The position numbers were made by a program, and so were the translations under genes. Shown one piece after another: positions 1 through 64,000 of a stretch of DNA of 64,000 nucleotides. How positions within the stretch are numbered: position 1 is the first letter of the stretch; each line of letters opens with the position of its first letter. The notes below the pieces were generated by a model. That model ran no database searches. It was not told where the DNA came from and saw only the letters and a list, made by a program, of their open reading frames with translations. Source of the stretch: Microgenomates group bacterium GW2011_GWC1_46_15 (GTDB lineage: Bacteria; Patescibacteriota; Microgenomatia; UBA1400; UBA12028); NCBI GenBank assembly GCA_001002285.1, contig LCLX01000003.1, positions 76,915 to 140,914 on the forward strand, given 5' to 3'.

Positions 1-509
1 AGTGTATACGCCAAAGCCGCGGAGTCCGAAAATATGGCGGAATGCCGCGATTAATGAAGCGGTTAATGGGAATAACAAAAGCAAAACAAGAATGTTTGCG
101 GGTACTCCAACGTCCACCGCACGACGGATCGCAAACTGCACAATAGTCAATGGAGAAAGCGGCTGGCGCGGTTGCTGATCAAGATATGCCGCAAGTTTGC
201 TCTTTACTTGGCTCGACGGCTGAGTAATATCTTTTTCTTGTTTTTGTTGAATTTTTTGTTCAATTTCTGCCGAACTTGTTGCATTCGCAGACGATGTTGC
301 AGTCAGCGTAAAGGAGGATGACGTCGCGGTCAGTGGTGTTGGGCGGGATGATGGATTGGACGTAACCGCGTGAACAGCCTGGGGAAACACTATGATGCTA
401 CTGAGCACAATACATCCCACAATGCCGGAAATCACACCGTTCCACATTCTTTTCATGAGGATAGTATACCTGCGCATCATCGCATTGTCTGCTGGTTATT
501 TATGCAATA

Positions 510-1451
510 TTACAGCTCCGCTTGCACAATAGGCTCTATGTCGGTATAGCTGTATGCACCATTAAATCTTTTCGTATTCACAAAAAATCCCGGTGTCCCA
601 TTGATATCGAACCCGGACTCTCCACCAAGTGTGGTATCTGTAGCTAACTGATCCTTATATTTCCCGCTATCAAGACAGTTCTTCATGTCTGTCGGATTCA
701 TCGCAGATTTAAGAAAATCAGCAAGTTCTTTGGATTTTGACGTGTCATTTTTTACAATGGGACCCGTGGTTGGTTTTCCAGTTGGATCGGTTCCGTTCAG
801 AATTTCATACCCCGCTTTACCCATAAGAAGATCGTGTGCTGCCCAAAACTTTCCTTTTTCCTGTGCACAATAGAGAGCCATTGTTCCCATTTCACCATTG
901 CCGTGTCCCGGGGAATATATCCACACAAACGCGGCCTTGCCTTGGTCAACAAGTTTCCGCATTTCTGGAACTGGAGGAACATAGCTCCCACCCTGGCTCT
1001 TTACTTGAAACTGGACGTCAGCAGACTGATTGAGCTCGAGATTTTCTCCCCCCGCGATGTGGCAGTACGGGCAACTTGGGTCGGAAAACTCAACAAATAC
1101 AACTTTTTTATTTGCGTCACCAAACCGAATTGTGTTCCCACTGAACAATTTTTTTATTTGATCAGCTGTAATTTGTTTCGTTCCCCGCTTCGTCGCCTGC
1201 TGTGGAGTTCCAGCATCCGTTGTCCCCGTTGTTCCTGCTGTCGTTGCCGCACCTCCAACACCCTTTTTGAGATACCGTACTTCTGTTGAGAGTACACCAA
1301 TTAAAAATGCCGCGATAATAATGAGGACTGTACTGAAGTTTTTGAAGATGACATCAAAAGAGCCGCGGAGCGCTCCTCCAACATTCGGTTTTTCTGTCTT
1401 TATGTCTTTCATTTCTCCTCCGTATGTGCAGTTTACTGTAGCAGGGCGCAC
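510..1451 (-). CDS. Membrane-anchored DsbA-like thiol:disulfide oxidoreductase (thioredoxin fold)
   Basis: Thioredoxin-fold CPYC active site (FVEFSDPSCPYCH). N-terminal TM helix followed by a Gly/Thr-rich linker. Lies in a gene neighbourhood with trxA/trxB/ccdA. Confidence 0.7.
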   Translation of the reverse strand: MRPATVNCTYGGEMKDIKTEKPNVGGALRGSFDVIFKNFSTVLIIIAAFLIGVLSTEVRYLKKGVGGAATTAGTTGTTDAGTPQQATKRGTKQITADQIKKLFSGNTIRFGDANKKVVFVEFSDPSCPYCHIAGGENLELNQSADVQFQVKSQGGSYVPPVPEMRKLVDQGKAAFVWIYSPGHGNGEMGTMALYCAQEKGKFWAAHDLLMGKAGYEILNGTDPTGKPTTGPIVKNDTSKSKELADFLKSAMNPTDMKNCLDSGKYKDQLATDTTLGGESGFDINGTPGFFVNTKRFNGAYSYTDIEPIVQAEL

Positions 1452-1460
1452 GCGGGTTGT

Positions 1461-2729
1461 CTATCTCCCTCGTAGAATCATCGCATCCACCACGCGTTTC
1501 ACTGCGTTCACATATGCCGCTAACCGCAAATGGACGTTTTTCTTCTCATGCATGTCCCACATGTGGTTGAACGCATCAACCATGAGGGGCTCGAGCTTTG
1601 CAAATACTTCTTTCTTTGTCCAGGCGTAGCCGTACAGATTCTGTACCCACTCAAAGTATGAAACTGTTACACCGCCAGCATTTGAAAGCACATCCGGCAC
1701 CGAGAGAATGTGTTTCTTCCATAAAATTTCGTCGGCTTCTGGTGTCACAGGGCCGTTTGCCATTTCAACAATCGCCTTCGCGTGAACACGGCCGGCGTTT
1801 TCTGCGGTGATCACGTTTTCCAACGCGGCCGGAACGAGCACGTCAACCGGCAGCTCGAGTAATTCTGCATTGCTTACTGATCGTGTTCCAGTAAACCCCG
1901 CAATGCTTCCCATTTTTTTCTTGTGTGCCATCACCGCGTCTATATTCAATCCTTTTTTCATGTCGTTCGACACGATACCACCGCGACTATCGGAGACCGC
2001 GACAACATTAAATCCAAGTTCTGCTGCAAGTTTTGCAAACCAATATCCCACGTTTCCCAACCCTTGTACCGCAACCGTTGTCTGTGCTGGTTTCAGTTGT
2101 AACTTTTTAGCCAACTGCTCTAACACGCGCACACCGCCCTTCCCTGTTGCTTCTTCGCGTCCGAGTGAACCACCTATTTCCAACGGCTTCCCAGTAAATA
2201 CGCCTGGTTCGTGTCGGCCGATGATTTTTTCATACTCATCGAGCATCCACGCCATAATTTGACCCGTTGTGTTCACATCCGGCGCCGGAACGTCTTTCCA
2301 CACGCCAATGTACGGGGTAATCGCGCGCGCGTACGCGCGGCTCAACCGCTCCACCTCACCTTTTGATAGTTTGGATGGATCAACAATAATGCCACCTTTT
2401 GCACCGCCGTATGGAATTCCGGTGGTCGCACACTTCCACGTCATCCACATAGAAAGCGCCTTCACTTCTTCTACACTTACGTTGTAGTGATACCGGATTC
2501 CACCTTTAAACGGACCCCGCGCGTCGTTGTGCTGGCTACGAAATGCTTTAAATTTTTGTGTTTTCCCATTGTCCATTTTAATAGACAACTCAACTTGTAC
2601 AAGATTCTGCGGAGTCATCAATGTTTGAATCACCGCGCGGAATACTTTCTTATCCCCATACTGCGGCTCCAACAAACTCGCCGCCTGGCGAAGTTGTTCT
2701 TGGGCATTTAAAAATGGATTATTCAGCAT
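1461..2729 (-). CDS. gdhA: Glutamate dehydrogenase (Glu/Leu/Phe/Val dehydrogenase family)
   Basis: Conserved GGIRYHYNVSVEEVKALSMWMTWKCA...GIPYGGAKGG motif block and a Rossmann GLGNVG dinucleotide-binding motif. Length 422 aa. Confidence 0.9.
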   Translation of the reverse strand: MLNNPFLNAQEQLRQAASLLEPQYGDKKVFRAVIQTLMTPQNLVQVELSIKMDNGKTQKFKAFRSQHNDARGPFKGGIRYHYNVSVEEVKALSMWMTWKCATTGIPYGGAKGGIIVDPSKLSKGEVERLSRAYARAITPYIGVWKDVPAPDVNTTGQIMAWMLDEYEKIIGRHEPGVFTGKPLEIGGSLGREEATGKGGVRVLEQLAKKLQLKPAQTTVAVQGLGNVGYWFAKLAAELGFNVVAVSDSRGGIVSNDMKKGLNIDAVMAHKKKMGSIAGFTGTRSVSNAELLELPVDVLVPAALENVITAENAGRVHAKAIVEMANGPVTPEADEILWKKHILSVPDVLSNAGGVTVSYFEWVQNLYGYAWTKKEVFAKLEPLMVDAFNHMWDMHEKKNVHLRLAAYVNAVKRVVDAMILRGR

Positions 2730-2743
2730 ACGATCCTTCCTTT

Positions 2744-3736
2744 TTATGATTGATCTTTACTTTCCTCAAGCCACTTTTCAATATCCAGCGCCGCCATCGT
2801 TCCATATCCCGCGGCCGTAATCGCTTGCTTGTACTTAAAATCAACTACATCGCCCGCCGCAAACACACCATCCACCGACGTCATTGTGAGGTACGGGACC
2901 ATTCCATCTTTGACTGCTTTGGTCGCCAAATCTAGACTTTTTTGCTCAAGCACAAACCGCGTAACAATAAATCCTTTTTCGTCGAGTTCAATCGCGTTTT
3001 TCACAAAATCGGTTGCCGGCTTGTGCCCAATTGCAACAAACACGCCATCAGCGGGAAGCTCCTGCTCTTTTTTCGCGTTCATATCAACAAGAACAATGCT
3101 TGTTACTTTGGAATCGCCCTTAATTTCTTTTACTCCGCTGTTCCATATCACGTTCACTTTTGGATGCTTGAGGACGCGCTCCTGCATGATTTTGCTTGCG
3201 CGGAAACTGTCGCGCCGGTGCACCACCGTGACCGAATCGGCAAACTTTGTGAGTGCCAACGTGTCCTCCATCGCAGAGTCGCCGCCGCCAATCACAAATG
3301 TTTTTTTGCCTTTGAAAAATGCCGCATCGCACACTGCGCACGTCGAAACCCCACGGCCCACAAACTTGTCTTCGCCGGGAACGTTCAACCAAACAGACTC
3401 CGCACCCGTTGTCATTAAGACCGCTTGCGCCTGGTATTCTTCTCCACCTGCCGTTATACGAAATGGCTTGTGTGAAAAATCAACACGTTCAACATTGAGA
3501 TCTTTCACCCGCGCGCCAAATCGCTCAGCCTGCTTGCGCATGTCGGCCATAAGCTGGGGGCCAAGAATACCTTGCGGAAATCCGGGATAGTTTTCAATCT
3601 CTGTGGTAAGCATGAGTTGGCCGCCGCTTTTTTCACCAGCAAACACAAGTGGGTTAAGCTGGGCACGGGCCAAGTACGTTGCCGCCGCCCATCCTGCGGG
3701 ACCCGAACCAATAATAATGACGTGTTCTGTGTTCAT
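2744..3736 (-). CDS. trxB: Thioredoxin-disulfide reductase
   Basis: IIIGSGPAGWAAA FAD-binding motif. Redox-active CAVCD motif. 330 aa, typical low-MW TrxR size. Confidence 0.9.
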   Translation of the reverse strand: MNTEHVIIIGSGPAGWAAATYLARAQLNPLVFAGEKSGGQLMLTTEIENYPGFPQGILGPQLMADMRKQAERFGARVKDLNVERVDFSHKPFRITAGGEEYQAQAVLMTTGAESVWLNVPGEDKFVGRGVSTCAVCDAAFFKGKKTFVIGGGDSAMEDTLALTKFADSVTVVHRRDSFRASKIMQERVLKHPKVNVIWNSGVKEIKGDSKVTSIVLVDMNAKKEQELPADGVFVAIGHKPATDFVKNAIELDEKGFIVTRFVLEQKSLDLATKAVKDGMVPYLTMTSVDGVFAAGDVVDFKYKQAITAAGYGTMAALDIEKWLEESKDQS

Positions 3737-3742
3737 ATCTTC

Positions 3743-4318
3743 TTATCCTGTTTTATCATATTTTTTGATGAGCGCATCCAGTTTTTTAGAAACAGAAAGC
3801 TCCTTCACCATCGGCAAAAGTCCCTTCACACTTGGAGGAACTGGGAGTTTTTCGGACATACTTGATTGTGTAAGCTCGTCCACATCAAAAAATCGCACTT
3901 CATCTGCTTCAGTATTGTTAAAGTTCGGAAACGGACCATTATGTACTCCGACGTACATCGACCAGAACTCTGTTTCGCCATCGGATGGTTCAATAAATTT
4001 TTTGAATGGAGCAAGAGGAAACGATGTGCCAAGTTCTTCTATCATTTCGCGTTTTACCGTTGCACTATATGTATCTCCGCTGTGCACATGCCCACCGACT
4101 GAAAACACCCAATACCCAGGGAATGTATCTTTTGTTTTGCTCCGTTTTTGCATGAGTAGCTGCTTTTTTGTATTGAAGACGAGCACACCAACGGCGCGAT
4201 GAATAAGCGACGGGTCGTGATGCACCTGTTGACGCGTCGCCTGCCCAATAACACGATCTTGTTTATCAACAACATCAAACAGTTCTCCTTGATCGTCTGT
4301 GGTATTTAGGTTGTACAT
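3743..4318 (-). CDS. NUDIX hydrolase
   Basis: Nudix box GGHVHSGDTYSATVKREMIEELG (GX5EX7REUXEEXGU). Start moved to the internal ATG (MYNLNTT) so it does not overlap trxA. Confidence 0.7.
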   Translation of the reverse strand: MYNLNTTDDQGELFDVVDKQDRVIGQATRQQVHHDPSLIHRAVGVLVFNTKKQLLMQKRSKTKDTFPGYWVFSVGGHVHSGDTYSATVKREMIEELGTSFPLAPFKKFIEPSDGETEFWSMYVGVHNGPFPNFNNTEADEVRFFDVDELTQSSMSEKLPVPPSVKGLLPMVKELSVSKKLDALIKKYDKTG

Positions 4319-4322
4319 ACTG

Positions 4323-4646
4323 TTACGCCGTTGCCTTTGCGATGAGATCACGGTATCCCTTTTCTCCACCAAATCCCACTTTGCGGTCAAGTTCCGCGCC
4401 TTTGTTGAACAAAATCACCGTTGGAATGCTCATAACGCCATATTTTTGCGGAGTTTCGCCATTCGCATCAACATCCATTTTGACGATGGTTACTTTTCCT
4501 TTGAGTTCTTCAGAAAGCGCGTCGAGTACGGGCGCCGCCATTTTGCATGGACCGCACCACTCGGCATAAAAATCAACAAGCGCAGGCTTGTCGCTTTCAA
4601 GAACAAGTTTCTGAAAATCTGCATCGGATATGTGTTGTGCTGGCAT
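4323..4646 (-). CDS. trxA: Thioredoxin
   Basis: WCGPCK active site. 107 aa. Confidence 0.9.
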   Translation of the reverse strand: MPAQHISDADFQKLVLESDKPALVDFYAEWCGPCKMAAPVLDALSEELKGKVTIVKMDVDANGETPQKYGVMSIPTVILFNKGAELDRKVGFGGEKGYRDLIAKATA

Positions 4647-4672
4647 GAGCCCCCCTTATTATGTTGATACGA

Positions 4673-4915
4673 TTACGATCCTAAAGAAAACAACTGTTTG
4701 AGAATAGCATCAAATTGATCTTTTTTCGCTGAAGAACGAGAGCACCGCACTGCCTCGTTGGTTAAAAAATCTTTCCCGATTTTTCCCAATGCGTTGCGGG
4801 CGGCAAGAATTTGCTGAACGACATCGAGACAGTCGCGGTCTTCGTTCATCATGCGCGCAATGGCATCTACTTGACCGCGGACTTTATTGAGTTGTTGTGT
4901 GAGTTGTGTCGACAT
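4673..4915 (-). CDS. CsoR/RcnR-family (DUF156) metal/thiol-sensing transcriptional repressor; CstR-like Cys/Cys signature
   Basis: 80 aa helical protein with CsoR-family spacing. The first sensor Cys is in DRDCLDVVQQILAARNAL, the second in AVRCS. The position that is His in Cu-sensing CsoR is Asn here. Confidence 0.65.
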   Translation of the reverse strand: MSTQLTQQLNKVRGQVDAIARMMNEDRDCLDVVQQILAARNALGKIGKDFLTNEAVRCSRSSAKKDQFDAILKQLFSLGS

Positions 4916-4986
4916 ACGTATAGTATACTCCCCCCCAGTACCAAGAACTATACACTACACAAAAGGAATGTGTCAAGTTCTGGCGT

Positions 4987-5289
4987 TTATAACTGAATAA
5001 GATTCATAGAAATGGAGCAATTTTCTGGAAGATGAACTTCGTGGATATGCAAAATATACTTGCCGTCTGGGAGTACATTTATCACTACAATCCCATACGC
5101 CCTACCCTCGTGTAGAATACACACTCTTCCCAAATTTTCCCGTCGGACAAGTTGAGTAAATTTCGGGTGTCGTGGATCAATGGTAATTTCAGTCGGAGTT
5201 ATAAGAATTAAGAGGTTTATTGGGAGCAACATCTTGCCGACCAATCTCGCTACCAAAACCCGGGTTAATCCCATCATGACGTGAAACAC
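4987..5289 (-). CDS. Hypothetical small protein (His-rich C-terminus HIHEVH)
   Basis: ORF only; hydrophobic N-terminus. Lies between the CsoR-family gene and ccdA. No recognised motif. Confidence 0.25.
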   Translation of the reverse strand: MFHVMMGLTRVLVARLVGKMLLPINLLILITPTEITIDPRHPKFTQLVRRENLGRVCILHEGRAYGIVVINVLPDGKYILHIHEVHLPENCSISMNLIQL

Positions 5290-5319
5290 TTGTGTCTACT
5301 GTAATAGACATACACACTC

Positions 5320-6096
5320 CTATACTACTAATGCTACACCCATCGTCAATAAGACCAATCCTATTGCCAGCTTCATCCACTTTTCCGCGTGGTGTTCCCA
5401 CTCCTTGAGTTGGATGATTTTGCGCGCCCGCCAGACCAAAATCAACACAACAATGAGTGGTAAAACGAATAAAAAGTTGTAGTACAAAAAGTAGCCGACA
5501 ATCAACGCGAGTGGCAAACCAGACTGTGCAAGAATTGTCGCGGTGCCAACGTAAATCGGCAGACTACACGGTGTTTCCAACAGTGTCACAAAAAATCCTA
5601 ACGTGATTGTCGCGGGTAACGTCGCCTTCTCTACTAACGGCATGAGGCGGGTTTTGCTCGCAGTCGGAATTCTCAAATGAATCGGCCATTCGGGCTTGAA
5701 AAAATCCTTGATTTGAATTGCTCCCGCGATTAACAAAAGAACACCAAGAATGGGATTAAACCACGAGCGAAACACATGAAGATCGAGTTGTGCGATCGAT
5801 GAATAAAACAACAAACCTACCGTTAAGTATGTGAGAAATACCGTAAGAATGTACGTTAACCCTATTGTAAGAACACGGCTCGACACATCTTTTTTGTTCT
5901 GTTTACCAAATACGAGGAGATACCCAAGCAAAAGGACCATCATGCCGATCGCGCACGGATTAATGCCGTCAACTAGGCCGGCAATGGTAATAAGCGGAAA
6001 ACTGACCAAACCACCTTGTGTGGAGAGCCAACATGCGACGCGGGTGCACGTTGGTGTAGCGAGCGCGAGTGCTGAAGAAGCGAGAAGCGTAGACAT
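5320..6096 (-). CDS. ccdA: CcdA/DsbD-family cytochrome c-type biogenesis / thiol:disulfide electron-transfer membrane protein
   Basis: Polytopic membrane protein with the two conserved TM cysteines (GINPCAIGMM and TPCSLPIY), typical of DsbD_2/CcdA. Confidence 0.75.
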   Translation of the reverse strand: MSTLLASSALALATPTCTRVACWLSTQGGLVSFPLITIAGLVDGINPCAIGMMVLLLGYLLVFGKQNKKDVSSRVLTIGLTYILTVFLTYLTVGLLFYSSIAQLDLHVFRSWFNPILGVLLLIAGAIQIKDFFKPEWPIHLRIPTASKTRLMPLVEKATLPATITLGFFVTLLETPCSLPIYVGTATILAQSGLPLALIVGYFLYYNFLFVLPLIVVLILVWRARKIIQLKEWEHHAEKWMKLAIGLVLLTMGVALVV

Positions 6097-6105
6097 TCCC
6101 CCATC

Positions 6106-6561
6106 TTACTTCCATTCAACAGAATCGCCAAGGTGGATATTGTGCTGATCAATAAAACCCGCAGGAATTTCAAGAACGTGTGTAACAGACGAGTTTGGTG
6201 TGTGCGTTGCAAGCGGTGGCGAAATTGGAACATTCCGTGTTAAATCAACAATACTTCCATTGCGAATCCAGATGAAATCTAATGGGAAACGCATATCTTT
6301 CATCCAAAATGCCGGCTTCATTTCCTGCGGAAGAATAAATAACATTCCATCAGAACCTCGTGTGTCGCGATTACTTAACCCTTGTTCAATTTCTTGCGAT
6401 GTTTGCGCGAGCTCAACACGAAGAGAAATGGGTTGAGACTGTTCGCCACGCGTCGTGATGGTAAGGCTTGCAAATCGTTTTTGCGTACCACGGCTCCAAA
6501 CACTGATAAAAACAAAAAGAATAACGCAGAGTGCTGCCACTTTAAAAAGACGGTGTTTCAT
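6106..6561 (-). CDS. DUF192-family protein (COG1430)
   Basis: N-terminal TM. Conserved GMLFI...FWMKDMRFPLDFIWI...VLEIPAG block characteristic of DUF192. Start placed at MKHRLF. Confidence 0.6.
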   Translation of the reverse strand: MKHRLFKVAALCVILFVFISVWSRGTQKRFASLTITTRGEQSQPISLRVELAQTSQEIEQGLSNRDTRGSDGMLFILPQEMKPAFWMKDMRFPLDFIWIRNGSIVDLTRNVPISPPLATHTPNSSVTHVLEIPAGFIDQHNIHLGDSVEWK

Positions 6562-7319
6562 GTGTTCTTTCTCCAATTGTTCCGCGTGATCAGCCATATG
6601 CCACTCACCGCAATAAGACTTACACTCACCCACTGCGCCGGCGTATATATCCCAATCAATGGAGCTTCAAGCCTCAAAAAATCAAGAAAGAACCGGACAA
6701 CTCCATAACTCACGAGATACCACGCAAAAACGCGACCACTCCCAATCGTTTTATATGCATGACGGCCCACGTAGTTCCATAACACAATCCAAATAACCAC
6801 CATCGCGAGACTTTCATACAAAAAAAGCGGATGGTAGTACATGATACGCTCATACCCGGGAAAGCGATGCGAGACATCAATAAAAATTTTCCATGGAAGC
6901 GTTGTCGGCAAACCATACAATTCCTGATTCACAAAGTTTCCCCATCGGCCAATTGCTTGCCCCAATGGCAAACCAAGCGCGATGAGATCGAGATATGTCG
7001 GTAATACAGTAAGTTTTTTTTTCTTTGCCCAAAGGAACAACGCGGAAGCGATAACGGCTCCAACAACCGCTCCAAAAATTCCCAGACCTCCGTTCCATAC
7101 TGCAATCAATGCAAAAAAGTTAGAACCAACATAGCTTGGCCAATCAGTGATGAGATGATAGACACGCGCGCCAATCAACCCGCCCACAAAAACCCAAACC
7201 GCCAACGATTCTATGTCTTTTTCTAAAGTTTTATTGATATGCGACGCAGCGCGTTGGGCAACACCAATCCCCGTAACAATTCCCAACCCAAGAATAATGC
7301 CGTATGGATGAATGATCAT
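6558..7319 (-). CDS. lgt: Prolipoprotein diacylglyceryl transferase
   Basis: Lgt signature GRWGNFVNQELYG. Multi-TM protein. HPYGIILGLG N-terminal motif. Confidence 0.8.
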   Translation of the reverse strand: MIIHPYGIILGLGIVTGIGVAQRAASHINKTLEKDIESLAVWVFVGGLIGARVYHLITDWPSYVGSNFFALIAVWNGGLGIFGAVVGAVIASALFLWAKKKKLTVLPTYLDLIALGLPLGQAIGRWGNFVNQELYGLPTTLPWKIFIDVSHRFPGYERIMYYHPLFLYESLAMVVIWIVLWNYVGRHAYKTIGSGRVFAWYLVSYGVVRFFLDFLRLEAPLIGIYTPAQWVSVSLIAVSGIWLITRNNWRKNT

Positions 7320-7323
7320 AGAT

Positions 7324-7785
7324 TTACAGGACAAGTATCGCAGCACCGCCGGTCACAAAAAGTAACGCTATCACACCAAGCGCCATCGCCCGGATTGTTG
7401 AATCTTTTACTTCAGCAGATAAATCCCAAAAAAATGTTTTCCGCAAAAGAGCGGGGGTATTGAGAAGGGACAACATCACTAACACGCTGTGAAGTTCTAG
7501 TCCAATCAACACACCAAATCCCTCTGCAGACCGGGTAGACGTCATCACAAAAATTGATATTAATACAAGCGCTCCAAAAAACACCGCCCGCCGGTGAACA
7601 AGCCGGATTGTTTTTCCTAACCGCTCAACTTCTTTGTATAGTGGAATCAAACGCTTTTCTTTCCACAACCGCCGCGCAGGTGCAGAATCTATTACGAGTT
7701 CATCGCTTTGCAGGGCAAATACCGTTTCAAGAAATGGCAACACATACCCTATCGCGATACCTAGTAATAAAAGAAGTCCCTTCAT
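7324..7785 (-). CDS. Hypothetical small membrane protein (about 4 TM)
   Basis: Hydrophobicity pattern only. Confidence 0.4.
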   Translation of the reverse strand: MKGLLLLLGIAIGYVLPFLETVFALQSDELVIDSAPARRLWKEKRLIPLYKEVERLGKTIRLVHRRAVFFGALVLISIFVMTSTRSAEGFGVLIGLELHSVLVMLSLLNTPALLRKTFFWDLSAEVKDSTIRAMALGVIALLFVTGGAAILVL

Positions 7786-8165
7786 GGTGTCTCCTTACTG
7801 CCCAACATTGTTTTTCCGCCCTGCCGCGCACGGCGGATCTCAGCAACTTTCCACATAAACAGTTTTCCCTTGCTCCGCGCGTTCGCATCCAACACAAAAC
7901 TTCTCGCCTGTTCTAGTATAGATCGGTCAACCGTTTTTGCCATCTTGATGTACAACGACGTGTGCGCTTCATCGTTTAACTCACGCGACAAACGATACCC
8001 AAAATCCTGAAACTCGCGCGAGATTCTGCCTCCTTTATCGTCCAACGCGAAGTTCTGTAAAACCGATGAAATAGACTGCATCCCGCCACCCCGTTTTGGA
8101 CGGGCGTCTTCCTTGACCGAAGCTAGCCCCTTACCCCGCTTCATGCGCGCCTCCACCCATTGCAA
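7782..8165 (-). CDS. Hypothetical protein
   Basis: ORF in an operon-like arrangement; no recognised motif. The true start may be the internal MQSISS. Confidence 0.3.
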   Translation of the reverse strand: MQWVEARMKRGKGLASVKEDARPKRGGGMQSISSVLQNFALDDKGGRISREFQDFGYRLSRELNDEAHTSLYIKMAKTVDRSILEQARSFVLDANARSKGKLFMWKVAEIRRARQGGKTMLGSKETP

Positions 8166-9387
8166 TACTCAACAATATACCAAATCCTGCGAGTAAAAAT
8201 GCACCTGTCCATCCGAATGGAAGGATGAAAAAGAGTATAATAATTGACCAAATACATATTGCCGCAAGTGAGTTTACAACCTCACGGTAGATTTGGATAT
8301 GATACACGTGTTTGCCACGGGATTTACGGAAAAAAACCGTGTCAAAAATGGGCTCATACACCCCGACCGCCAATCGGTCTACGAGGTCAATCGTAATAAT
8401 ATGCCAGACTTGTTGAACAAAAATACGCGCGACCCACAACGCGCTTAATAGACTACTGCATAGAACAAACAGTGTTCTTCCTTTATGCTTTCCCAAATAC
8501 CATCCCATAAAGTATGCGATCACGAGTGAAACAAAAAGAACGAGCGAGTACACATACCCCACCCGCTCTACCGTACCAACAATGAAAAAGATGAAGATGG
8601 GCCAAAGCAAAAATACCGCGTCATCAATGTACTTCCCAATTAATCCCGTTGCTAATCGTTGTGCGGCCGGAAGATGAAGCCACGCAAAAAAATCTTTTAT
8701 CGTGACAACATATGAAAACTTCATTTCATTTCCGAGGAGCACTACTACTGCCGCAAGCAAAAATAATATAGCGCTTGCCAAGTGAAGCATGCGAAATCCT
8801 AAACTCGCCGCGATAATACCGCCAAGCATTGGCATTCCTATACGCACAAGCTTATCCAAAAACGCCAACGCGCCAACGTCTTGTCCCAGGTGTTTCAGTT
8901 CTGCATGCACAACAAACTGTGTGTAGTACGGCACCCAATACAATGTCACCACAAACCCTTCTAATACAGCTGCGAGAACAAGGAACCATGCATTTGTGTT
9001 CGCCATGTATAACGCAAGATACATCCCCATATTTAGGAGATTACCAATGAACATACTTTTTACCAAACCGACCATCCGGATAAAACGTGATAATGGAAAA
9101 ATCGTGACCAATGTAACAAGCCGCATGACAAGAAAAAACGCGCACGTGAGAAAAACCGTTTTTTGCAGATCAGAAACGTGCGCAAAAAAGGAGATGTTGA
9201 AAAATCCAATCGAGTGTATCCGCGTGTACAAATACAACGGGATAAAAAGGCCCGCCATTTGCTGAGCAGCGCCACGCAACAACTGAGCTGAAAACAGCCA
9301 CTTTAATCCTTTTGGAAAAAGCGCGTACTCAACGTGAAGACTGTGATGGAAAAGCCTTTGCATAGATCTCTTGTACCACGCGCTCAA
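8131..9387 (-). CDS. MFS-type transporter (about 12 TM)
   Basis: 418 aa protein with about 12 hydrophobic segments, consistent with a 6+6 MFS-like arrangement. Confidence 0.5.
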   Translation of the reverse strand: MSAWYKRSMQRLFHHSLHVEYALFPKGLKWLFSAQLLRGAAQQMAGLFIPLYLYTRIHSIGFFNISFFAHVSDLQKTVFLTCAFFLVMRLVTLVTIFPLSRFIRMVGLVKSMFIGNLLNMGMYLALYMANTNAWFLVLAAVLEGFVVTLYWVPYYTQFVVHAELKHLGQDVGALAFLDKLVRIGMPMLGGIIAASLGFRMLHLASAILFLLAAVVVLLGNEMKFSYVVTIKDFFAWLHLPAAQRLATGLIGKYIDDAVFLLWPIFIFFIVGTVERVGYVYSLVLFVSLVIAYFMGWYLGKHKGRTLFVLCSSLLSALWVARIFVQQVWHIITIDLVDRLAVGVYEPIFDTVFFRKSRGKHVYHIQIYREVVNSLAAICIWSIIILFFILPFGWTGAFLLAGFGILLSIAMGGGAHEAG

Positions 9388-9928
9388 TCATGGGAGCAAG
9401 CACGTCGCGCTCCTCTTTCGTGAATGGGGTAAGGACGTATGTTTCACCGGGAATTTTTTCGCTTGCTTGATCCATGTTTTGCGCGTCGTTGAACCGGGAC
9501 TCCGTCCCAATCCGCACGTTCCAAAATTGATCTGTTCCCAACGCTTGAATGATTGAGTTCACCCCATGATGGATTTTTGGATGTTTTCCAAACTGGATTT
9601 TGTACTGGCCAAATGGAATATCAAGATCGTCGTAACACACATACACCGACTGTAGGTTTGGCGCATCTGTTTTTGCAAGTTCTTCTTTATCAAAATACCG
9701 CACGATACCGCCAACCGCCTCCCCGCTTTTATTCATGAAGGCCTGCGGTTTGATAAGAAAAATTCCTTTTCCCATATCCTGCGCCACTTCTGCCTTAAAT
9801 TTTGAGTCATGCTTCCACATAAGTTCCGCTTTTTGTGCGACCGCGTCTGCGATCATAAATCCAACGTTGTGGCGGGTGTGTGTGTATGTTTCCCCCGGGT
9901 TTCCGAGACCAATAATGTATGTGCGCAT
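9329..9928 (-). CDS. pth: Peptidyl-tRNA hydrolase
   Basis: N-terminal YIIGLGNPGETYTHTRHNVGF Pth signature. Start set at MRTYIIGLGNPG. Confidence 0.85.
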   Translation of the reverse strand: MRTYIIGLGNPGETYTHTRHNVGFMIADAVAQKAELMWKHDSKFKAEVAQDMGKGIFLIKPQAFMNKSGEAVGGIVRYFDKEELAKTDAPNLQSVYVCYDDLDIPFGQYKIQFGKHPKIHHGVNSIIQALGTDQFWNVRIGTESRFNDAQNMDQASEKIPGETYVLTPFTKEERDVLAPMIERVVQEIYAKAFPSQSSR

Positions 9929-9947
9929 ATACGCATGATACACGAAA

Positions 9948-9961
9948 AGGGTAGGTCGGGT
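9948..9961 (+). promoter_or_regulatory. Recurrent intergenic motif GGGTAGGTCGGGTC, copy A (about -60 relative to the 10013 gene)
   Basis: Identical 14-mer also at 30852-30865. Followed by CCTCYCTTTTTCGTGA-like sequence in both copies, and by a TTGGGG-16-TAGAAT promoter ending 7 nt before the ATG (leaderless). Confidence 0.5.
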
Positions 9962-10012
9962 CTCTAGGCCTAGAATAATTGGGGCCTCTCTTTTTCGTGA
10001 TAGAATCACACC

Positions 10013-10888
10013 ATGCAAAAACCATTTTTCTCTGTCATCATTCCAACGTTAGACGAAGAAAAATACCTTCCTAGTCTTCTTCACGATCTTCACAAACAAA
10101 CATTTCACGAATATGAAATCATCATTGTCGATGGAAAATCAAAAGATCGTACACAGGAAATTGTTCAATTATTCACACAAGAACACCCCCAGACCATGTT
10201 GCTTATTTCAAAAAAACGCAATGTAGGCATGCAACGCAATCTTGGGGCAAAATACGCAAAAGGATCCATGTTAGTTTTCCTAGACGCCGATACGCGCATC
10301 CCGCGCTATTTTCTTGAGGGAGTCCACTATCACCTCATGCGGCGCAATGTTGATGCATGGGCAACAGAGCCTCAGGCAGATACAAATGATGCAAAAGACA
10401 AGCTTTCCCTCCGATTTTATAACTCAATCAACGACGTTGCCCTGCTTATCAAGAAACCATTTGTTGTGGGAGCCTGTATAGGATGTAAAAAAAATGTTTT
10501 TGTAGCGCTTCATGGATTTGACGAGGCACTTGCTATCGGCGAAGACTGGGATTTTATACATCGACTTCTTGTTGCACCATATTCATTTACTATTTTTACT
10601 GATCCACATTTTGTACTTTCATTCCGAAGATTCCGAAAAGAGGGGATGTTCCATATGATCAATCACAACTTCATTTCAACGCTCCGCGCAGTATTAAATG
10701 AAAAAATAACAGGGCCGGTTGCCTCTTATCCCATGCTTGGAGGTTCATACTTTATGACACCAAAGAAAAAGAGTTCTTTTTCTCTATCAATGAAAAATTT
10801 CGTGACGATTTTTTCGAAGATGTCGAAACAACAAAAGAAAAATGTGCAAACTATTTTAACCCAACTCAAAACATACTTTCCAGAATAA
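10013..10888 (+). CDS. Family 2 glycosyltransferase
   Basis: FSVIIPTLDEEKYL N-terminal GT2 motif. DAD (FLDADT) and ED motifs present. Confidence 0.75.
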   Translation: MQKPFFSVIIPTLDEEKYLPSLLHDLHKQTFHEYEIIIVDGKSKDRTQEIVQLFTQEHPQTMLLISKKRNVGMQRNLGAKYAKGSMLVFLDADTRIPRYFLEGVHYHLMRRNVDAWATEPQADTNDAKDKLSLRFYNSINDVALLIKKPFVVGACIGCKKNVFVALHGFDEALAIGEDWDFIHRLLVAPYSFTIFTDPHFVLSFRRFRKEGMFHMINHNFISTLRAVLNEKITGPVASYPMLGGSYFMTPKKKSSFSLSMKNFVTIFSKMSKQQKKNVQTILTQLKTYFPE

Positions 10889-10899
10889 GTGGCCGCGTG

Positions 10900-12633
10900 T
10901 TATATCGCGCGTAGTTCTTTCACCGTCGTCGCTTGATCCGGTGTTTTGTCATCGCGGAATCGTTCGAGGCGTGGGAATCGCAGTGCTTTTTCTGCCGAGT
11001 GGGTTGGCGAGTTTGTAATTTCGTCTGCAGCAACTTCTACGACGAGCGATGGTTTCATCCACACATCGGGAATCAAGTTTTCGTGAACAAGATACTCTTT
11101 CGGCTGCGACTTGACCGCAAGTTTTTCTGCGCGGGTTTTGAGTTCTTTCCACTGATCATCGCTTAATCCTGTCCCAATTTTTGCAACCGTGCGGATCGTA
11201 TCGCTTTTTTCATCCCGTACGCCAACTAAAAATGCTCCAACACCAAACCCCGTGCGCTTTCCTTGCCCTTTGTAGTACCCCATCACGATACAATCTAACG
11301 TATCGGATAGCTTCCCAACCGCCCCCTCTTCTTCCTTAAACTTCACCCAACTCCACCCGCGGCGCCCCGGCTGATACTCACTGGCATACTGCTTTATAAC
11401 CGCACCTTCTAATCCGGTAGAAAGCTGTTTCGCATGGAACTCACGCAACTCTTTTGGAGAATCCGTAATAATATATGGCGCAAGCACAAACACACTTCCC
11501 CGTTTTATTGTTTGTTCAAGAATTTCTTTGCGCTCGTACAGCGGAATATGCAGCAAGTTTTTTCCGTTTTTATACAAAATATCAAACACAAAAAAGCGCA
11601 ATGGGACACGCGCCGCTGTTTCTTCAATATCATGTTTGCGTTTGCGTTGAATCGTTTGTTGGAACGGCAAAAGCTTGTCTGTTTCGGGATCGTACCCAAC
11701 CGCTTCCGAGTCCAAAATAATCTCATCCGCGTCAATGGCATCAAGCGCCCGATCTGTTGCTAACTCGGGAAACATCCCGCTTGATTCCTCGAGGTTGCGG
11801 GTGAATGTACGAATGTGCCATTCCTTGCCTGATTTCTGTATATGAATAGACACGCGCGTGCCGTCGTACTTGGGTTCAACATAGACTTTGCCCATTTTTT
11901 CAATCATTTCGTCAGCCGTGTGCAGCCGCTGGCAAAGCGCCGGCGCGATGGGAATGCCGAGTTCAATATCAAAAGAATCGAGCCCTTTTTCGCCCTCTGC
12001 CAAAAATACGCGTGCGAACTTACCGATATCCGCCTTCATCTGATACGCCAACTCCAACGGCTTGCGCAACGATTTATCGCCTGTTTTCGCCCACGACAAC
12101 GCGTCCAACAGCGTCATCTGCGAGAACCCAAGACGCAGTGTTCCCAAAAGGATGCGCACGGTGTATTTTGCCGTTAACCCAGAGCTCTTCCGCAAAATTT
12201 CTGCCATGTGCTGAAGTTTGCGCTCTTGGCTTCCCACACCCCCCTCTTTTGCCAAAGCGAGAAGCGCGTTAAACACTTCTAGAATAGAACGTGTGTCTTC
12301 TGCGTGGGTGTGCAAAAGGTGTTCCGCAACATCACCGAGATCGCCGCATGATTTAAACAGTGATAAAACGGATGAAAGACGCTCTTTATTATCGGCCTTC
12401 GTTGAAGCCGTATCAACACACTCTGCCAACACACGCATCACCATTTTTTCCGCAAAGTTAAACTCGAGATTCACGTAGAGCGGGGCCAACCGCCCAAGCA
12501 ACAACCAACACGCGGGTTCAACATCATCGCGCTGAAGTGTGTTGAATAGATCTGCGAGAAGCGCGGTCATCTCCAACCGTGAAGATGTTTTTTCAATTGT
12601 GGAAAGGCGTGTACAAAAATCGTGGAACGTCAT
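10900..12633 (-). CDS. lig: ATP-dependent DNA ligase
   Basis: Adenylation motif I KYDGTR (EPKYDGTRVSIH) and an OB-fold region. Start set at internal MTFHDF to avoid a 158 bp overlap with the PIN gene. Confidence 0.85.
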   Translation of the reverse strand: MTFHDFCTRLSTIEKTSSRLEMTALLADLFNTLQRDDVEPACWLLLGRLAPLYVNLEFNFAEKMVMRVLAECVDTASTKADNKERLSSVLSLFKSCGDLGDVAEHLLHTHAEDTRSILEVFNALLALAKEGGVGSQERKLQHMAEILRKSSGLTAKYTVRILLGTLRLGFSQMTLLDALSWAKTGDKSLRKPLELAYQMKADIGKFARVFLAEGEKGLDSFDIELGIPIAPALCQRLHTADEMIEKMGKVYVEPKYDGTRVSIHIQKSGKEWHIRTFTRNLEESSGMFPELATDRALDAIDADEIILDSEAVGYDPETDKLLPFQQTIQRKRKHDIEETAARVPLRFFVFDILYKNGKNLLHIPLYERKEILEQTIKRGSVFVLAPYIITDSPKELREFHAKQLSTGLEGAVIKQYASEYQPGRRGWSWVKFKEEEGAVGKLSDTLDCIVMGYYKGQGKRTGFGVGAFLVGVRDEKSDTIRTVAKIGTGLSDDQWKELKTRAEKLAVKSQPKEYLVHENLIPDVWMKPSLVVEVAADEITNSPTHSAEKALRFPRLERFRDDKTPDQATTVKELRAI

Positions 12634-12640
12634 GGGGACA

Positions 12641-13039
12641 TTATAGAGCAAGCGCTCTCCATACTGAACGAAGCTTGCGGTCTTGAGTAACAAGCGCCGC
12701 TTCTCTCTGTTGTAACGCCGCAACAAGTATTCTGGCATCCGAAAAACTGATGCTATGCTCAGCAAACACTTCGAGCGCCTGAGAAGCTTCTCCCGCATGT
12801 TCTATGTGAACATTTTTTATCGAAAATAGGGCGCGGAGAATCAAAATAATTTCTTGTTTTACTTTTTCATATCTCGACTTTAGTACCCAAACAAGTTCAA
12901 ACAACACAATTTCTGGAATAACGACCGTAATTTTCCCATTTTTTGCTTGTGACACAAGCGTAACAAACTCGGGGTTTTCTGTCCTATCAAGCATGGCATC
13001 AAGTACTGCGCTGGTGTCTACGACGACGACATTCATCAT
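12641..13039 (-). CDS. vapC: PIN-domain toxin (VapC-like)
   Basis: N-terminal VVDTSAVLD PIN motif. 132 aa. Immediately downstream of a small AbrB-type gene. Confidence 0.7.
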   Translation of the reverse strand: MMNVVVVDTSAVLDAMLDRTENPEFVTLVSQAKNGKITVVIPEIVLFELVWVLKSRYEKVKQEIILILRALFSIKNVHIEHAGEASQALEVFAEHSISFSDARILVAALQQREAALVTQDRKLRSVWRALAL

Positions 13040-13044
13040 GTGTG

Positions 13045-13305
13045 TTATTTCTTTATGTTTGAAAATTTTGCTTGCATGACTCCATCAAGTGTTTTATGAA
13101 TCAGTGCTTTTGTTGGAACATTGCTTGATTCATGGATTGTTCCAAAAAAATCTTCAATGTTTGATTGAATGGCCGGACGAAGCGTCATCGTGTCTTTGTG
13201 GAATGACAGATGCAACCGTACTCCCTTTTCAAGATTCAACGCTTGGCGGATTTCTGAGGGAATAGTAAACTGTCCTTTTGATGAAATGGGAACAATGAAC
13301 GTCAT
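13045..13305 (-). CDS. vapB: AbrB/SpoVT-type antitoxin (VapB-like)
   Basis: KGQFTIPSEIRQALNL swapped-hairpin motif. 5 bp upstream of the PIN gene. Confidence 0.6.
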   Translation of the reverse strand: MTFIVPISSKGQFTIPSEIRQALNLEKGVRLHLSFHKDTMTLRPAIQSNIEDFFGTIHESSNVPTKALIHKTLDGVMQAKFSNIKK

Positions 13306-13388
13306 GGATCGTATCCTACCGTACTTTCTTACCATTGTCAATATTCCTTACGTTTGTATGATTGTCTTACGCATAGTGCGCTTAACAT

Positions 13389-14513
13389 TTATTCGTTCAG
13401 TATGTACCGCACGCCCTTTGTGACGCCATGCTTGCGGATAATACCCTTCGTGATGAGGTCTTTCACATCGCGCAAAATGGTGTCTGTAGAAATGAGCGGT
13501 AGAGCCTCGTTAGCTTCAGCACTCGTGAGCTCCCCTTTTTGCTGAAGAATTTCTAATAAAATAATTTGACGTTCCGAAAGCGCCACCTGTTTCCCTAACT
13601 TCGACTTCAACTTAATATCCTGCGAAAGTTTTAACACTTGTTGTTTGATGCGGTCCAACTCAACTGCCAAACCGTAGCTAAAGTATTCCAACCAATATGT
13701 TACGTCCTGGTTCTCGCTTTTTTGCACCGAAAGAATTGCGTTGTAGTACCCCTCAATATCCGCATCAAAGTACTCTTCTAGGCTGAAAAATCGCTTGACA
13801 TTGTATCCTTCCGAGTACAGTACAAACATCGCCATCGCACGCGCGGTACGCCCATTTCCCTCGATAAACGGATGGATGCGGACAAGTTCGTAATGCACAA
13901 TACCCGCCCGCAGAACTGGATGAATATCCTGTGCTTCTTGAGAGTTTAGCCACTCAAAAAACTCTTCAATGAACTGTGGGACATCAACGGAAAGCGGTGG
14001 CCTGTATACAACTTCGCCGCTGTCTACACTCCGCACCACAACCTGTTTTGTGCGGTATACGCCAACATTTTCGTCTGGAATGACACGGGAAACGACGAGT
14101 GAATGCAACGCCCGAAGCATATCTTCGGTGTACTCGGGGTGTTTCACTATTTCTTTCCCACGCTCTTTTTTATCTTCCGACATTCCAAGATCCTGCGCGT
14201 CAATCCACTCGAGGACCGCGCGGTAGTTTAAAACCTCTTGAACGTCACGCTCTTTCGCAAACACGCCGGCCTGTTCTGCCGCCTGCTCCGGATCATCACC
14301 TTTTATTTGAACGATTTTCTCCGTTTGTTCTTTTGTGAGCTCATTTCCCTCAAGATGTGTGCCGTGGTGAATAGATCGCACAAGCGCTTCTTGGCGGAAT
14401 TTGGCCTCCCAAGACGGCACGAGCGGTGCGTTATCAATGACTTCTTTGCACGCCTCAATCCGCGAGATGTACTTGAGGAGATTGTTGGAGATGCGGAATG
14501 TTGGTGTGTACAT
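13389..14513 (-). CDS. fic: Fic-family AMPylator
   Basis: Canonical Fic motif HPFIEGNGRTARA. N-terminal Fic_N-like inhibitory segment (GTHLEGNELT). C-terminal wHTH-like tail. Confidence 0.85.
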   Translation of the reverse strand: MYTPTFRISNNLLKYISRIEACKEVIDNAPLVPSWEAKFRQEALVRSIHHGTHLEGNELTKEQTEKIVQIKGDDPEQAAEQAGVFAKERDVQEVLNYRAVLEWIDAQDLGMSEDKKERGKEIVKHPEYTEDMLRALHSLVVSRVIPDENVGVYRTKQVVVRSVDSGEVVYRPPLSVDVPQFIEEFFEWLNSQEAQDIHPVLRAGIVHYELVRIHPFIEGNGRTARAMAMFVLYSEGYNVKRFFSLEEYFDADIEGYYNAILSVQKSENQDVTYWLEYFSYGLAVELDRIKQQVLKLSQDIKLKSKLGKQVALSERQIILLEILQQKGELTSAEANEALPLISTDTILRDVKDLITKGIIRKHGVTKGVRYILNE

Positions 14514-14589
14514 ATGCGCGCGACACTTTCAGCTACTCGGCAGATCATATGAAAATCGAAGGCAATTGTTGCAGATTCTGCGGGGAAAG

Positions 14590-14613
14590 TAAAGGGAGGA
14601 GAGATCGGGACGT
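14590..14613 (+). promoter_or_regulatory. Related motif AAAGGGAGGAGAGATCGGGACGTA in the fic / RHH-vapC divergent intergenic region
   Basis: Shares the AAAGGG...AGATCGGGAC core with 19311-19335 and 19421-19437. Confidence 0.4.
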
Positions 14614-14698
14614 ACAGCATATCCATTTTGCATATTGATTTTCTCCGCATTTTTGATATACACATATATACATATGTTAAATAAGCGCACAAATATTA

Positions 14699-14913
14699 TG
14701 TTTGATGAAAACGTCTGGAATACCCTAGCGTTATACGCAAAGAAAAAGAAGACTACTGTCGGAGTTCTTGTGCGAGATGCTGTAGAAAAAACATACAGTG
14801 TTTCCGATAAACAAAAGCGTATGATGCGGGCACACCGAAATATTGTAAAGCTCCGTACCGTAGGTAAATCCCTCGACTACAAAGCACTCATCGAAGAGGG
14901 GAGAAAATGGTAA
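14699..14913 (+). CDS. Ribbon-helix-helix antitoxin (putative)
   Basis: 71 aa. A 7 bp overlap with the downstream PIN gene gives a classic TA arrangement. The listed ORF begins at a TTG at 14635; the ATG at 14699 is preferred. Confidence 0.5.
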
Positions 14914-15299
14914 ACATCGTTATTGACGCTTCTTTTCTTCTCGCTTATCTCCTCCCAGATGAAAAATATCCTGAAGCTGATAAAGCAATACTTTCGCACA
15001 TTGCCGAAGAAGTTCATTGCATTGCTCCGTCGTTGTTGAAGTTTGAGGTTGCGAACGCATTATACGTAGCGGTTCTCAGAAAACGCATATCTCCTCCATT
15101 GGCGCAAAAACTTATAAAACATATGCTTGATTTATGTATCGAAGAATACCCTATTCAATTTCTTGACGCACTCCAGGTTTCTTTCAAACATCATCTTAGC
15201 GTGTATGACGCGTCATACCTTGTGCTTGCACGGAAACATCGCACCACACTGCTGACGATGGATAAAGAGTTGAAAAAAGTATCTCAAGAAAAACTGTGA
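14907..15299 (+). CDS. vapC: PIN-domain toxin (VapC-like)
   Basis: IVIDASFLLAYLLPDE PIN motif. 130 aa. Confidence 0.7.
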   Translation: MVNIVIDASFLLAYLLPDEKYPEADKAILSHIAEEVHCIAPSLLKFEVANALYVAVLRKRISPPLAQKLIKHMLDLCIEEYPIQFLDALQVSFKHHLSVYDASYLVLARKHRTTLLTMDKELKKVSQEKL

Positions 15300-15300
15300 A

Positions 15301-15597
15301 TCATTGAAACGGCGCACTGCTAGAACTTGGAAGTCTTGCAATGATTTGCTGTATTTTCTGTTCTTTTTCTTTCTTTTCTTTAAGAAGTTCTGCTTGTTCA
15401 TCAAGAAGGTTTTGAGATTTGTTGGCTGTTAGTTCTGTAATAAGTTGGTTTAATCTTAAATTTATCTCTTCCATTCGCGCGGAAAGTTCTTGCAGTCGCG
15501 CCTTATCTATTTTGTGTTCTTGTAATTTTCGTGCCAATCCGCCAAGACCAACATGCTGCGATTGCTCACCTTGTCTAACATCTCTTCCAAGTGCCAT
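15301..15597 (-). CDS. Hypothetical coiled-coil protein
   Basis: Lys/Glu/Gln-rich heptad-like sequence. No recognised motif. Confidence 0.3.
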   Translation of the reverse strand: MALGRDVRQGEQSQHVGLGGLARKLQEHKIDKARLQELSARMEEINLRLNQLITELTANKSQNLLDEQAELLKEKKEKEQKIQQIIARLPSSSSAPFQ

Positions 15598-15647
15598 GGT
15601 TTTCCCCTTCGTATATACTGAGTATTGAAATACGTTTATCACAATCT

Positions 15648-16499
15648 ATGCCTGCCAAAACATCTTTTGATCAGCTTGTCGCCACCGCTAAAGACATTCG
15701 TAAAGATATTATTGAAATGTTATTTACTGCCGGCTCTGGCCACTCCGCTGGATCACTTGGAATGGCCGATGTATTTACAGCACTCTACTTTTCTGTGTTG
15801 AGTCACCAGCCAGACAACCCCTGGTGGGAAGACCGTGACCGCCTTCTTGTTTCCAACGGCCACATTTGCCCCGTGTGGTATGCCACGCTTGCGCGCGCGA
15901 GCTACTTTGCGCACGAAGAACTTTTTACACTCCGTAAGTTTGGGTCACGCCTGCAGGGCCACCCGGTCATGCACGAACTTCCGGGAATAGAAAACACTTC
16001 GGGTTCGCTGGGACAAGGAATTTCGCAAGCGGTTGGCGTTGCATTGGCCGCGAAACTTCAGCATAAAACATATCACACGTTTTGCATCATGGGCGACGGC
16101 GAACAGGATGAGGGTGAAGTGTGGGAGGCGTACTCGTTTGCCGCAGCGCACACATTAACAAACCTCACGGTCATCATGGACCGTAACATGATCCAAAGCG
16201 AGGGATATACCGAACACATTCTTCCACTCGAGCCATTGCGGTCGAAGTTGTACGCGTTTGGGTGGGACGTGATGGAAGTTGATGGACACGACATTCCCCA
16301 GCTTATTCATGTTTTGCGCGAGGCAAAAAGCGCGTACCTCCGCCCCACTGTTGTGATCGCGCACACCATTCCTGGAAAAGGCGTTGATTTTATGGAAGGA
16401 AAGTACGACTGGCACGCACAACCGCCACGGACCGTTGAAGAAGCACGAACCGCATTAAATGATCTGCAAACACTACAAGGAAAAATTGATCATGACTGA
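15648..16499 (+). CDS. tktA: Transketolase, N-terminal (TPP-binding) subunit
   Basis: GSGHSAGSLGMADVFTALYF and GDGEQDEGEVWEA TPP-binding motifs. Split two-gene transketolase arrangement. Confidence 0.85.
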   Translation: MPAKTSFDQLVATAKDIRKDIIEMLFTAGSGHSAGSLGMADVFTALYFSVLSHQPDNPWWEDRDRLLVSNGHICPVWYATLARASYFAHEELFTLRKFGSRLQGHPVMHELPGIENTSGSLGQGISQAVGVALAAKLQHKTYHTFCIMGDGEQDEGEVWEAYSFAAAHTLTNLTVIMDRNMIQSEGYTEHILPLEPLRSKLYAFGWDVMEVDGHDIPQLIHVLREAKSAYLRPTVVIAHTIPGKGVDFMEGKYDWHAQPPRTVEEARTALNDLQTLQGKIDHD

Positions 16500-17487
16500 C
16501 ACACACAGCCCAATGCTATCATCGCAAACAGTAAAAAAAGCGACGCGCGACGGGTTCGGCGAAACACTTGTGGAACTGGCAAAAAACGATACAAAAATTG
16601 TCGCGCTCACCGCTGATTTAACAAGTTCGGTCCGTATGCAGGCGTTTGCGGAAACATTTCCCGACCGGTTTTTTACTGTTGGCATCGCGGAACAAAACAT
16701 GATCGGGATTGCCGCCGGTCTCGCGATGTCCGGGTTTACGCCATTTGCCGCAACGTACGGCGTGTTCATGGGACGCGCGTGGGATCAAATCCGCGTGTCA
16801 GTGTGTCTGAATAATCTCAACGTCAAACTCATTGGAACACACGCAGGCGTTTCTGTTGGCGCGGACGGCGGGACCGCGCAAGCGCTTGAGGATATCGCGA
16901 TGCTCCGCGCGCTTCCCAACCTCACAATCATATGTCCCGCAGACTATGAGGAAACAAAAAAAGCAGTACGGGCGGCGGCGCAGATGCGCGGGCCTGTGTA
17001 CATCCGATTGTCGCGTGAAGAGTCCCCAATTCTTACGCAATCGCATATGCCGTTTGAGATTGGAAAAGCGCAGATTTTACGCCAGGGCCAAGATGTAACC
17101 ATTATTGGGTGCGGGCCACTCTTAGATGAAGCGTTACGGGCTGCGGCATTTTTAGAAAAAGAAGGTATTTCTGCTGAAGTCATCAACTGCCACACGATAA
17201 AACCGATTGATCGGGATACGTTGGTAGCGTCTGCGCGCAAAACACGGTGCGTTGTTACTGTTGAAAATCACCAAATCCGTGGCGGGCTCGGCGGAGCGGT
17301 TGCGGAAACGCTTGCGCAACGCTTTCCCGTTCCCATAGAAATGATTGGTGTACACGATAGTTTTGGCCAGTCAGGAACCGCCGAAGAGTTGCTTCAAGCC
17401 TACGAGTTAACCGCGCCGTTTATTGTGAAAGCCGTCGAATACGTGATGAAAAGAAAACACTCTTCATTGTTTCCGGCAGTTGATTAA
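16459..17487 (+). CDS. tktB: Transketolase, C-terminal (pyrimidine-binding) subunit
   Basis: Transketolase Pyr and C-terminal domains (FFTVGIAEQNMIGIAAGLA). Short overlap with the upstream subunit. Confidence 0.85.
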   Translation: MICKHYKEKLIMTDTHSPMLSSQTVKKATRDGFGETLVELAKNDTKIVALTADLTSSVRMQAFAETFPDRFFTVGIAEQNMIGIAAGLAMSGFTPFAATYGVFMGRAWDQIRVSVCLNNLNVKLIGTHAGVSVGADGGTAQALEDIAMLRALPNLTIICPADYEETKKAVRAAAQMRGPVYIRLSREESPILTQSHMPFEIGKAQILRQGQDVTIIGCGPLLDEALRAAAFLEKEGISAEVINCHTIKPIDRDTLVASARKTRCVVTVENHQIRGGLGGAVAETLAQRFPVPIEMIGVHDSFGQSGTAEELLQAYELTAPFIVKAVEYVMKRKHSSLFPAVD

Positions 17488-18253
17488 CCAAATCGCTGGA
17501 GTTGAAAAAAGGGCCAACTTTTTTGTAAAGGTCATCTCCTGCTTTTTTATTCAAATAACTTCCAACAACCGCGCTGGGAAAAGCGTCGCTTGTGCAGTAC
17601 AACGCAGCAATCAAACCCGCCAACACATCGCCCGTTCCACCTTTTGTCATACCTTCGTTGCCTCCATCCACTTCCTCATACTGTTTCCCCATCGCAACCA
17701 CATCGTGCTGTCCCTTGAGAACAATACACACATCATGATGCTGACGGCTATCTTCACACACTTCTTGTGGGATTTTTGCTGATTTCCCAAACACTCGCTC
17801 ATACTCTTTATGGTGTGGTGTCACAATGATGTGTTCATTGAGCAGTGAAACATCAACCATCTGCAGGGCACCCGCATCAATAACCCATTTTTTCTGCTGA
17901 TATTTCTTCAATAATGTGTTGGTTAATTGAGCGGTTTCATCGTCGCGCGTCATGCCAGGACCGATCAACACACAGTTAGCTTCTTCAATATATGTTTCAA
18001 CTTTTCCGCGGGGAACAACGACGCCGTTCCAAAACTTTTTCTTTGCTTCTTTAAGGTTCGTATTATTCTCGGGCGTTGAGGAGTAAAATACCATGTCGAC
18101 AATTTTGGTCGCAATATCAAGGCTCCATGCACTTGCGGCATGGAATAAATCGCTCCCACCAATAATAAGCAACCGACCGTTTTCTCCCTTATGCAAGTTT
18201 TTTTGCGGTAAACGAATCTGTTTGAGGTATGTACTGATGTTCATTACGTTCAT
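17420..18253 (-). CDS. nnrD: ADP-dependent NAD(P)H-hydrate dehydratase (YjeF C-terminal domain)
   Basis: GGTGDVLAGLIAAL signature of the YjeF_C carbohydrate-kinase fold. Confidence 0.75.
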   Translation of the reverse strand: MNVMNISTYLKQIRLPQKNLHKGENGRLLIIGGSDLFHAASAWSLDIATKIVDMVFYSSTPENNTNLKEAKKKFWNGVVVPRGKVETYIEEANCVLIGPGMTRDDETAQLTNTLLKKYQQKKWVIDAGALQMVDVSLLNEHIIVTPHHKEYERVFGKSAKIPQEVCEDSRQHHDVCIVLKGQHDVVAMGKQYEEVDGGNEGMTKGGTGDVLAGLIAALYCTSDAFPSAVVGSYLNKKAGDDLYKKVGPFFNSSDLVNQLPETMKSVFFSSRIRRLSQ

Positions 18254-18272
18254 CTTCCATCTGTATTGTACG

Positions 18273-19298
18273 TTACACCATCACTACTTCACCACGGGCA
18301 CCGCGAGTTTCGGTCGCAGTCATGATGGTCTGTTGCTTCTTCACCACTTTTTCAACCATATTGCGATGGTCTTCATCTAGCTCGGAAAAAATATCATCAA
18401 GAAGTAAAATCGGGCGTTCTTGTAATACATACTCAACATAGTCCAGTTCCCCAATTTTGAGCCATAACACACCCATACGCTGTTCACCGCGCGAGCCGTA
18501 CGCCGAGATTTCTTTTTTCTGTCCGTTTTCCAGCGTTAAAAACCAGTCATCCTTGTGCGGACCAATGAGTGTGTGCCCCGCCGCGACTTCCTCTACCGCG
18601 TATTGATGAAGACGGTGTTCAGAAATTGTCGATGGATCGTATGTGATATGAAACTCCATGGGAAACTCAACACGCGCGTTTAAAAAATCACAAAACTTTT
18701 GGCGTTTATCCGTTAAGGTGTTCCCGTGCTTAATCAATAACTGATCCCAAAAGGTAAAAGTTGCGCGTGTAGTATTGCCTTCACGCAAAACATCAAGTAA
18801 AGCATTCCTCCGTTGAAGTGCTTTTTCATACGCATCACGCGCATCGCGATATTCTTGATCAATTTGCGTGAGAACAGTATCAAAAAACTTCCGCCGTAGG
18901 CTTGGGCTTCCAGAAATGAGATCGAGATCTTCTGGTCGAAACACCACCGTGACCAAGTGACCAACTAAGTCTTTTTTATGCTTCCCCGCTCCGTCGAGCA
19001 AGTACTTGCGTTTTTGCACTCGCTCGCCCTGTACCATTCCCGTGGTCAGCACAACTTCGAGCTCGATCTCGCTATCAATTTTCCCCTTAACCCGACCAAC
19101 CTCTTTTCCCCACTGCACCATTTCTTCAATTTTATCTGCACGAAAACTCTCACCCGTAGAAAGAAGTGCGATTGCCTCCAGTACGTTTGTTTTCCCTTTC
19201 GCGTTCTCACCGACTAACAGCGTTACCTTGGGAGAAAACGCAAACGTGTGTTTTGTATAGTTGCGGAAATGCTGAAGCGAAAGCGAGAGAAGATGCAT
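18273..19298 (-). CDS. recF: DNA replication and repair protein RecF
   Basis: N-terminal LSLQHFRNYT...LLVGENAKGKTNVLEAIALL Walker A. SMC-like ABC signature region. Start at MHLLSLSL. Confidence 0.85.
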   Translation of the reverse strand: MHLLSLSLQHFRNYTKHTFAFSPKVTLLVGENAKGKTNVLEAIALLSTGESFRADKIEEMVQWGKEVGRVKGKIDSEIELEVVLTTGMVQGERVQKRKYLLDGAGKHKKDLVGHLVTVVFRPEDLDLISGSPSLRRKFFDTVLTQIDQEYRDARDAYEKALQRRNALLDVLREGNTTRATFTFWDQLLIKHGNTLTDKRQKFCDFLNARVEFPMEFHITYDPSTISEHRLHQYAVEEVAAGHTLIGPHKDDWFLTLENGQKKEISAYGSRGEQRMGVLWLKIGELDYVEYVLQERPILLLDDIFSELDEDHRNMVEKVVKKQQTIMTATETRGARGEVVMV

Positions 19299-19310
19299 GG
19301 TGGTATTGTA

Positions 19311-19335
19311 GCGCAAAAGGGAAGATCGGGACTTA
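19311..19335 (+). promoter_or_regulatory. Related motif AAAAGGGAAGATCGGGACTTA upstream of recF (divergent region)
   Basis: Direct copy of the AGATCGGGACTTA core at 19425-19437. An inverted partner AGTCCCGA at 19470-19477 could pair with it into an 8 bp stem. Confidence 0.4.
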
Positions 19336-19573
19336 AAGGGAAAAAAGGCATTGGATTGATGCGTAAATCCTTTTAGTATCTTATAGGAATTATATATACG
19401 GGTTTTGTCTACACCCCCATGGCTAGATCGGGACTTAGCCAAGAGCTGTTTGTGCCTACCCAAGTGACGAGTCCCGAACTAAATATTTATCTATGCATCG
19501 GAGTAATTTGACATGGAAAAAGTGAGGAGTACAATCCAGTCTTAAGTCTTATTGAGAAAGAGGGGGGAGAAAT

Positions 19574-19825
19574 ATGATATGCGTTGATATCTCGAAACAC
19601 ACATATGCAGATCCGCATGAGCTTGCACAACTGCATAAAAAAGTAACGAGGCTTTTACCTGAAACAGCTTCCCTTTCAGATTTGGAAACGGCATTACTGG
19701 AATTGCGATATGAGGTGGCACATCAAGCAGGAAGGGGGGTGGAAGAACTTATTGTGTTTGCACCAAATGGAGCCTCTCTTGCATCGATTATATTGATAGG
19801 ACTTGCAGAACCCGCAACAACATAA
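19574..19825 (+). CDS. Hypothetical small protein (83 aa)
   Basis: Strong SD (GGGGGAG) 7 nt upstream of the ATG. Sits in an unusually gene-poor 0.9 kb region. No motif. Confidence 0.35.
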   Translation: MICVDISKHTYADPHELAQLHKKVTRLLPETASLSDLETALLELRYEVAHQAGRGVEELIVFAPNGASLASIILIGLAEPATT

Positions 19826-19897
19826 TATGAGGAGATAGATATACTCACTATCGATATACTCAGACATGAGGGTGCGGAGGAGGGGCCATATCAGGAA

Positions 19898-20080
19898 TTG
19901 GTGGGGTACGCCAGATCTAGAGCAGCACAAGTACCATCTTTTAAGGGATTCAAAACTGATTTAAGGCGTCTAGACTACATCATTAGGCCTGGAGCAACCG
20001 AAAACAGCATTCTTGTTTATGATGAGAACGAACAGACTCCTCTTGCAACAATCGTCTTGCGTGAACTTGCCGATCAATAA
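19898..20080 (+). CDS. Hypothetical small ORF (60 aa, TTG start)
   Basis: ORF only; weak RBS. Confidence 0.2.
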   Translation: MVGYARSRAAQVPSFKGFKTDLRRLDYIIRPGATENSILVYDENEQTPLATIVLRELADQ

Positions 20081-20206
20081 GCATAATTTTCTTTAGTCCA
20101 ACCGATGGAATCCCTTTTCCCGGCTTTTTTCGTAACAAAACAGGAAAAGTGCGATAGAAAGAAATAGATACGTCAAACTAAGCGTGGCGCTGATCGCCAT
20201 GTTCCA

Positions 20207-20878
20207 CTACGGAATCGCTCCCGTTGCCAAAACCGTACGCATGCTTTCAAATACGTATGTTGTTGGAAGCACGCGCGAAATCATTTGTGCCCACACTGGT
20301 AATACCGATACCGGATAGAACACCGCGCTGAATGGCGCAAACAAAAATCCCATCGTCCACGCAATCGTTTGTACGCGCGTTCCACCGATAATAATAAATG
20401 ATGATCCCAAAAATCCCATAAACCATCCGGATGCCATAAGCAAAGCAATGCATGGGAGAAAAAGCCAACCGATGGTGAAAATATTCAACGAATATAAAAA
20501 CCATACTGCCCCAACACCAACACCAAGTGTAATAAGCATTTTGAGCAGACCAATCAGCATAACGGCAGATACCCACTCCAACGGCTTTAATGGAGTTGAA
20601 AACATGTTGACAAGGTTTGCATTCCACATTTCCTCAAGAAGATTGACCGAGATTTCATAGTTTGCGCGCCACACAACCTGCCAAAACACGAGCGCCGTTA
20701 GAATCGCGAGCGCGACATGTGGAAGAGATACGTTTCTCTGTTGCACATACTGTGTGGTAAATCCCCAAAGGATAATGTCCATAATTGGCCAATACACCAT
20801 ATCTGTTAACCGGTCGAGGCTATGGATAAAAAGATACAGGTGACGGATTGTTACCGCCCATATTCTTCCGATGTTCAT
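20207..20878 (-). CDS. ABC-2 type transporter permease
   Basis: Six hydrophobic segments. 4 bp overlap with the upstream ABC ATPase gene. Confidence 0.65.
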   Translation of the reverse strand: MNIGRIWAVTIRHLYLFIHSLDRLTDMVYWPIMDIILWGFTTQYVQQRNVSLPHVALAILTALVFWQVVWRANYEISVNLLEEMWNANLVNMFSTPLKPLEWVSAVMLIGLLKMLITLGVGVGAVWFLYSLNIFTIGWLFLPCIALLMASGWFMGFLGSSFIIIGGTRVQTIAWTMGFLFAPFSAVFYPVSVLPVWAQMISRVLPTTYVFESMRTVLATGAIP

Positions 20879-21831
20879 GTGTTCTCCTTTTTCACAACTC
20901 TTCCCTGCTTTGCAAGGTACAGAAAATATGTTTCGAGGCTTGGTTTATTAATTGAAATTTGCGTGTACTCCACTCCCACTTTTGCCAGTCCGGAAAGTAG
21001 CTCTGCGATGTGTTGCTCATCTAAAGAAATATTCATCACTCTATTTTCTATAGTATGAGCAAGTTTGTGTTTTTTTGCATATTCTATAGTCCGCTTCATT
21101 CCATCGCCCACCATAAGCTGCACTGTCGCTGTTGAAATGCTCCGCGCAAGATTATCCGGCGTGTCATCTGCAACAATCTTTCCATGCTGTAAAAACATCA
21201 CGCGGTCACACACTTCCGTTACTTCGTCCATATTGTGCGATGTAAAAAGCATCGAAACGTTATACTCACGTCTTTGCTCGAGAACAAACGTGCGGACTTC
21301 GTGCGCAATGTCAGGATCCAAAGAGGCTGTGGGTTCGTCCAACAACGCAATGCGGGGATGTGCGAGAAATGCTTTCGCAAGCATCACGCGTGTTTTTTGT
21401 CCAGCAGAAAGATCACTCATTTGTTTATTTCGCTGATCCCACACACCAAAAAACGTAAGGAATTTTTGAATACGATGTTTTCGCTCTGCAGGAGAAAGGT
21501 TATAAAGCATTCCATACACATTCAGGTTTTCTAAAATAGTAAGTCGGTGCGGTAACTGAATGTATGTGCTTGCAAACGCAACGTGCTGTAACGTTTCACT
21601 TCTGTGCGTATAAAAATCTTTTCCAAAATACGTAATTGTTCCGCTTGTCGGCTTTAATGTACTCAGCAACATTTGAATGGTTGTTGTTTTTCCCGCGCCG
21701 TTTGGGCCAAGAAGTCCCAAAATTTCTCCCTCGTGCATTGAGAAGGAAATATGATCTACCGCGACGAACGGTTTCTTTCCCGTATACGTTTTTGTAAGAT
21801 CGTGGACTGAAAGCACAACATCTCGAGACAT
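20875..21831 (-). CDS. ABC transporter ATP-binding protein
   Basis: Walker A GPNGAGKTT. ABC signature LSAGQKTRV. Walker B LLDEPT. Confidence 0.85.
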   Translation of the reverse strand: MSRDVVLSVHDLTKTYTGKKPFVAVDHISFSMHEGEILGLLGPNGAGKTTTIQMLLSTLKPTSGTITYFGKDFYTHRSETLQHVAFASTYIQLPHRLTILENLNVYGMLYNLSPAERKHRIQKFLTFFGVWDQRNKQMSDLSAGQKTRVMLAKAFLAHPRIALLDEPTASLDPDIAHEVRTFVLEQRREYNVSMLFTSHNMDEVTEVCDRVMFLQHGKIVADDTPDNLARSISTATVQLMVGDGMKRTIEYAKKHKLAHTIENRVMNISLDEQHIAELLSGLAKVGVEYTQISINKPSLETYFLYLAKQGRVVKKENT

Positions 21832-21892
21832 GAATATAGTGTACCAGACGTACCAGAGGAAATATAGAGAATGCTCTTTTTTAAAACGTCAG

Positions 21893-23680
21893 CTATCTCT
21901 CCAACACTGCTAAAAATGCTTCCTGCGGAAGGCTGACGCTTCCAAACTCTTTCATCCGTTTCTTGCCTTTTTTCTGCTTTTTCAGCAACTTATCTTTGCG
22001 CGTTTGATCACCGCCGTACAGCTTTGCAATCACGTCTTTGCGAAACGACGGAATCGTTTCGCGCGCAACAATCTTGCCACCAATCGCCGCCTGAATAGCA
22101 ACTTCAAACTGGTGACGCGGAATCACGTCTTTTAATTTTTTAACAAGCGTGCGGCCGATCGCTTCGGCGCGGTCACGGACGACAATCTGCGAAAGTGCTT
22201 CGATAACATCGTGGTGTACGAGCACATCCAGTTTCACCGCATCAACTGGTTTAAATCCTACAACTTCATACTCCAGGCTCGCAAAGCCGGATGATACAGA
22301 CTTCAACTCATCGTGAAACTTAATAATAAGCTCGGCCAATGGAAGTTCGTATGTCACTTTTACCCGTGTGCCAATATCTTCTAGTTTTTGAAGCGTCGCG
22401 CGGTGGCCTTCGCACAACACCATGACTGCGCCCAAATATTCTTTCGGCGTAAAAACTTCGGTTAATGTCATGGGCTCTCCGTATGTGCGGATCTCAGCGG
22501 GATCGGGCAGCTCGGATGCGTTGTGGGTCATCACCTTTTCACCGTTGACCAATGTAATTTCATACGGCACCGAAGGCGATGTAGCAATGAGTTCCAAATC
22601 AAACTCGCGCTCCAACCGCTCACGTGCGATATCGGCGTGTAAAATGCCAAGAAAGCCAGCGCGCAGTCCATTGCCCAGTGCTTTTGAGTGCGTCGCTTGA
22701 TACTGAATTGCTGCGTCATGAAGCGCAAGCTTGCCCATTGCATCCACCAATAGAACATAGTCATCGCCGTCAACAGGATAAAAATCCATGTACACCATCG
22801 GCTGGGGCTCTTTGTAGCCTGGTAACGGAGTCATCGCGCCGTGAGAAACCGCAGTTGTAATCGTGTCCCCTACCCGCACCAACAACACATCTTTCAACCC
22901 CGTGGCAATGTAGCCAACCTCACCCGCGCGCAACTCTGTAACCGGCATCATTGTGGGATGAAACATGCCGATTTCAATTGGGGTAATGTGCGCGCCGGTA
23001 GCAAAAAACTTCACTTGTTCTTTTTTTAACACACCGTCCACCACACGGACGTACGCCACCACACCTTTATGTACACTATATAAAGAAGCAAACACCAAAA
23101 CACGCAGAGGCTTTTCGGGATGTCCGGTGGGTGCGGGAATATCGCGGACGATCCGTTTCAATAGCTCATCAACACCACCCCCTGTTTTTGCGGACACACG
23201 CACAATCTCGTCCTCTTTGATATGAAAACTTTCCATGAGATCAAGCGCAACGCGGTCGGGATCGGCAGCGGGCAAATCAATTTTATTGATGACGGGGATA
23301 ATTTTAAGACCCTGCGCTTTGGCTTTGTCGTAGTTTGACAATGTTTGTGCTTGAATCCCCTGTGTTGCGTCCACAACTAATAACGCTCCTTCACACGCCG
23401 CCAAAGAACGAGATACTTCGTATCCAAAATCAACATGTCCTGGTGTATCAATGAGGTTTAACTCATATGATTGGCCGTCCAATGTATACGGCATCCGTAC
23501 CGGCGCAAGTTTAATCGTGATACCGCGCTCTTTTTCGATGGGATTACTGTCCATCATCCGCACTTCTAAGTCGCGGGCGGAAACAGTGTTTGTCGCGCGC
23601 AACAGCCGGTCGGTCAACGTTGTTTTGCCGTGATCAATGTGCGCGATAATGCTAAAGTTGCGGATGTGAGAAGATTCCAT
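21893..23680 (-). CDS. lepA: Elongation factor 4 (LepA)
   Basis: IRNFSIIAHIDHGKTTLTDRLL G1 motif, DTPGHVDF G3 motif, and the LepA-specific C-terminal domain. Confidence 0.9.
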   Translation of the reverse strand: MESSHIRNFSIIAHIDHGKTTLTDRLLRATNTVSARDLEVRMMDSNPIEKERGITIKLAPVRMPYTLDGQSYELNLIDTPGHVDFGYEVSRSLAACEGALLVVDATQGIQAQTLSNYDKAKAQGLKIIPVINKIDLPAADPDRVALDLMESFHIKEDEIVRVSAKTGGGVDELLKRIVRDIPAPTGHPEKPLRVLVFASLYSVHKGVVAYVRVVDGVLKKEQVKFFATGAHITPIEIGMFHPTMMPVTELRAGEVGYIATGLKDVLLVRVGDTITTAVSHGAMTPLPGYKEPQPMVYMDFYPVDGDDYVLLVDAMGKLALHDAAIQYQATHSKALGNGLRAGFLGILHADIARERLEREFDLELIATSPSVPYEITLVNGEKVMTHNASELPDPAEIRTYGEPMTLTEVFTPKEYLGAVMVLCEGHRATLQKLEDIGTRVKVTYELPLAELIIKFHDELKSVSSGFASLEYEVVGFKPVDAVKLDVLVHHDVIEALSQIVVRDRAEAIGRTLVKKLKDVIPRHQFEVAIQAAIGGKIVARETIPSFRKDVIAKLYGGDQTRKDKLLKKQKKGKKRMKEFGSVSLPQEAFLAVLER

Positions 23681-23731
23681 TGTGAAGCGTATTGTACTGA
23701 AATCCAGGCGAAGGAGCAATGAACAACACGT

Positions 23732-25447
23732 TTACATCGAACTTGTTGTTTCGTCCGATCCTGCGCTCACCGTCTCGATTGCTTCGCCGGAGCGCGCAAG
23801 CGTCTTGCGCCATGGATCCATTTTCCCCCAGATTTTCTTGAGGATATATAACTCTTCTACGTGGAGCACCAATGCAAATATAATATATGCGCCCATGCCA
23901 ATCAGGCTTACAACACCCGTTAACATCAGCAGTCCAAAGGTTCGCGTGGTGTCAAAAATAACGTTATCCAAAAGCTTCATGGGAAAATAGAGGCCGATTG
24001 CCATAAGCAGGGCCGCCGCAAACATTTTTGCCTGCGGACCAACAATCTTCTGCAAAGAAAACTGCACTTTCGCGTGCAACAACAAAAACAACGCCACTGC
24101 TTCAAAAAATCCTGTTGCTGCGATAGATACCGCAAGCCCAACCAATCGCACATTTGCGGTCGTATCGCCCACATATGTGATGTACCACCCCATCAAGACG
24201 CCCAACACCATCGAGAGCAACGACACAAAGAATGGTCGGCGCGTATCGTGCATCGCATAAAATCCGCGAACGAGTACGTGTGTCATTGCCTGCGCCGCAA
24301 CCGAAAGCGCCATCACGCCAACCAATCTTCCAGTTAGTACTGTGTCAGCCCACGGAAAATTTTTTGCCCCGAATGCGAAACGAACAATCGGAATGCGCAA
24401 AATCAATAATAAAACCGATGCAGGTAACGCAAAAAAAGTGACTTGGTGGAGCGATTGTGTGAGAAGCGCGCGGAATTTATCCATGTCCCCCTCGCTTGTT
24501 TCTTTTGCCAAAAACGGCAATGCGGCTTGGCCAATTGGCACGCCGAACACGCGGATCGGGATGGTCATAAGCCGCTGGGCAAAACGCATGAGTGTTAAAT
24601 TAGCACCAGTAATCGAAGTGATAAAAAAGGTTAAAAAATATGGCTGAATGAGGTCAATCCCCTCACCTAACGCGCGGGGCAACGTGAGCCGCATCACATC
24701 GTGCACTCCGGCATGTTTCCATAGGATAGAAAAGTAGTACCGGAATCCCAGTTTCATCGCGAGTGGAATTTGCAGTGCCATGTGCGCGAACGCACCCAGC
24801 AATACGCCATACACCGGGCCAAAAATACCAAAATACCTGCTGAGTACAACCGTGCCAAAAATGATGCCGAGGTTGTACACTACGGGCGATAACGCGGGAA
24901 TAATGAATCGCTGATACGACTGAATCATGCCGGACATAAAGTTTGAGACCGCAAAAAAGAACTGCGCAAACAACATGATGCGCGTCATGCTTGCCGCGAG
25001 CGTTACTTGTGATTCAGAAAATCCCGCACCAGTCATAAACCGGATGATTTGCGGCGCAAAAATAAACACGACGGTTCCCGCGCACACAAATAACAACAGC
25101 ACTATGTTAATGACACTCGAGGCCATATGAAATGCGTCACGTTCGTCTTTATGTTTGTACTTCGTGAACACTGGAATAAACGCCGCGGAAAACGCACCAA
25201 CGACTAACAATTGGAATACTAAATCAGAAGGCTGAAACGCAACCCAATACGCGTCTAATTGTTCCTGTGTTTTTGTTGTTGGATTGTAAAAGGTTGAAGC
25301 AAGCAAACGATAACTCAGAAGACCGGTGAGCGATGATAATAATACCGATGCCGTCAAAATTGCCGCCGCAGAAAGAATCGAAGTCTGCTGTTGCTCGAGC
25401 CATTGTTTTGCGCCGTTTTGGAAATAATTGAACATCCACTTAAACAT
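23732..25447 (-). CDS. murJ: Lipid II flippase MurJ (MviN)
   Basis: About 14 TM. Conserved N-terminal GAFSAAFIPVF block typical of MurJ. Confidence 0.75.
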   Translation of the reverse strand: MFKWMFNYFQNGAKQWLEQQQTSILSAAAILTASVLLSSLTGLLSYRLLASTFYNPTTKTQEQLDAYWVAFQPSDLVFQLLVVGAFSAAFIPVFTKYKHKDERDAFHMASSVINIVLLLFVCAGTVVFIFAPQIIRFMTGAGFSESQVTLAASMTRIMLFAQFFFAVSNFMSGMIQSYQRFIIPALSPVVYNLGIIFGTVVLSRYFGIFGPVYGVLLGAFAHMALQIPLAMKLGFRYYFSILWKHAGVHDVMRLTLPRALGEGIDLIQPYFLTFFITSITGANLTLMRFAQRLMTIPIRVFGVPIGQAALPFLAKETSEGDMDKFRALLTQSLHQVTFFALPASVLLLILRIPIVRFAFGAKNFPWADTVLTGRLVGVMALSVAAQAMTHVLVRGFYAMHDTRRPFFVSLLSMVLGVLMGWYITYVGDTTANVRLVGLAVSIAATGFFEAVALFLLLHAKVQFSLQKIVGPQAKMFAAALLMAIGLYFPMKLLDNVIFDTTRTFGLLMLTGVVSLIGMGAYIIFALVLHVEELYILKKIWGKMDPWRKTLARSGEAIETVSAGSDETTSSM

Positions 25448-25601
25448 GAATGCATTAAATCATCGCTTTTCTGATTTAGCTAGAGGGGTTTTTCTCCATG
25501 TCGCATGATGTTCTCCAGAGTGCTTCGGGTTTTTGTAGTGTTGTTGTTTTTTTCTGCATCCTATACAGTGATAGCAGGCTTAGCGATAGGCAATTTTTGT
25601 T

Positions 25602-27011
25602 ATGAAACTGTCCGAACTCTTAAAGAAGAAAATCCCGACCATTCTCGGCCTTGTTTTCCTTGGCGGAGGTCTGGTGGTTGGGCTACTCGTACTTGGTCAG
25701 GGAACCGGCGGATTCTTGCCAAAAGCCAGTCCAGAAACAACGCCAAAACAACTCCGCATTACGAATATTACCGACAGTGCATTCACCGTTTCCTTTTTAA
25801 CCGACACCGCGGTGCCCGGGTACGTGAAGTATGGCACCGACCAAGGCCAACTTAAGACACAGGTGTCCGACGACCGCGATCAACTCACAGGAGCGGTGGG
25901 CCAGTTTACAACGCACCACATTACTCTGCGCAACCTTTCGCCCGCAACAAAGTATTTTTTTACGATTGGCACTGCAAGCCGGACAGTCTACACCGATGGT
26001 GGAAATCCGTATAGTACGACAACCGCGCCAAGAGCAACCGGCACGCCGGACGCGCTCACGGTGTATGGAAGCGTACTCACGAGAGCCGCAACGCCGGCGC
26101 AAGACAGTATCGTGTATGTGTCTGTTGATGGCGCGTCCCCGCTTTCATCGCTTGTAAAATCATCCGCAGGATGGGCCATTCCCCTTTCCACCGCACGCGC
26201 GACCGATCTCAAATCGTTTGCGCCCATTACCACGCAAAGCACATTGAACATTTTTGTGCAGGGAAAAGATGCCGCACAAACGTCACGCGTTACCGCGCTG
26301 GTGAAAGATGCCCAACCGGTTGCCGCGATCACGCTTGGACAGTCGCAGGATTTAACGCAAGGCGCGGGTACGCAAACAACAACGGGGGCGACGGGTGATA
26401 CGTCGCAATTTTCCGCGAGCCAACTCAACTCTGCTACAGAGTCAACAACTTCTGGTGGAACGAATGGAAGTTCTAACACCATTCAATTTTTAAATCCTTC
26501 GCAAAACGGCGAAGAGGTGAACACAACAAAACCAGAGATTCAAGGAAAGGCGCCCGCTTCAACGACGCTCATAATCAAGGTCGAGTCCGATCCCGTGTAT
26601 ACCGGAACAGTGCAAACCGATGCGCAAGGAAACTGGACGTACACGCCACCGGCGAATCTTACTCCGGGAGAGCATACTGTAACCGTGAGTTATACCGATG
26701 CCGGTGGTGTTTTGCGATCGGAAAAACGCACATTCTTAGTGTTGGCAAGCGGTTCGAGTTCTTTGCCCGCGCTTACGTCAACTCCATCTGCTACGCCACT
26801 GCCGCGTGTGTCTACGCCAGCAACAGGATCCGGTATTCCACGCGCGGGAAGCACTGGACAAACATTCGCACTTTTATTTGCCGGCTTGTTCTTTATCCTT
26901 GGTGGAGCGTTGTATTGGCAAAAATCACTTGCATATATGGCCGCGGACGAACGAACAATGCAATCAGTTTCGCTTGACGACAATAACCAGGAACCCTATG
27001 CTGAAAGATAG
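25602..27011 (+). CDS. Secreted/surface protein with FN3/Ig-like beta domains and a C-terminal IPRAGSTGQ + TM segment
   Basis: N-terminal signal-anchor. Thr/Ser/Gly-rich beta-rich repeats. C-terminus ...GIPRAGSTGQTFALLFAGLFFILGGALYW. Confidence 0.55.
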   Translation: MKLSELLKKKIPTILGLVFLGGGLVVGLLVLGQGTGGFLPKASPETTPKQLRITNITDSAFTVSFLTDTAVPGYVKYGTDQGQLKTQVSDDRDQLTGAVGQFTTHHITLRNLSPATKYFFTIGTASRTVYTDGGNPYSTTTAPRATGTPDALTVYGSVLTRAATPAQDSIVYVSVDGASPLSSLVKSSAGWAIPLSTARATDLKSFAPITTQSTLNIFVQGKDAAQTSRVTALVKDAQPVAAITLGQSQDLTQGAGTQTTTGATGDTSQFSASQLNSATESTTSGGTNGSSNTIQFLNPSQNGEEVNTTKPEIQGKAPASTTLIIKVESDPVYTGTVQTDAQGNWTYTPPANLTPGEHTVTVSYTDAGGVLRSEKRTFLVLASGSSSLPALTSTPSATPLPRVSTPATGSGIPRAGSTGQTFALLFAGLFFILGGALYWQKSLAYMAADERTMQSVSLDDNNQEPYAER

Positions 27012-27017
27012 AAAAAC

Positions 27018-29147
27018 ATGAGCGATACAACAGTCCTGCCACCACTCACTCCGCAAACACCATCAACGCCACAGGTGCCGCAGATGACTCCTGCGTCAAC
27101 GCCACTCATGCCAACACCGCCCGCCGAGGTGTTCGGTGATGATATAAAAAGTGATATACCCTCAATAAAACCATCGTCGGTAACGCCACTTGTTTCCACT
27201 CAACCACCGGTATCAACCCCACCACTCACCAAGCCCGCTGATACACACACTTCACTCGATCAAGCACTCGCCGACCTCGAAAAAGAAGCGATGAAGCTTG
27301 CAGGAGATGAAGGAAAACAAACAAAAGAAGTTCAACCAAAGATTGCTGAATCAAAATCTGTAGAGAAGCCAGTTGAAAAAATTGGTGAAAAACTTGCTGA
27401 GCCTGCGCCGATGAAACAAGAGCTTCCCTCACTATCTAATGATTTAGAAAAGCCTTTTGTTGTTACTCCAAAAACAGACACGCTTCCACCATTGCCCCCC
27501 ACTTCTCCCGTCATTAAACCCATGATTCAGCTTGCTGAAAAACCAGCGGTAAAACCAGTAGCTCCTGTTACGCCAGGCGCCGGAATGGAAACACTCAAAG
27601 CGCACACATCATCCACAACATCCGTGTTTGATACCAAAATGGAAAGTGTAGAAGAGAAACCAACCGTTACTCCCCCTGTTACTTCTCAGCCAGTAGAAAA
27701 AGGAAAGAAGAAGGAAAAAGATACTACTGTGGAAAGTAGTGCGGATAGTGGTTCTGGAAAAAAGAAAAAAGGATTCGTAAAGAAAATTGTTGCTGCCGCG
27801 GCGCTAGCGGTACTCGTGATTGGGTTAGGTGTTGGTATTTTTGTTGCACAACAATCGCAGGATGTGAGACAACAAGCTGCTTCTGGCTGCATTATTGTAA
27901 ATGGCGGAACAAAAGATGCTGGTATTTGGTGTGCTAATGGTGATTGGATAAAACACTGTGGGGATGCTGTTAATGTTCCATCAGATGAAGCTATGAAGGC
28001 TTGTGAAGACAAAGTGAATGAGTTAAATGGTGTTACAGAACCAGTACCCCCCACTAATGACCAATCCTCAACTACAACTAGATGTACCGCCAAGGATGGT
28101 TCTCTCGGAGAAACGTGTGGGGACTTAAGCAAGTGCGATATCGCTGGAGGATGTAACCCTGCTTGTGGAAGTGGCACAAGAGATGGAAAAATTTGCGACA
28201 TACCAAACGGGTACTGTACATCAGGTTATTCTTGTCGTCCTGGGAGCAATTCTGTCAATGTGAAAAAATGTGATGGGAATCAATGTGTTAATTCATGGTG
28301 TGATACGGCAGATGTTGGTACAGATAGATGTAAAACATGTTCAAGTAACTCAGAGTGTACCGTAGATAATAGTAGTCTCCCCACATGTGCAACCGGTCTT
28401 GACTGTAACCTCCCAGGAGACCGATTTCCAACGGGAGCCATAAGTTGCGCGAGTCCCGTTAGTGGAAAGACAATGTCTTGTTGTCCCGCTGGATATAAAA
28501 GAAATAGTCTAGATCCTACAACAAATTACTGTGTCCCCAGTACAAGCGGGAATTCCTGTCCCAACGATTCTTCAAAACAAATTGCAAAATGCTATAAGTT
28601 TGTGTGTCCAAATGGATGCGAACTCAATAAGGATGACCCTAATGGTGTTGAAGCCTGGAGATGTAGCACTTCTACTCCTGGTGTACAAATCCAGGAACTT
28701 TCCGGAGCTGCTTGTCTTTCTGCTTCTCTTAATGGACAGTGCGGTCAAATCGACATGATTGATACCCAAGGAAACTATTGCGGATATACTGCCTCAGGGT
28801 ATAACTGTGGTGGAAGCTGCCAAGGTAACACACCCCCCTTATCCAACCCTCCCGACGAATCCCCTCCTCCAACAAACCCACCGGGTGCTCCCATGTGCCA
28901 GGGAATTGCGAAAGACATAACCGCGCCCAAAGCCGGTGACCAAGTTGCGTTCACGTGTACCCAATCCACCGACGCAACCCGGTACGAGTTCCGATACAGG
29001 GTCGGCAGTGGCGCGTTTACCGCGCTCGATCCGCTCAACGCAACCGCGAGAACATCCAAATCACTTACTGTACAAGACGGCACGTATGATGTGCAATGTC
29101 GCCCATGTACTAACAACACATGTGCAAGTTGGAGCACTGCAAACTAA
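27018..29147 (+). CDS. Type II membrane protein: about 250 aa Pro/Lys/Glu-rich disordered N-terminus, single TM, Cys-rich ectodomain
   Basis: Low-complexity PTPP/KPVEK repeats. KKKKGFVKK basic patch before the TM (AAAALAVLVIGLGVGIFV). About 60 Cys in the C-terminal 430 aa. Confidence 0.55.
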   Translation: MSDTTVLPPLTPQTPSTPQVPQMTPASTPLMPTPPAEVFGDDIKSDIPSIKPSSVTPLVSTQPPVSTPPLTKPADTHTSLDQALADLEKEAMKLAGDEGKQTKEVQPKIAESKSVEKPVEKIGEKLAEPAPMKQELPSLSNDLEKPFVVTPKTDTLPPLPPTSPVIKPMIQLAEKPAVKPVAPVTPGAGMETLKAHTSSTTSVFDTKMESVEEKPTVTPPVTSQPVEKGKKKEKDTTVESSADSGSGKKKKGFVKKIVAAAALAVLVIGLGVGIFVAQQSQDVRQQAASGCIIVNGGTKDAGIWCANGDWIKHCGDAVNVPSDEAMKACEDKVNELNGVTEPVPPTNDQSSTTTRCTAKDGSLGETCGDLSKCDIAGGCNPACGSGTRDGKICDIPNGYCTSGYSCRPGSNSVNVKKCDGNQCVNSWCDTADVGTDRCKTCSSNSECTVDNSSLPTCATGLDCNLPGDRFPTGAISCASPVSGKTMSCCPAGYKRNSLDPTTNYCVPSTSGNSCPNDSSKQIAKCYKFVCPNGCELNKDDPNGVEAWRCSTSTPGVQIQELSGAACLSASLNGQCGQIDMIDTQGNYCGYTASGYNCGGSCQGNTPPLSNPPDESPPPTNPPGAPMCQGIAKDITAPKAGDQVAFTCTQSTDATRYEFRYRVGSGAFTALDPLNATARTSKSLTVQDGTYDVQCRPCTNNTCASWSTAN

Positions 29148-29162
29148 CAAAAAGATAACACT

Positions 29163-30422
29163 ATGACATTAAAACCAAAAACACGGGCGCTTCTTTTGAT
29201 TGCAGGATCGCTGTTGACTGTGATTCTTGTCGTTGCGACCGTGATTATTTCTCTGCGGTTGAAAAATCAAGGCAGCCGATCGGTAACCCCAACAACACCG
29301 GAATCAAAACCTTCCGCGGATGTTACCGCGTCATGCGCGCTTACGTTTACAGTGGGAACGCAACTTATTCAATGTGATGTTCCAACTATATACAAAAATG
29401 ATTCTCGGAATAGTTCTGGAATATATTTTACTTCTCCTAATGACATTATTGACCCAACAAAAACAAATTTTTCTCCTGGACAAATAATAGTTCTTAAGCT
29501 TCCCATAAAAAATGAAGAAGATGATTTGGAGTATCCAACTGCCGCATGGACTGATGTATTAAGTACACAGCTAACATTTGTTGACGGTGGTAGTGGATGT
29601 ACATACGAACAATCTAATCGTACTGTCACATGCCACACCGGAAATATGCTTTCTTCTTTTATGAGCTGGTTTCGTGTCCGTATAAATGATAGTGCAACTG
29701 GAAAAATAACAAATACTGCAACTATTACCCCGGGAGGATCCGACCCAAGTTCCTGTAGTGTTGAAATTACCATTAGTAGTGCCCCCACCCCGACGCCCAC
29801 TCCAACGCTTGACGCCGGTTTCCTCGTCCAAAAATTCAATGATAAAAATAATAATAAGGCGCGCGATAGCGGTGAAGCAGGTTTGGATTGGGACTTCGAG
29901 TGGAAACTCAATGGCGATAACAACTTCCGCGCGTATCAAACGTATGTCGACAAAAACGGTGAAGGTGGTCGCGTTGGTGGGCTGAAAGACGGTGACAAAG
30001 TCCACATCCGCGAAAAAAGTAAGAGTGGTTGGAGCGCGACAAACGGCACCGAGCAAACATTTACCGTCAAACTTGGTGAAACATATGTTGCATATTTTGG
30101 AAACCGCCAACCAACAACGGTTGGGTGCAACAATAGCTGTTCTGCAGATACTGATTGTGCCTCCGGACTCTTCTGTTCCAAAGCAACTGGCTCCACAAGT
30201 GGCGTGTGCCGCAACAATGCGTGTGTAAACAAAACAAACTGTACGTGTGATGTTGTTACCTCAACCTCAACACCAACAACGATCGTAAAAGCTTCTCCTA
30301 CTCCGACTTCAGTGCCCGAAGCGCCTCTGCCAGAAGCAGGTTCAACCGGTCAATCAATACTGTTATTCCTCGGCGGAACCACGATGACGGTTCTTGGAGT
30401 TATTGGACTGCTTGCGCTGTAG
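29163..30422 (+). CDS. Secreted/surface protein with a C-terminal LPEAGSTGQ + TM segment
   Basis: N-terminal signal-anchor. TPTPTPT linker and a Cys-rich knot. C-terminus PLPEAGSTGQSILLFLGGTTMTVLGVIGLLAL. Confidence 0.55.
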   Translation: MTLKPKTRALLLIAGSLLTVILVVATVIISLRLKNQGSRSVTPTTPESKPSADVTASCALTFTVGTQLIQCDVPTIYKNDSRNSSGIYFTSPNDIIDPTKTNFSPGQIIVLKLPIKNEEDDLEYPTAAWTDVLSTQLTFVDGGSGCTYEQSNRTVTCHTGNMLSSFMSWFRVRINDSATGKITNTATITPGGSDPSSCSVEITISSAPTPTPTPTLDAGFLVQKFNDKNNNKARDSGEAGLDWDFEWKLNGDNNFRAYQTYVDKNGEGGRVGGLKDGDKVHIREKSKSGWSATNGTEQTFTVKLGETYVAYFGNRQPTTVGCNNSCSADTDCASGLFCSKATGSTSGVCRNNACVNKTNCTCDVVTSTSTPTTIVKASPTPTSVPEAPLPEAGSTGQSILLFLGGTTMTVLGVIGLLAL

Positions 30423-30447
30423 TTTCACACCGCTATTGTTGAAAGAG

Positions 30448-30654
30448 TTATACCGCTTTCCGCAACATCTTTTTCAGCCTAAGACCGCCGTACACATTTT
30501 TCGCGCCTGTTTGCGGATCCCGAGCGACAATGCGGAGCGACTCATCATCGTCAAGTGGAACGTCTGCTAATTTTTCGAGTTGAAAGAATGTTTCCCAAAA
30601 CTCGTCATCGCGCTGTTTGTCCAAAAGATCGTTTTTCATATGTAGTCTATTCAT
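30448..30654 (-). CDS. Hypothetical small acidic protein (68 aa)
   Basis: ORF preceded by the conserved hairpin repeat. No motif. Confidence 0.3.
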   Translation of the reverse strand: MNRLHMKNDLLDKQRDDEFWETFFQLEKLADVPLDDDESLRIVARDPQTGAKNVYGGLRLKKMLRKAV

Positions 30655-30676
30655 GCCTGCGAGAAATCATCTTTTT

Positions 30677-30727
30677 GAGGAACTCAGGGTTCGGGGTCCC
30701 CTGGAGACGAAAAAAGATGATCTCGAG
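30677..30727. repeat. Conserved hairpin-forming intergenic repeat, copy 1 (GAGGAACUCAGGG-N4-GGGUCCYCUGGAGACGAAAA)
   Basis: About 85% identical to 41205-41256. Imperfect inverted repeat CUCAGGG...CCCUgGAG. Lies immediately 3' of the tRNA on the minus strand. Confidence 0.6.
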
Positions 30728-30733
30728 CGTATG

Positions 30734-30806
30734 TGGGAGCGCTTGGATTTGAACCAAGAACCTTGAAGGTATAAGCTTCCTGCGCTAACCGTTGCGCCAC
30801 GCTCCC
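30734..30806 (-). tRNA. tRNA-Ile (anticodon UAU), no encoded CCA
   Basis: Hand-folded cloverleaf. Acceptor GGGAGCG/CGCTCCC, D-arm GCGC-AACGGTTA-GCGC, anticodon arm GGAAG-CTTATAC-CTTCA (U33, UAU, A37), T-arm CTTGG-TTCAAAT-CCAAG, discriminator A73. Confidence 0.75.
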
Positions 30807-30851
30807 ATCTGGTGTAGTGTACCATGCTTCGTCTAGTGTTATGGATGAAAT

Positions 30852-30865
30852 GGGTAGGTCGGGTC
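30852..30865 (+). promoter_or_regulatory. Recurrent intergenic motif GGGTAGGTCGGGTC, copy B (about -60 relative to the 30912 gene)
   Basis: See copy A; same position relative to a leaderless promoter. Confidence 0.5.
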
Positions 30866-30876
30866 CTCCCTTTTCG

Positions 30877-30905
30877 TTGACGTTCTTGTTCTAACATGTT
30901 AGTAT
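30877..30905 (+). promoter_or_regulatory. Sigma70-like promoter (-35 TTGACG, 17 bp spacer, -10 TAGTAT) placing the TSS at the ATG of the 30912 gene, i.e. a leaderless mRNA
   Basis: Spacing read directly. No SD between the -10 and the ATG. Confidence 0.5.
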
Positions 30906-30911
30906 TTCAGT

Positions 30912-31193
30912 ATGAATAAAAAAATTCGTACACAAAATATTATTAAAGTCGGGAATAGCCTCGCCGTTACATTGGATAAAGCCTTTGTTGACGCCTACAA
31001 ATTAAAAGCAAAACAGCAGGTTTACATACTTTATACTCAGTATCCCCCGCGAATTATTGTGAAACCCGATTTTTCTCAAGGACCATCACTCACTCAGTCC
31101 GATATAGAAAAATTGCCAAAAGAGTTCCGTAATTGGGTGAAAAAATTCCTCAAGGAAGATCACGAAGCTCTTAAGGCTTTAACACATCTATAG
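30912..31193 (+). CDS. AbrB/MazE-like swapped-hairpin DNA-binding protein (putative)
   Basis: IKVGNSLAVTLDKAFVD motif resembles AbrB/SpoVT-type domains. 93 aa. Confidence 0.4.
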   Translation: MNKKIRTQNIIKVGNSLAVTLDKAFVDAYKLKAKQQVYILYTQYPPRIIVKPDFSQGPSLTQSDIEKLPKEFRNWVKKFLKEDHEALKALTHL

Positions 31194-33521
31194 TTTCGCC
31201 CGCACCGTAATTTCCGCCTCAACAATCTCCTTGTGCTTTCCGTACTTCAACAGTGACAACTCCTTAATCATCTCCGCAACTTTGGGGTTCTTCATTGCAT
31301 TTTCTTTCGTCATATCTCGAGTCAAATCCATACTAAATGCTGGCACCGGTTCATTATTCACAATTGTCTTGGTATATACATGGAATCGCTCAATATTGGT
31401 CAAATCGCTCTCATTAAACACTGGAGCAAACTCGTGTTGCAAAAAGTTTGCGTCCGGCACACCAATGCGGAAACTAATCAATGTACCGACGTTGCCAAAC
31501 ACCGCGTTCTTTACGTCTTCCTCGATCTGCGCGACAAACTGGTTTGCCACGATGAGGTTCAATTTGTACTTGCGGGCTTCGGACAAAATTGTCGCAAAAT
31601 CTTGTGTTGCAAAGTTTTGGAACTCATCAACATAGAGATAAAAGTCGCGGCGTTGCTCGAGCGGAACGTTAACACGCGACATAGCGGCTGCCAAAATCTT
31701 TGGCACCATAATCAAGCCCAAAAACTTGGCATCTTCTTCTCCAAGCGCACCTTTGGACAAGTTCACGAGTAAAATCTTGCCCTCATCCATCACTTCGCGT
31801 AGATTAAACGCGGACTTGCTCTGGCCGATAATGTTGCGCATTGTTTTGTTCGTGATAAACCGGCCAAACTTGGACACGATGTAGTCAAGCACCTCCGACT
31901 TATGGAAGTCGCTTGTTTGGGCAATTTGGTCGGTCCAGTACCGGCGCACAACGGGGTCTTTCACTTTTGGCAGTAAATCCTGCAAGAACTTGCTGTCCGT
32001 CAGCACGCGCACCAACTCAATAAACGTGCTTCCCGGCTCGGCCATGATCGTGAGCATAGCGTTGCGGATCGCGTGTTCAAACCGCGGGCCAATGATACCG
32101 GTTTTGTGTGGATCGTAGAGTTTGTACATCAGCCCAATAATCGAGCCAGCCACAAAGTGCATCTGTTCTTCGGTTTCTGCTTCCATCATGTTCAAACCCA
32201 TAGGACGGTCGGTGTTTGACGGGTTAAAGTAAATAACATCCTCCGCGCGCTCGGGCGGCATGAGCAAGAGTAAATCCTCAACGAGGTCGCCGTGCGGATC
32301 AATCACCGCCATACCTTTGCCCGCGCGGATATCCTGCAATACCATGTCTTTCAAAAACTCAGACTTCCCGGCGCCGGTTTTACCAACAATGTACATGTGG
32401 CGCTGGCGGTCTTTTTCGGCAATATAAATATTGCGTGAGGAACCGCGGTACACACTGCGCCCCAAGAACAGGCCGGAGGTCGGGATTTCGGAAGGAGCCG
32501 GCGCGTTTTTCGCTTTGAGCCAATAAATATGGTGCGTTTCAACCGTTTTGTTCGGGAAGTGGATCATCGTCGCTAACTCTTCGCTGTTGAACACCGTAAC
32601 GCCCCGGCCAAACAACGGCATGTACCGGTAAATGAAGTCAATCATGAAGAGATGTTTGAACCAAATACGGGTCTTTTTGAGATGATTGTGCGCAGACGAG
32701 TACTGCGCGAACGACCCCACAATGTTTGTGAGGTGCGAGTTTGCCGCCATCGCGCTGGTTGAAGAAACAACGATGCGGATTGCAGTTCGGAAACCGGATT
32801 TGCCAAGTTTCGTGTCGATAGAGTCCAAAGACTTGGGATCGTGTGTATAGCTCGCCTTCTCGGGATCTGCTTCTTTTTTCTTTGTTGAAGCAAGGTAACT
32901 TGCACCACGTCTCTGCCATCCTTCACCCGCGGGCTGGAGAACATACTGCACAATCGCCCCCTCCCCCTGCTGCATCTTGGAAAGCGCCGATGTTAACAGC
33001 GATAATCCGTCGGTTGGCAACTCTTTAAATGTTTTAATCGGGAAAAACTCAGACTCTTTGAGTGTGAGCGCAGCAAACGCGACTTTGCCTCCCTCGCTGA
33101 AAATATTTGGTTCATCAACTTCATTGATTTCCGCGCCCGGATATGCCCCATTGATCTGTTTTTCAATCAAGTCGCGCAAGTTCCGCGGACAGGTAAAGTA
33201 AAACTTGATTTCATCGTGAAGCGCGATCACTTCGAACGCGAAGTGGTCTTCGGCGTGGAGAAAATGGAAAAATCCTGATTTCTTTAACGAGTGAAGCGAG
33301 GCAAACATCTGTTCAGCCGCGTCAATTTTAATTTCGTTGTCTTTTGGAAGCGCGACCAACAAATGAATGAACTGCAGACTGTACTCCTCACGGTCGCGGT
33401 GCTTCCACCACTGGATAAATGCATACACAAACGCCGCGAAAAGCGCCACACTCAGCACAAGCACTACTACCGTACTCAATAATGCGGTCATCCGAACGAC
33501 AAAAAGATCAAGTTGATTCAT
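31188..33521 (-). CDS. Membrane-anchored P-loop ATPase of the HerA/FtsK/VirD4 (T4CP-like, DUF87-like) superfamily
   Basis: N-terminal TM. Walker A IVGKTGAGKS followed by VIDPHGDL. Walker B LYVDEFQNF. 777 aa. Confidence 0.55.
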   Translation of the reverse strand: MNQLDLFVVRMTALLSTVVVLVLSVALFAAFVYAFIQWWKHRDREEYSLQFIHLLVALPKDNEIKIDAAEQMFASLHSLKKSGFFHFLHAEDHFAFEVIALHDEIKFYFTCPRNLRDLIEKQINGAYPGAEINEVDEPNIFSEGGKVAFAALTLKESEFFPIKTFKELPTDGLSLLTSALSKMQQGEGAIVQYVLQPAGEGWQRRGASYLASTKKKEADPEKASYTHDPKSLDSIDTKLGKSGFRTAIRIVVSSTSAMAANSHLTNIVGSFAQYSSAHNHLKKTRIWFKHLFMIDFIYRYMPLFGRGVTVFNSEELATMIHFPNKTVETHHIYWLKAKNAPAPSEIPTSGLFLGRSVYRGSSRNIYIAEKDRQRHMYIVGKTGAGKSEFLKDMVLQDIRAGKGMAVIDPHGDLVEDLLLLMPPERAEDVIYFNPSNTDRPMGLNMMEAETEEQMHFVAGSIIGLMYKLYDPHKTGIIGPRFEHAIRNAMLTIMAEPGSTFIELVRVLTDSKFLQDLLPKVKDPVVRRYWTDQIAQTSDFHKSEVLDYIVSKFGRFITNKTMRNIIGQSKSAFNLREVMDEGKILLVNLSKGALGEEDAKFLGLIMVPKILAAAMSRVNVPLEQRRDFYLYVDEFQNFATQDFATILSEARKYKLNLIVANQFVAQIEEDVKNAVFGNVGTLISFRIGVPDANFLQHEFAPVFNESDLTNIERFHVYTKTIVNNEPVPAFSMDLTRDMTKENAMKNPKVAEMIKELSLLKYGKHKEIVEAEITVRAKL

Positions 33522-33533
33522 ATGTTTCTATAT

Positions 33534-34052
33534 CTACGCGATTCTCCGGTACACCACCATTCCTTTAAACTTTTTCATCACACGGATACACCACTCCGCA
33601 AGCCACCGTACGCTGTCTGTCACGCTTTTTGTGACACCCGTTTGGATACCGGATTGCGTGAGCGGGAGCACAATGACCGGCTGCGCCGCGTAGTCTCCCG
33701 TTGGCATGGTTGCCGTTTTGTCTGCCACCACCACTTGTTTTGGCGCGGTAATCTCGTGCGACTCCACTTTTTCCATCCACGTTTCAAGCTCTGGCGGAAG
33801 TTCTGCTGATCTTTCCGATTCAACAATCTGAGCCCCGGGGACTTCCTTTACTAATGTGTCAAGACCGCCCGTCGCGGTGCGTTCTTTTGTACCACTCGTT
33901 TTCCCGCTTACTGCTCCAAGAGGGTTTAATGGGTCAGTTGTTGCGGTTGACTGCAGTACGGCGTTCGCCAAACTGTCGTCTTGCACAATAGCTTGAGGTG
34001 TTTGCGGTGGTGCCTGTGATGTTTGTGGTTGATTCTGGGCAGAGTCCGGCAT
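33534..34052 (-). CDS. Hypothetical protein, low complexity (Gln/Thr/Pro-rich)
   Basis: ORF only. Lies between the cobO-like gene and the T4CP-like gene on the same strand. Confidence 0.3.
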   Translation of the reverse strand: MPDSAQNQPQTSQAPPQTPQAIVQDDSLANAVLQSTATTDPLNPLGAVSGKTSGTKERTATGGLDTLVKEVPGAQIVESERSAELPPELETWMEKVESHEITAPKQVVVADKTATMPTGDYAAQPVIVLPLTQSGIQTGVTKSVTDSVRWLAEWCIRVMKKFKGMVVYRRIA

Positions 34053-34064
34053 GGAATCACTATA

Positions 34065-34652
34065 TCAGAAATCGAGTCCCTTGACAGCGAGTTTTCCCGC
34101 GTCAAAAGGATGTTTTTCTTTCTGAATCACACTCACGAGATCCGCAACTTTCTTTAAGCCAGCCGAGGCATTCCGGCCGGTCAATACAACGTGCGTTTTC
34201 CCTCGCTGTTTAAGCAGTTCCAATACATCGCTTTCCTTTAGTAATTTATCGTGGACCGCGTTGCACACTTCATCAAGAAATAAAACATCAATATGTTGAA
34301 GAAGAAGCGCGCGGACTTTCTCCAGCGCCTCGTGGGCAGCACGACGGTGCTGGGCTGGCGTATCATCATCAACAATCACACTTGATTGTGCGCGGACGGT
34401 TCTAACCGCTCCATGTTGCTGGACTGACCTCAGATAAAATCCCTTGCCCATCGGGAAGAAAAGGAGCCGTTTTTTTGCCGAAGTATTCAGAATTTCGCTA
34501 AGGTGGTGCTCGTTAATCCCCCACCGCTTTTCTTTGTACCAACTCACCCATCCCACACTCCATCCATTGGTTAGCGCGCGCAAAAGCATTCCAAGCGCCG
34601 CGCTCGTTTTTCCTTTGCCATCACCCGTAAATATGTAGATTAAACCGGACAT
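34065..34652 (-). CDS. cobO: Cob(I)yrinic acid a,c-diamide / cob(I)alamin adenosyltransferase (CobA/CobO/BtuR family)
   Basis: P-loop IFTGDGKGKTSAALGMLLRA matches the CobA GNGKGKTTAA signature. About 195 aa. Confidence 0.75.
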   Translation of the reverse strand: MSGLIYIFTGDGKGKTSAALGMLLRALTNGWSVGWVSWYKEKRWGINEHHLSEILNTSAKKRLLFFPMGKGFYLRSVQQHGAVRTVRAQSSVIVDDDTPAQHRRAAHEALEKVRALLLQHIDVLFLDEVCNAVHDKLLKESDVLELLKQRGKTHVVLTGRNASAGLKKVADLVSVIQKEKHPFDAGKLAVKGLDF

Positions 34653-34703
34653 ATCACACACTCCGTGGTAGAAATGAGAATGCGACGCCATTGTATGCCG
34701 AAG

Positions 34704-36299
34704 TTATTGCGCGAACAAGCCTCGGAAGACTCTGTAGTACCAGGGAGTCTGCTGGCTTCCTCCTGGAATCGTTCTTGGAACAGGAATGTACCGTATTGGG
34801 TTATACCAGGGTAACGGAGTGGGTGTTGTGACTTGCTTTGTTGTTGGTTTTGATGTTGGTTTCGGTGTCGCACACACTCCGCTGTATGAAACTTTTACTC
34901 CGTTTTGTTCTGCCGTACACGCATTGCTATATGTTCTGCCGTCCGCACCACATACAGGCATGTATTCCTGCGAACATACTCCATTTGTTAATGGTGTGGA
35001 AATCGGTGTTGCGTATGGGTACGGTGTGGCATAAGGGTACGGAGTCGCGTACGGAGGATATGGCGTAGTGTATGGGTACGGTGTGGCATATGGAGGGTAT
35101 GGCGTAGCGTATGGATATGGAGTGGTGTATGGATAAGGTGTTGATAACGGCGGAGGTGTTACAAGAATCGGCGTTGCATACGGACGGGAAGTTGCATACG
35201 GATATGGTGTGACTGGTGGACGAGGAGAAGGACACATAAGTACCGGCTCGCAAGGAGCTTTTATACACGTAACCTGTGCGTAGTAACATCCACTCGATGT
35301 GGGAGTAGCTTTTGATGTTGGAAGAGGGCTCGATATTGGAGTAGGCATTGGGGTAGATTGCGGAGTCGCTCTTGGTGTTGAAATCGGAGTAGCGGATGTT
35401 GTTAACTTCGACAAATCAACCTCAACGACCGTACTAGGGAGAATACCCATCACTTTTTGGCTGACTATTTTTGTACTCATTCTCACTGGAGGAGCTTGAG
35501 TTTTTGGAACCGCGGCAAGATCTGAGGCGGCGTATACCATAACGAGAGGCAATCGGGTGTGCAACGCCACCTGAACAGCCGCATCTTTAGCATTCTTTAC
35601 ACGCCCTTTGAGTGTTACCACATTTTTTACCACTGTTATCCCGTCAAAAGCAAAGAAATCGTACAACGCCCCCTTTGTCATAACAAAACCACTCCCCTTG
35701 TAGACCACGGACTCTGTTGATGGAGGTGATGAGGGTGGAGTCGTTCGTTGTTGCGAAGATGGTGTTTTTCCGTCTTCAACAGCTACCGCTGCGTATACCG
35801 GTTGGACTACACTTATTGGTTTTGTCGTTTCTATCGAGATACTTGCCTCAACGGAAGTAATCGTGATGTTTTTGTTTAGCTGAGACGCCTCCATATACAG
35901 AGCTTGTCCGGTCCCGTATTGGGGAGATGGCTTCTCTGCTTCCGTTATTTCTATTTTTGCGGATTGATCTGCGCTTGCTTGTGATCGATTATCAGTGGGA
36001 ACTTGTAGAAGATCCAGTCCGACAATACCACCAGAAATAATAATGGCCGCGGTTATACCCCCAATCAGATAATTTTTTATAATGTTTGAAGATGGACCAG
36101 TGGTTTTTGGTTGAGGTTCCGGAGTGGGTTCTATAACGGGTTCAACTGGTTGGATTGGTGCTATTTCTGGGGCTGGCGATACTACTGGTGGAGCAGGAAT
36201 TGAAGCATCAACGGGAGACAAAGAGCTCTCGGGTACTAGATGTTGTGGGCTGGAGTTTGGATCTACGGGCACTTGCCCGGAGAGTACTGGATCGTCCAT
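34704..36299 (-). CDS. Type II membrane/surface protein with Pro-rich N-terminus, PYPYATP tandem repeats and a C-terminal Kazal-type domain
   Basis: TM GGITAAIIISGGIVGL after a Pro-rich N-terminus. Repeats (A/T)TPYP(P)Y x about 9. C-terminal CSQEYMPVCGADGRTYSNACTAEQNGVKVSYSGVC fits the Kazal consensus PVCG[SA]DGxTYxNxC...C. Confidence 0.6.
   Translation of the reverse strand: MDDPVLSGQVPVDPNSSPQHLVPESSLSPVDASIPAPPVVSPAPEIAPIQPVEPVIEPTPEPQPKTTGPSSNIIKNYLIGGITAAIIISGGIVGLDLLQVPTDNRSQASADQSAKIEITEAEKPSPQYGTGQALYMEASQLNKNITITSVEASISIETTKPISVVQPVYAAVAVEDGKTPSSQQRTTPPSSPPSTESVVYKGSGFVMTKGALYDFFAFDGITVVKNVVTLKGRVKNAKDAAVQVALHTRLPLVMVYAASDLAAVPKTQAPPVRMSTKIVSQKVMGILPSTVVEVDLSKLTTSATPISTPRATPQSTPMPTPISSPLPTSKATPTSSGCYYAQVTCIKAPCEPVLMCPSPRPPVTPYPYATSRPYATPILVTPPPLSTPYPYTTPYPYATPYPPYATPYPYTTPYPPYATPYPYATPYPYATPISTPLTNGVCSQEYMPVCGADGRTYSNACTAEQNGVKVSYSGVCATPKPTSKPTTKQVTTPTPLPWYNPIRYIPVPRTIPGGSQQTPWYYRVFRGLFAQ
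35000..35260. repeat. Coding tandem repeat (about 24-27 nt units, Tyr/Pro-rich) within the 34704-36299 gene
   Basis: Repeated tatgggtacggtgtggcata / tatggcgtagYgtatgg units are visible in the nucleotide sequence. Confidence 0.7.
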
Positions 36300-36400
36300 C
36301 TCGTTTCAGCATTGCACATCTTTTTGGACAAAGCAAATCATCACGGAGCATTCCCGCATCATTCACGCAGAATCACCGCATCTCGAGGAGAATCAATCTA

Positions 36401-37030
36401 TTATTGACGATATCCCGTCTTTTCGAACACACTCTCCTCTATATTTACATCAACTTGCACACCAAGATCTTCCAGCATATCGCGCACAGTCATAATGGGA
36501 AAACCAACCACATTCATCGCGCTCCCCCGAACCCCTTCAACAAAGTCTTTTGCCGTCCCCTGCAGGGCATATCCACCAGCCTTGTCATACGGTTCACTAG
36601 TGGCAATGTATTTCTCGAGCGTAGTATTGGAAAAACGTGTAAACGTCACATCGCTCCGCACAACTTCCGTCCGCTTCTCCCCCGTTTCACCATCGTGCAT
36701 CACAACCGCAGTAAAGACCTGATGTGTTCTTCCTCTCAGGGTTGAAAGCATAACACGTGCGTCATCCAAGTTTTTTGGTTTTCCATATGCTTTACCATCC
36801 AAAAAAACAGTGGTGTCCGCACCAATGACGATTGCATCGGGGTGGCGTTTTTCAACGGTTAACACTTTCCCTAAAGCGATCGTTGAAACGTAGTCTTCCG
36901 GATCATCAAAGTCTGAAAACCGCACCGATTCCTCTGGAAAATCGCTGACATCAATCTCAAAAGGAATGCCGAGCCACTTTAGAATTTCCTGCCGGCGGAA
37001 CGAGCTGGAAGCAAGTACAAGATGTTTCAT
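36401..37030 (-). CDS. maf: Maf-like nucleoside triphosphate pyrophosphatase / septum formation protein
   Basis: LVLASSSFRRQEIL N-terminal Maf signature. Start at MKHLVLASSS. Confidence 0.8.
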   Translation of the reverse strand: MKHLVLASSSFRRQEILKWLGIPFEIDVSDFPEESVRFSDFDDPEDYVSTIALGKVLTVEKRHPDAIVIGADTTVFLDGKAYGKPKNLDDARVMLSTLRGRTHQVFTAVVMHDGETGEKRTEVVRSDVTFTRFSNTTLEKYIATSEPYDKAGGYALQGTAKDFVEGVRGSAMNVVGFPIMTVRDMLEDLGVQVDVNIEESVFEKTGYRQ

Positions 37031-37090
37031 CATTTGGTATATTTTGGTATACTTTGGTGTGTTCAGTATTGTATATGAAAGGAGTGATGT

Positions 37091-37645
37091 ATGACAATTT
37101 CTTTTAAACATTCTCTTGCTATTTCCACCATTGTTGTCTTCTTGTCTTTGGGAGTATCATCCGCCCTTGCTACAGAAAATGCTTCCCCAAGTCCAAAAAC
37201 ACGCATCAGAGAAAAGGCTGAGGAGAGACTAGAAAAACAGCAAGAAAAAAGAGAAGAAATTTCTGATCGGAAATCAGTCAATTTGGAAAAGCACTGTACC
37301 GCAATTCAGTCCGGTTTTACAAACATTATCTCAAGAATAAACAGTAGAATTGAAAAACAAAAAGCAGAAGGACGGGATGCCACAATCGCTTCTCAACATG
37401 TTGCGTCCGCTCAAACAGCGCTTGACTCCGCGGTTTCACTCTGCAAACAATCGGTTGCAAAGTTTGACTCTGTTCCTGCTAACAGTTGGGCAACACAAAA
37501 AAGCATTATTCAAGAAGCCCGCTTACTTGCAAAACAGGCACACGATCAGTTTGTGGCCGCGCGGAAAAGCGTTGTTGCAGCAATTCGTGCGCTCAACACA
37601 ACGCGTAAAGATAACAAGACAAACACAACGGAAGGAGAAAAATGA
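37091..37645 (+). CDS. Hypothetical secreted coiled-coil protein
   Basis: Signal peptide then a charged helical sequence. No motif. Confidence 0.35.
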   Translation: MTISFKHSLAISTIVVFLSLGVSSALATENASPSPKTRIREKAEERLEKQQEKREEISDRKSVNLEKHCTAIQSGFTNIISRINSRIEKQKAEGRDATIASQHVASAQTALDSAVSLCKQSVAKFDSVPANSWATQKSIIQEARLLAKQAHDQFVAARKSVVAAIRALNTTRKDNKTNTTEGEK

Positions 37646-37890
37646 TCTCTCTAAAATATATTGCATTGATTGCCGGAGCTAGTGTTATTTTTGGAGGATG
37701 TTCACTGTTAAACCAGGTAAAAAATGTCATAAACACGACAAATACCGCGGATACGGCAACACAGGTTACCGCTTCCCCTACTCCAGTTGCCGCGTCACCA
37801 AGTACGACACAAAGCGATGATACAGGAAGCATTCAAAAAGATGTGGACTCGCTCTCTATTGAGAGTGATTTCAACACACTCGTAAAATAA
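37642..37890 (+). CDS. Putative small lipoprotein
   Basis: Signal peptide with lipobox-like ...IFGGC. 82 aa. Confidence 0.4.
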   Translation: MISLKYIALIAGASVIFGGCSLLNQVKNVINTTNTADTATQVTASPTPVAASPSTTQSDDTGSIQKDVDSLSIESDFNTLVK

Positions 37891-37907
37891 TTTGAGTGTA
37901 TTGAAGT

Positions 37908-40244
37908 TTAGAGTTTGCACTTGCTGTACCCACACTGTAGGCAGAGATTGCACCCCTCTTGATTTTGCATGAGCGCGCCGCACTCCGGACACTTTTCTCC
38001 TTCTTCGGGAATATCAAAAACATCTTCACGCAGTACTTCTTGCTTTGTGAGCGTGGAAAAATCCTTTCGCTGCGCAAGCGGTGTAACTCGGTGCTGACTC
38101 TGCATAATTTGATGTGATTTTTTTGGCGTTGAAGCCTCTGCTGGTGAAGGTGCCGCTTGGGTTTGGTGCTGAACAGAAAGAACCTGTGTTGCCTTCGATG
38201 TATCGCGGTACACCGTAATACCTTTGCACCCCAATTTCCAGGCGAGTAGGTAGGCGCCGCGGACATCCTCAAGCGTTGCGTTGGCGGGAAAGTTAATTGT
38301 TTTACTCACCGCATTATCGGTATGATCTTGAAACGCCGCCTGCATGCGCACGTGCCACTGCCAATCAATATCATGCGAGGTAACAAATACGCGTTTGAGC
38401 TCGGATGAAACGATTGTGCTGTGCTGTACTCCACCGGTTTGTGTTACTTCAGCAACAATCGCATTGAACTCACCATTACTCCCGACATGTTCTTTCAACG
38501 CTCGCTCAAAATATTTATTAATGTATGTGAGGCCAGCGGTGTCAACAACATTCTTTACGTAACTCAGCGCAAAAATCGGCTCGATGCCACTGCTACAGTC
38601 CGCCGCCATTGAAATTGTTCCCGTTGGTGCAATTGTTGTAATTGCGACGTTGCGGAACTTGCGCGGTTTCTTTTTGTGTCCATAGGTATGTGTAACCGGA
38701 TCATATCCTTTGGCAAACCAACTGTTTTTCCATTGTGGAAACGCGCCTTTTTCTTTTGCCAATTTTTCCGAAGCGCTCCACGATGATTCTTGTACGTGTT
38801 TCATGATTTTCTTTGCTAAAGCAACGCCTTCATCGGAGTTATATGGAATGTTGAGTTGAAGCAGAAGGTCGGCCCAACCCATTACACCCAACCCAATCCG
38901 CCGGTGTTGGTGCACGGTTTTTGTGATTTGCGGAAGAGGGTATGTGCACGCGTCAATCACGTTGTCTAACATACGAGTCGCGATCGCGGTAACAGTGGCT
39001 AAACGGTCCCAGTTTATGGTGGTGTGACCTGTTTTTTCGTCTTTTAGTGCAAATGCAGAAAGATTGATTGATCCGAGGTTACACGAATCAAATGAGTGCA
39101 AAGGTTGTTCGCCACAGGGATTAGTCGCATAAATCGGCCCAACAGAGTCTAACAATGGGTTGTTGCGGTTGATCACATCCCAGTAAATCATCCCAGGATC
39201 CCCCGTTCTCCACGCAAGCGATATGATCTGATCCATCAACATACGCGCCAAAATATTTTGGACTGGTTTGTTGGTACGCGGATTCACGAGTGCAAACTCT
39301 TTATCTTTTTCCACAGCACGCATAAACGCATCCGTTGTCCCAACCGAAATGTTGAAGTTGCTAATCTCCCCCTCTTCACTCTTGCACGTAATGAACTCCA
39401 AAATGTCCGGGTGATGAACGGTTAAAATACCCATGTTGGCACCGCGTTGTTTCCCACCCTGCATAACTTGGCGCGTTGCAATGTCAAACACTTTCATGAA
39501 TGAAACCGGGCCTGTAGCAAAACCGCCGGAAGATTTTGTAATCCCATCGCCTTTGGGGCGTAAGCGTGAAAAATCAAAACCCGTCCCACCACCTTTTTGA
39601 TGCACAAGTGCCGTCCACTTCACCGCATCAAAAATACCTTCCATACTGTCTTCAACTGGAAGGACAAAGCAACTTGCAAGCTGATTTTGTGGTGTTCCCG
39701 CGTTATTGAGTGTACGACCACCAGGCAGAAATTCAAATTTTGTCATGACGTCATAAAATTTTTCTTCCCAGATTTTCTTGTGCTTTTTTTCTACAGTGGC
39801 AAGTGTGTGGGCAACACGGCGGAACATTTGGCCGGGAGTTTCCATCGGCTTTCCATCCTGATCGTGAACAAGATACCGCCGTTCAATGACTTTGAGCTGA
39901 TTGATATTGAGATTGAGATCATTCTCTACTCCAATAACGGTCTCCGCTTTGCGGATTTTGGCATGTTCAGCGCGATACAAAATGTATGCTTTTGCGGTCT
40001 TAAAATGGCCAGCGGCCATGAGCACTTGCTCAACCGTATCCTGCACTTGTTCAACGGTAACCAGTTCTTTGCGGACAACAATCACTTTTTCGATAATGCC
40101 CGCGGCGATTCCCGCTAACCGTTGTGCTTCTTTGTCATCAAACTCGCCCGTTGCAATTGCTGCTTTGTGAAGCGCCAACGCGATTTTAACTTTTTCAAAC
40201 GGCATTTCGCGCCCATCGCGCTTAACGATTGTCATGGAGCTCAC
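37908..40244 (-). CDS. nrdJ: Class II (adenosylcobalamin-dependent) ribonucleotide reductase, paralog 1
   Basis: ATP-cone-like N-terminus. Radical-site loop TNPCGEQPL. C-terminal CxxC...CxxC zinc ribbon (CPECG...CLQCGYSKC). Confidence 0.85.
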   Translation of the reverse strand: MSSMTIVKRDGREMPFEKVKIALALHKAAIATGEFDDKEAQRLAGIAAGIIEKVIVVRKELVTVEQVQDTVEQVLMAAGHFKTAKAYILYRAEHAKIRKAETVIGVENDLNLNINQLKVIERRYLVHDQDGKPMETPGQMFRRVAHTLATVEKKHKKIWEEKFYDVMTKFEFLPGGRTLNNAGTPQNQLASCFVLPVEDSMEGIFDAVKWTALVHQKGGGTGFDFSRLRPKGDGITKSSGGFATGPVSFMKVFDIATRQVMQGGKQRGANMGILTVHHPDILEFITCKSEEGEISNFNISVGTTDAFMRAVEKDKEFALVNPRTNKPVQNILARMLMDQIISLAWRTGDPGMIYWDVINRNNPLLDSVGPIYATNPCGEQPLHSFDSCNLGSINLSAFALKDEKTGHTTINWDRLATVTAIATRMLDNVIDACTYPLPQITKTVHQHRRIGLGVMGWADLLLQLNIPYNSDEGVALAKKIMKHVQESSWSASEKLAKEKGAFPQWKNSWFAKGYDPVTHTYGHKKKPRKFRNVAITTIAPTGTISMAADCSSGIEPIFALSYVKNVVDTAGLTYINKYFERALKEHVGSNGEFNAIVAEVTQTGGVQHSTIVSSELKRVFVTSHDIDWQWHVRMQAAFQDHTDNAVSKTINFPANATLEDVRGAYLLAWKLGCKGITVYRDTSKATQVLSVQHQTQAAPSPAEASTPKKSHQIMQSQHRVTPLAQRKDFSTLTKQEVLREDVFDIPEEGEKCPECGALMQNQEGCNLCLQCGYSKCKL

Positions 40245-40663
40245 TTCTCTTCCTCCGGAGTGTAAAGCGGATGTCCCCCACGGGTTGCCGCTTTGATTTT
40301 GTAGTACGCACGGTCTTTTTCCTCTTTTGTAAGGTTGGGATGAAAAATTTCTTCCGGATACTTGACCGCATTCTTTGCCATCTTACGTTCAAACGCTTCC
40401 GCCATATCTATGCCAAGTTTCTGACCCAAATTGGCAAGCCACCACAATACATCGCTCATTTCCTCGCCAATCGCTTCTTTAATGCGCTGATTTTTTTCAA
40501 CATCTTCTCCTTTGAGCCATTGGAAATGTTCGAGAAGTTCGGCACTCTCCAACACCAAAGAAAGCGCGAGGTCTTTTGGATCTTCTTTTGTCCATCCGCG
40601 TTTTTTGCGGAACTTTTCAATAAGCTCTTTAACTTGGGCGATTGTTGTTGTTTGGTCAGTCAT
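40241..40663 (-). CDS. mazG: MazG-family nucleoside triphosphate pyrophosphohydrolase
   Basis: MazG EExxE/ELLEHF-type helical motifs (SLVLESAELLEHFQW). 4 bp overlap with nrdJ. Confidence 0.7.
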   Translation of the reverse strand: MTDQTTTIAQVKELIEKFRKKRGWTKEDPKDLALSLVLESAELLEHFQWLKGEDVEKNQRIKEAIGEEMSDVLWWLANLGQKLGIDMAEAFERKMAKNAVKYPEEIFHPNLTKEEKDRAYYKIKAATRGGHPLYTPEEEK

Positions 40664-40674
40664 TGTTCTCCTTT

Positions 40675-41163
40675 TTACACTGTTTTTACGTATTCATCAA
40701 TGACTTTCTTGTGATCGAATGCAATTTTTTCTGGGAGTTTATCGAAGGAAAACCACTGAATATCTTCGATCTCTTCGTCTTGCTTCTTAAGTTCTCCACT
40801 CAATCCTGTGGCAATAAAACAGTGCCCGATATTTTGGCGGCCATCAAAGTCTCTGTATATATCATCATTCAATCGGAAAAATATCATTGTTTTTGCGCGT
40901 AAACCAGTTTCTTCAAAAAGTTCCCGAGTTGCAGTTGCCGCAAGAGTTTCATCCCAATCAACATAACCACCAGGTAAAGCCCACCACCCCTTTTGCGGGT
41001 CAAGTCCACGCTTTACCATAAGAATACAACCTTGCGCATCCTGGGTAATGATTTCAACGGTACTATTTCTTACATTAAACCGCGCGCAATGTTCACAGAA
41101 CTCTCCCTTTGGAATTTTTCCCGTCGGGTAGTCTTTCCAGGTAGCGTGTGTTAAATCAGCCAT
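40675..41163 (-). CDS. NUDIX hydrolase with N-terminal Zn-ribbon-like segment
   Basis: Nudix box GGYVDWDETLAATATRELFEETG. Confidence 0.75.
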   Translation of the reverse strand: MADLTHATWKDYPTGKIPKGEFCEHCARFNVRNSTVEIITQDAQGCILMVKRGLDPQKGWWALPGGYVDWDETLAATATRELFEETGLRAKTMIFFRLNDDIYRDFDGRQNIGHCFIATGLSGELKKQDEEIEDIQWFSFDKLPEKIAFDHKKVIDEYVKTV

Positions 41164-41204
41164 AATATGTGTCTGTAATACCTAGATAAGATAAAAATTT
41201 CTTC

Positions 41205-41256
41205 GAGGAACTCAGGGCGCAGGGTCCTCTGGAGACGAAAAGAGATTTTTATCGAG
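41205..41256. repeat. Conserved hairpin-forming intergenic repeat, copy 2
   Basis: GAGGAACTCAGGGCGCAGGGTCCTCTGGAGACGAAAAGAG, about 85% identical to 30677-30727. Lies immediately 3' of nrdJ paralog 2 and 5' of the Nudix gene. Confidence 0.6.
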
Positions 41257-43500
41257 CTACATCGTGCACTTACTCCACCCGCAGTCCGGACAGCTTACAC
41301 ACCCACTTTCAAACTTCAATGAGGCAGAGGCACACTCGGGGCAGATTTGTTTTTCTCCTGATGCTGGCTTCGTTGTATGTGTGTGTATATCCGAACGCAT
41401 TGTGGCATCCTTTGAGAGTTTGCTTTCCTTCCCCGCTACATTGAGCACTTGATCCATTTTACTGCCGTCGCGGTAGATCGTAATGCCTTTAAGCCCAAGT
41501 TTCCATCCAAGCATGTACGCTTTCTTCACGTCTTCAACCGTTGCGTTGTGTGGAAAGTTGATCGTTTTACTTACTGAGTTATCAATCCACTTTTGCCACA
41601 CCGCTTGAATTTTGACGTGCCACTCGGGAGAAATATTGTGCGTGGTTGCAAATACACGCTTCGCTTCTTTGCTTAATTCTTTGACATGTTCTACGCCACC
41701 GTCCTGTAAAACTTGCTGCATAATGCGGTTACGTGTGACTTCATCAAAATTTTGCTGAAGATACTCACCAAACACTGGATCGGCGATGGTAAATTCCCGA
41801 GTCGGTGCGTTTGCATGATTATCCTCATTAAAACTGCGGCGCACTTGGACAAGTGAAAATACCGGCTCAATACCAGAACTTGTATTTGCTAACAACGAAA
41901 TTGTTCCCGTTGGGGCAACCATCATCACCGCACAGTTGCGATATCGTTCAGAAGTTCCAGCATACACCGAAACATCAAAATTGGGGAATGGGCCACGAAT
42001 TTTTCCAAGCTCCAGTGAAGCCTCTTCTGCTTTCTTCCGGATGAATTTTGCGAGATGGTCAGCAACGCGCACAGCTTCTTCACTGTTATATGGAACCCTC
42101 ATTCGATATAGTATGTGCGCAAAACCCATCACTCCTAAACCGATACGTCGGTTTCCGTCTTTCACCATCTGCCTGATTTCATCCAACGCATACGTGTTCA
42201 CTTCAATCATGTCATCCAAGAAACGGACACCAAGCTTGACCGATTTTTCGAGATCGTCCCAATCAATTTCCCAATCGCCTTTTTTGTTTTTGACAAGGTG
42301 GCGGTTGAGATCGATTGATGTTAGATTACACGATTCATAGGGCAATAATCCAATTTCTCCACAGGGATTCGTTGCATCCATAATCCCAATTGACGGGGTT
42401 GGATTGTCTTCCTGAAGACGGTCTAAAAACGCCAAACCCGGATCGCCGGTGGCCCACGCGTGTTCTGCAATCAGCTCAAAAATCTCCCTTGCCTTTATGG
42501 TCTTCCACACTTCGCCATTGCGGGGATTAAGTAAATCCCATTCTTTGTTTGCCTGCACGGCCTCCATGAACTTGTTGGACACTCCAACCGAAATATTGAA
42601 GTTTTTAATCGTGCCATCCTGATCTTTCAGTGTAATGAAATCAACAATATCGGGATGATCTGCATTCAAAATCGCGATGTTTGCCCCTTGCCGCTTTGCT
42701 CCCTGTAAAATTTGAGCAAGCGCGGCAGAAAATGCTCTCAAAAAGTCTACCGGCCCGGATGCTGCTTTCGGAATATTTTTGACTTTGTCTCCGTGCGGTC
42801 GGATTCTCGAAAAATTAAATCCTGTTCCGCCATTGTTTTTATGCACAACCGCGGCATCACCAAGTGTTTTAAAAATCTTTTGGATACTGTCTTCTATCGG
42901 CAGAACGAAACAACTGGATAACTGACCTGTTCCTCCGGGATTTCCCGCTTCAAACATCGCTTTGCCCGCGCACACAAACTTTAAGTTCGCCATGCGCTCG
43001 TAGAACTTCCTGGCTGTTTCATCAACAATACCGTTCTCCCCCCACTGAATTTCTGCCTTCGCCATGTGGCGGGCAACACGCCACAACATTTCGCCCGGTG
43101 TTTCAACAACTTTCCCGTTCATGTCGGTGCGGAGGTAGCGTTTTTTTGCAATTTCGTGCGCGGTATCGGTTAAATTCGGCTCAGTAATAGCAAGTTTTTT
43201 GTGTTTCTGTTGTTTTTTCTCACCGTACAAAATGTAGTACTTCGCGGTTGCAAAGTATCCCGCTTCGGCAATGGTTGGCTCAACAATGTCGCGGATTTGT
43301 TGAACGGTAAGCGTGTTTTCTTTTACTACCGCACGCGCGAGTTTCACTTGAACTTTTTTTGTGATTTCAGTAGCAATTTTTTTATCGTACTCCCCCGTAT
43401 CTTTTCCAGCAGCCTCAATAGACGCGGTGATCTTCTCCAGAGTAAAAGGCTTCTTTGTGCCATCCCGTTTGATGACAAACTGTATTGATGACGTTTGCAT
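41257..43500 (-). CDS. nrdJ: Class II (adenosylcobalamin-dependent) ribonucleotide reductase, paralog 2
   Basis: TNPCGEIGLLPYESCNL radical loop. ATP-cone-like N-terminus. C-terminal Zn ribbon. Confidence 0.85.
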   Translation of the reverse strand: MQTSSIQFVIKRDGTKKPFTLEKITASIEAAGKDTGEYDKKIATEITKKVQVKLARAVVKENTLTVQQIRDIVEPTIAEAGYFATAKYYILYGEKKQQKHKKLAITEPNLTDTAHEIAKKRYLRTDMNGKVVETPGEMLWRVARHMAKAEIQWGENGIVDETARKFYERMANLKFVCAGKAMFEAGNPGGTGQLSSCFVLPIEDSIQKIFKTLGDAAVVHKNNGGTGFNFSRIRPHGDKVKNIPKAASGPVDFLRAFSAALAQILQGAKRQGANIAILNADHPDIVDFITLKDQDGTIKNFNISVGVSNKFMEAVQANKEWDLLNPRNGEVWKTIKAREIFELIAEHAWATGDPGLAFLDRLQEDNPTPSIGIMDATNPCGEIGLLPYESCNLTSIDLNRHLVKNKKGDWEIDWDDLEKSVKLGVRFLDDMIEVNTYALDEIRQMVKDGNRRIGLGVMGFAHILYRMRVPYNSEEAVRVADHLAKFIRKKAEEASLELGKIRGPFPNFDVSVYAGTSERYRNCAVMMVAPTGTISLLANTSSGIEPVFSLVQVRRSFNEDNHANAPTREFTIADPVFGEYLQQNFDEVTRNRIMQQVLQDGGVEHVKELSKEAKRVFATTHNISPEWHVKIQAVWQKWIDNSVSKTINFPHNATVEDVKKAYMLGWKLGLKGITIYRDGSKMDQVLNVAGKESKLSKDATMRSDIHTHTTKPASGEKQICPECASASLKFESGCVSCPDCGWSKCTM

Positions 43501-43520
43501 AGATTTCTCGATTCTACCGA

Positions 43521-45599
43521 CTACACACTACATTTGCTATACGCACAATTGGGACACGTGAAACACCCTTCTTGAATAACAAGCGTTGTTCCACATTCCG
43601 GACACGCTTCTTCACCCGGCGCTACTTTAACCAACGGTGCGCCCACAAACGCTTCATTAGCAAATGTTTTTCCTTCTTTCTCGCGCTTCTTCTTTGTCTC
43701 ACCCGTTTCCAACACAACCTTATTACGGCTCCCCGTCACATACACTGTCATTCCCTTGAGTCCAAGCTTCCAGCCTTTGAAGTACGCCTTCCACACTTCC
43801 TCTTCTGTGGCATCGGCAGAAAAGTTAATCGTTTTTGAGATCGCGTTGTCTACAAACCGCTGGAGCGCTGCTTCCATTTCAACGTGTTCATCAACCGGCA
43901 CATCGCCCGAAACCACATACACATTGCGGATCTCTTTTGGCACCTCGTCTATGTCTTGACATGTCCCATGCTGCCGGACTTTTTCAAAAATATTCTCTTG
44001 CTGAGATTGACTCACGCCCGCGCGTTCGAGCGCCTCTTTAAATAATCCACTTTCGTAGTACAACTCACGGAAGTCCTGTCCAATTTTTTCCGCACCCTCG
44101 TGTGTGCGCATCACATAACTCAACGCAAACGCCGGCTCGCATCCATATCCTTCCAGACCGGAAATTGTTGCGATGGCACCCGTTGGTTGGATTGTGTTTT
44201 GGCAACTATTCCGTACGCCAATTTTTCTAATATCGGCCTCTAGTGATTTCCAGTCCAACTTTGGCATGTTAAATCTATGTTTGTACGGGTACAAAGACTT
44301 TGGGGGGCTCCACACTTCAATGTTTTTCGTTTTTAATACCGCAGCGTTCTGTGGACTGTAATCATATCTACTCCCTTTGATTCCAGGAAACGCGCCGCGC
44401 TCCTGCGCGAGTTGATTCGACGCGCGCAACGTATGGTACCGGATAAACTCCATGATCTGTCCCGCACAATCAATGCCTTTTCTGCTCCCATACCGCGTAC
44501 CGATTTTGTACAACACATCCGCCAAACCCATAATGGATACGCCAATGCGCCGGTTGTGTTTCGCAGCCTCTTCTAATTGAGGAACAGCCGATACATATTT
44601 ATTCGTATCTACAACGTCATCAAGCCACCGCACCGTCCATTCAACCGTTTCGCGGAGTTTTTCCCAATCAACGCTATATGCAAAAATACCTTTTTTCCCG
44701 TTTTTCACGTGTTCCGCCAAGTTAATCGAGGCCATACAGCAGTTTTCGAAAGGCAATAAAAATTGTTCGCCGCATGGGTTTGTCGCTTCCAAATCTCCCT
44801 GCGCCGGCGTTGGATTTTCTCGGTTTGCGGCATCCAAAAACAACACTCCTGGTTCGCCGTTGTGATGCGCGAACTTTACAATTTCTACAAACAACTCCCG
44901 CGCTTTTACTTTTTTCCATACTCCGCCATTTCGTGGATTAATCAACGGAAAATCTGTATTTTTCTCTACCGCGCGCATGAATGCATCGGTAATACCAACC
45001 GAGATATTAAAGTGTTCAATCACGCCTTCTTTTTCTTTGCAGTGAATAAAATCGTAAATATCCGGATGATGGACCGGTAAAACTGCCATACACGCCGACC
45101 GCCTTCCTCCACCCTGCCCAATCACCCAAAACGCGGTGTCATATACTTTCAAAAATGAAACTACGCCCGTTGCTTTGCCCTTGGACGAACCAATTGAGTC
45201 CCCCTTAGGACGGATCCGGCCAAATGAAAATCCTACTCCTCCGCCGGACTGTAAAATCAAAACGGCATTGCGTAGCGTGCTAAAAATCCCATCCTGAGCA
45301 CGGCCCATATCATCATCAATCGGGAGAACGAAACAGTTCGCGAGCTGGCCCCACCCAGTTCCCGCGTTGGCCAGTGTGCGGCCGTTGGGCATAAACCGGA
45401 ACTCACTCAACAACGACACAAACATCTTCTCGACTTTTTCTGGAGTCGTTCCATCGCGGTACGCGTGTTCTGCCTGCGCGACAACGTGGGCACACCGCGC
45501 CAAGATGTCTTCAACTTTTTCCGTTGGCTTGCCGGAGTCATCCCGCAGGGCATACCTGTTGATCATGACTTCTTGCGCGTTTGGTGTTAGTTTTTTCAT
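43521..45599 (-). CDS. nrdJ: Class II (adenosylcobalamin-dependent) ribonucleotide reductase, paralog 3
   Basis: TNPCGEQFLLPFENCCMASINL radical loop. C-terminal CPECG...CPNCAYSKC Zn ribbon. Confidence 0.85.
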   Translation of the reverse strand: MKKLTPNAQEVMINRYALRDDSGKPTEKVEDILARCAHVVAQAEHAYRDGTTPEKVEKMFVSLLSEFRFMPNGRTLANAGTGWGQLANCFVLPIDDDMGRAQDGIFSTLRNAVLILQSGGGVGFSFGRIRPKGDSIGSSKGKATGVVSFLKVYDTAFWVIGQGGGRRSACMAVLPVHHPDIYDFIHCKEKEGVIEHFNISVGITDAFMRAVEKNTDFPLINPRNGGVWKKVKARELFVEIVKFAHHNGEPGVLFLDAANRENPTPAQGDLEATNPCGEQFLLPFENCCMASINLAEHVKNGKKGIFAYSVDWEKLRETVEWTVRWLDDVVDTNKYVSAVPQLEEAAKHNRRIGVSIMGLADVLYKIGTRYGSRKGIDCAGQIMEFIRYHTLRASNQLAQERGAFPGIKGSRYDYSPQNAAVLKTKNIEVWSPPKSLYPYKHRFNMPKLDWKSLEADIRKIGVRNSCQNTIQPTGAIATISGLEGYGCEPAFALSYVMRTHEGAEKIGQDFRELYYESGLFKEALERAGVSQSQQENIFEKVRQHGTCQDIDEVPKEIRNVYVVSGDVPVDEHVEMEAALQRFVDNAISKTINFSADATEEEVWKAYFKGWKLGLKGMTVYVTGSRNKVVLETGETKKKREKEGKTFANEAFVGAPLVKVAPGEEACPECGTTLVIQEGCFTCPNCAYSKCSV

Positions 45600-46060
45600 T
45601 ATTTTTTCTGTTCATCAATCAGTTTGTGTATTTCCGCACGGAAATCTTCAATGGTTTGGAAATCCCGGTACACGCTCGCGAACAACATATACGAAACGGG
45701 ATCTATTTTACGCAAACGGTTCATCACAAGTTTGCCAATCTCCCAGCTCTTGACTTCCGTTGAGTCTTTTACCCGCAGTTTTTGCTCAATTCCGTCAATA
45801 AGGGCTTCAATTTCTTCCATGGAAATCGGCCGTTTCCACGTGGCTTTCATCAGGCCTTTTTTTACTTTTTCCCGGTCAAATGGCTCCCGCTCTCCATTTT
45901 TCTTGATGACAAAGAGGTCAATCCCCTCGGCCCGTTCATATGTTGTAAACCGTTTGCCACATTTTGTGCATTGGCGGCGGCGGCGCATACTCCGCTGGTC
46001 CGACCCAATGCGGCTTTCCAAAACAGAGGTCTCATCGTGTGTGCAGTATGGACATCGCAT
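45599..46060 (-). CDS. nrdR: Transcriptional repressor NrdR
   Basis: N-terminal Zn ribbon MRCPYCTHDETSVLESR...CTKCGKRFTTYE plus an ATP-cone. Start at MRCPYC. Confidence 0.9.
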   Translation of the reverse strand: MRCPYCTHDETSVLESRIGSDQRSMRRRRQCTKCGKRFTTYERAEGIDLFVIKKNGEREPFDREKVKKGLMKATWKRPISMEEIEALIDGIEQKLRVKDSTEVKSWEIGKLVMNRLRKIDPVSYMLFASVYRDFQTIEDFRAEIHKLIDEQKK

Positions 46061-46124
46061 ACGTGTTGCAGTCGCGGACGACATGCTCCAATAAACTAAA
46101 TCTAGTAGGCAGGGGTTCAGTGAA

Positions 46125-46170
46125 ACACTATTCGTAGTGTTGGTCAACATATCACACACTATCTGAATGT
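46125..46170. promoter_or_regulatory. Tandem NrdR boxes upstream of nrdR-nrdJ operon
   Basis: 16 bp palindrome ACACTATTCGTAGTGT (46125-46140) matches the NrdR-box consensus acaCwAtATaTwGtgt. A second degenerate box cACACTATCTGAATGT lies about 30 bp downstream (46155-46170). Confidence 0.55.
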
Positions 46171-46315
46171 ATCAGGTTTTATTTTCCAGAGTGGAATAAA
46201 ATTCCAGCAATTTTTGAGGGAATATTTTGCGTTTTGGAAGTGGTTGTGCACAACCATATATAATCGCGTACCAAAAAACACTCCAAAAAAGAGTACATTC
46301 GAGTATGTTTTGTTT

Positions 46316-46876
46316 TCATTCCCTCGAGATAAACGACTGCACAGAATTCTGCAAAGATTCCTCATATGACAAGAGTTGGTCTAAAAACACGCGGTCGGCA
46401 TCACGGTACAGTGGTTTGATCCGCAATAACGTAACGTGGTACCCCCGCAGAATACTATCCATTGCGTGAATATCGTCCGTATTGTGCGGGGCATCATTCC
46501 CTATTCCTTCTTCTATCCCAACCGCTTTTCCTACATAGATGAGTCCTTTTGCGAGCGTCGAAGACGCGAGCATCAACTCATTCCTCTCAAGAAGGGTTTG
46601 GGCTGTGTGGAATCTTGCTTTGGAGTACTCGAGATATGTCCTTTTTTTCTGCTGAGAAGAACGCGCCGTCATTAACCGCGCTCTGTCCGAAACCATACGC
46701 AACGCGTACAAAGGATTTCCAGGCAATACATCGCCTGAAAATAACTTTGCCAGTGGCTGTTGATCGTGTGCCGTTGGTTCCTGTAAAAGATCAACAGATG
46801 AAGATCTGAGAGAGAAAAAAAGAATGACAAAACCGAAAAGAAGGAATGACGCCGAAATGAGCGCGTGTTTAGTCAT
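46316..46876 (-). CDS. Hypothetical secreted/membrane-anchored helical protein
   Basis: N-terminal TM/signal. No motif. Confidence 0.3.
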   Translation of the reverse strand: MTKHALISASFLLFGFVILFFSLRSSSVDLLQEPTAHDQQPLAKLFSGDVLPGNPLYALRMVSDRARLMTARSSQQKKRTYLEYSKARFHTAQTLLERNELMLASSTLAKGLIYVGKAVGIEEGIGNDAPHNTDDIHAMDSILRGYHVTLLRIKPLYRDADRVFLDQLLSYEESLQNSVQSFISRE

Positions 46877-46897
46877 ACGAATCAGGATTATAGCGCA

Positions 46898-47578
46898 TTA
46901 CACCGCATACACGAGGAGCATAAGCCCCCACATGGCGTGCGAGATCGTTACGGCATACACACTTTTTGACCGGAAGTACAAAATCGCCTGGCCAACCGCG
47001 AACACGCCCAATAGTGCAAGGTGCTGCCACGCGATGAGACTGAACCCTGATTCAATAAACCGCAGCGGAGCGTGGAATAACAAAAATATACATAACGCGG
47101 CAAACACCGCGGGAATTTCACGTTTCCCAACCGCATCATAAAACACGTTGAGGACGTATCCAAAGAAAAACAGTGTTTCCCACCAGGCGGTCAAAAGTGC
47201 CAAGAAAAATATGTATCCAAACATGGGAGAGTTCAATACGCTATTCGATGCAACAACCCCACCCTTTGTGATCAATACTGTAATCGCCAAAAATTGATAC
47301 AACCCGCCAATCAACAACCCTAAAAACATCCCGGGCCAAAAGTGCTTGTTTGAAAGACCAAGCCGGTCTTCTCCTCTGCGGTGCGATCTGCAGTACAGCC
47401 AAACGGGAATGCCAAAAACCAGCGCTTTCGCAATGCCTTCATCTACCCATTCTGGAAAATGAAATAAAATGCGGTACAGCGCCCAAACAACAAATATTCC
47501 AAGTATCTGAAGAGTAGAGCGGGTAAAGTCGCTATGTTTTTTTGAGGGCTTGGAGGACTGCGTTGAGTGTTTCTTCAC
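46898..47578 (-). CDS. CPBP-family (CAAX-type) intramembrane metalloprotease, putative
   Basis: Polytopic. Motif-1-like WETLFFFG, motif-2-like LLFHAPLR, motif-3-like ISHAMWG. Confidence 0.5.
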   Translation of the reverse strand: MKKHSTQSSKPSKKHSDFTRSTLQILGIFVVWALYRILFHFPEWVDEGIAKALVFGIPVWLYCRSHRRGEDRLGLSNKHFWPGMFLGLLIGGLYQFLAITVLITKGGVVASNSVLNSPMFGYIFFLALLTAWWETLFFFGYVLNVFYDAVGKREIPAVFAALCIFLLFHAPLRFIESGFSLIAWQHLALLGVFAVGQAILYFRSKSVYAVTISHAMWGLMLLVYAV

Positions 47579-48146
47579 GTGATTTTGAGTATGTGTCTAT
47601 GACTACATCGTAGAGTGCGGGGTCCCAAAAATCAATCGGGCTCTCCTTTTTCATCTTACCGGTATCAACCACCCATTTTCCCCATTCTTCCGCGTATATG
47701 CGCCGCCATTTTCCCAGATTTTTTTCTGTTCTTTCTTGAATATGTTTTTTCGCCTCTTTAATGCTGATGTTGTCTCTGTTCACAATGCGGTCAACACGAA
47801 CCGCAGGATCACTACACAGAAGTAATACTTTGAGAACACCGGGCACACCTTGCGCGAAAAAACTCGAGAGCCAAGACTCTAGTATCCAATGTTTTTCTTG
47901 TTGAAGTTTTGTCCGCATCCCAAAATCTACTTCGCGGTCAAACTCTTCACTATATACTGTCGCATCGTGGTGAAACGTATTATTTTTTGCGTCAAACAAT
48001 CCTTTTTCTGCCGCGTACGCGCGCATAAAATCACCACCAGAGAATCCTTTCCACCCTTTAAGATGTTCGCGTAGGAGTTTGAGAAGCGTTGTCGATCCAC
48101 ACCCAGGTAAACCGGAAATTGTAATATTGTGGTATGCGGCGCCCAT
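47532..48146 (-). CDS. P-loop nucleoside/nucleotide kinase-like protein (cytidylate/adenylate kinase superfamily)
   Basis: Walker A ISGLPGCGSTTLLKLL. About 200 aa. A bona fide cmk is encoded elsewhere in the window. Confidence 0.5.
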   Translation of the reverse strand: MGAAYHNITISGLPGCGSTTLLKLLREHLKGWKGFSGGDFMRAYAAEKGLFDAKNNTFHHDATVYSEEFDREVDFGMRTKLQQEKHWILESWLSSFFAQGVPGVLKVLLLCSDPAVRVDRIVNRDNISIKEAKKHIQERTEKNLGKWRRIYAEEWGKWVVDTGKMKKESPIDFWDPALYDVVIDTYSKSREETLNAVLQALKKT

Positions 48147-48185
48147 ATATCGCTCCTCCTCGAAATATCGTAGAATAGGATAGCA

Positions 48186-50558
48186 TTGTACTACGCGGAA
48201 AAACTCTCTTCTATGGACAAAATATTGATCGCGACGCGTCTCCGCAAAAAAATCCGCCCCATTGTTGCCCGTTTTCGAAAAATCATGCGGGGAAAGTATC
48301 GTATACACATTTTAGTTGGTTTTACCTTTATTGTTATTGCGCTTATTGGCGCCATCGTGTTCCGCGACCTCCCTTCTCCAACAAAACTCAAAAATAATCA
48401 GATATTTTCGATTAGTTCAAAAATATATGATCGCAACGGCGCGCTACTGTATGAGATTTACGAGGATAAAAACAGAACGCCGATTGTATTGAAAGATCTT
48501 CCACCGTATGTATACCAGGCTTCTATTGCAATTGAAGACCAGAATTTTTACAAACACATCGGGTTTGACGTATGGGGTATGTTCCGCGCCGCGCTCAACA
48601 CCGTATTCCGGCAAAAACTACAAGGTGGTTCAACGATTACACAACAGTTAGTTAAAACAACGCTATTAGACCGCCAAAGAACACTTACGCGGAAGGCAAA
48701 AGAGGCGGTTCTTACGGTTGCAAGTGAAGTCATTTACTCAAAACAAGACATTTTGGAAATGTATATGAATAATATTCCATACGGTGGCACCGCGTGGGGT
48801 ATTGAAGCGGCAGCACACACCTACTTTGATACAGACGCGCGCAACCTTTCGCTCGCCCAAGCAGCGTTGCTCGCCGGCTTGCCACAGTCACCCACCAGAT
48901 ACTCGCCGTTTGGAACAAATCCGCAGCTCGCAAAAGACCGCCAGCTTCAAGTCCTCCGCCGCATGGCAGAAGACAAATATATTACACAAGAACAAGCAGA
49001 TAAAGCGGGACAGGAGCCACTTGTGTATGCCATTTCAAAAACAAATATTAACGCTCCACACTTTGTCATGTATGTCCGCGATCAACTCGTGAATACGTAC
49101 GGTGAAACGGTGGTAGCGCGTGGTGGACTGCGGGTATATACAACGCTCGATCTTTCCTTGCACCAAGACGCGCAAGCTTCGCTTTCTGCCGAACTGACCA
49201 GATTGGACAAACGGAAATATAAAGTTGGAAACGGCGCGGCGCTCGTCACCTCTCCAAAGACCGGTGAAATTTTAGCAATGATTGGATCTCGCGATTTTTT
49301 TGATGCGACACACGACGGCCAAGTGAACATCACGTTGCGCGAACGCCAACCAGGAAGTTCAATTAAGCCGATTAATGTTGTAACTGGATTCCAGTTAAAA
49401 AAACTCACCCCCGGGACAATGATTCTTGATATTCCGACATGTTTTCTCGTGGGAGGCCAAGCGCAATACTGTCCAAAAAACTATGACGGAGTTGCGCACG
49501 GACCCGTACAAACGCGTTTCTTCCTTGGGAACTCATACAACATTCCTGAAATAAAGGTCATTTCCATGAACACGCTGGAAAGCGTTGTCGCAACCGCCTC
49601 TGCCATGGGCATCACAACATGGAAAGACCCGTCAAACTACGGGCTTTCTCTTGCGTTGGGCGGTGGTGAGGTGAAGATGGTGGACATGGCTGTGGCATTT
49701 GGAACGCTCGCGAACGAAGGAATAAAAGTTCCACTCCACTCTATTTTGAGGGTTGAGGATTTCCAAGGAAACGTGCTGGAACAGTACAAACCAGAAGAGA
49801 CCGTGGCGGTGGTTGATACCTTAACAGATCATCCTGATACCCCGAGTCTTGGAGAGGCGACCCGCGTTCTTGACCGGCAGCCAGCCTATCTTGTTTCGCA
49901 CATTTTATTGGATAACAGCGCGCGCGTTGGAGCGTTTGGTCCGTCTTCTGAACTGGTCATCCGCAACCAAGTTGTGAGCGCAAAAACTGGGACAACAAAC
50001 GATCTGCGGGATAACTGGACGATTGGGTACACGCCGGACTATGTGACAACGGTGTGGGTAGGAAATAATGACAACACACCAATGAACCAGGCACTTGTTT
50101 CTGGAATTACCGGTGCCGCACCAATCTGGAATGATATTATGTCGCGCGTGTTACGAGGGAAAAAACCAGTGTGGCCGGCACTTCCGCCAGACATTATAAG
50201 TAAAGAAATTTGTACCGTGTCCGGCCTTCTTCCTAACCCTGACGCGCAGTGTTCAACCCGTACCGAATTCTTTTGGAAAGGAACCGAGCCCACCACAATT
50301 GAAAATGTTTTCCGTGATACATGGATCGTTTCTACAACAGGTCTTCCACCAAAGGAGGGCGATCCCACAGATAATCTTGTCCTAGAGCGCCGCACACTTC
50401 TCTCCGATCCATTTACACATGATTTCTGCTTGGACTGCGTGCGACCAGTTGATGATAAAGGGAAAGTGGTGTATGAACAGCACATTGTTGATGTACAAAA
50501 ATACTATGCAGGATATGACGAACGACCCATCATTACCCCACCACCCAAACAACAATAA
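48186..50558 (+). CDS. Class A penicillin-binding protein (glycosyltransferase GT51 + transpeptidase)
   Basis: GT51 motifs EDQNFYKHIGFD, GGSTITQQL. Transpeptidase SSIKP, SAKTG(T). Confidence 0.85.
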   Translation: MYYAEKLSSMDKILIATRLRKKIRPIVARFRKIMRGKYRIHILVGFTFIVIALIGAIVFRDLPSPTKLKNNQIFSISSKIYDRNGALLYEIYEDKNRTPIVLKDLPPYVYQASIAIEDQNFYKHIGFDVWGMFRAALNTVFRQKLQGGSTITQQLVKTTLLDRQRTLTRKAKEAVLTVASEVIYSKQDILEMYMNNIPYGGTAWGIEAAAHTYFDTDARNLSLAQAALLAGLPQSPTRYSPFGTNPQLAKDRQLQVLRRMAEDKYITQEQADKAGQEPLVYAISKTNINAPHFVMYVRDQLVNTYGETVVARGGLRVYTTLDLSLHQDAQASLSAELTRLDKRKYKVGNGAALVTSPKTGEILAMIGSRDFFDATHDGQVNITLRERQPGSSIKPINVVTGFQLKKLTPGTMILDIPTCFLVGGQAQYCPKNYDGVAHGPVQTRFFLGNSYNIPEIKVISMNTLESVVATASAMGITTWKDPSNYGLSLALGGGEVKMVDMAVAFGTLANEGIKVPLHSILRVEDFQGNVLEQYKPEETVAVVDTLTDHPDTPSLGEATRVLDRQPAYLVSHILLDNSARVGAFGPSSELVIRNQVVSAKTGTTNDLRDNWTIGYTPDYVTTVWVGNNDNTPMNQALVSGITGAAPIWNDIMSRVLRGKKPVWPALPPDIISKEICTVSGLLPNPDAQCSTRTEFFWKGTEPTTIENVFRDTWIVSTTGLPPKEGDPTDNLVLERRTLLSDPFTHDFCLDCVRPVDDKGKVVYEQHIVDVQKYYAGYDERPIITPPPKQQ

Positions 50559-51753
50559 AAAAATTAGGATTCCAACATTGTTGGCTCTTTTTTTTATTGG
50601 CATTGGACTAGCGTTCGCAACATTTGCCGGAACACGCATATATACCCAATATATGACCGCAAAGATTTCCCCCATGGGGGTTTCGCAACAGACGCTCTCT
50701 CGCGCTCCATCCACGTTTTCTCAGCAGAAAAAAATTGTGTATGGTTTCCTCCCCTACTGGACAATAAAAACTGCACAAATTCCGCAAACATTGACGCACA
50801 TCGCATATTTTTCTTTGACCTTAGGAAAAAATGGATCATTTCTCACAAAACAAGATGGTGAGCTCGATCTCGGCTGGTATACATTCTCTTCCACCTCTCT
50901 CGAGGGTTTGCGGACGCTCATTAAAAATCAGCATCAAAAATTAGACGTGGTTATTACGATGATGGATGCCGATGAGATCTCTGCATTCCTTTCTGATGCA
51001 CGAGCACAACAAACAGCAATCACAAACATTAAAACGCTTATAAAAACACAACCCATTAACGGCATCAATATTGACATTGAGTACGCTGGAACTGTTACTC
51101 CTGGGTTACGGAAACAGTTCTCTTCATTTATGCAGTCTCTGTCACAAGAAATCAAACGACTCGACCCAACGATAGAACTTTCTGTTGACGTGTTCGCGGA
51201 TGCGGCAATCAAAGAAAGAATTTGGGATATCCCCGCACTCGCAAACTCAGTGAACTATATCGTGGTAATGGCATATGACTTTTTTCGCAGTTCATCCATC
51301 CAATCCGGGCCTGTTGCCCCTCTTTTTGGCAGCGAGAAAAACCGGTGGGACACTGATATCGCGCAGAATCTCAAAGCATATCTTGATCTCGTTCCTCCAG
51401 AACGCATTTTACTTGGCATTCCTTTTTATGGATACGAGTGGCAAACAACCTCAAGTGATCCGGGCGCGCTTACATATCCAAAAAGTGGTGGGCTCGCGAC
51501 ATACAAGCGCGTGCGCAAGTTGATTGATGATCTTGGACTCCGCGAGCAGTGGGACTCCGATGCGTTTTCTCCATATCTTTCGTATGAGGAGAATGGAAAA
51601 ACACAAATGATTTATTATGAAAACTCGCGGTCGCTCTCGTACAAACTCGATTTAGTAAATCAGGCTGAGTTTGGTGGTATCGCAATTTGGGCATTGGGAT
51701 ATGATGGTGAAAATCCGGAGTTGTGGACGGTGATTCAGCAGAAATTTAAGTAG
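50506..51753 (+). CDS. Glycoside hydrolase family 18-like protein (chitinase/YaaH-like fold), secreted
   Basis: GH18 catalytic-motif variant NGINIDIEY (DGxDxDxE-like; D-I-E retained). TM/signal at the N-terminus. Confidence 0.55.
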   Translation: MQDMTNDPSLPHHPNNNKKIRIPTLLALFFIGIGLAFATFAGTRIYTQYMTAKISPMGVSQQTLSRAPSTFSQQKKIVYGFLPYWTIKTAQIPQTLTHIAYFSLTLGKNGSFLTKQDGELDLGWYTFSSTSLEGLRTLIKNQHQKLDVVITMMDADEISAFLSDARAQQTAITNIKTLIKTQPINGINIDIEYAGTVTPGLRKQFSSFMQSLSQEIKRLDPTIELSVDVFADAAIKERIWDIPALANSVNYIVVMAYDFFRSSSIQSGPVAPLFGSEKNRWDTDIAQNLKAYLDLVPPERILLGIPFYGYEWQTTSSDPGALTYPKSGGLATYKRVRKLIDDLGLREQWDSDAFSPYLSYEENGKTQMIYYENSRSLSYKLDLVNQAEFGGIAIWALGYDGENPELWTVIQQKFK

Positions 51754-51864
51754 GCGCGTCCGCATAGAGAGTGAAGTTTTTCTTTCAATCTGGCTAACTC
51801 AAAATATTCCTGATACAATCGCGCAAATTGCATAACTTCTAAAAAGGTTTAAAAAGACAAACTC

Positions 51865-54255
51865 ATGAGAAAAAAACCAAATCAATCATTCAATACTAGA
51901 GCTTTTTTCTTTTCTCTTCTCCGCTTTCCGTTGAGCATCCTCGTATTTTTTGGCCGACCCTTTTACTATGCATGTACATTTCTCCTGCTCTATATCTATG
52001 CGTTTAGCATCATTTCTGTTCCCACATTATGGGAGCAATTGAAACAAAAAATTCCCAAAAAGGGAAAAGTTCCGCGGAAACCCCCTGAGCTCGTTTTGCG
52101 CTTTCCCTCGCTTTCTCCATCCGCGTTACTGCGTGGAACACCCACCGTCATGTACTCTGGTATTGCGGCGATTTTTATGCTTACCGCGCTCACCACATTT
52201 TCATATTTTTATATTTTCAAAGACTTACCTTCTCCAAAAGAACTCATCACGCGCAAACAAATTCTCACAACAAAAATATATGACCGTAATCACGTGGTGT
52301 TGTACAAAATGTTTAAAGACGAAAACCGTACACTTGTTCCGCTTTCTACTGTTCCCATTCCACTTCAGCAGGCAACTATCGCAATTGAGGATAAAGATTT
52401 TTACGCGCATGGGGGGTTTTCTCTTCGCGGTATCGCGCGGGCAATGGTGGCGAATATTCAAGGGAAAAAAATTGAAGGCGGTTCAACAATTACACAACAA
52501 CTCATTAAAAATACTCTGCTTACACCAGAAAAAACATTACGGAGAAAAATCCGCGAAGTCATTCTTTCTGTGATGGTTGAAGCAATGGTTAACAAAGAAA
52601 AGATTTTGGAAATGTATTTTAACGAAGTATCGTATGGTGGATCAGTCTATGGCGTAGAAGAAGCGAGCCGCCGGTACTTTGATAAAAGCGTCCGCGATCT
52701 TTCGTTAGCAGAAAGCGCGTACCTCGCGGGGCTTCCTCAAGCACCAAGCGCGTTTTCTCCGTTTGGGCCAACGCCAGAGCTTGGGTTTACACGCCAACAA
52801 CAAGTGCTTCAACGCATGGTTGAAGACGGATACATTACGCAAGAACACGCTACAAAAGCAAGTGAAGAAAAGTTGGTGTTCCGCGCGGATATTAATGATA
52901 TTAAAGCGCCACACTTTGTGATGTATGTGCGCGATCTTCTTGCAAAACAGTTTGGCGAAGACACTGTTTCTCAAGGTGGCTTAGAAGTCGTCACAACATT
53001 GGATTACGGGGTTCAGCAAGCAGCGGAAAAGGCAGTAGATCAAGAGATGGCACGTGTGCAAAGATTCCACATTACGAATGGCGCAACGCTCGTGACAAAT
53101 CCAAAAGACGGGGAAATTCTTGCTATGGTGGGAAGCCGCAACTACTTCGATATCGCGCGTGACGGTCAAGTGAACGTCACAATCCGGCCAAGACAACCAG
53201 GAAGTTCGATCAAGCCGCTCACCTACGCCACCGCGTTTGAGCACGGCTTTACTCCATCAACAATTTTGGATGACTCTCCTGTGACATACACCACGATTGG
53301 TTCACCTCCATACTCGCCAAAAAATTACGACGGAGCGTTCCATGGAAAAGTCCCCGTGCGCATTGCGCTTGCGAGTTCATACAACATTCCAGCGGTCAAA
53401 ACGCTTGCGACGATCGGTATTAAAACAGTGGTGGAAAAAGCGCGGGAGATGGGAATTACGACTTGGGAAGATCAGCGCGCGTCACAGTTTGGTTTATCGC
53501 TCACACTTGGCGGAGGAGAGGTCAAGATGACCGATATGGCAATGTTGTATGGGACGTTTGCAAACAACGGAATGTCTGTTCCACTCAATCCATTTTTGCT
53601 GATTAAAAACGCGAAGGGCGAGGTATTGTACAAGAATCCCTGCCCAGCCGATCCACAAACCAACCCATGCGGTGGCAAACGCTCGTTAGATCCCCGTATT
53701 GCGTACCAAATCACAAACATTTTGGCGGATAACGCGGCGCGTGCGCCGGCATTTGGCATGAACTCCGTCCTTACTATCCAAAAACAGCAAGTCGCGGTAA
53801 AAACCGGCACAACAAACAGCATGCGGGATAACTGGACACTCGGGTACACAACAAACAGGCTCGTGGCAGTATGGGTTGGGAACAACGACAACTCTCCAAT
53901 GAGTTATGTTGCCTCAGGAATCACTGGAGCATCGCCGATTTGGAACGCGGTCATGCGTAGCCTTCTTGATGAAACGCGTCCACACACATTTGGATCTGCT
54001 CCCGATGGGTTAATAAAAAAGCGTATCTGCGTTCCCACGGGCACCCTATCGTGTCAGGCGTGTCCTGTTCAGCGTGATGACTACTTTATTCTCGGAACAG
54101 AGCCAAAAACTGCATGCAAAAATGAGACGTTTGCACCACCAGAACAACCTCCCGCTGATGGTACACAGAATCAAACACCGCCCACTCCACAACCACGGAA
54201 TATTCAACCACTCCCAAGAAATACTATTCTCGACGGGGCAACAACAGGCCAATAG
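51865..54255 (+). CDS. Class A penicillin-binding protein (second paralog)
   Basis: EDKDFYAHGGF, GGSTITQQL (GT51). SSIKP, VKTGTT (transpeptidase). Pro/Gln-rich C-terminal tail. Confidence 0.85.
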   Translation: MRKKPNQSFNTRAFFFSLLRFPLSILVFFGRPFYYACTFLLLYIYAFSIISVPTLWEQLKQKIPKKGKVPRKPPELVLRFPSLSPSALLRGTPTVMYSGIAAIFMLTALTTFSYFYIFKDLPSPKELITRKQILTTKIYDRNHVVLYKMFKDENRTLVPLSTVPIPLQQATIAIEDKDFYAHGGFSLRGIARAMVANIQGKKIEGGSTITQQLIKNTLLTPEKTLRRKIREVILSVMVEAMVNKEKILEMYFNEVSYGGSVYGVEEASRRYFDKSVRDLSLAESAYLAGLPQAPSAFSPFGPTPELGFTRQQQVLQRMVEDGYITQEHATKASEEKLVFRADINDIKAPHFVMYVRDLLAKQFGEDTVSQGGLEVVTTLDYGVQQAAEKAVDQEMARVQRFHITNGATLVTNPKDGEILAMVGSRNYFDIARDGQVNVTIRPRQPGSSIKPLTYATAFEHGFTPSTILDDSPVTYTTIGSPPYSPKNYDGAFHGKVPVRIALASSYNIPAVKTLATIGIKTVVEKAREMGITTWEDQRASQFGLSLTLGGGEVKMTDMAMLYGTFANNGMSVPLNPFLLIKNAKGEVLYKNPCPADPQTNPCGGKRSLDPRIAYQITNILADNAARAPAFGMNSVLTIQKQQVAVKTGTTNSMRDNWTLGYTTNRLVAVWVGNNDNSPMSYVASGITGASPIWNAVMRSLLDETRPHTFGSAPDGLIKKRICVPTGTLSCQACPVQRDDYFILGTEPKTACKNETFAPPEQPPADGTQNQTPPTPQPRNIQPLPRNTILDGATTGQ

Positions 54256-54278
54256 AAATGTGCGTTAGTTGGTTTTAT

Positions 54279-54445
54279 TAGTTTGTTTGCAAGCTCCAAA
54301 AGTAGTACGAAAACAGTACACTCAGAAAAAATAGCGCAAACACGACCCACTGGCCGCGTTTCGCGCGTTCTTCATCACGCACAATAATCTTGCGTGGATT
54401 TTGCTTTGTTTTTTCCTTTTCATTCTTTATTTCTTTTTTTGCCAT
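54279..54445 (-). CDS. Putative small membrane protein (55 aa; not in ORF track)
   Basis: MAKKEIKNEKEKTKQNPRKIIVRDEERAKRGQWVVFALFFLSVLFSYYFWSL. Lys-rich N-terminus then one TM. Below the 60 aa ORF cut-off. Confidence 0.25.
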
Positions 54446-54463
54446 ATATGTAACCTTACTTAT

Positions 54464-55159
54464 TTAGCTTTGTTGAAGCGTCTTTACCCGCTTTTCTATT
54501 ATATCCACAACTTCATCAATGGTCAGCGGACTCGTGTCCAATACCCAAGCGCCCTCTACAATATGCAGTGGATCAACATCACGGTGCATGTCTCGGTTAT
54601 CGCGTTCCTGAATATCGCGCAGAACATCTTTGTATGATGTATCCGTCCCGCGGGTGAGGAGTTCCGAGTGTCTCCGTTTTGCACGTACCTCAAGTGTCGC
54701 GTCCAGATAAATTTTTAACTGGGCTTCGGGAAGAACGCGAAACGTAATATCTCTCCCCTCCATCACCACGTCTGTTGTTCTCGCGATGTTCCTTTGTTGT
54801 TCAACCAATACTTTACGAACATGTTGAAACTGCGACACAATAGACGATCCCCTACTCATCTCTTCTGTGCGGATTGCCCAAGAAACGTCTTCTCCATCTA
54901 ATAATACGGTGATTTGGCGGCCATCTTTTTCATTTTCTAATGGATTACGCAACGTGATCGTGTGTTTTCCAAGCATTTCGACGAGTTTTGCTTCGTCATT
55001 CCAGTCAACGCCCTGCTGTTTTGCCAATAACGCCGTTGTGCGGTACATCGCGCCAGTATCAACATAGAGAAAACCAAGTCTTGAGGCGAGAAGACGCGCC
55101 ACCGTGCCTTTTCCGGCCGCAACGGGACCATCAATTGCTATCTGCAGTGGCATATCCAC
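54464..55159 (-). CDS. cmk: Cytidylate kinase
   Basis: IAIDGPVAAGKGTVARLLASRLGFLYVDTGAMYR, canonical Cmk N-terminus. Confidence 0.9.
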   Translation of the reverse strand: MDMPLQIAIDGPVAAGKGTVARLLASRLGFLYVDTGAMYRTTALLAKQQGVDWNDEAKLVEMLGKHTITLRNPLENEKDGRQITVLLDGEDVSWAIRTEEMSRGSSIVSQFQHVRKVLVEQQRNIARTTDVVMEGRDITFRVLPEAQLKIYLDATLEVRAKRRHSELLTRGTDTSYKDVLRDIQERDNRDMHRDVDPLHIVEGAWVLDTSPLTIDEVVDIIEKRVKTLQQS

Positions 55160-55170
55160 CCCTCATTCAT

Positions 55171-55395
55171 TTATCTGCGTCTTTTTGAAGACTTCTTCGA
55201 TGGTGTGCTACCCATCCGGCAATTCTCACAGCTTCCGGAAAGTCCAACGAGTCCGATAACCACAAGCACAACTGGCCAGAACTTCCACAACCCCGCTGGG
55301 AGTACGCCAATGTTGACCATCATAACTAAAACACCGACAAAAATAAGTGTCAGTGGCCAAAACAATGTACTATTGTACCCGCAATTTCCACACAT
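55171..55395 (-). CDS. Small membrane protein flanked by two CxxC motifs
   Basis: CGNC...two TM...CENC, then a basic tail. Confidence 0.3.
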   Translation of the reverse strand: MCGNCGYNSTLFWPLTLIFVGVLVMMVNIGVLPAGLWKFWPVVLVVIGLVGLSGSCENCRMGSTPSKKSSKRRR

Positions 55396-55446
55396 AATTC
55401 CTCCTTTTACCTTCGCGTCTGCGAATGGACAGTATTTGTATATTCA

Positions 55447-56406
55447 CTATAGCAAGGGTGGGGTGGGATTCGCAAGATCAATAGAGGAGAGCAGTCCCTT
55501 TTTCGCCCCCATCTGTTGAACCACCGCGGCCGCTTCTTCCTTCCCCATCTCAATTGCTTCAACCAATGTTTTTTCTTTTAACAAGCCTGCGATACATCCA
55601 CTCGCGAACGCATCACCCGCACCAGTTTCCTGCACAACTTTGACCTCTTTTGCAGAATACTCAGAACATTTTCCATCAACACAGTACTTCCCGCCGTTTT
55701 TTCCGTCCGTCACAATGCTTATGTGCGGGCCAACAATACACCATTCAGACTTCCAGTCGCTTTCCTGCGTTAAATCTTTTCCTAACACCATGCCTGCTTC
55801 TTTCCGATTGATGAATAACACGCGGACAGCCGACAAATCTGGTTTGAGCTCACCACTCTTTATGCGTTCCAACTCCCAGTTTCCCGGGTTCCAACTCAAG
55901 GGCACTTGGTGTTCTTTACACCATGTTAGCGTGTTCGTCATAAGTTCAGCGTTTCCAACCGAAGACAAATGAATCCACTTGGTTTGTAACGTATCCCACC
56001 TCACATCAGTACCCTCAAGCATGCGGGAAGCACCGCGGTACACTAGGGCGGTGCGCGCACCATCCTGCGAAATAAGTAAGGCAGAAATCGCGGTATGTTC
56101 CCCTGAAACTTTTACTACCTGCGAAACATCTACTTTGGCGTCTGTTAAGTCCTTCATGACAGTCTGACCCGCAACATCGTCACCAATTTCAGTAATGCAC
56201 GATGATGAAAAACCCAGTTTAGCCAACGCAACCGCGACATTTGTTGCCGCCCCACCACTGGAAATCTCGGCGTGTTCGACATCAAGTTTTTCGTTGTACA
56301 CCTCACACAACGCGGTTGAACCATCTTTTTCAATCAACTTAAATTGAGAAGATTGAAAGAAAATATCGAGTGTTGCTCCGCCAATTGTTACGATATCAAA
56401 CATCAT
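55447..56406 (-). CDS. PfkB-family carbohydrate kinase (ribokinase-like)
   Basis: C-terminal TGAGDAFASG signature. N-terminal GG motif (ISSGGAATNVAVA). Confidence 0.8.
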   Translation of the reverse strand: MMFDIVTIGGATLDIFFQSSQFKLIEKDGSTALCEVYNEKLDVEHAEISSGGAATNVAVALAKLGFSSSCITEIGDDVAGQTVMKDLTDAKVDVSQVVKVSGEHTAISALLISQDGARTALVYRGASRMLEGTDVRWDTLQTKWIHLSSVGNAELMTNTLTWCKEHQVPLSWNPGNWELERIKSGELKPDLSAVRVLFINRKEAGMVLGKDLTQESDWKSEWCIVGPHISIVTDGKNGGKYCVDGKCSEYSAKEVKVVQETGAGDAFASGCIAGLLKEKTLVEAIEMGKEEAAAVVQQMGAKKGLLSSIDLANPTPPLL

Positions 56407-56427
56407 TTCCCTTCATTTTCACTTTTC

Positions 56428-57084
56428 TTATGTTGCGCTGTTGTGATTCATCGCAGAAAATTCCGCATCAAACATCCTAAACGCATCCACCACTTCCTGC
56501 GGCGTGGTCGCGATGCGGAACACGTCTTTTTCGTTCCCACGCATCATCATGTTTTCCGTAATAACATCAACAATCTTGTGCCAAAATGCCCCGTACAGCA
56601 CAAACGGCTTGTGGTGGCCATAATAGAGCCGCGCCATGACCCATGCCGTTCCGAGTTCCGAAATTGTTCCCGTACCACCGTTAAAAATAACGTACGCGTC
56701 TCCGTGTTCCATCAGCTTAAACATACGTTCGATGTAGTTTTGCGTAATGATTTCTGTACCCGCGATGTTCCCAACATACCGCCCCTCAAAACCCGGGGCA
56801 TCTTGTGGGTAAAACGTCACCGCGATTGTTTCTCCACGCACCGCTTGCGCGCCTTTTGTCGCGGCGTCCATCACGCCTGGTCCACCGCCGTCCACAATCG
56901 TCATACCTTGGCTCGCTAAAACTTTTGCAACCTCAAACGCCTCTTTATATAGTGGTGAGTCTGGTTTGGCATCTGCGAATCCAAAAAATGCGACGTTATG
57001 GATTTTTTTCATGAGCTGGTAGTGTTCTTCGCGCGAGTTCTCCGCGCGATCGTGTAGGACGTGGACTGATTTTGTTGGTTTCAT
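56428..57084 (-). CDS. LOG-family protein (TIGR00730 Rossmann fold; cytokinin riboside 5'-monophosphate phosphoribohydrolase-like)
   Basis: VDGGGPGVMDA and GGTGTISELG motifs. Confidence 0.7.
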   Translation of the reverse strand: MKPTKSVHVLHDRAENSREEHYQLMKKIHNVAFFGFADAKPDSPLYKEAFEVAKVLASQGMTIVDGGGPGVMDAATKGAQAVRGETIAVTFYPQDAPGFEGRYVGNIAGTEIITQNYIERMFKLMEHGDAYVIFNGGTGTISELGTAWVMARLYYGHHKPFVLYGAFWHKIVDVITENMMMRGNEKDVFRIATTPQEVVDAFRMFDAEFSAMNHNSAT

Positions 57085-57102
57085 ATGTTTTCCTCTATGT
57101 TT

Positions 57103-57762
57103 CTACGATAGCACAGTCAGCTGATGAAGTGCTTCATATATATCTTGTGCTTTCCACAAAAAACTGCCGACGGCAAGCGACTCTGCCCCAGCTTTTTTGC
57201 ACAAAAGCGCGGTTTCCGGACGAATTCCACCATCAACGCTGATTTCAAACGACAAACTTTCTGCAATTTTTTTCTGTTTGGCATGTTGAATTTTTTCCAA
57301 CGCACTTTCTTCAAATTTTTCTCCTTGAAATCCCGCGTGAATTGTCATAATTTGCAGAACGTCAATATTTTTCCAGCTTTCTGTATCAACCGCAACAAGC
57401 GGTGTATACAGATCGAGTGAGAGACCAACGCGCCACCCAAAACTTTTAACGTGCTCGATAAACGCCGCTTGTGAAGACATACGCTCAACTTGCGCAATCA
57501 CTGTCCGCATACCCCGCAACTCTTGGCACTCCACAACATCGTTGATTGGATCAACCGTTTGCAAATGGACATCAATGGACAACCCTTTCCAGTCCAGTGT
57601 CTGGGCGTCAACCGGAGTACATGTGATGTTATCAACAAACTCGCCATCCATAATATCAAGCTGAATCACGGAAACTTCTCCTGCAACAAGATTAATTTGG
57701 TGTTGGGCGAGTTTGAGCGAGTCGGTCAAAATTGTCGGGTAAATATTCATGTTATACATCAA
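57103..57762 (-). CDS. rpe: Ribulose-phosphate 3-epimerase
   Basis: Collinear Rpe motifs: PTILTDS, QLDIMDGEFVDNITCTP, DVHL, MTIHAGFQGE, SVDGGI. Confidence 0.7.
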   Translation of the reverse strand: MMYNMNIYPTILTDSLKLAQHQINLVAGEVSVIQLDIMDGEFVDNITCTPVDAQTLDWKGLSIDVHLQTVDPINDVVECQELRGMRTVIAQVERMSSQAAFIEHVKSFGWRVGLSLDLYTPLVAVDTESWKNIDVLQIMTIHAGFQGEKFEESALEKIQHAKQKKIAESLSFEISVDGGIRPETALLCKKAGAESLAVGSFLWKAQDIYEALHQLTVLS

Positions 57763-58198
57763 GCATCGCTATCCTGTGCACATGGCGCTCTTCTCCAGAA
57801 AATGGTGTTTCGAGAAATGTTTTGATGATTGTTTTTGCCTGATTCTCGTTGAGCCAATCCGCGGCAAGTGAAAGGATATTTGCGTTGTTTTTTTTGCGCG
57901 CGAGAAGCGCGGACTCAACCGTTGTGCAGTCAACCGCGCGGACTCCTTTCAACCGATTCGCCGCTATCGCCATGCCTCCACCGCTCCGGCAAAACAGCAC
58001 CGCTTTTCCATCAGGATCAGCGAGTACTTTTTTTGCTGCGGAAGTAGCAAAGGCTGGATAGTCATCTCCTGGATCCAGCGTTAACGCGCCAACGTCTTCG
58101 TATGGGACTCCCCACTCACCAAGCCATAACTTTGCTTTTTCTTTAAGTGCAAAACCGCCGTGATCAGCTCCTAGGAATACCATAAGTACATGCTCCAT
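57752..58198 (-). CDS. rpiB: Ribose-5-phosphate isomerase B
   Basis: LGADHGGFALKEK N-terminus and catalytic CRSGGGMAIAANR block. Confidence 0.8.
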   Translation of the reverse strand: MEHVLMVFLGADHGGFALKEKAKLWLGEWGVPYEDVGALTLDPGDDYPAFATSAAKKVLADPDGKAVLFCRSGGGMAIAANRLKGVRAVDCTTVESALLARKKNNANILSLAADWLNENQAKTIIKTFLETPFSGEERHVHRIAMLDV

Positions 58199-58207
58199 TA
58201 TGCGTTT

Positions 58208-58615
58208 TTACTCGACGATCAACTTGCCTTCCATCCCCATCTTCCGGTGATTACCAACGGAACAAAAGTATGCGAATGTTCCTGCCGTGTCTGTTGGAAC
58301 ATCAATGTCCTGTGTTTGTCCTTCACCAATCACGTCTGTTTGTGCATTAAGACCTTCAAACACAATGTTGTGTTTTCCTTCAGTATTCACGAAATGAATC
58401 GTCAATTTTTCTCCTTTTTTGATACGGATTTCTTGCTTGTCATATGAAAAGTTTACGGCGGAAACCGTGATCACTTTCCCTTGCGTTGATGTTTGCACCG
58501 ACATTCGCGTTGGCGGTGTGGCGGGAGAAGAAGATTTTCGCTGTGTTTGTGAAAATAAAAGGTATCCACCCAATGCCAATCCCGCAACGGCAACAAACAA
58601 AAGAGTTTTTTTCAT
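58208..58615 (-). CDS. Membrane-anchored cupredoxin (type-1 blue copper protein)
   Basis: C-terminal Cu ligand set FCSVGNHRKMGM (Cys-X4-His-X3-Met) plus an upstream His (EGKHNIVF). N-terminal TM. Confidence 0.7.
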   Translation of the reverse strand: MKKTLLFVAVAGLALGGYLLFSQTQRKSSSPATPPTRMSVQTSTQGKVITVSAVNFSYDKQEIRIKKGEKLTIHFVNTEGKHNIVFEGLNAQTDVIGEGQTQDIDVPTDTAGTFAYFCSVGNHRKMGMEGKLIVE

Positions 58616-58670
58616 AACGATCCTCTATATAGGAATATCTTTATTTAGTGTAACGTATGTCACACCCGCG

Positions 58671-58997
58671 TTACAACCCAAGGTGCGCGCGCGTTTCTGG
58701 GTTCATCATGTCGATGATCCACGGCGGATCAAACGTAAGTTCTATCGTGATATCGCGGTCACTATCAATCTCTGGAATATCTTTAAACGCATCCTTTACC
58801 ATGTGATCAAACATTGCCGCTAACGGGCATCCTGGAGTCGTCAGTGTCATAAGAATGTGGATATGATCGCGAAGACCTTCGGGCGTTTGGGTAGGTGAAA
58901 TAGAAACGTCGTAGATCAATCCCAAATCTACAATACTCACATGAAGCTCGGGGTCGAGAATTTCATGAAGAAGTTCCATGACTTTTTCTTTTGTCAT
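58671..58997 (-). CDS. DUF59/MIP18-family Fe-S cluster assembly protein (SufT-like)
   Basis: VMELLHEILDPELHVSIVDLGLIYDV conserved DUF59 N-terminus with TPGCP. Confidence 0.7.
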   Translation of the reverse strand: MTKEKVMELLHEILDPELHVSIVDLGLIYDVSISPTQTPEGLRDHIHILMTLTTPGCPLAAMFDHMVKDAFKDIPEIDSDRDITIELTFDPPWIIDMMNPETRAHLGL

Positions 58998-59078
58998 AGA
59001 TGTGTGTTTCTTTTCCATATCGCGTATTGTACCGCATACCAAAGTCCCCCTTCGGAGGACTCTCCTAGATAAATAAAA

Positions 59079-59099
59079 AGGACCCTCCTTACGGAGGGC
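59079..59099 (-). terminator. Rho-independent terminator for the 59128-59325 gene (GC hairpin GGGCCCUCC-GUAA-GGAGGGUCC followed by a U-tract on the minus strand)
   Basis: Perfect 9 bp stem and UUUUUAUUU tract, read directly. Confidence 0.6.
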
Positions 59100-59127
59100 C
59101 CCATTATTTCACATTAAAAAGAAAGGT

Positions 59128-59325
59128 TTATGCTTTCTTCAAGACCGGCATTCCGGTTCTCTTTGTTTCCATGACCTCATAGGCTGCTGGAACAGCGTCC
59201 AACGATCCGTCTCGCACATCACGTGCGAAAAAATAGATCTGCTGCGTGCGACCATTTTTCAGGGTCACCTTACGTGTGTGCAGAAAGTAGGTTTGGCCTT
59301 TACTGTTTTTGTATGCGTATGCCAT
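59128..59325 (-). CDS. Hypothetical small protein (65 aa)
   Basis: ORF followed by a strong terminator. No motif. Confidence 0.3.
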   Translation of the reverse strand: MAYAYKNSKGQTYFLHTRKVTLKNGRTQQIYFFARDVRDGSLDAVPAAYEVMETKRTGMPVLKKA

Positions 59326-59432
59326 ACAGCACCTCCTTTTATATGTATACCGTTCACGCCAAGTTCATTGTATAGCACTCTTGAGGAAAACTTCAAGAGG
59401 GTATTTTTTCCCTCTCGTCTGGAGCGTATGTG

Positions 59433-59927
59433 CTATAAGGAAAGCGCCCCTTCAAGCAGTGTTTTCTCGAGGAAATTATCGTTTTTTGTTTCTTTCGAAA
59501 CAATGATTGTGAGTTCGCCTGTAAGCGAGACGCGTGAAATATAGTCAAGTAAAAATCCCGCTTTTTCTACCTTCAGTGTTCCTAGTTTAACAATGTTCCC
59601 ATCGGCATTTTCTATCCAAGCTTGATAGTATCCGCTGCGGAGTTCGGGAAGCGTGGCAATAATGGTGAGGCTTTTTTTATCATCCGACCAGTTCACAACA
59701 CCCAACCCCTCACTGTCATCAACGCCCTGCATTTGAATACTATTTTGTTTTGGAACACCAAACTTTTGTAAAAGAGAGTTTCCTTGTTCGCTTATTTCAA
59801 CATTTCCTTGGTCTGAAATTTCCGGTGTACGGAGACGGTTTTTTACCGACCACCACCGGTACGAATAAAAGACACCAAGAAACACGAGTACGAGGATGGG
59901 CAGGAGAAACATTGCTTTGTCTTTCAT
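59433..59927 (-). CDS. Hypothetical membrane-anchored extracytoplasmic protein
   Basis: N-terminal TM, then a Cys-free soluble domain. No motif. Confidence 0.3.
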   Translation of the reverse strand: MKDKAMFLLPILVLVFLGVFYSYRWWSVKNRLRTPEISDQGNVEISEQGNSLLQKFGVPKQNSIQMQGVDDSEGLGVVNWSDDKKSLTIIATLPELRSGYYQAWIENADGNIVKLGTLKVEKAGFLLDYISRVSLTGELTIIVSKETKNDNFLEKTLLEGALSL

Positions 59928-59954
59928 GACGTTCTCCTTGGCTTTAGACTACAC

Positions 59955-60581
59955 CTACTTCAAGAGATTTGCAATAGTTTGCTCCAGATCCTGGACGGAA
60001 GTTTTTTGACTATTCACGTAAAACGTTGGTGTTGCGCTTACACCAAGCGCTGTTCCGTCTTTTACATCATTTTGTATCTGTTGTTCAAACGTTTTGCTTG
60101 AAAGCGATGTCTTCATCAACTCTGGAGGAATGCCCAATAATGTGCCATAGGCGATAAAAATCGACTCCGCTTCTTCTGCTGATTTTTCCGACCATTCTTG
60201 CTGGCGTTCAAATAATATATTGTGGTACTCCCAATACTTATTTACACTTCCCGCGGTTTCTGCCGCCAATGCCGCTGCTTGTGAATTTTTGTGAATTGCT
60301 ATGAGTGGAAAGTTGCGGTAAATAAACCGCAGTTGTTCACCATACTGTGTGATAAGTTGCTCAACCAGTGGCTGGGCTGCCCGGCACGCCGGACACTGAA
60401 AATCGCTAAACTCCACAAGCGTTACTTTTGGTGTTGCGCTTCCAGTTGCATGGCGCTCATCCCCAACCAGGCGTTTCATCTCGATTGGAGCGGAAGTTTT
60501 TTGCGAAAATGCAATAGCAATAATGGTCACAACAATGACTGTACCCAACAGCATGCCGATAAGAAGTTTGATGTTTTGCAT
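59955..60581 (-). CDS. DsbA-family thiol:disulfide oxidoreductase (membrane-anchored)
   Basis: FSDFQCPACR CxxC thioredoxin-fold motif. N-terminal TM. Confidence 0.75.
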   Translation of the reverse strand: MQNIKLLIGMLLGTVIVVTIIAIAFSQKTSAPIEMKRLVGDERHATGSATPKVTLVEFSDFQCPACRAAQPLVEQLITQYGEQLRFIYRNFPLIAIHKNSQAAALAAETAGSVNKYWEYHNILFERQQEWSEKSAEEAESIFIAYGTLLGIPPELMKTSLSSKTFEQQIQNDVKDGTALGVSATPTFYVNSQKTSVQDLEQTIANLLK

Positions 60582-60594
60582 ATATGTTTTTAGC

Positions 60595-60867
60595 TTACTT
60601 TGGCCAGACTTGTTCGCCAGTTGCTACGTCGGTGATCACGATTGCCGCGGTGGGACAGCTTTGCGCCGCGAGCAACTTCATATCGTCGAGTTCGTTTTGA
60701 GAAATCACAATCGCTTTTTGTTCTCCATCGAGTTGAAATACTTTTGGGGCAATCGCTACACACGATGCCGCACCGATACATTTATCACGTAGTACTGTAA
60801 CTTTGTATTTTTTTCCTTCTGCCAGCGATGCAGATGGTGCTGTCGGTGGTACTGGCTGATCACTCAT
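60595..60867 (-). CDS. Single-cluster ferredoxin (Pyrococcus-type C-x5-C...CP)
   Basis: CIGAASCVAIAP ... SCPTAAI Cys spacing typical of small [3Fe-4S]/[4Fe-4S] ferredoxins. 90 aa. Confidence 0.55.
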   Translation of the reverse strand: MSDQPVPPTAPSASLAEGKKYKVTVLRDKCIGAASCVAIAPKVFQLDGEQKAIVISQNELDDMKLLAAQSCPTAAIVITDVATGEQVWPK

Positions 60868-60882
60868 GTGTATCTCCTTCGA

Positions 60883-61605
60883 TTAAAAAAACTTTTCGTG
60901 ATGAATATGCTCTTGTTTAACTCCGCGGGCAAGCAACAACTGCTGGACTTCTTTAATCATGCCGCCATTGCCGCACAAATAGTATCCCGCATACTCTACC
61001 ATGGGGTGAACACTCAGACAATCTGTAACACGACCACGGCAGAGTGTCCAGTCATCTCCGGCTTGGGAAAATACAAGGTGGAGTGAGAAGTTTGAAAATG
61101 TTTTTTCTAATTCCTGAAATTCTTGTATCCAAAACGAGTCCTGTGTATACCGAAGACCCCAGTACAACACCATTTTTCGTGCGTCGTGTTTGTTCTGTAG
61201 TTGATCAAGAATGATACTATGTAATGCAGAAATACCAGAGCCCGTCGCAACAAAAACGAGTGCTTTTTCTTGCTGACCAATCTCGGTTTCCTGCGATTCA
61301 ATACCAAACATCCCAACTGGAGCAAGAAAAGATACCGAGTCACCAGGCCGGAGACTTCCGAGATAGCGCGTTCCATACCCGCGTGGCGTGTTGTCAACTA
61401 AAAGTTCCACTGCGTGGTCAAGTGAAGGAGGTGAGACAATGGAGTAACTTTTCTTCTGTTCTGTGCCGGGGACGTTTAATAAAATGTACTGCCCCGCTTT
61501 AAATGAAAGCGTGTGTGGTTCAACGAGTTCAAATGTTATTGAATAAAATTTTTGATTGTATTCAAGCGAGTCGGAAACTTTGGCTGTGTATTGTTGTGGT
61601 GGCAT
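60883..61605 (-). CDS. FNR-like FAD/NAD(P)-binding oxidoreductase (ferredoxin reductase family)
   Basis: FAD-binding RxYS motif (KKSYSIVS). NAD-binding GSGISAL glycine-rich motif. C-terminal CGNGGM. Confidence 0.7.
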   Translation of the reverse strand: MPPQQYTAKVSDSLEYNQKFYSITFELVEPHTLSFKAGQYILLNVPGTEQKKSYSIVSPPSLDHAVELLVDNTPRGYGTRYLGSLRPGDSVSFLAPVGMFGIESQETEIGQQEKALVFVATGSGISALHSIILDQLQNKHDARKMVLYWGLRYTQDSFWIQEFQELEKTFSNFSLHLVFSQAGDDWTLCRGRVTDCLSVHPMVEYAGYYLCGNGGMIKEVQQLLLARGVKQEHIHHEKFF

Positions 61606-61663
61606 ATCAAGGCAAAAGTATGACAAAGAATGCGGTGAATTGCAATAAACTTCCAGAAAAATA

Positions 61664-62530
61664 CTAGAGTTCTTCAATTTTGATCGTTGAAGTATCAAGA
61701 TTCTTATTTAAAAACTGTAAATATTTTTCTGTCGTTGTAATGCGGCGATGGCCGACAAGTTGGCTGACATACACAAGCGGCGTTCCCGCGGCAAGTTGTT
61801 CAACAATAAATGTGTGCCGCAAATCATTTACTTTCGCGCCCGTAATGCCGGCAAGGCGGAAGTAGCGATCAATCGCCGCACGGATGTTTCGTACAAGAAA
61901 CGGTTTGCATGTTTTTGTGACAAACAATGTTTTCTCGCGGGTTTTTGGCCGTACGGTTAAGTACTCTTGAATTGCACGAAGCGCGGCGTTATTGAGTGGG
62001 ATTGCGCGCTCACTATGTGTTTCACTATTTTTCGCAAGAATCGTGCGTTTTCCCGCATCCACATCGCTTACTGCCAAGTTAGCAAGTTCGCTGATACGAA
62101 TTCCTGTTTGTAACAATACCTCTACAATAGTGGACATGCGCCGGTCGGAGCGGCATGCGTCACGGAGCGCACGGTACTCTACTTTCGTTAAAATGCGCGG
62201 CGCAGCGTTTTCATACTTCGGGCGCTCAACACTTGAAACAGGATTCTTTTCTACAACTCCTTCTTCGTGGAGGTATGAAAAAAACGCTTTCATAGAGTTC
62301 ATTTTGCGGACTATAGATTTGTCGGTGTAGCGTTTATCTTTGAGATTTTGCGCGAATAATTCAATGTGTTCCTGCGTAATTTGCGTGGGATCAGTCATGC
62401 GTTGCGTTTCCAACTCTTCGACAAGTTGCTCGACGTCTTTGCCATATGCAAGGAGTGTTGAGGCCGCCTTTTTCTTTTTCTTTAATGCGGTGATAAATGC
62501 TGAGTGATAGTCGCGAAGCGTCTTTGACAT
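61664..62530 (-). CDS. xerC: Tyrosine site-specific recombinase (XerC/XerD family)
   Basis: Catalytic R...HxxR...Y region LRHTFIVEQL...GHRRITTTEKYLQ. N-terminal SAM-like core-binding domain. Confidence 0.8.
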   Translation of the reverse strand: MSKTLRDYHSAFITALKKKKKAASTLLAYGKDVEQLVEELETQRMTDPTQITQEHIELFAQNLKDKRYTDKSIVRKMNSMKAFFSYLHEEGVVEKNPVSSVERPKYENAAPRILTKVEYRALRDACRSDRRMSTIVEVLLQTGIRISELANLAVSDVDAGKRTILAKNSETHSERAIPLNNAALRAIQEYLTVRPKTREKTLFVTKTCKPFLVRNIRAAIDRYFRLAGITGAKVNDLRHTFIVEQLAAGTPLVYVSQLVGHRRITTTEKYLQFLNKNLDTSTIKIEEL

Positions 62531-62599
62531 AGGTGCTGTGATACACTGGGTCAGGAGATGTAATTGGGCGGATAATAACACTTATAGGACCGTTCGTCA

Positions 62600-62995
62600 A
62601 TGAAGTTTTCACAGAATTTTTCTCAGAAAAGGCCTTTTCTTTTTTCCCGAATTTTTTTTGTGATTTGGTTGATTTTTTGCGCGTCCGTGAGTGTTTCGTT
62701 GACCAAAAGCCTCTTTTCTATCGTATCGTCGCAGTCCCGCGTACGTGTTTTAGAAAAACAACACGCCGAATTGGAACGGAAAAACGCAGGCTTAGAACAA
62801 AAGATTACTAACTCCCGCACACCGTTTGCAAAAGAAAGTATTATCCGCAATGAGTTGGGGTTGCAAAAACCAAACGAGGTTGTTGTACAAGTGCCGGACT
62901 CCGCAACGCCAGCCGCTGAGGAACAAAAAAATGAAAATCCATCTGTTTCGGAGCCTATTTATCGTCAATGGATTACGTTGTTTTTCGGCAGTTAG
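62600..62995 (+). CDS. ftsB: FtsB/DivIC-like septum formation initiator
   Basis: TM, then coiled coil, then the conserved IRNELGLQKPNE C-terminal motif. Confidence 0.6.
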   Translation: MKFSQNFSQKRPFLFSRIFFVIWLIFCASVSVSLTKSLFSIVSSQSRVRVLEKQHAELERKNAGLEQKITNSRTPFAKESIIRNELGLQKPNEVVVQVPDSATPAAEEQKNENPSVSEPIYRQWITLFFGS

Positions 62996-63001
62996 CCTGG
63001 T

Positions 63002-63010
63002 ATAATGTCT
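63002..63010 (+). promoter_or_regulatory. Extended -10 promoter element TGGTATAAT upstream of the ncRNA
   Basis: Perfect TGnTATAAT read directly. TSS predicted at about 63017. Confidence 0.5.
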
Positions 63011-63069
63011 TCTCTCGCAAAAACGCGGCGTTGGCGTGATAGATTGGCGCGTAGGTTGCGAGAACATCG

Positions 63070-63346
63070 CGCGGGGTAGTGTACGGCTGCACGTGAGGCT
63101 CAAGTGGGCCACGCCCGTAGAAATACGGAGTGAATTTCGGCTATATCGGTGAAACCTTCAGGCGAAAGCACAGGCAATACCGAGGAAAGATCTCCGGAGT
63201 AATCCAGAGAAATCCGTAGAGACTATACGCCGAACTTGTCGTTAGTTTGCAAAAACTAGCAGATAAGAAGATATAGTCCGACACTCTTGGAAACAAGAGA
63301 AACAGATGCATAATCTCGCAGACAAGGTTCGACTCCTTGCCCCGCA
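63070..63346 (+). ncRNA. ssrA: Structured ncRNA with tRNA-like 3' end; best guess tmRNA (ssrA)
   Basis: A 417 bp non-coding gap sits in a compact genome. The 3' end has a T-arm CAAGG-UUCGACU-CCUUG followed by CCCCGC(A), complementary to 5' GCGGGG at 63070. Promoter lies upstream and a terminator downstream. The tag ORF is not confidently identified. Confidence 0.45.
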
Positions 63347-63357
63347 ACAAAAAAGAC

Positions 63358-63383
63358 CGCCCGAAAGGGCGGTTTTACTATTT
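63358..63383. terminator. Bidirectional rho-independent terminator (GACCGCCC-GAAA-GGGCGGUUUU on plus; hairpin plus UCUUUUUUG on minus)
   Basis: Perfect GC-rich hairpin flanked by T-tracts on both strands. Terminates the ncRNA (plus) and the PIN gene (minus). Confidence 0.7.
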
Positions 63384-63411
63384 ACTATACATAGAGTGAT
63401 TCTCCACACAT

Positions 63412-63834
63412 TTAGTACTCTGCCAACGCCACTACTTTTACTCCCAAGACTTTTTTCTGTTGATGCTTGGGATTATCAGTAATAATCACCGCATTTGTCT
63501 TTTGAGCGAGGCTTAAAAAACTCGCATCGTAAAACGTGATGTTGTGCTGCTGCGCTATATCCATTGTGTGCAACGCCTGTTCTTCGTCTTGCATAATAAA
63601 TTGAATTGGTAATGCATATACTGTTGCTAAAGAAGATTTTGCCTGAGGTGGTTCCATTTTTTTCCGAAGCAAAACATTTCCCACTTCATATTTCGCCAAC
63701 TCTGGAGCTATAAGTGTAATCCCTTTTTTCTTAACATCTTCTAGGATGTGGTCGGCGTTATCTAACCATTTTTCATCTTCACTATTGATCCATTTCACAA
63801 TAACCGAAGAATCAACAACAAAAGTTTTTCCCAT
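63412..63834 (-). CDS. vapC: PIN-domain toxin (VapC-like)
   Basis: N-terminal FVVDSSVIVKWI PIN motif. The cognate antitoxin ORF appears to start upstream of 63838 and runs off the window end. Confidence 0.65.
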   Translation of the reverse strand: MGKTFVVDSSVIVKWINSEDEKWLDNADHILEDVKKKGITLIAPELAKYEVGNVLLRKKMEPPQAKSSLATVYALPIQFIMQDEEQALHTMDIAQQHNITFYDASFLSLAQKTNAVIITDNPKHQQKKVLGVKVVALAEY

Positions 63835-64000
63835 TAATGATTCTCCCTATCTTCTGCAATCATTTGGGACAAATTTCCATGTTTTCCTTTAAATGACCGA
63901 GCGAGTTCAATGTTGTGCCATATGTCATTCCAATTAATCGCTTGTTTTTTTGCTTGAGCGTGGGGCTTAAGAATAACGTTTTCCTGTTTTATCTCGATAC

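What the first reader, a model, noticed from the sequence alone, without database searches (positions are those of the whole stretch)
25602..30422. Surface-protein cluster with a shared, non-canonical C-terminal [LI]PxAG-STGQ + TM sorting-signal-like motif
Two of three adjacent secreted proteins end in nearly identical segments: GIPRAGSTGQTFALLFAGLFFILGG... and PLPEAGSTGQSILLFLGGTTMTVLGVIGLLAL. These are followed by a hydrophobic helix, with no tail in one and an acidic tail in the other. The arrangement resembles an LPXTG-type tripartite sorting signal, but the motif ([LI]PxAG plus invariant STGQ) matches no sortase, exosortase or rhombosortase signal I know. No sortase (TLxTC) gene is visible in the window. 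It could be a lineage-specific cell-surface anchoring or processing signal. The cluster lies next to murJ and about 300 bp upstream of a tRNA 3' end.
Basis: seen in the sequence. Interest (0 to 1): 0.7.

Follow-up and report, generated by a model that had tools for sequence, protein, structure and literature searches.

The report
Relaxed LPXTG-type anchor signals, CPR bacterium
Two unrelated surface proteins of a Pacebacteria (CPR) bacterium end in a near-canonical sortase-type cell-wall sorting signal with Ala in place of Thr (LPxAG); this is a lineage-specific variant of a known signal, carried by proteins of a conserved type IV pilus-linked operon, not a new sorting system.

Summary
ORF A (25602-27011) and ORF C (29163-30422) end in IPRAGSTGQ and LPEAGSTGQ, each followed by a hydrophobic helix. 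They share nothing else, and the shared peptide uses different codons. STGQ is not invariant: it decays within close relatives. The conserved core is [LIVQ]-P-x-[A/S/T]-G plus a helix. Orthologous tails in relatives carry canonical LPRTG, LPETG and LPKTG. The only curated signal model hit by the window tails is LPXTG (TIGR01167: 15.0 and 14.7 bits, cut-off 15.9). An in-silico Ala-to-Thr change lifts them to 20.1 and 19.1 bits. LPxAG and LPxSG substrates are documented in Firmicutes, and a sortase family is reported as near-ubiquitous in Microgenomates. The best reading is a relaxed sortase-type signal. Three things are new. C-type tails lack the basic tail. A and C tails co-vary within genomes (P about 0.003). 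Both proteins belong to a conserved lepA-murJ-pilN-pilO-X-A-B-C operon. The main gap is that no sortase lies in the window, within about 10 kb of its ends, or in any related locus, so a sortase in this genome is not verified. Interest is modest.

The parts
25602..27011 (+). ORF A, 469 aa. N-terminal TM helix, fn3 domain, second beta-sandwich, Big_13 Ig-like domain, Ser/Thr/Pro linker, then the C-terminal signal.
   Evidence: ORF. Pfam Pur_ac_phosph_N/fn3 and Big_13. AF2 model with mean pLDDT 84. Large family: 3927 representatives at E<=1e-3.
26835..26861 (+). A signal motif IPRAG plus STGQ (aa 412-420). It lies in a disordered linker just before the helix.
   Evidence: In 65 homologs, P413 is present in 65/65 and G416 in 64/65; position 415 is S 44, A 13, T 4, G 2. 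pLDDT is below 50 at 411-413.
26862..26918 (+). A C-terminal hydrophobic helix (aa 421-439). T421, G428 and G435 are conserved at heptad spacing.
26919..27008 (+). A cytoplasmic tail (aa 440-469). It has a Lys at +2 and is then net acidic. It is not conserved among homologs.
27018..29147 (+). ORF B, 709 aa. Pro-rich N-terminal region, internal TM helix (about aa 255-278) and a Cys-rich ectodomain. It has no C-terminal signal. It is a syntenic partner of A and C.
29163..30422 (+). ORF C, 419 aa. N-terminal TM helix, CLIPPER/DUF11-like domain, Cys-rich module, Pro/Thr linker, then the C-terminal signal.
   Evidence: Weak DUF11 and RrgB isopeptide-domain hits. Homologs carry PF01345.
30327..30353 (+). 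C signal motif LPEAG plus STGQ (aa 389-397).
   Evidence: 19 distinct C-type tails: 16 LPxAG and 3 LPxTG.
30354..30419 (+). C terminal hydrophobic helix (aa 398-419). It ends at the C-terminus (..GLLAL) with no charged tail.
23732..25447 (-). murJ (lipid II flippase). Conserved neighbour of the operon. In more distant relatives pilN, pilO and a small TM protein lie between murJ and A.

Best explanation
A and C carry relaxed LPXTG-type C-terminal cell-wall sorting signals. The consensus is [L/I/V/Q]-P-x-[A/S/T]-G, about 5 semi-conserved residues (S-x-x-x-T), then a membrane helix. Proposed mechanism (inferred): both proteins are exported through Sec by their N-terminal hydrophobic segment. The C-terminal helix holds them in the membrane. 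A membrane-anchored sortase encoded elsewhere in the genome cleaves between position 4 (Ala here) and Gly. It then transfers the protein to the peptidoglycan precursor lipid II. The window encodes MurJ and two class A PBPs, so a wall is made. The residues after Gly (STGQ here) are a species-level flavour of the signal that co-evolves with the enzyme. Both proteins are stalk-like surface proteins: A is fn3/Ig, C is CLIPPER plus a Cys-rich module. They belong to a conserved operon, lepA-murJ-pilN-pilO-small TM protein-A-B-C, so they are probably wall-attached envelope components linked to the type IV pilus machinery and not accessory adhesins. Shown: the motif, its conservation, its similarity to LPXTG, the T/A/S interchange, the within-genome co-variation and the synteny. 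Inferred: cleavage, the enzyme and the attachment site.
For: (1) Of 18950 NCBIfam and 24736 Pfam models, the window tails hit only LPXTG anchor models: TIGR01167 at 15.0 and 14.7 bits (cut-off 15.9) and PF00746 at 12.6-16 bits. (2) An in-silico Ala-to-Thr change gives 20.1 and 19.1 bits, and adding RRKK gives 26.4 bits. The natural homolog P0006 (LPKTG plus an RRK tail) scores 18.1 bits. (3) Orthologous C-type tails carry canonical LPxTG in the same slot: L017 LPRTG-STETT, L034 LPETG-ILDFP (its close counterpart P0011 has LPEAG-IFDTP), and P0006 LPKTG. (4) Bulk scan of 94 family tails: 29 hit TIGR01167 (best E 2.3e-4) and 11 more hits fall on other sortase-signal models, against 2 for VPDSG-CTERM and 1 for GPS-CTERM. 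(5) A and C are not homologous and encode the shared peptide with different codons. Their tails nevertheless co-vary within genomes: identity 24 against 14.9 +/- 2.8 in permutations, P=0.0028, n=7. This fits one shared recognition partner. (6) The motif is a conservation peak inside a disordered linker just before the helix. (7) Literature: a PF04203 sortase family occurs in 1020 CPR genomes against 12 non-CPR genomes and is near-ubiquitous in Microgenomates (PMC6744442). 'Sortase motifs' are reported on CPR surface proteins (PMC5220378). S. aureus has two LPxAG SrtA substrates (PMC3436756). E. faecium PrpA has LPxSG (PMC4682149). (8) The cargo types, CLIPPER and fn3/Ig stalks, are typical of wall-anchored proteins.
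Against: No sortase was found in the window, within about 10 kb of its ends, or in any of 47 related loci. The rest of this genome could not be searched, so a cognate sortase here is unverified. The tails score below the curated cut-off. C-type tails lack the positively charged tail that classical signals need, and A's tail is acidic. In the A family, position 4 is mostly Ser (44/65) and position 1 is often Val or Gln. In one subclade the Pro is replaced by Tyr, Phe or Met. These departures are unknown for characterised sortases. Helix residues T421, G428 and G435 are as conserved as the motif itself, which suggests the helix has a role beyond transient retention. Public annotation never labels these proteins LPXTG-anchored.
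Confidence: 0.6

Rival explanations
1. The tails are permanent, uncleaved C-terminal membrane anchors. The xPx[A/S/T]G element is a conserved hinge or helix cap at the membrane surface. The conserved helix face packs against PilN, PilO or other helices of the pilus platform.
For: T421, G428 and G435 lie at heptad spacing and are as conserved as the motif. The C-type helix and its terminal ..AL are conserved. There is no basic tail and no nearby sortase. The operon is tightly linked with the bitopic membrane proteins PilN and PilO. Some A-family members lack the Pro.
Against: Two non-homologous proteins share the same extracellular juxtamembrane peptide and co-vary in it within genomes. That is hard to explain by helix packing. 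The motif lies in a disordered linker. It has exactly the LPXTG geometry, with T/A/S interchange at position 4. The helix is on average less conserved than the motif: 1.9 against 3.2 bits.
Confidence: 0.2
2. This is a true sorting signal, but it is read by a non-sortase enzyme: an intramembrane or polytopic processing enzyme of the rhombosortase, CPBP/myxosortase or exosortase/archaeosortase type, or an undescribed one. That would make it a new lineage-specific sorting system.
For: A small residue at the putative P1 position, conserved helix glycines and the lack of a basic tail are compatible with intramembrane proteases (inference). A CPBP/Rce1-like gene lies in the window at 46898-47578. 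A few family tails weakly hit VPDSG-CTERM or GPS-CTERM. Tails co-vary within genomes.
Against: The window tails hit no exosortase, rhombosortase or myxosortase signal model. Only 3 of 94 family tails do, against 29 or more for LPXTG. The CPBP gene sits in a conserved cmk-CPBP-DUF5667-nrdR-RNR block unrelated to the operon. No such enzyme is adjacent in any locus. The family table of PMC6744442 lists a sortase but no exosortase, rhomboid or CAAX family among widespread CPR families. Canonical LPxTG occurs in orthologous tails.
Confidence: 0.14
3. A and C are subunits of a sortase-polymerised (SpaA-type) pilus built by a dedicated class C sortase.
For: C has a CLIPPER/CnaA-like domain and a weak hit to the RrgB isopeptide domain. 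Both carry LPXTG-like signals. They are adjacent genes.
Against: No sortase gene is adjacent in any of the more than 12 independent syntenic contexts. The candidate N-terminal Lys is not conserved. No pilin-motif or E-box model hit was found. The operon partners are type IV pilus genes.
Confidence: 0.05

Closest known systems
LPXTG cell-wall sorting signal of Gram-positive sortase substrates (TIGR01167 / PF00746), in particular the LPxAG variants of S. aureus (PMC3436756) and LPxSG of E. faecium PrpA (PMC4682149)
   Same: C-terminal position. Pentapeptide with L/I-P-x-small-G preceded by a Pro/Thr-rich linker and followed by a hydrophobic helix. Cargo made of Ig, fn3 or isopeptide-domain stalks. 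A peptidoglycan-containing monoderm host. Score within about 1 bit of the curated cut-off.
   Different: Ala or Ser, not Thr, is the norm at position 4. C-type signals end with the helix and have no basic tail, and A has an acidic tail. The five residues after Gly are semi-conserved and co-vary between substrates of one genome. Position 1 is often Val or Gln in the A family. The enzyme has not been identified in this genome.
Exosortase/archaeosortase signals (PEP-CTERM, VPDSG-CTERM, PGF-CTERM) and rhombosortase GlyGly-CTERM
   Same: Tripartite logic: a short motif, a helix, and removal of the C-terminus by a dedicated enzyme. A few A-family tails read VPDSG or IPDSG.
   Different: The window tails hit none of these models. 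There is no Arg-rich tail. No exosortase or rhombosortase gene is nearby. Hosts of those systems are mostly diderms or archaea.
pilMNOPQ-type type IV pilus alignment operons
   Same: A follows pilN, pilO and a small membrane protein in most relatives, the position where pilP and pilQ sit in diderms.
   Different: A is an fn3/Ig stalk protein with membrane helices at both ends, not a secretin or a lipoprotein. Fold search gives only generic adhesin stalks. The window's own clade has lost pilN and pilO from this locus.

Membership tests
LPXTG-type sortase sorting signal (TIGR01167/PF00746) | Signal lies at the extreme C-terminus, after a flexible linker | tested here: met
   The motif starts 31 aa (C) and 58 aa (A) from the end. 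It is preceded by a Pro/Thr/Ser linker that the model shows as disordered.
LPXTG-type sortase sorting signal (TIGR01167/PF00746) | Canonical pentapeptide L-P-x-T-G | tested here: not met
   The window has LPEAG and IPRAG. Position 4 is Ala (window), Ala more often than Thr in the C family, and Ser, then Ala, then Thr in the A family. This matches the documented LPxAG and LPxSG variants, not the canonical motif.
LPXTG-type sortase sorting signal (TIGR01167/PF00746) | Hydrophobic membrane-spanning segment directly after the motif | tested here: met
   19-22 uncharged residues begin 4-5 aa after Gly. The model shows a helix from residue 418.
LPXTG-type sortase sorting signal (TIGR01167/PF00746) | Short positively charged tail after the helix | tested here: not met
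   C ends with the helix. A has one Lys and then a net acidic 30-aa tail. Most C-type relatives also lack a tail, whereas most A-type relatives start the tail with Lys or Arg.
LPXTG-type sortase sorting signal (TIGR01167/PF00746) | Score at or above the curated model cut-off | tested here: not met
   TIGR01167 gives 15.0 (C) and 14.7 (A) bits against a cut-off of 15.9. PF00746 gives 12.6-16 bits against 20. One Ala-to-Thr change gives 20.1 and 19.1 bits.
LPXTG-type sortase sorting signal (TIGR01167/PF00746) | Cognate sortase (PF04203) encoded in the same genome | not testable with these tools
   None in the window, within about 10 kb of its ends, or in related loci. [quoted passage not shown]
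LPXTG-type sortase sorting signal (TIGR01167/PF00746) | Peptidoglycan wall and lipid II pathway as acceptor | tested here: met
   MurJ and two class A PBPs (Transgly plus Transpeptidase) are encoded in the window.
Exosortase / PEP-CTERM family signals (incl. VPDSG-CTERM) | Match to a PEP-CTERM-type model, an Arg-rich tail and an exosortase gene | tested here: not met
   The window tails give no hit. 2 of 94 family tails weakly hit VPDSG-CTERM. There is no Arg-rich tail, and no exosortase appears in the window annotation.
CPBP (myxosortase-type) or rhombosortase signals | Match to MYXO-CTERM or GlyGly-CTERM models, and an enzyme gene linked to the substrates | tested here: not met
   No model hits. 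The window's CPBP gene (46898-47578) lies in an unrelated conserved block 17 kb away. No rhomboid is annotated.
Sortase-assembled (SpaA-type) pilins | Adjacent class C sortase and a conserved pilin-motif lysine | tested here: not met
   No sortase in any syntenic locus. The N-terminal Lys candidates are not conserved.

The most novel reading that the evidence does not exclude
A and C are core, wall-tethered parts of the type IV pilus apparatus of monoderm CPR bacteria. They sit after pilN and pilO, where diderms have pilP and pilQ. They are attached by a lineage-specific sortase, or by an undescribed enzyme, that accepts Ala or Ser at the cleavage site, needs no basic tail, and reads an extended signal that co-evolves across all its substrates in each genome.
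Probability: 0.2. Interest if true: 0.65.

Novelty: new variant of a known kind. Interest (0 to 1): 0.35.

Why it matters
The envelope of CPR/Patescibacteria is poorly understood, and type IV pili are central to their episymbiotic lifestyle. If these tails are sortase signals, they define the substrate motif of the widespread CPR sortase: LPx[A/S/T]G, often without a basic tail. Current annotation misses this motif, and every public name for these proteins is generic. Reading it correctly would identify conserved wall-anchored partners of the PilN/PilO platform. In practice, a lineage-tuned signal model would let CPR surface proteomes be predicted much better. The finding does not reveal a new kind of sorting system.

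Tried and rejected
(1) A profile of 14 tails searched against the 5.8-billion-protein database found nothing at E<=10. The profile was too short, and one search was lost. (2) A single-sequence AF2 model of C was unusable, with pLDDT 39. (3) The hunt for the sortase covered Pfam annotation of the whole window through three look-ups, inspection of unannotated small ORFs, both window ends out to about 10 kb, contexts of five distant homologs, and phmmer with SrtA, SrtB and YhcS plus a catalytic-motif regex over 45 loci and 572 kb. All were negative. Seeding a database search with a Firmicute sortase was considered and rejected. The word index would return only close relatives of the seed, and no second search was left to walk to this genome. 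(4) The genome-contig scan gave only 6 loci, because broad alignments had no conserved stretch usable for back-translation. (5) The idea that the N-terminal PESKP-type motif supplies a pilin-like lysine was rejected, because the Lys is not conserved. (6) A link to the neighbouring VirD4-like ATPase was rejected, because orphan T4CP genes are common in Patescibacteria (PMC12102498) and distant relatives lack this neighbour. (7) Recent DNA duplication or gene conversion of the tail was rejected on codon usage.
Full report
OBSERVATION. Three co-directional ORFs fill 25602-30422. A is 25602-27011 (469 aa), B is 27018-29147 (709 aa) and C is 29163-30422 (419 aa). The gaps between them are 6 and 15 nt. 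A ends ...TGSG-IPRAG-STGQ-TFALLFAGLFFILGGALYW-QKSLAYMAADERTMQSVSLDDNNQEPYAER. C ends ...PEAP-LPEAG-STGQ-SILLFLGGTTMTVLGVIGLLAL. The pattern P.AGSTGQ occurs nowhere else in the six-frame translation. B has no such tail. murJ lies upstream on the opposite strand. A tRNA-Ile (anticodon TAT) lies 311 nt downstream on the minus strand. The description is therefore accurate.

SOURCE. Identical proteins are encoded in several 'Candidatus Pacebacteria' MAGs: GCA_003525295.1, GCA_003524785.1, GCA_001002295.1 and GCA_001001445.1. Pacebacteria belong to the Microgenomates group of the CPR (taxonomy strings in the supplement of PMC6744442).

NOT PARALOGY, NOT A DNA REPEAT. BLASTP between A and C aligns only the tail, 9 of 17 residues. 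At the DNA level, five of the six AGSTGQ codons differ, including Ser AGC against TCA. The shared peptide is thus kept at the protein level in two unrelated proteins. A has fn3/Pur_ac_phosph_N and Big_13 domains. C has weak DUF11 (CLIPPER) and RrgB isopeptide-domain hits, and its homologs carry PF01345.

WHAT IS CONSERVED. Thirteen homologs of C end in LPKAGSTGQ, LPAAGSTAE, LPKAGSTAQ, LPEAGSSAQ, LPDAGIPTP, LPVAGTSW, LPKAGSVLG, LPEAGIFDT, LPVAGIFEV, LPEAGSTFP, LPDAGIGLP and, in P0006, LPKTG followed by a helix and an RRK tail. STGQ therefore decays quickly. LPxAG plus a helix is the stable core. Across all loci I collected 19 distinct C-type tails: 16 LPxAG and 3 LPxTG. Two pairs are telling. 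L017 has LPRTG-STETT plus a helix and no tail. L034 has LPETG-ILDFP, while its near-identical counterpart P0011 has LPEAG-IFDTP. Thr and Ala thus exchange in otherwise matching tails.

Protein A belongs to a large family, with 3927 representatives at E<=1e-3. Of 108 full-length representatives, 82 end in xPxxG, a short spacer, a helix and a short tail. The counts are IPxSG 17, VPxSG 17, LPxSG 12, xPxAG 13 and xPxTG 5. In an alignment of 65 closer homologs the Pro is invariant and the Gly is present in 64 of 65. Position 4 is S 44, A 13, T 4, G 2. Position 1 is V 36, Q 16, I 8, L 3. The motif averages 3.2 bits of conservation against 1.9 for the helix.

COMPARISON WITH KNOWN SIGNALS. Scanned alone against NCBIfam and Pfam, the window tails hit only LPXTG anchor models. 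TIGR01167 gives 15.0 bits (C) and 14.7 bits (A) against a cut-off of 15.9. PF00746 gives 12.6-16 bits against a cut-off of 20. Changing the single Ala to Thr in silico gives 20.1 and 19.1 bits. Adding RRKK to C gives 26.4 bits. The natural LPKTG homolog P0006 scores 18.1 bits. In a bulk scan of 94 family tails, 29 hit TIGR01167 (best E 2.3e-4) and 11 further hits fall on other sortase-dependent signal models. Only 2 hit VPDSG-CTERM and 1 hits GPS-CTERM. LPxAG is carried by two S. aureus sortase A substrates (PMC3436756). LPxSG is carried by E. faecium PrpA (PMC4682149). The claim that the motif matches no known signal therefore does not hold.

A SHARED READER. Seven loci carry both an A and a C tail (A tail / C tail):
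- window: IPRAG-STGQT / LPEAG-STGQS
- L011: IPDSG-NLTPT / LPDAG-IPTPT
- L013: VPKAG-STEET / LPKAG-SVLGT
- L014: VPKSG-SVEQT / LPKAG-SVLGT
- L017: MPRSG-SATTT / LPRTG-STETT
- L028: VPKSG-SVGYT / LPKAG-STLET
- L034: VPSGG-LTTTL / LPETG-ILDFP

Over the variable positions, within-genome identity is 24, against 14.9 +/- 2.8 for all permuted pairings (P=0.0028). With BLOSUM scoring P=0.006, and the result is similar after removing one close relative. The loci are not fully independent. Still, co-variation between non-homologous proteins argues that both tails are read by one partner that drifts with the lineage. This is the behaviour of a sorting signal, not of two unrelated anchors.

STRUCTURE. An AF2 model of A built from 65 homologs has mean pLDDT 84. 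It shows an N-terminal helix (11-32), an fn3 domain (49-140), a second beta-sandwich (153-250), an Ig-like domain (295-380) and a disordered linker (381-417). The linker contains IPRAG. A helix begins at residue 418. Foldseek against the PDB returns only generic tandem fn3/Ig stalks of adhesins and S-layer proteins. CLIPPER/DUF11 is a CnaA-like isopeptide domain of surface adhesins (PMC12617251). Both cargos are typical of wall-anchored proteins.

GENOMIC CONTEXT. The trio is conserved. In L011, L016, L017, L029, L030, L033, L034, L042 and L045 the order is lepA-murJ-(rpsT)-pilN-pilO-small TM protein-A, followed in most of them by B and/or C. PilN (PF05137) and PilO (PF04350) are confirmed by Pfam. 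The window's own clade (window, L013, L014, L027, L028) lacks pilN, pilO and the small protein at this site. Instead it has an orphan VirD4-like ATPase downstream. Such orphans are common in Patescibacteria (PMC12102498). A and C are thus conserved envelope proteins tied to the type IV pilus alignment genes.

THE ENZYME. No sortase is encoded in the window. This rests on Pfam annotation through, a motif scan and inspection of small ORFs. None lies within about 10 kb of either end. None appears in any of the related loci, tested by phmmer with three classical sortases plus a catalytic-motif regex over 572 kb and by two further contexts. With the remaining caps I could not reach the rest of the genome, so the cognate sortase is not verified for this organism. 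Lineage-level evidence is strong. A PF04203 family is found in 1020 CPR genomes against 12 non-CPR genomes and is 'near ubiquitous in Microgenomates' (PMC6744442). That paper's table of widespread families lists no exosortase, rhomboid or CAAX family. The window does encode MurJ and two class A PBPs, so the lipid II acceptor pathway exists.

DEPARTURES FROM THE CLASSICAL SIGNAL. C-type tails end with the helix and have no basic residues. A's tail is acidic. Ser or Ala, not Thr, dominates position 4. Val or Gln is common at position 1 in the A family. One A subclade replaces the Pro by Tyr, Phe or Met while keeping [A/S/T]-G-S-V..T. T421, G428 and G435 in the A helix are as conserved as the motif. 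These points keep two rivals alive: an uncleaved functional anchor, and a non-sortase processing enzyme. The CPBP gene at 46898-47578 is not a good candidate. It sits in a conserved cmk-CPBP-DUF5667-nrdR-RNR block that lies at different distances from the operon in different genomes.

VERDICT. The interpretation as an unknown sorting signal is not supported. The tails are best read as a relaxed, lineage-specific form of the LPXTG sortase signal (confidence 0.6). I found no paper describing this form or its link to the pilN-pilO operon in CPR. Public annotation calls these proteins only hypothetical, Ig-like or fn3 proteins. That makes this a new variant of a known kind, of modest interest. The most useful follow-up is a whole-genome search for the sortase, plus a lineage-tuned signal model.

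Noticed in passing
window 30733-30806 (-): ARAGORN calls a tRNA-Ile with anticodon TAT (UAU). This is an uncommon way for bacteria to decode AUA, which is usually read by a lysidine-modified CAU tRNA.
   Followed up: no
window 29163-29330 (C N-terminus); L012 4164-5069; L035 8394-10808; P0001-P0014: A conserved Pro-rich motif, AP[TN][AV]PES[KR]P[KQSM]A, lies about 10 aa after the N-terminal (or internal) TM helix. It occurs in C-type proteins and, in some genomes, in B-type proteins. The A family has a related F.P[KR]A.PE.TP[KQ]. The Lys is not invariant and no family model matches. Its function is unknown.
   Followed up: partly
L011 1106-6869; L016, L017, L029, L030, L033, L034, L042, L045: The trio belongs to a conserved operon, lepA-murJ-pilN-pilO-small TM protein-A-B-C. 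A occupies the position after pilN and pilO where diderms encode pilP and pilQ. The window's clade has lost pilN and pilO from this locus.
   Followed up: yes
window 27018-29147; L002 7887-9985; L001 7955-9985: Gene B is intact (709 aa) in the window. It is split into three ORFs (243, 75 and 84 aa) in GCA_003525295.1 and is 676 aa in GCA_003524785.1. This is either strain-level variability or assembly error in a Cys-rich surface protein.
   Followed up: no
window 31188-36299 (-): An orphan VirD4/TrwB-like ATPase (DUF8128, TrwB_AAD_bind) is followed by a 172-aa protein, a CobA/CobO-like protein and a 531-aa Pro/Tyr-repeat protein. The last has a Kazal-like Cys-rich C-terminal module.
   Followed up: partly
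window 37908-46159 (-): Three ribonucleotide reductase large-subunit genes (778, 747 and 692 aa) plus nrdR lie within about 8 kb. This is unusual redundancy for a small CPR genome.
   Followed up: no
window 46898-47578 (-); L016 16221-16901: A CPBP/Rce1-like intramembrane protease sits in a conserved cmk-like-CPBP-DUF5667-nrdR-RNR block. It was considered as an alternative sorting enzyme but is not linked to the operon.
   Followed up: partly
L011 6871-11653 and 14362-16235: PMT-family protein O-mannosyltransferases and two FemAB-family genes flank the trio in a distant relative. This hints that the Ser/Thr/Pro linkers may be glycosylated and that the wall has peptide cross-bridges.
   Followed up: no
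window 26862-26918 (A aa 421-439): T421, G428 and G435, spaced seven residues apart on one face of the C-terminal helix, are as conserved as the motif Pro and Gly across 65 homologs.
   Followed up: partly
window 1-1412 and beyond the left end (L022 8172-11452): The cluster 7TM_transglut - ATP-grasp (ATPgrasp_ST) - MATCAP lies next to a DsbA-like thioredoxin. Its role is unknown.
   Followed up: no

Follow-up and report, generated by a model that had tools for sequence, protein, structure and literature searches.

A cysteine-rich, predicted type II membrane protein of an unannotated CPR family, encoded with adhesin-type partners and, in most lineages, behind pilN-pilO

The protein described here belongs to an uncharacterised and previously unannotated family, lying outside Pfam, of the ultra-small CPR/Microgenomates bacteria. 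It is encoded by an ATG open reading frame, confirmed at 27018..29147 (+, 709 aa), in a 64,000-nucleotide stretch of Microgenomates group bacterium GW2011_GWC1_46_15 (hereafter the window). We propose, with a probability of about 0.6, that it is the component anchored in the membrane within an adhesin or envelope module associated with pili, because it shares an operon with adhesin-type partners, in most cases located right after pilN-pilO. The protein is probably part of the cell-surface machinery used for contacting other cells. The exhaustive profile search returned 421 representatives at E≤1e-3, of which 97 reached E≤1e-10, and related loci were collected with the cysteine-rich module A of the ectodomain alone as query. 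Few of these sequences carry names, and the named members come from Pacebacteria or Microgenomates (CPR) only, their NCBI records being titled 'hypothetical protein' of Candidatus Pacebacteria or the Microgenomates group. No Pfam family is common to 77 members, scans of the target against Pfam and NCBIfam (at E≤0.1) and against PHROGs gave nothing, and phmmer with the whole protein against PDB sequences returned noise only (E≥0.24). A literature search for Cys-rich CPR surface proteins yielded nothing relevant.

The gene has a partner on either side. The upstream partner, fn3up (25602..27011, +; 469 aa), has an N-terminal signal/anchor, Pur_ac_phosph_N/fn3 and Big_13 Ig-like domains, no Cys, and an LPxTG-like C-terminus composed of IPRAGSTGQ, a TM segment and a charged tail; its stop codon lies 6 nt upstream of the target ATG. 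The downstream partner, DUF11dn (29163..30422, +; 419 aa), combines an N-terminal signal/anchor, an invariant Cys58, a DUF11/CLIPPER-like domain and a small Cys-rich module, and terminates in LPEAGSTGQ with a hydrophobic tail, a sortase-like signal. DUF11 is CLIPPER, a stalk domain of fibrillar adhesins (PMC12617251). Both partners are adhesin- or pilin-like, their C-terminal signals being of the LPxTG/LPxAG type. The target itself ends in ...CASWSTAN, devoid of any LPxTG-like motif with hydrophobic segment and basic tail, and is by sequence not a sortase substrate; no sortase gene was seen in the scanned parts of the window. A single operon would produce the target together with two secreted beta-sandwich proteins carrying sortase-like C-terminal signals, with which it may form a complex. 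Promoter and terminator scans around the operon gave fewer matches than shuffled controls and were uninformative.

This arrangement extends across the family. Among the nine lineages with sequence available, fn3up is upstream in seven and PilN-PilO-small stands directly before it in six. In these six, whose family proteins are ~25-45% identical, pilN-pilO-small-fn3up-family-DUF11 forms a packed same-strand block in which genes adjoin or overlap by 1-17 nt. The PilN and PilO matches exceed the Pfam cut-offs, and PilN retains its N-terminal INLLP-type motif. On either side of the pilNO-linked loci lie genes of envelope biogenesis (MurJ, PMT-type glycosyltransferases, UbiA). It is on this gene order that we infer a link to type IV pili.

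The exposed parts of the protein vary sharply between strains. Identity to the sister strain is 68.5% for the target, as against 97.5% for LepA, 98.6% for MurJ and 94.6% for fn3up. Two ectodomain segments, at 10-26% identity, are wholly replaced between strains whose housekeeping proteins are 97-99% identical. One is a membrane-proximal segment (residues ~286-349, 27873..28064, +) that contains 4 Cys and for which no homologues were found outside the strain; the other is the beta-rich central region (residues ~451-605, 28368..28832, +), at 10-26% identity to L007. Residues ~60-210 of the DUF11 partner are likewise replaced in the sister strain. The cassette-like swap seen in strains that are otherwise nearly identical is what one would expect of surfaces that recognise hosts or serve phages as receptors, and we propose that the exposed segments would be exchanged rapidly because they face hosts or phages. 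A search of the window for silent donor cassettes, repeats or a switching gene family found none.

The same variability, being typical of adhesins and coat proteins in general, would also suit a variable adhesin or coat protein that acts on its own at the cell surface and is functionally independent of type IV pili. The adjacency of pilN-pilO would in that case be gene order inherited within one CPR clade, and the functional unit would be the target-CLIPPER pair, with or without fn3up. Only the DUF11-type gene, whose product bears an LPEAG-like sorting signal, is universally linked, directly downstream of the family gene in 9/9 lineages; adjacent pilN-pilO is missing from the window's own lineage, where MurJ abuts fn3up, and from the distant members L033 and L034; and the pilNO-linked loci contain no other pilus genes (pilB, pilC, pilM, pilT or pilin). 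Against these points stands the retention of the overlapping same-strand block in six lineages despite the divergence of the family proteins, which is hard to explain by inertia alone. We therefore regard a stand-alone adhesin as a possible but rather unlikely explanation.

The initial annotation had described a type II protein in which a long N-terminal tail and a KKKK patch precede a single TM segment and an ectodomain dense in Cys; the translation of the open reading frame bears out this order of parts. The TM segment (residues ~257-279, IVAAAALAVLVIGLGVGIFVAQQ; 27786..27854, +) is the sole hydropathy peak (Kyte-Doolittle 2.75) and has a dN/dS of 0.03 against the sister-strain gene, the comparison used for all dN/dS values given here. 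Topology was inferred from the positive-inside rule and Cys partitioning in the target and its relatives. The flanking charge of the target is +6 on the N side and net ~0 on the C side (family means +3.6 versus +0.9); every Cys lies C-terminal of the TM segment, beginning with residue 291, and the pooled tails of 80 family N-termini contain one Cys altogether. The combination of one TM segment, positive-inside charge and C-terminal-side Cys recurs in nearly all full-length relatives. This charge pattern and Cys partitioning support a single-pass type II (N-in/C-out) signal-anchor protein, and the surface location is well supported. Two candidate lipoboxes were rejected, AASGC of the target (residues 287-291) and TASC of the DUF11 partner: their Cys lie 12-25 residues past the hydrophobic segment, and the motif is not conserved as a lipobox.

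The predicted cytoplasmic tail (residues 1-256, 27018..27785, +) is rich in Pro, Lys, Thr, Ser and Glu (P 15.7%, K 12.2%, T 11.8%, S 9.4% and E 7.8% over the N-terminal 255 aa), free of Cys, and probably disordered. It ends in a KKKKGFVKK basic patch; the sequence directly before the TM segment is GSGKKKKGFVKK, with KKKK from residue 248. The tail is truly coding and under purifying selection, since its dN/dS is ~0.25, its indels are in frame, and the first 750 nt contain 14 and 16 stops in the other two frames. The tail is of low complexity but without repetition: 'PTPP' and 'KPVEK', which had been taken for repeats, occur once each, and Tandem Repeats Finder reports zero repeats in the gene. 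Within it lies a short linear motif, SLDQALADLEK (residues 79-89, 27252..27284, +), with the family consensus (S/T/N)LD(D/E/Q)(I/V/A)L(A/S)xLE, which is present in 15 of 80 family N-termini compared with 0.004 expected from shuffles; another 16 of the 80 carry a related peptide, M(x)DDILxAAQ. It can be hypothesised that this conserved peptide docks the target to an intracellular partner. The TM segment gives way to a juxtamembrane motif, SQDVRQQA (residues 280-287), and then to the first Cys, C291 (together 27855..27890, +; consensus (Q/S)QD(I/V)R(Q/K)xA...C). Alignment A1 shows no variation at D282, R284, A287 and C291, and the motif also occurs in giant Cys-rich proteins and in a Kazal protein encoded in the window.

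The conserved peptide, the purifying selection on the tail, the bitopic N-in layout and the strong conservation of the post-TM motif (69 of 97 family members) could also be expected of a transmembrane signalling receptor or anti-sigma-like protein. Its ectodomain would sense a ligand or mechanical load, and cleavage at the juxtamembrane motif, by a site-1 event or autoproteolysis, would free the tail with its conserved peptide to act on a target inside the cell, as in regulated proteolysis of the RsgI/RsiV type. Such a mechanism appears improbable: none of the examined loci links a sigma factor, protease or regulator gene to the family, the Cys-free tail has no anti-sigma or zinc-binding domain, and the post-TM motif is also found after ordinary N-terminal signal-type segments that lack a cytoplasmic tail.

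The ectodomain is modular, with a variable stalk followed by modules A, B and C. Module A (residues ~350-450, 28065..28367, +) contains 14 Cys in the pattern C..G.LG..C..L.KCDIAGGCNP.C...ICDIPNGYC.SGYSC...C..QCV..C...C..CSSNSEC and has a dN/dS of 0.095. Modelled alone, it reaches an AF2 pLDDT of 70.6; when the whole ectodomain is modelled, its first half reaches 82-90. Searches of Pfam gave no match, the module A profile (A5) found zero PDB sequences even at E≤10, and Foldseek against the PDB, run on the model of moderate confidence (pLDDT 70.6), had a best E of 9.7. Module A is thus a conserved Cys-rich domain without recognisable relative, and novel. Module B (~505-605), within the central region, follows the pattern CPND..YKFVCPNGC...WRC...GQCGQIDMID..GNYCGY...C..C, and the AF2 pLDDT is 82-93 for ectodomain residues 231-318 in this region. 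After a Pro-rich linker, module C (residues ~626-709, 28893..29144, +) contains 5 Cys in the pattern FTC..ATRYEFRY...VQCRPC....C.SW and is modelled with a pLDDT of 91-97.

According to this model, module C adopts an fn3 fold of the type typical of prokaryotes, the only recognisable fold in the protein. Foldseek matched it to 3mpc_A (TMt 0.66, rmsd 3.0), 6x39 (0.64), 7y8i_C (0.62) and 1x5h (0.51), all with probability 1.00; tandem-FN3 matches span modules B and C, and the family profile also reaches multi-fn3 proteins, although Pfam fn3 (PF00041) has no match on the target at E≤0.1. While module C superposes on solved fn3 domains (TMt 0.62-0.66, rmsd ~3 Å), its 5 Cys, including QCRPC, are atypical of fn3, and it makes up only ~12% of the protein. 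Foldseek against viral structures returned generic tandem-FN3 tail-fibre matches only and was uninformative.

The initial annotation had given ~60 Cys for the ectodomain with dense CxxC, CC and CxC spacing, had seen in this spacing a likeness to EGF-like or disulfide-knot modules, and had named anaphylatoxin and defensin-like patterns for checking. The count is in fact 39 (9.2% of residues 286-709), with CxxC occurring twice, CC once and CxC never, and no Pfam, NCBIfam, PDB-profile or Foldseek match supports the likeness. A eukaryote-like array of EGF, knottin, Kazal or defensin-type modules, secreted or displayed to inhibit proteases or to act as a toxin, is hardly credible and already largely refuted: for all its Cys density, the Kazal-domain protein encoded 5.5 kb away and a sub-threshold Toxin_2 match of the DUF11 partner (E=0.038), module A resembles no such fold, modules B and C are beta-sandwich/fn3-like, and EGF, Kazal, ANATO, defensin and toxin families are absent from the 25 most frequent families listed for 77 relatives. 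The Kazal protein (34704-36299; 8 Cys) had been thought to match the target in layout; the two do share the N-terminal anchor cassette (a MDDPVL start, a Pro-rich tail, a TM segment and D-x-R-x-Q-A), but their ectodomains are unrelated.

The Cys of module A, whose conservation the initial annotation had singled out for checking, proved conserved: in 14 aligned sequences that are 42-69% identical, Cys is invariant in 5 columns and conserved to at least 90% in 2 others, while extra Cys are gained or lost pairwise. A disulfide-rich extracytoplasmic domain is supported by this pattern, and the Cys would be joined in disulfide bonds. The total Cys count is odd in 70 of 96 family members, which pairing leaves unexplained. 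We considered whether an intermolecular disulfide might join the odd Cys of the target to the lone, invariant Cys of the DUF11 partner, but downgraded this idea, as both counts are odd in only 2 of 7 locus pairs. The window encodes two membrane-anchored DsbA-like CPxC oxidoreductases and one CcdA/DsbD-like protein; these genes, earlier described as nearby, are present but lie 21-31 kb away and are not neighbours. Extracytoplasmic oxidoreductases are enriched in CPR (PMC6744442).

We propose that the ectodomain projects from the cytoplasmic membrane as a string of disulfide-stabilised modules, namely the stalk, A, B and a distal fn3 domain. Comparable operons are those of Gram-positive sortase-dependent adhesins and pilins, such as Actinomyces FimA and Corynebacterium Spa, in which disulfide formation depends on MdbA/VKOR. 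Common to both are co-encoded CLIPPER/DUF11 and fn3/Big proteins with LPxTG-like signals, a monoderm-type envelope, disulfide-dependent surface proteins (predicted in the present case) and membrane-anchored DsbA/MdbA-like oxidoreductases in the genome. In contrast to these systems, the target relies for its anchoring on an N-terminal TM segment that carries a long cytoplasmic tail rather than on LPxTG, its operon lacks an adjacent sortase gene and in most lineages follows pilN-pilO, genes of type IV and not sortase pili, and nothing in known pilins corresponds to module A. With the bitopic alignment proteins of type IV pili and type II secretion (PilN, PilO, PilP, GspC, GspL/M), the target shares an N-in single-pass layout and, in most lineages of its family, a block with pilN and pilO. 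It resembles no Pil or Gsp protein in sequence or fold (Pfam, NCBIfam, PDB and Foldseek), and differs further in an ectodomain that is much larger, Cys-rich and strain-variable and in a pilNO linkage that is not universal. An analogy, without homology, can be drawn with Cys-rich variant surface proteins of parasites such as the Giardia VSPs (PMC6341118), which also have a Cys-dense ectodomain on a single-pass anchor, exposed parts that vary rapidly between strains and a surface-contact lifestyle; VSPs are type I proteins with a C-terminal TM segment, the opposite of the target, and nothing in the window points to silent cassettes or to a family of genes that switch.

CPR bacteria are devoid of PilQ (PMC6744442), and there is therefore room for lineage-specific outer components. 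A more speculative extension, which we consider doubtful, is that the six-gene block pilN-pilO-small-fn3/Big_13-CysRich-CLIPPER constitutes a CPR-specific envelope-spanning module replacing the outer PilP/PilQ parts in monoderm S-layer cells. The Cys-rich protein, docked by its tail peptide, would link PilMNO to the two wall-attached beta-sandwich proteins, and its swappable cassettes would set host specificity or phage evasion. If this were true, the cassette at the N-terminus, with its DDIL-type peptide, Pro-rich tail, TM segment and QDxRxxA, would represent a new portable sorting or anchoring signal that otherwise unrelated surface proteins of CPR bacteria, among them the Kazal protein, have in common.

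The prevailing view is that CPR/Patescibacteria spend their lives attached to other cells, and to our knowledge almost nothing is known of the molecules at this cell-cell interface beyond type IV pili. The present analysis defines a sizeable unannotated family (421 representatives) whose Cys-rich domain matches nothing known, and ties it to a conserved adhesin-type operon that is linked with pilN/pilO in most lineages. An adhesive or host-contact role would be in keeping with this setting, and the two short motifs, cytoplasmic and juxtamembrane, may serve as handles for an intracellular partner and for sorting machinery. Should the link to the pilus hold, the family would provide a clue to the way in which pili cross the unusual, secretin-less envelope of CPR bacteria or are joined to it.

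The ORF at 27018-29147 (+) encodes a protein of 709 aa, as the initial annotation had it, and is recorded as 'hypothetical' in the NCBI entries for Candidatus Pacebacteria / Microgenomates group. The reading that it is a modular surface protein anchored in the membrane, probably stabilised by disulfides and belonging to a family of Microgenomates-type CPR bacteria, is solid. Residues 1-255 are rich in P/K/T/S/E and devoid of cysteine, GSGKKKKGFVKK stands just before the single strong hydrophobic segment (residues about 257-279), and all the cysteines, the first of which is residue 291, lie C-terminal to this segment, the cysteine content of the ectodomain being 9.2%. The earlier description was partly confirmed: its count of about 60 cysteines is too high (39 are present), the PTPP and KPVEK 'repeats' occur in one copy each, with no repeat found by TRF within the gene, and the CxC module does not occur at all. 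The long N-terminal tail is genuinely translated; its dN/dS is ~0.25 relative to the sister-strain gene in L007, indels are in frame, and over the first 750 nt the other two frames are interrupted by 14 and 16 stops. Topology was deduced from two indirect lines, the charges flanking the TM segment and the distribution of cysteines. The net charge is +6 on the N side vs ~0 on the C side, which fits an N-in orientation, with family means of +3.6 and +0.9 across 80 relatives; these relatives have tails of at least 35 aa and were selected for at least 10 cysteines after the TM segment, and their pooled tails contain a single cysteine. Genes for two DsbA-like proteins, both membrane-anchored and with CPxC sites, for a CcdA/DsbD-like protein and for a thioredoxin reductase are present in the window, 21-31 kb from that of the Cys-rich protein. 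MdbA-like oxidoreductases and VKOR have been reported to be enriched in CPR (PMC6744442).

The gene is the middle one of three on the same strand, separated by 6 nt from the upstream gene (fn3up, 25602-27011, +) and by 15 nt from the downstream gene (DUF11dn, 29163-30422, +). The upstream product combines Pur_ac_phosph_N/fn3 and Big_13 domains, lacks cysteine and ends in IPRAGSTGQ, a TM segment and a charged tail; the downstream product ends in LPEAGSTGQ and a hydrophobic tail. [quoted passage not shown] The C-termini of both partners are LPxTG-like, with LPEAG, LPPAG or MPESG in the downstream and IPRAG, LPVTG or VPTSG in the upstream proteins. Among the distinct lineages, from genomes and metagenomes, that have orthologous architecture and available flanks, a DUF11-type gene is directly downstream in 9/9, fn3up is upstream in 7/9 and pilN-pilO-small precedes fn3up in 6/9, overlaps of 1-17 nt being frequent between neighbouring genes. 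Because of this strict operon linkage, the protein probably acts together with the two wall-sorted adhesin-like proteins.

The PilN and PilO matches exceed the Pfam cut-offs, and these PilN proteins retain, at the N-terminus, the INLLP-type peptide that binds PilM in studied systems. An ancestral coupling to the PilN/PilO alignment complex is plausible, albeit not universal. The rival proposition is that of an adhesin or coat protein independent of the pilus; pilB, pilC, pilM, pilT and pilin genes are all missing from the pilN-pilO-linked loci, whose flanks encode MurJ, UbiA, an amine oxidase and PMT-type glycosyltransferases. In related genomes (L004 2751-6580, L009 4727-8165), MurJ (-) is followed by S20-pilN-pilO-small and then by the fn3 gene. 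At 23732-25601 of the window, MurJ adjoins fn3up over a 154-nt spacer and S20-pilN-pilO-small is missing, implying deletion or relocation in this lineage.

The cysteines of the three operon proteins are unevenly distributed, fn3up being Cys-free in all seven lineages (window, L004, L005, L009, L013, L022, L024), in contrast to both of its Cys-rich operon neighbours. The DUF11-type partners (window, L005, L009, L022, L024, L033, L034) have one invariant cysteine (C58 in DUF11dn), located in a C-(T/A/K)-L-x-F-x-(V/I) strand a short way past the N-terminal anchor, and it is the sole cysteine of the minimal partners (168-211 aa). The total number of cysteines is odd in 70 of 96 family members (p = 8e-6). 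A 1:1 intermolecular disulfide between the family protein and its DUF11 partner does not agree with the cysteine parity of the individual loci, only 2/7 pairs being consistent. A small Cys-rich mini-module, C..C....DC.SGL.C......G.C.N..C....C.C, is common to residues 322-362 of DUF11dn (30126-30248) and to a family member of another genome (P0003, L004 8001-9719), which points to module shuffling among the proteins of the operon; its match to Pfam Toxin_2 is below threshold (E=0.038).

Two short motifs are conserved in the family. The cytoplasmic motif (S/T/N)LD(D/E/Q)(I/V/A)L(A/S)xLE is present in 15/80 tails vs 0.004 expected from shuffles (SLDQALADLEK, residues 79-89, in the protein described here), and another 16/80 tails carry a related peptide, M(x)DDILxAAQ, at the extreme N-terminus. 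The juxtamembrane motif (Q/S)QD(I/V)R(Q/K)xA is found in 69/97 members, usually 2-8 residues before the first cysteine (here SQDVRQQA...C291), and may serve as a signal for sorting or processing. The two motifs point to further partners or processing. A receptor regulated by proteolysis is the rival reading at this point; against it, ordinary signal-type segments of giant Cys-rich proteins (106 and 118 Cys) are likewise followed by the juxtamembrane motif. The combination of Pro-rich tail, single TM segment and juxtamembrane motif recurs in only one other ORF of the window, the Kazal protein (34704-36299, -), which starts with MDDPVLSGQ and whose Pro-rich tail leads into a TM segment at about 77-97, followed by TDNRSQA. 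The 'same layout' previously attributed to the two proteins therefore holds only for the N-terminal anchor cassette, their ectodomains being otherwise unrelated. YPYATP-type repeats of the Kazal protein are encoded by an imperfect tandem repeat within its gene (35004-35141, period 18/39/57 nt).

Returning to the modular surface protein, searches of Pfam, NCBIfam, PHROGs and PDB sequences gave no match, and a word-indexed search retrieved only five relatives, identical in layout. An exhaustive profile search recovered 421 representatives (E<=1e-3), of which 97 reach E<=1e-10; in nearly all those of full length, a Cys-free tail of 35-325 aa precedes a single TM segment and a Cys-rich ectodomain, and no Pfam family is common to 77 members. 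Local mapping of homologues delimits an unconserved membrane-proximal segment (residues 286-349), module A (about 350-450, with a CDIAGGCNP / IPNGYC core, common to about 20 representatives), module B (about 505-605, YKFxCPNGC...GQCGQID...YCG) and module C (about 605-709), a widespread C-terminal domain. AF2 models are confident in three regions, with pLDDT of 82-90 for the first half of module A, 82-93 for module B and 91-97 for module C. Module C has an fn3 fold (Foldseek: 3mpc_A, TMt 0.66; 6x39, TMt 0.64; rmsd about 3 A), and module B is suggested to be a sandwich as well by tandem-FN3 matches that extend over about 200 columns. The alignment of module A has five invariant Cys columns and another two conserved at >=90%, and extra cysteines are gained or lost in pairs, as expected of disulfide partners. 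Since module A, modelled alone (pLDDT 70.6), had no Foldseek match, and its profile matched no PDB sequence even at E<=10, the idea of eukaryote-like EGF, knottin or defensin modules is not supported, and inhibitor or toxin modules of that kind are essentially excluded; the topology and the extracytoplasmic disulfide domain of the initial interpretation are supported. Proteins of far greater size (1140-1779 aa; L010 9153-14492, 106 Cys; L031 2646-6218, 118 Cys; L016 9794-13216) contain module A too, which is thus a mobile domain. In the first two, QDxRxxA follows the signal segment; together, these giants indicate that module A and the QDxRxxA motif are the marks of a broader class of surface proteins very rich in cysteine.

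Several other features of the window were recorded. A 50-nt element with palindromic ends ATCTTTTT...AAAAAAGAT around GGGGTCCCC is present in two copies, 84% identical, one (30669-30718) just 3' of a tRNA (30734-30806, -) and one (41197-41246) between a NUDIX gene and a ribonucleotide reductase gene; both resemble the hairpins of bidirectional terminators. A VirD4/TraD-like coupling ATPase (31188-33521, -; TrwB_AAD_bind, DUF87, TraG-D_C, and DUF8128 in the precomputed annotation) is encoded on the strand opposite to the operon and two to three genes downstream of it, with no further conjugation genes seen nearby. A cluster on the reverse strand (37908-40244, 41257-43500, 43521-45599, 45599-46159) comprises three ribonucleotide reductase large-subunit-type genes, two of them directly tandem, and an NrdR repressor gene. 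A group I catalytic intron match (Rfam) is located at 63089-63300 (+), with 62.8 bits vs a gathering score of 50.

Between the window strain and its sister strain (L007/L008), protein identity is 97.5% for LepA and 98.6% for MurJ, both housekeeping, and 94.6% for fn3up. It is 68.5% for the Cys-rich protein, falling to 10-26% over residues about 300-360 and about 450-600, which are in effect replaced, and 72.7% for DUF11dn, with residues about 60-210 replaced; no donor copies of the replaced segments are present within the window. Purifying selection on modules A and C is strong (dN/dS about 0.09). Such mosaic variation is the pattern expected of surfaces exposed to hosts or phages. The protein belongs to a known kind, the bacterial modular surface/adhesin proteins; its Cys-rich domain is unrecognised, its N-terminal anchor cassette is unusual and its pilN/pilO-linked operon is notable.

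Follow-up and report, generated by a model that had tools for sequence, protein, structure and literature searches.

A covarying hairpin family at gene junctions of Candidatus Pacebacteria, a possible RNA processing or stability site

Introduction

The RNase III hairpins (the early-mRNA sites R0.3-R1.3 of phage T7, the rRNA spacer stems and those of the rpsO-pnp type) are irregular helices of about two turns, broken by internal loops, that lie between cistrons or in rRNA precursors in the orientation of transcription and are partly conserved among the sites of one genome. After cleavage, the residual hairpin stabilises the upstream RNA. The REP, BIME and REPIN elements of Enterobacteria and Pseudomonas are short extragenic palindromes located past stop codons or within operons. 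They are transcribed and vary between strains, and REPs stabilise the upstream mRNA or modulate the upstream gene when they lie within ~15 nt of its stop codon. The attC sites of integrons are imperfect hairpins with internal unpaired spacers that start on or overlap the stop codon of the ORF before them, at positions where the genes vary. The cis-regulatory motifs collected in Rfam include small hairpins found by comparative analysis of intergenic regions.

The hairpin described here resembles each of these in the respects just listed, cleavage and stabilisation being only proposed in its case. It is unlike the RNase III hairpins in having a conserved 9-nt loop, N-ACCC-NNNN, and pyrimidine-rich internal loops, neither of which is known to be required there, and in being dispensable in close relatives. 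Unlike the Rfam motifs, it is not recognised by any family of Rfam release 15, none of which scores at either copy in the window, permissive thresholds included. A literature search on structured RNAs and REP-like elements of the CPR also returned nothing relevant. The family, absent from Rfam and from the literature searched, looks like a familiar kind of element and not like a new kind of system. The organisms that carry it belong to the CPR (Patescibacteria), which are uncultured and about whose RNA processing almost nothing is known.

Results and Discussion

Two copies of a hairpin in the window

The window is the whole stretch of DNA that was analysed, 64,000 nucleotides long. A sequence-only reading had noticed in it an element of about 50 nt, present twice at about 85% identity. 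A degenerate 40-nt pattern matched the window exactly twice, at 30677-30716 (one mismatch) and at 41205-41244 (none), both on the plus strand, and two matches were obtained in none of 100 dinucleotide-preserving shuffles of the window. A repeat finder run on the window aligned the pair over 50 nt at 84% identity, in good agreement with the original description. The length, however, had been underestimated: the hairpin measures about 70 nt, and only its centre had been noticed while the covarying outer stem was missed.

Each copy is an imperfect hairpin of 68-70 nt on the minus strand (Table 1), in which a 33-nt conserved core is enclosed by an AU-rich stem, P1, of 14-15 positions. The sequence of P1 is unlike between the two copies and its complementarity is retained: GAGAUCAUCUUUUU pairs with AAAAAGAUGAUUUC in copy 1 and GAUAAAAAUCUCUUUU pairs with GAAGAAAUUUUUAUC in copy 2. 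The sense strand reads GC-UC-GAGAUCAUCUUUUU-UCGU-CUCCAGGG-GACCCCGAA-CCCUGAG-UUCCUC-AAAAAGAUGAUUUC-UC-GC in copy 1 and GAUAAAAAUCUCUUUU-CGUCUCCAGAGGACCCUGCGCCCUGAGUUCCUC-GAAGAAAUUUUUAUC in copy 2. The cognate arm duplex of copy 1 has a predicted energy of -18.1 kcal/mol, and in the core of copy 2 an alternative pairing, GAGGA/UCCUC, is intact. No third copy was found in the window by the covariance model with its filters off, the next-best hit scoring 13.5 bits (E = 1.2).

Table 1. Coordinates of the two window copies, their parts and the genes directly upstream
Feature	Position in window	Strand	Details
tRNA-Ile, anticodon UAU, directly upstream of copy 1	30733-30806	-	no CCA encoded
Copy 1, full hairpin	30659..30728	-	covariance model 84.5 bits, E = 1e-18; fold -26.4 kcal/mol
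Copy 1, 5' side	30711..30728	-	clamp GC 30727-30728; UC loop 30725-30726; P1 5' arm GAGAUCAUCUUUUU 30711-30724
Copy 1, whole core; details of its 5' part	30677..30710	-	J5' UCGU; P2/P3 CUC-C-AGGG 30699-30706
Copy 1, same core; details of its apex and 3' part		-	9-nt loop GACCCCGAA 30690-30698; CCCU-GAG 30683-30689; J3' UUCCUC 30677-30682
Copy 1, 3' side	30659..30676	-	P1 3' arm AAAAAGAUGAUUUC 30663-30676; UC loop 30661-30662; clamp GC 30659-30660
Class II (B12-dependent) ribonucleotide reductase paralog 2 (nrdJ2), directly upstream of copy 2	41257..43500	-	747 aa
Copy 2, full hairpin	41190..41257	-	covariance model 73.5 bits, E = 1e-15
Copy 2, P1 5' arm	41238..41253	-	GAUAAAAAU-C-UCUUUU; cognate duplex -11.2 kcal/mol
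Copy 2, core	41205..41237	-	CGUCUCCAGAGGACCCUGCGCCCUGAGUUCCUC; P3 CAGAG/CCCUG with one A.C mismatch
Copy 2, P1 3' arm	41190..41204	-	GAAGA-A-AUUUUUAUC

The window is part of the chromosome of a CPR bacterium (Candidatus Pacebacteria) and not of a phage. Its genes are ordinary chromosomal ones (LepA, MurJ, peptidyl-tRNA hydrolase, an ATP-dependent DNA ligase, transketolase, a RecF-like ATPase and penicillin-binding proteins), megablast (13 kb) found no match to window DNA in the phage collection, and the window RNR protein is less than 40% identical to phage proteins. An identical Nudix protein is encoded in the groundwater MAGs GCA_001001445.1, GCA_003525295.1 and GCA_003524785.1, which are labelled Candidatus Pacebacteria (CPR/Patescibacteria), and identical copies of the element are found on eight contigs of the same species.

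Copy 1 starts 4-5 nt past the 3' end of a tRNA-Ile gene whose anticodon, UAU, is unusual for bacteria, and finishes 4 nt ahead of the ATG of a 68-aa ORF of no family (start 30654, minus strand). The first base of copy 2 is the last base of the nrdJ2 stop codon, UAG, and the copy finishes 26 nt ahead of the ATG of a Nudix gene (41163, minus strand). The initial description had placed the copies directly after tRNA-Ile and nrdJ paralog 2 and ahead of the 68-aa ORF and the Nudix gene, and these gene ends and starts, all on the minus strand, were confirmed. The operon around copy 2 (37908-46159, minus strand) is led by NrdR and encodes three class II (B12-dependent) RNR paralogs, Nudix, MazG and Maf, with a CobA-type adenosyltransferase nearby. 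In relatives (L010, L014, L031 and L035), different RNR paralogs carry inteins bearing LAGLIDADG domains, with products of 1100-1160 aa.

Further copies in related organisms

An absence of further copies had been named beforehand as a sign against a conserved element. Four diverged copies were found elsewhere, on the metagenome contigs L009, L015, L017 and L033. The family set counts six distinct copies, found in some four or five organisms; three of the copies represent one orthologous nrdJ2 site. The contig L009, from a JGI metagenome, holds the one true copy retrieved by the metagenome pattern scan; it has the window core type, CGUCUCCAGGGGACCCUGCACCCUGAGUUCCUC, on a third, unrelated P1 (GAUUGAUUUCUUUUU / AAAAAGAAAUAAUC). 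In the contigs L015 and L017 the Nudix protein shares 62-63% identity with that of the window, and the L015 nrdJ2 protein is 81% identical. Both contigs carry a second core type directly 3' of the nrdJ2 stop codon, which falls within P1. The L017 element reads GUUAUGAUAUUUUUGC-UC-CAC-GA-CAGGG-GACCCUACA-CCCUG-A-GUG-UC-GCAAAAAUAUCAUAAC, where P1 is a perfect 16 bp, and L015 differs from this type by two C-to-U changes. A third, G+C-richer core type occupies the same nrdJ2 site in L033 (nrdJ2 81% identical), where the element reads CUGUC-UC-ACAUC-G-CAGGG-CACCCCUCG-CCCUG-GA-GAUGU-UC-GACAG. At the nrdJ2 site of L035 there is a long hairpin whose sequence no longer matches (14 bits). A hairpin at the nrdJ2 stop codon may be selected independently of this specific repeat family.

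Broader searches indicated a narrow distribution. Two strict patterns had no match in viral contigs; a looser one gave a single chance match there and nine in 185,579 species genomes, none of these with stems and none in the CPR. The apex-only pattern hit 40 viral loci, none of which had a full-length match to the model, and nothing meaningful came from a BLAST search of phages and plasmids with the element as query. Beyond the orthologous site, no copies were present in ~170 kb of related Pacebacteria contigs.

A shared apex on covarying stems

Across the copies, the element is an irregular hairpin of 68-80 nt with 21-27 predicted pairs. Its base has an optional 2-bp GC clamp and a UC/UC internal loop (window copy 1, L017 and L033), followed in all six copies by P1, which is 13-16 positions long and free in sequence. 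Above P1 lies an internal loop, either UC/UC or, in the window type, CGU(C)/UUCCUC, and then P2, which changes with lineage and keeps its pairing (CAC/GUG in L017, CAU/GUG with a G.U pair in L015, ACAUC/GAUGU in L033 and CUC/GAG in the window type). P3 is conserved (YAGRG/CCCUG) and closes a 9-nt apical loop in which ACCC is always present, and the apical hairpin YAGRG-N-ACCC-NNNN-CCCUG is common to all six copies. This 19-nt apex is 68-95% identical among the six. The arms, outside their inner six bases, are 0-58% identical in 29 of the 30 pairwise comparisons, the sole exception being the 3' arms of L015 and L017 (83%). Between the two window copies, the outer arms are 33% identical and the apex 79%.

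Arms nevertheless match their own partners. Over the six copies, arm duplexes average -14.3 kcal/mol when cognate versus -4.7 kcal/mol when non-cognate, and only one of the 720 permutations of an arm-swap test, the true assignment, reaches the observed total. This test is independent of the alignment fitted to the model and of its register. In that alignment (model R1), which understates pairing through register problems in P1 and overstates it by being fitted to the model, 83% of the cells form standard pairs, and shifting the partners by 1-3 columns lowers this to 35-53%; seven pairs have changed on both sides. The covariation score of 0.303, versus 0.167 +/- 0.03 after shuffling, was reached by none of 500 shuffles. 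A lack of compensatory changes had also been proposed as grounds for discarding the element; P1 and P2 covary across copies. The claim of a conserved structured element is thus borne out by six copies, covarying stems and a shared apex, and the hairpins form a genuine family of RNA type that is conserved, covaries and has a narrow distribution in Pacebacteria.

The unpaired core bases CGUCUCC, UUCCUC and GACCC do not differ among three copies with unrelated stems, which speaks for recognition of the sequence itself and against a recent duplication. In the window type, an alternative sense pairing, GRGGA/UCCUC, is preserved by a G.U to A-U change. As it cannot form in the L015, L017 and L033 types, we keep it as a possible alternative conformer.

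A conserved core that includes predicted unpaired bases and is closed by a covarying P1 has the usual look of an aptamer, as in ligand-sensing riboswitches, or of a small self-cleaving ribozyme, and ribozymes also occur in patchy, multi-copy fashion. That the element is a new class of either kind is nonetheless extremely doubtful. At gathering thresholds, the 4227 covariance models of Rfam 15, among them hammerhead, twister, pistol, hatchet, HDV-like and all riboswitch classes, detected only tRNA and a group I intron in the whole window, and local scans around both copies at E <= 10 gave nothing relevant. Within the reach of the models, this rules out the ribozyme and riboswitch classes described to date. 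The junctions differ by core type (CGUCUCC/UUCCUC versus UC/UC), few unpaired bases beyond ACCC are universal, and the hairpin is essentially unbranched. A riboswitch is further disfavoured by a constitutively stable P1, by the lack of an expression platform and by downstream genes that are mutually unrelated (the 68-aa ORF, Nudix, a 299-aa ORF and 23S rRNA).

Some specific identities were also considered and rejected. Hammerhead (CUGANGA/GAAA), twister and pistol motifs and, on the plus strand, preQ1-I-like ones were dismissed by eye against their consensus sequences, in agreement with the Rfam result. Mimicry of rRNA, for example of the sarcin-ricin loop "GAGAGGACC", was dropped when local alignment of the cores with the rRNA operon of L009 scored no higher than that of shuffled sequences; the single 11-nt core match in that comparison is an ordinary terminator-like hairpin.

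Strand and transcription

The fold first proposed had been read on the plus strand. All flanking genes lie on the minus strand, so the sense RNA is the reverse complement, and the C-to-U change that had been taken to preserve pairing as a G-U wobble is a G-to-A change in the sense strand, giving an A.C mismatch in that helix. The antisense folds as stably as the sense strand or more so; thermodynamics therefore does not decide the strand. Orientation and wobble pairs are more informative. The six copies are all co-oriented with their flanking genes, and the loci behind tRNA-Ile, tRNA-Ala and nrdJ2 are of three independent kinds. Where L015 differs from L017 by C-to-U, both changes face G in either plausible scheme and yield G.U pairs in the sense strand and A.C in the antisense. 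The G-to-A change of copy 2 also favours the sense strand in that it preserves the alternative pairing GRGGA/UCCUC. Against the sense strand, the same change is A.C in the sense P3 and would be G.U in the antisense. In total, six wobbles are compatible with the sense strand only versus two with the antisense only, a tally that is suggestive, but not conclusive, of the sense strand as the functional RNA strand.

The clearest transcriptional context is that of L009, where the order is 16S rRNA, tRNA-Ile(GAU), tRNA-Ala(UGC), element, boxA-like GCUCCUUAACAA, 23S rRNA, group I intron and 5S rRNA, with the element starting at the first base past tRNA-Ala. Being inside an rRNA operon, this copy is certainly transcribed and cannot be an efficient terminator. 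Copy 2 also lies inside an operon, whose genes, in relatives, overlap or sit a few to a dozen bases apart. All copies are 0-8 nt from the end of the upstream gene.

A stable stem-loop directly past gene ends could be expected of a transcription terminator or attenuator of the upstream gene. Intrinsic terminators consist of a G+C-rich stem-loop with a U-tract directly after it, and the genome has canonical ones, such as GACCGCCCGAAAGGGCGGUUUU at window positions 63352-63373, after an intron-containing tRNA. The element has no U-tract after its stem on either strand (its 3' flanks are UUUCUCGCAGG, UUAUCUAGG, UCACUUAUG and AACUCGCU) and is not called by the terminator scan; moreover, one copy sits upstream of 23S rRNA within an rRNA operon and copy 2 between operon genes. 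A terminating or attenuating role is thus highly improbable. The sequence-only reading had correctly stated that the element is neither a canonical intrinsic terminator nor an SD, but its suggestion of an attenuator found no support.

Turnover among close relatives

Comparison with relatives showed the element to be a discrete unit whose gain, loss or replacement takes place within short evolutionary times. It is dispensable, as close relatives do well without it at the same junctions. It is missing from the nrdJ2 junction of L010, L014, L016, L031, L076 and L028. As far as the nrdJ2 stop codon, L028 and the window are 93% identical in their DNA, and from the Nudix start they are again 89% identical; in between, the window has 98 nt (element and leader) versus 867 nt in L028, where an unrelated 267-aa ORF is found. 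A different unrelated ORF, of 299 aa, fills the slot in L031 and L033, with the element in L033 and none in L031. At the other locus, the orthologous tRNA-Ile(UAU) of L076 is followed one base on by a small ORF and by no element. As BLASTP gave no alignment between this small ORF and the 68-aa ORF of the window, L076 does not count as a clean "empty site."

The position behind nrdJ2 is a hotspot where both genes and the element turn over between very close relatives. The ORFs found in inter-cistronic slots of the RNR operon (L028 12293-13096, 267 aa; L031 13445-14344 and L033 8391-9290, 299 aa; L010 6916-7746, 276 aa) were mutually unrelated in the three pairs compared (267 with 299 aa, 299 with 276 aa). 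None has a Pfam or NCBIfam family, and the L031 ORF has a weak match to MMADHC (cobalamin trafficking; E = 0.004). Core types at the orthologous nrdJ2 site differ by genome, and the two window copies and L009 share one type. The pattern points to one of two causes, gene conversion between copies or the co-evolution of the core with a trans-acting factor by which it is read.

The element had been described as a possible small mobile repeat. The patchy presence and absence among close relatives lends this partial support. In its fullest form, this main rival explanation holds that the element is a selfish REP- or MITE-like DNA repeat, a small non-autonomous palindrome that spreads into intergenic junctions, or reaches them by gene conversion, and is tolerated there with no function for the host. 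Its hairpin would then serve mobilisation, through recognition of hairpins in single-stranded DNA, and not an RNA function; we consider this explanation unlikely. It would account for the absences from nrdJ2 junctions, including that of L028 with its 93% identical flanks, and from behind the orthologous tRNA-Ile(UAU) in L076, for nearly identical cores at unrelated loci of one genome, and for the equal folding of both strands. The stem arms, however, which are the part that a transposase would recognise, differ between copies, and the interior alone is conserved. REPs show the opposite, with conserved stems and variable loops, and the arms of the two window copies are not conserved within their genome as those of REPs and REPINs are. 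REPs occur in hundreds of copies together with a RAYT transposase; within the 64 kb of the window there are 2 copies, and no transposase, RAYT, Y1 transposase or integrase was found among the ~45 window ORFs scanned. The lack of copies beyond the orthologous site in related contigs points the same way, as does the uniform orientation with transcription. Regarding MITEs, there are no conserved termini and no duplicated target in comparison with L028, L031 and L076, and compared to L028 the change is a replacement and not a clean insertion.

The variable slot after nrdJ2 also raises the question of a DNA recombination or cassette-junction site used for swapping unrelated genes in the RNR operon, for which integron attC sites and the stem-loop cassettes of T4-type phages are loose analogues. 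The different contents of the slot (the 267-aa ORF in L028, the 299-aa ORF in L031 and L033, and none in the window) would fit such a site, as would the co-occurrence of element and 299-aa ORF in L033 and the attC-like start at or over the stop codon. On the other hand, the attC core sites R''/R' (RYYYAAC / GTTRRRY) are missing, the hairpin base being GCUCGA... / ...CUCGC instead; the apex is conserved here, versus the base in attC; and no integrase was found in the window. The L031 contig has the 299-aa ORF without any element, and the copies behind tRNA genes, including the one inside an rRNA operon, do not mark cassette junctions. We therefore regard a cassette site as very unlikely.

A proposed processing or stability site as the best explanation

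Among the three functions offered by the sequence-only reading, a 3'-end processing or stability element is the best fit. We tentatively favor a model of a cis-acting RNA hairpin, carried on polycistronic transcripts, that serves as a processing or stability site and is probably recognised by a trans factor. From the features above we infer that the element acts as RNA, that its core is read by this factor and that the outcome is processing or stabilisation. The element would be transcribed within multi-gene precursors, namely those of tRNA-Ile with the small ORF, of the nrdJ2-Nudix-MazG-nrdJ3 operon and of the 16S-tRNA-tRNA-23S unit of a second organism. Once folded, its helix of ~25 bp could form a recognition and cleavage site, or a barrier, between two co-transcribed RNAs. 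The actor might be an RNase III-type double-strand-specific endonuclease or a lineage-specific RNA-binding protein that reads the bases of the apex and internal loops. The hairpin halves left on the products could then shield the new 3' and 5' ends from exonucleases, and the fates of the upstream RNA (tRNA or nrdJ2 message) and the downstream RNA would be uncoupled.

Several properties are those of an RNase III site. The 21-27 predicted pairs of the element make an irregular double-stranded RNA with internal loops that exceeds the ~20 bp expected of such a site, and it lies in the sense orientation between co-transcribed RNAs, at tRNA-Ile/ORF, nrdJ2/Nudix or 299-aa ORF, and tRNA-Ala/23S junctions. 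Both its helix length and its internal loops resemble known RNase III intercistronic sites. Since RNase III itself needs no conserved apical loop, the choice of this enzyme is a guess. With about one copy per 32 kb, the copy number is also too low for a general processing signal. The presence of one core type at the unlinked window copies and of others at orthologous nrdJ2 sites fits co-evolution with a genome-specific factor.

A bolder version, which we consider distinctly unlikely, is that the hairpin is the site of a dedicated Pacebacteria RNA-processing or RNA-binding protein that co-evolves with its sites. Such a protein would explain why a core is shared within one genome while other types are found at the orthologous nrdJ2 site elsewhere. 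If true, the way in which these CPR bacteria, with their reduced genomes, cut their tRNA-mRNA, operon and rRNA precursors would be defined by this system, and hairpin and protein would be a previously undescribed pair of processing signal and enzyme. A covarying hairpin that marks tRNA-mRNA, operon and rRNA junctions is a concrete handle, traceable in metatranscriptomes, for finding its factor. Should it prove to be no more than a REP-like passenger, the element would have little import beyond annotation.

Other features of the window and related contigs

Hairpins were seen at nrdJ2 stop codons in two further contigs. In L035 (12657-12735), a hairpin of 9 bp + 6 bp + 4 bp overlaps the stop codon, and in L034 (2968-2990) the overlapping hairpin is UACCAU-GUGAGA-AUGGUA.

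The L009 rRNA operon (3371-11445, minus strand) is of the CPR type, with ~1.4 kb separating tRNA-Ile from tRNA-Ala. A fragment of a group II intron (D1-D4) lies between 16S and tRNA-Ile and a group I intron between 23S and 5S, and the boxA-like sequence (8262-8273) has its own small hairpin ahead. In L076 (20880-21190), the start codon of the 78-aa ORF is one base past the 3' end of tRNA-Ile(UAU), which implies a tRNA-mRNA co-transcript and a leaderless mRNA after tRNA 3' processing. A Fic gene and a MazE-like gene lie together in the same contig, adjoining this tRNA. In the window, a 93-aa ORF with a weak MazE/AbrB-like match (30912-31193, plus strand) is found beside tRNA-Ile(UAU), and a Fic/DOC-HTH protein is encoded at 13389-14513 (minus strand).

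A group I intron at 63071-63345 (plus strand; Rfam match 63089-63300, 62.8 bits) apparently interrupts a tRNA gene of the window, with GCGGGGUAGUGUACGGCUGCACGUGAGGCU... as the 5' half and ...CAAGGUUCGACUCCUUGCCCCGCA as the 3' half; ARAGORN gave no call for this tRNA. A 531-aa ORF with a Kazal-type inhibitor domain (34704-36299, minus strand) includes, at 35005-35219, seven diverged 32-nt units with spacings of 18 and 39 nt. Two paralogous genes of class A penicillin-binding proteins (48186-50558 and 51865-54255, plus strand), 3853 nt apart and with stretches of 76-82% identity, flank a GH18 glycosidase gene.
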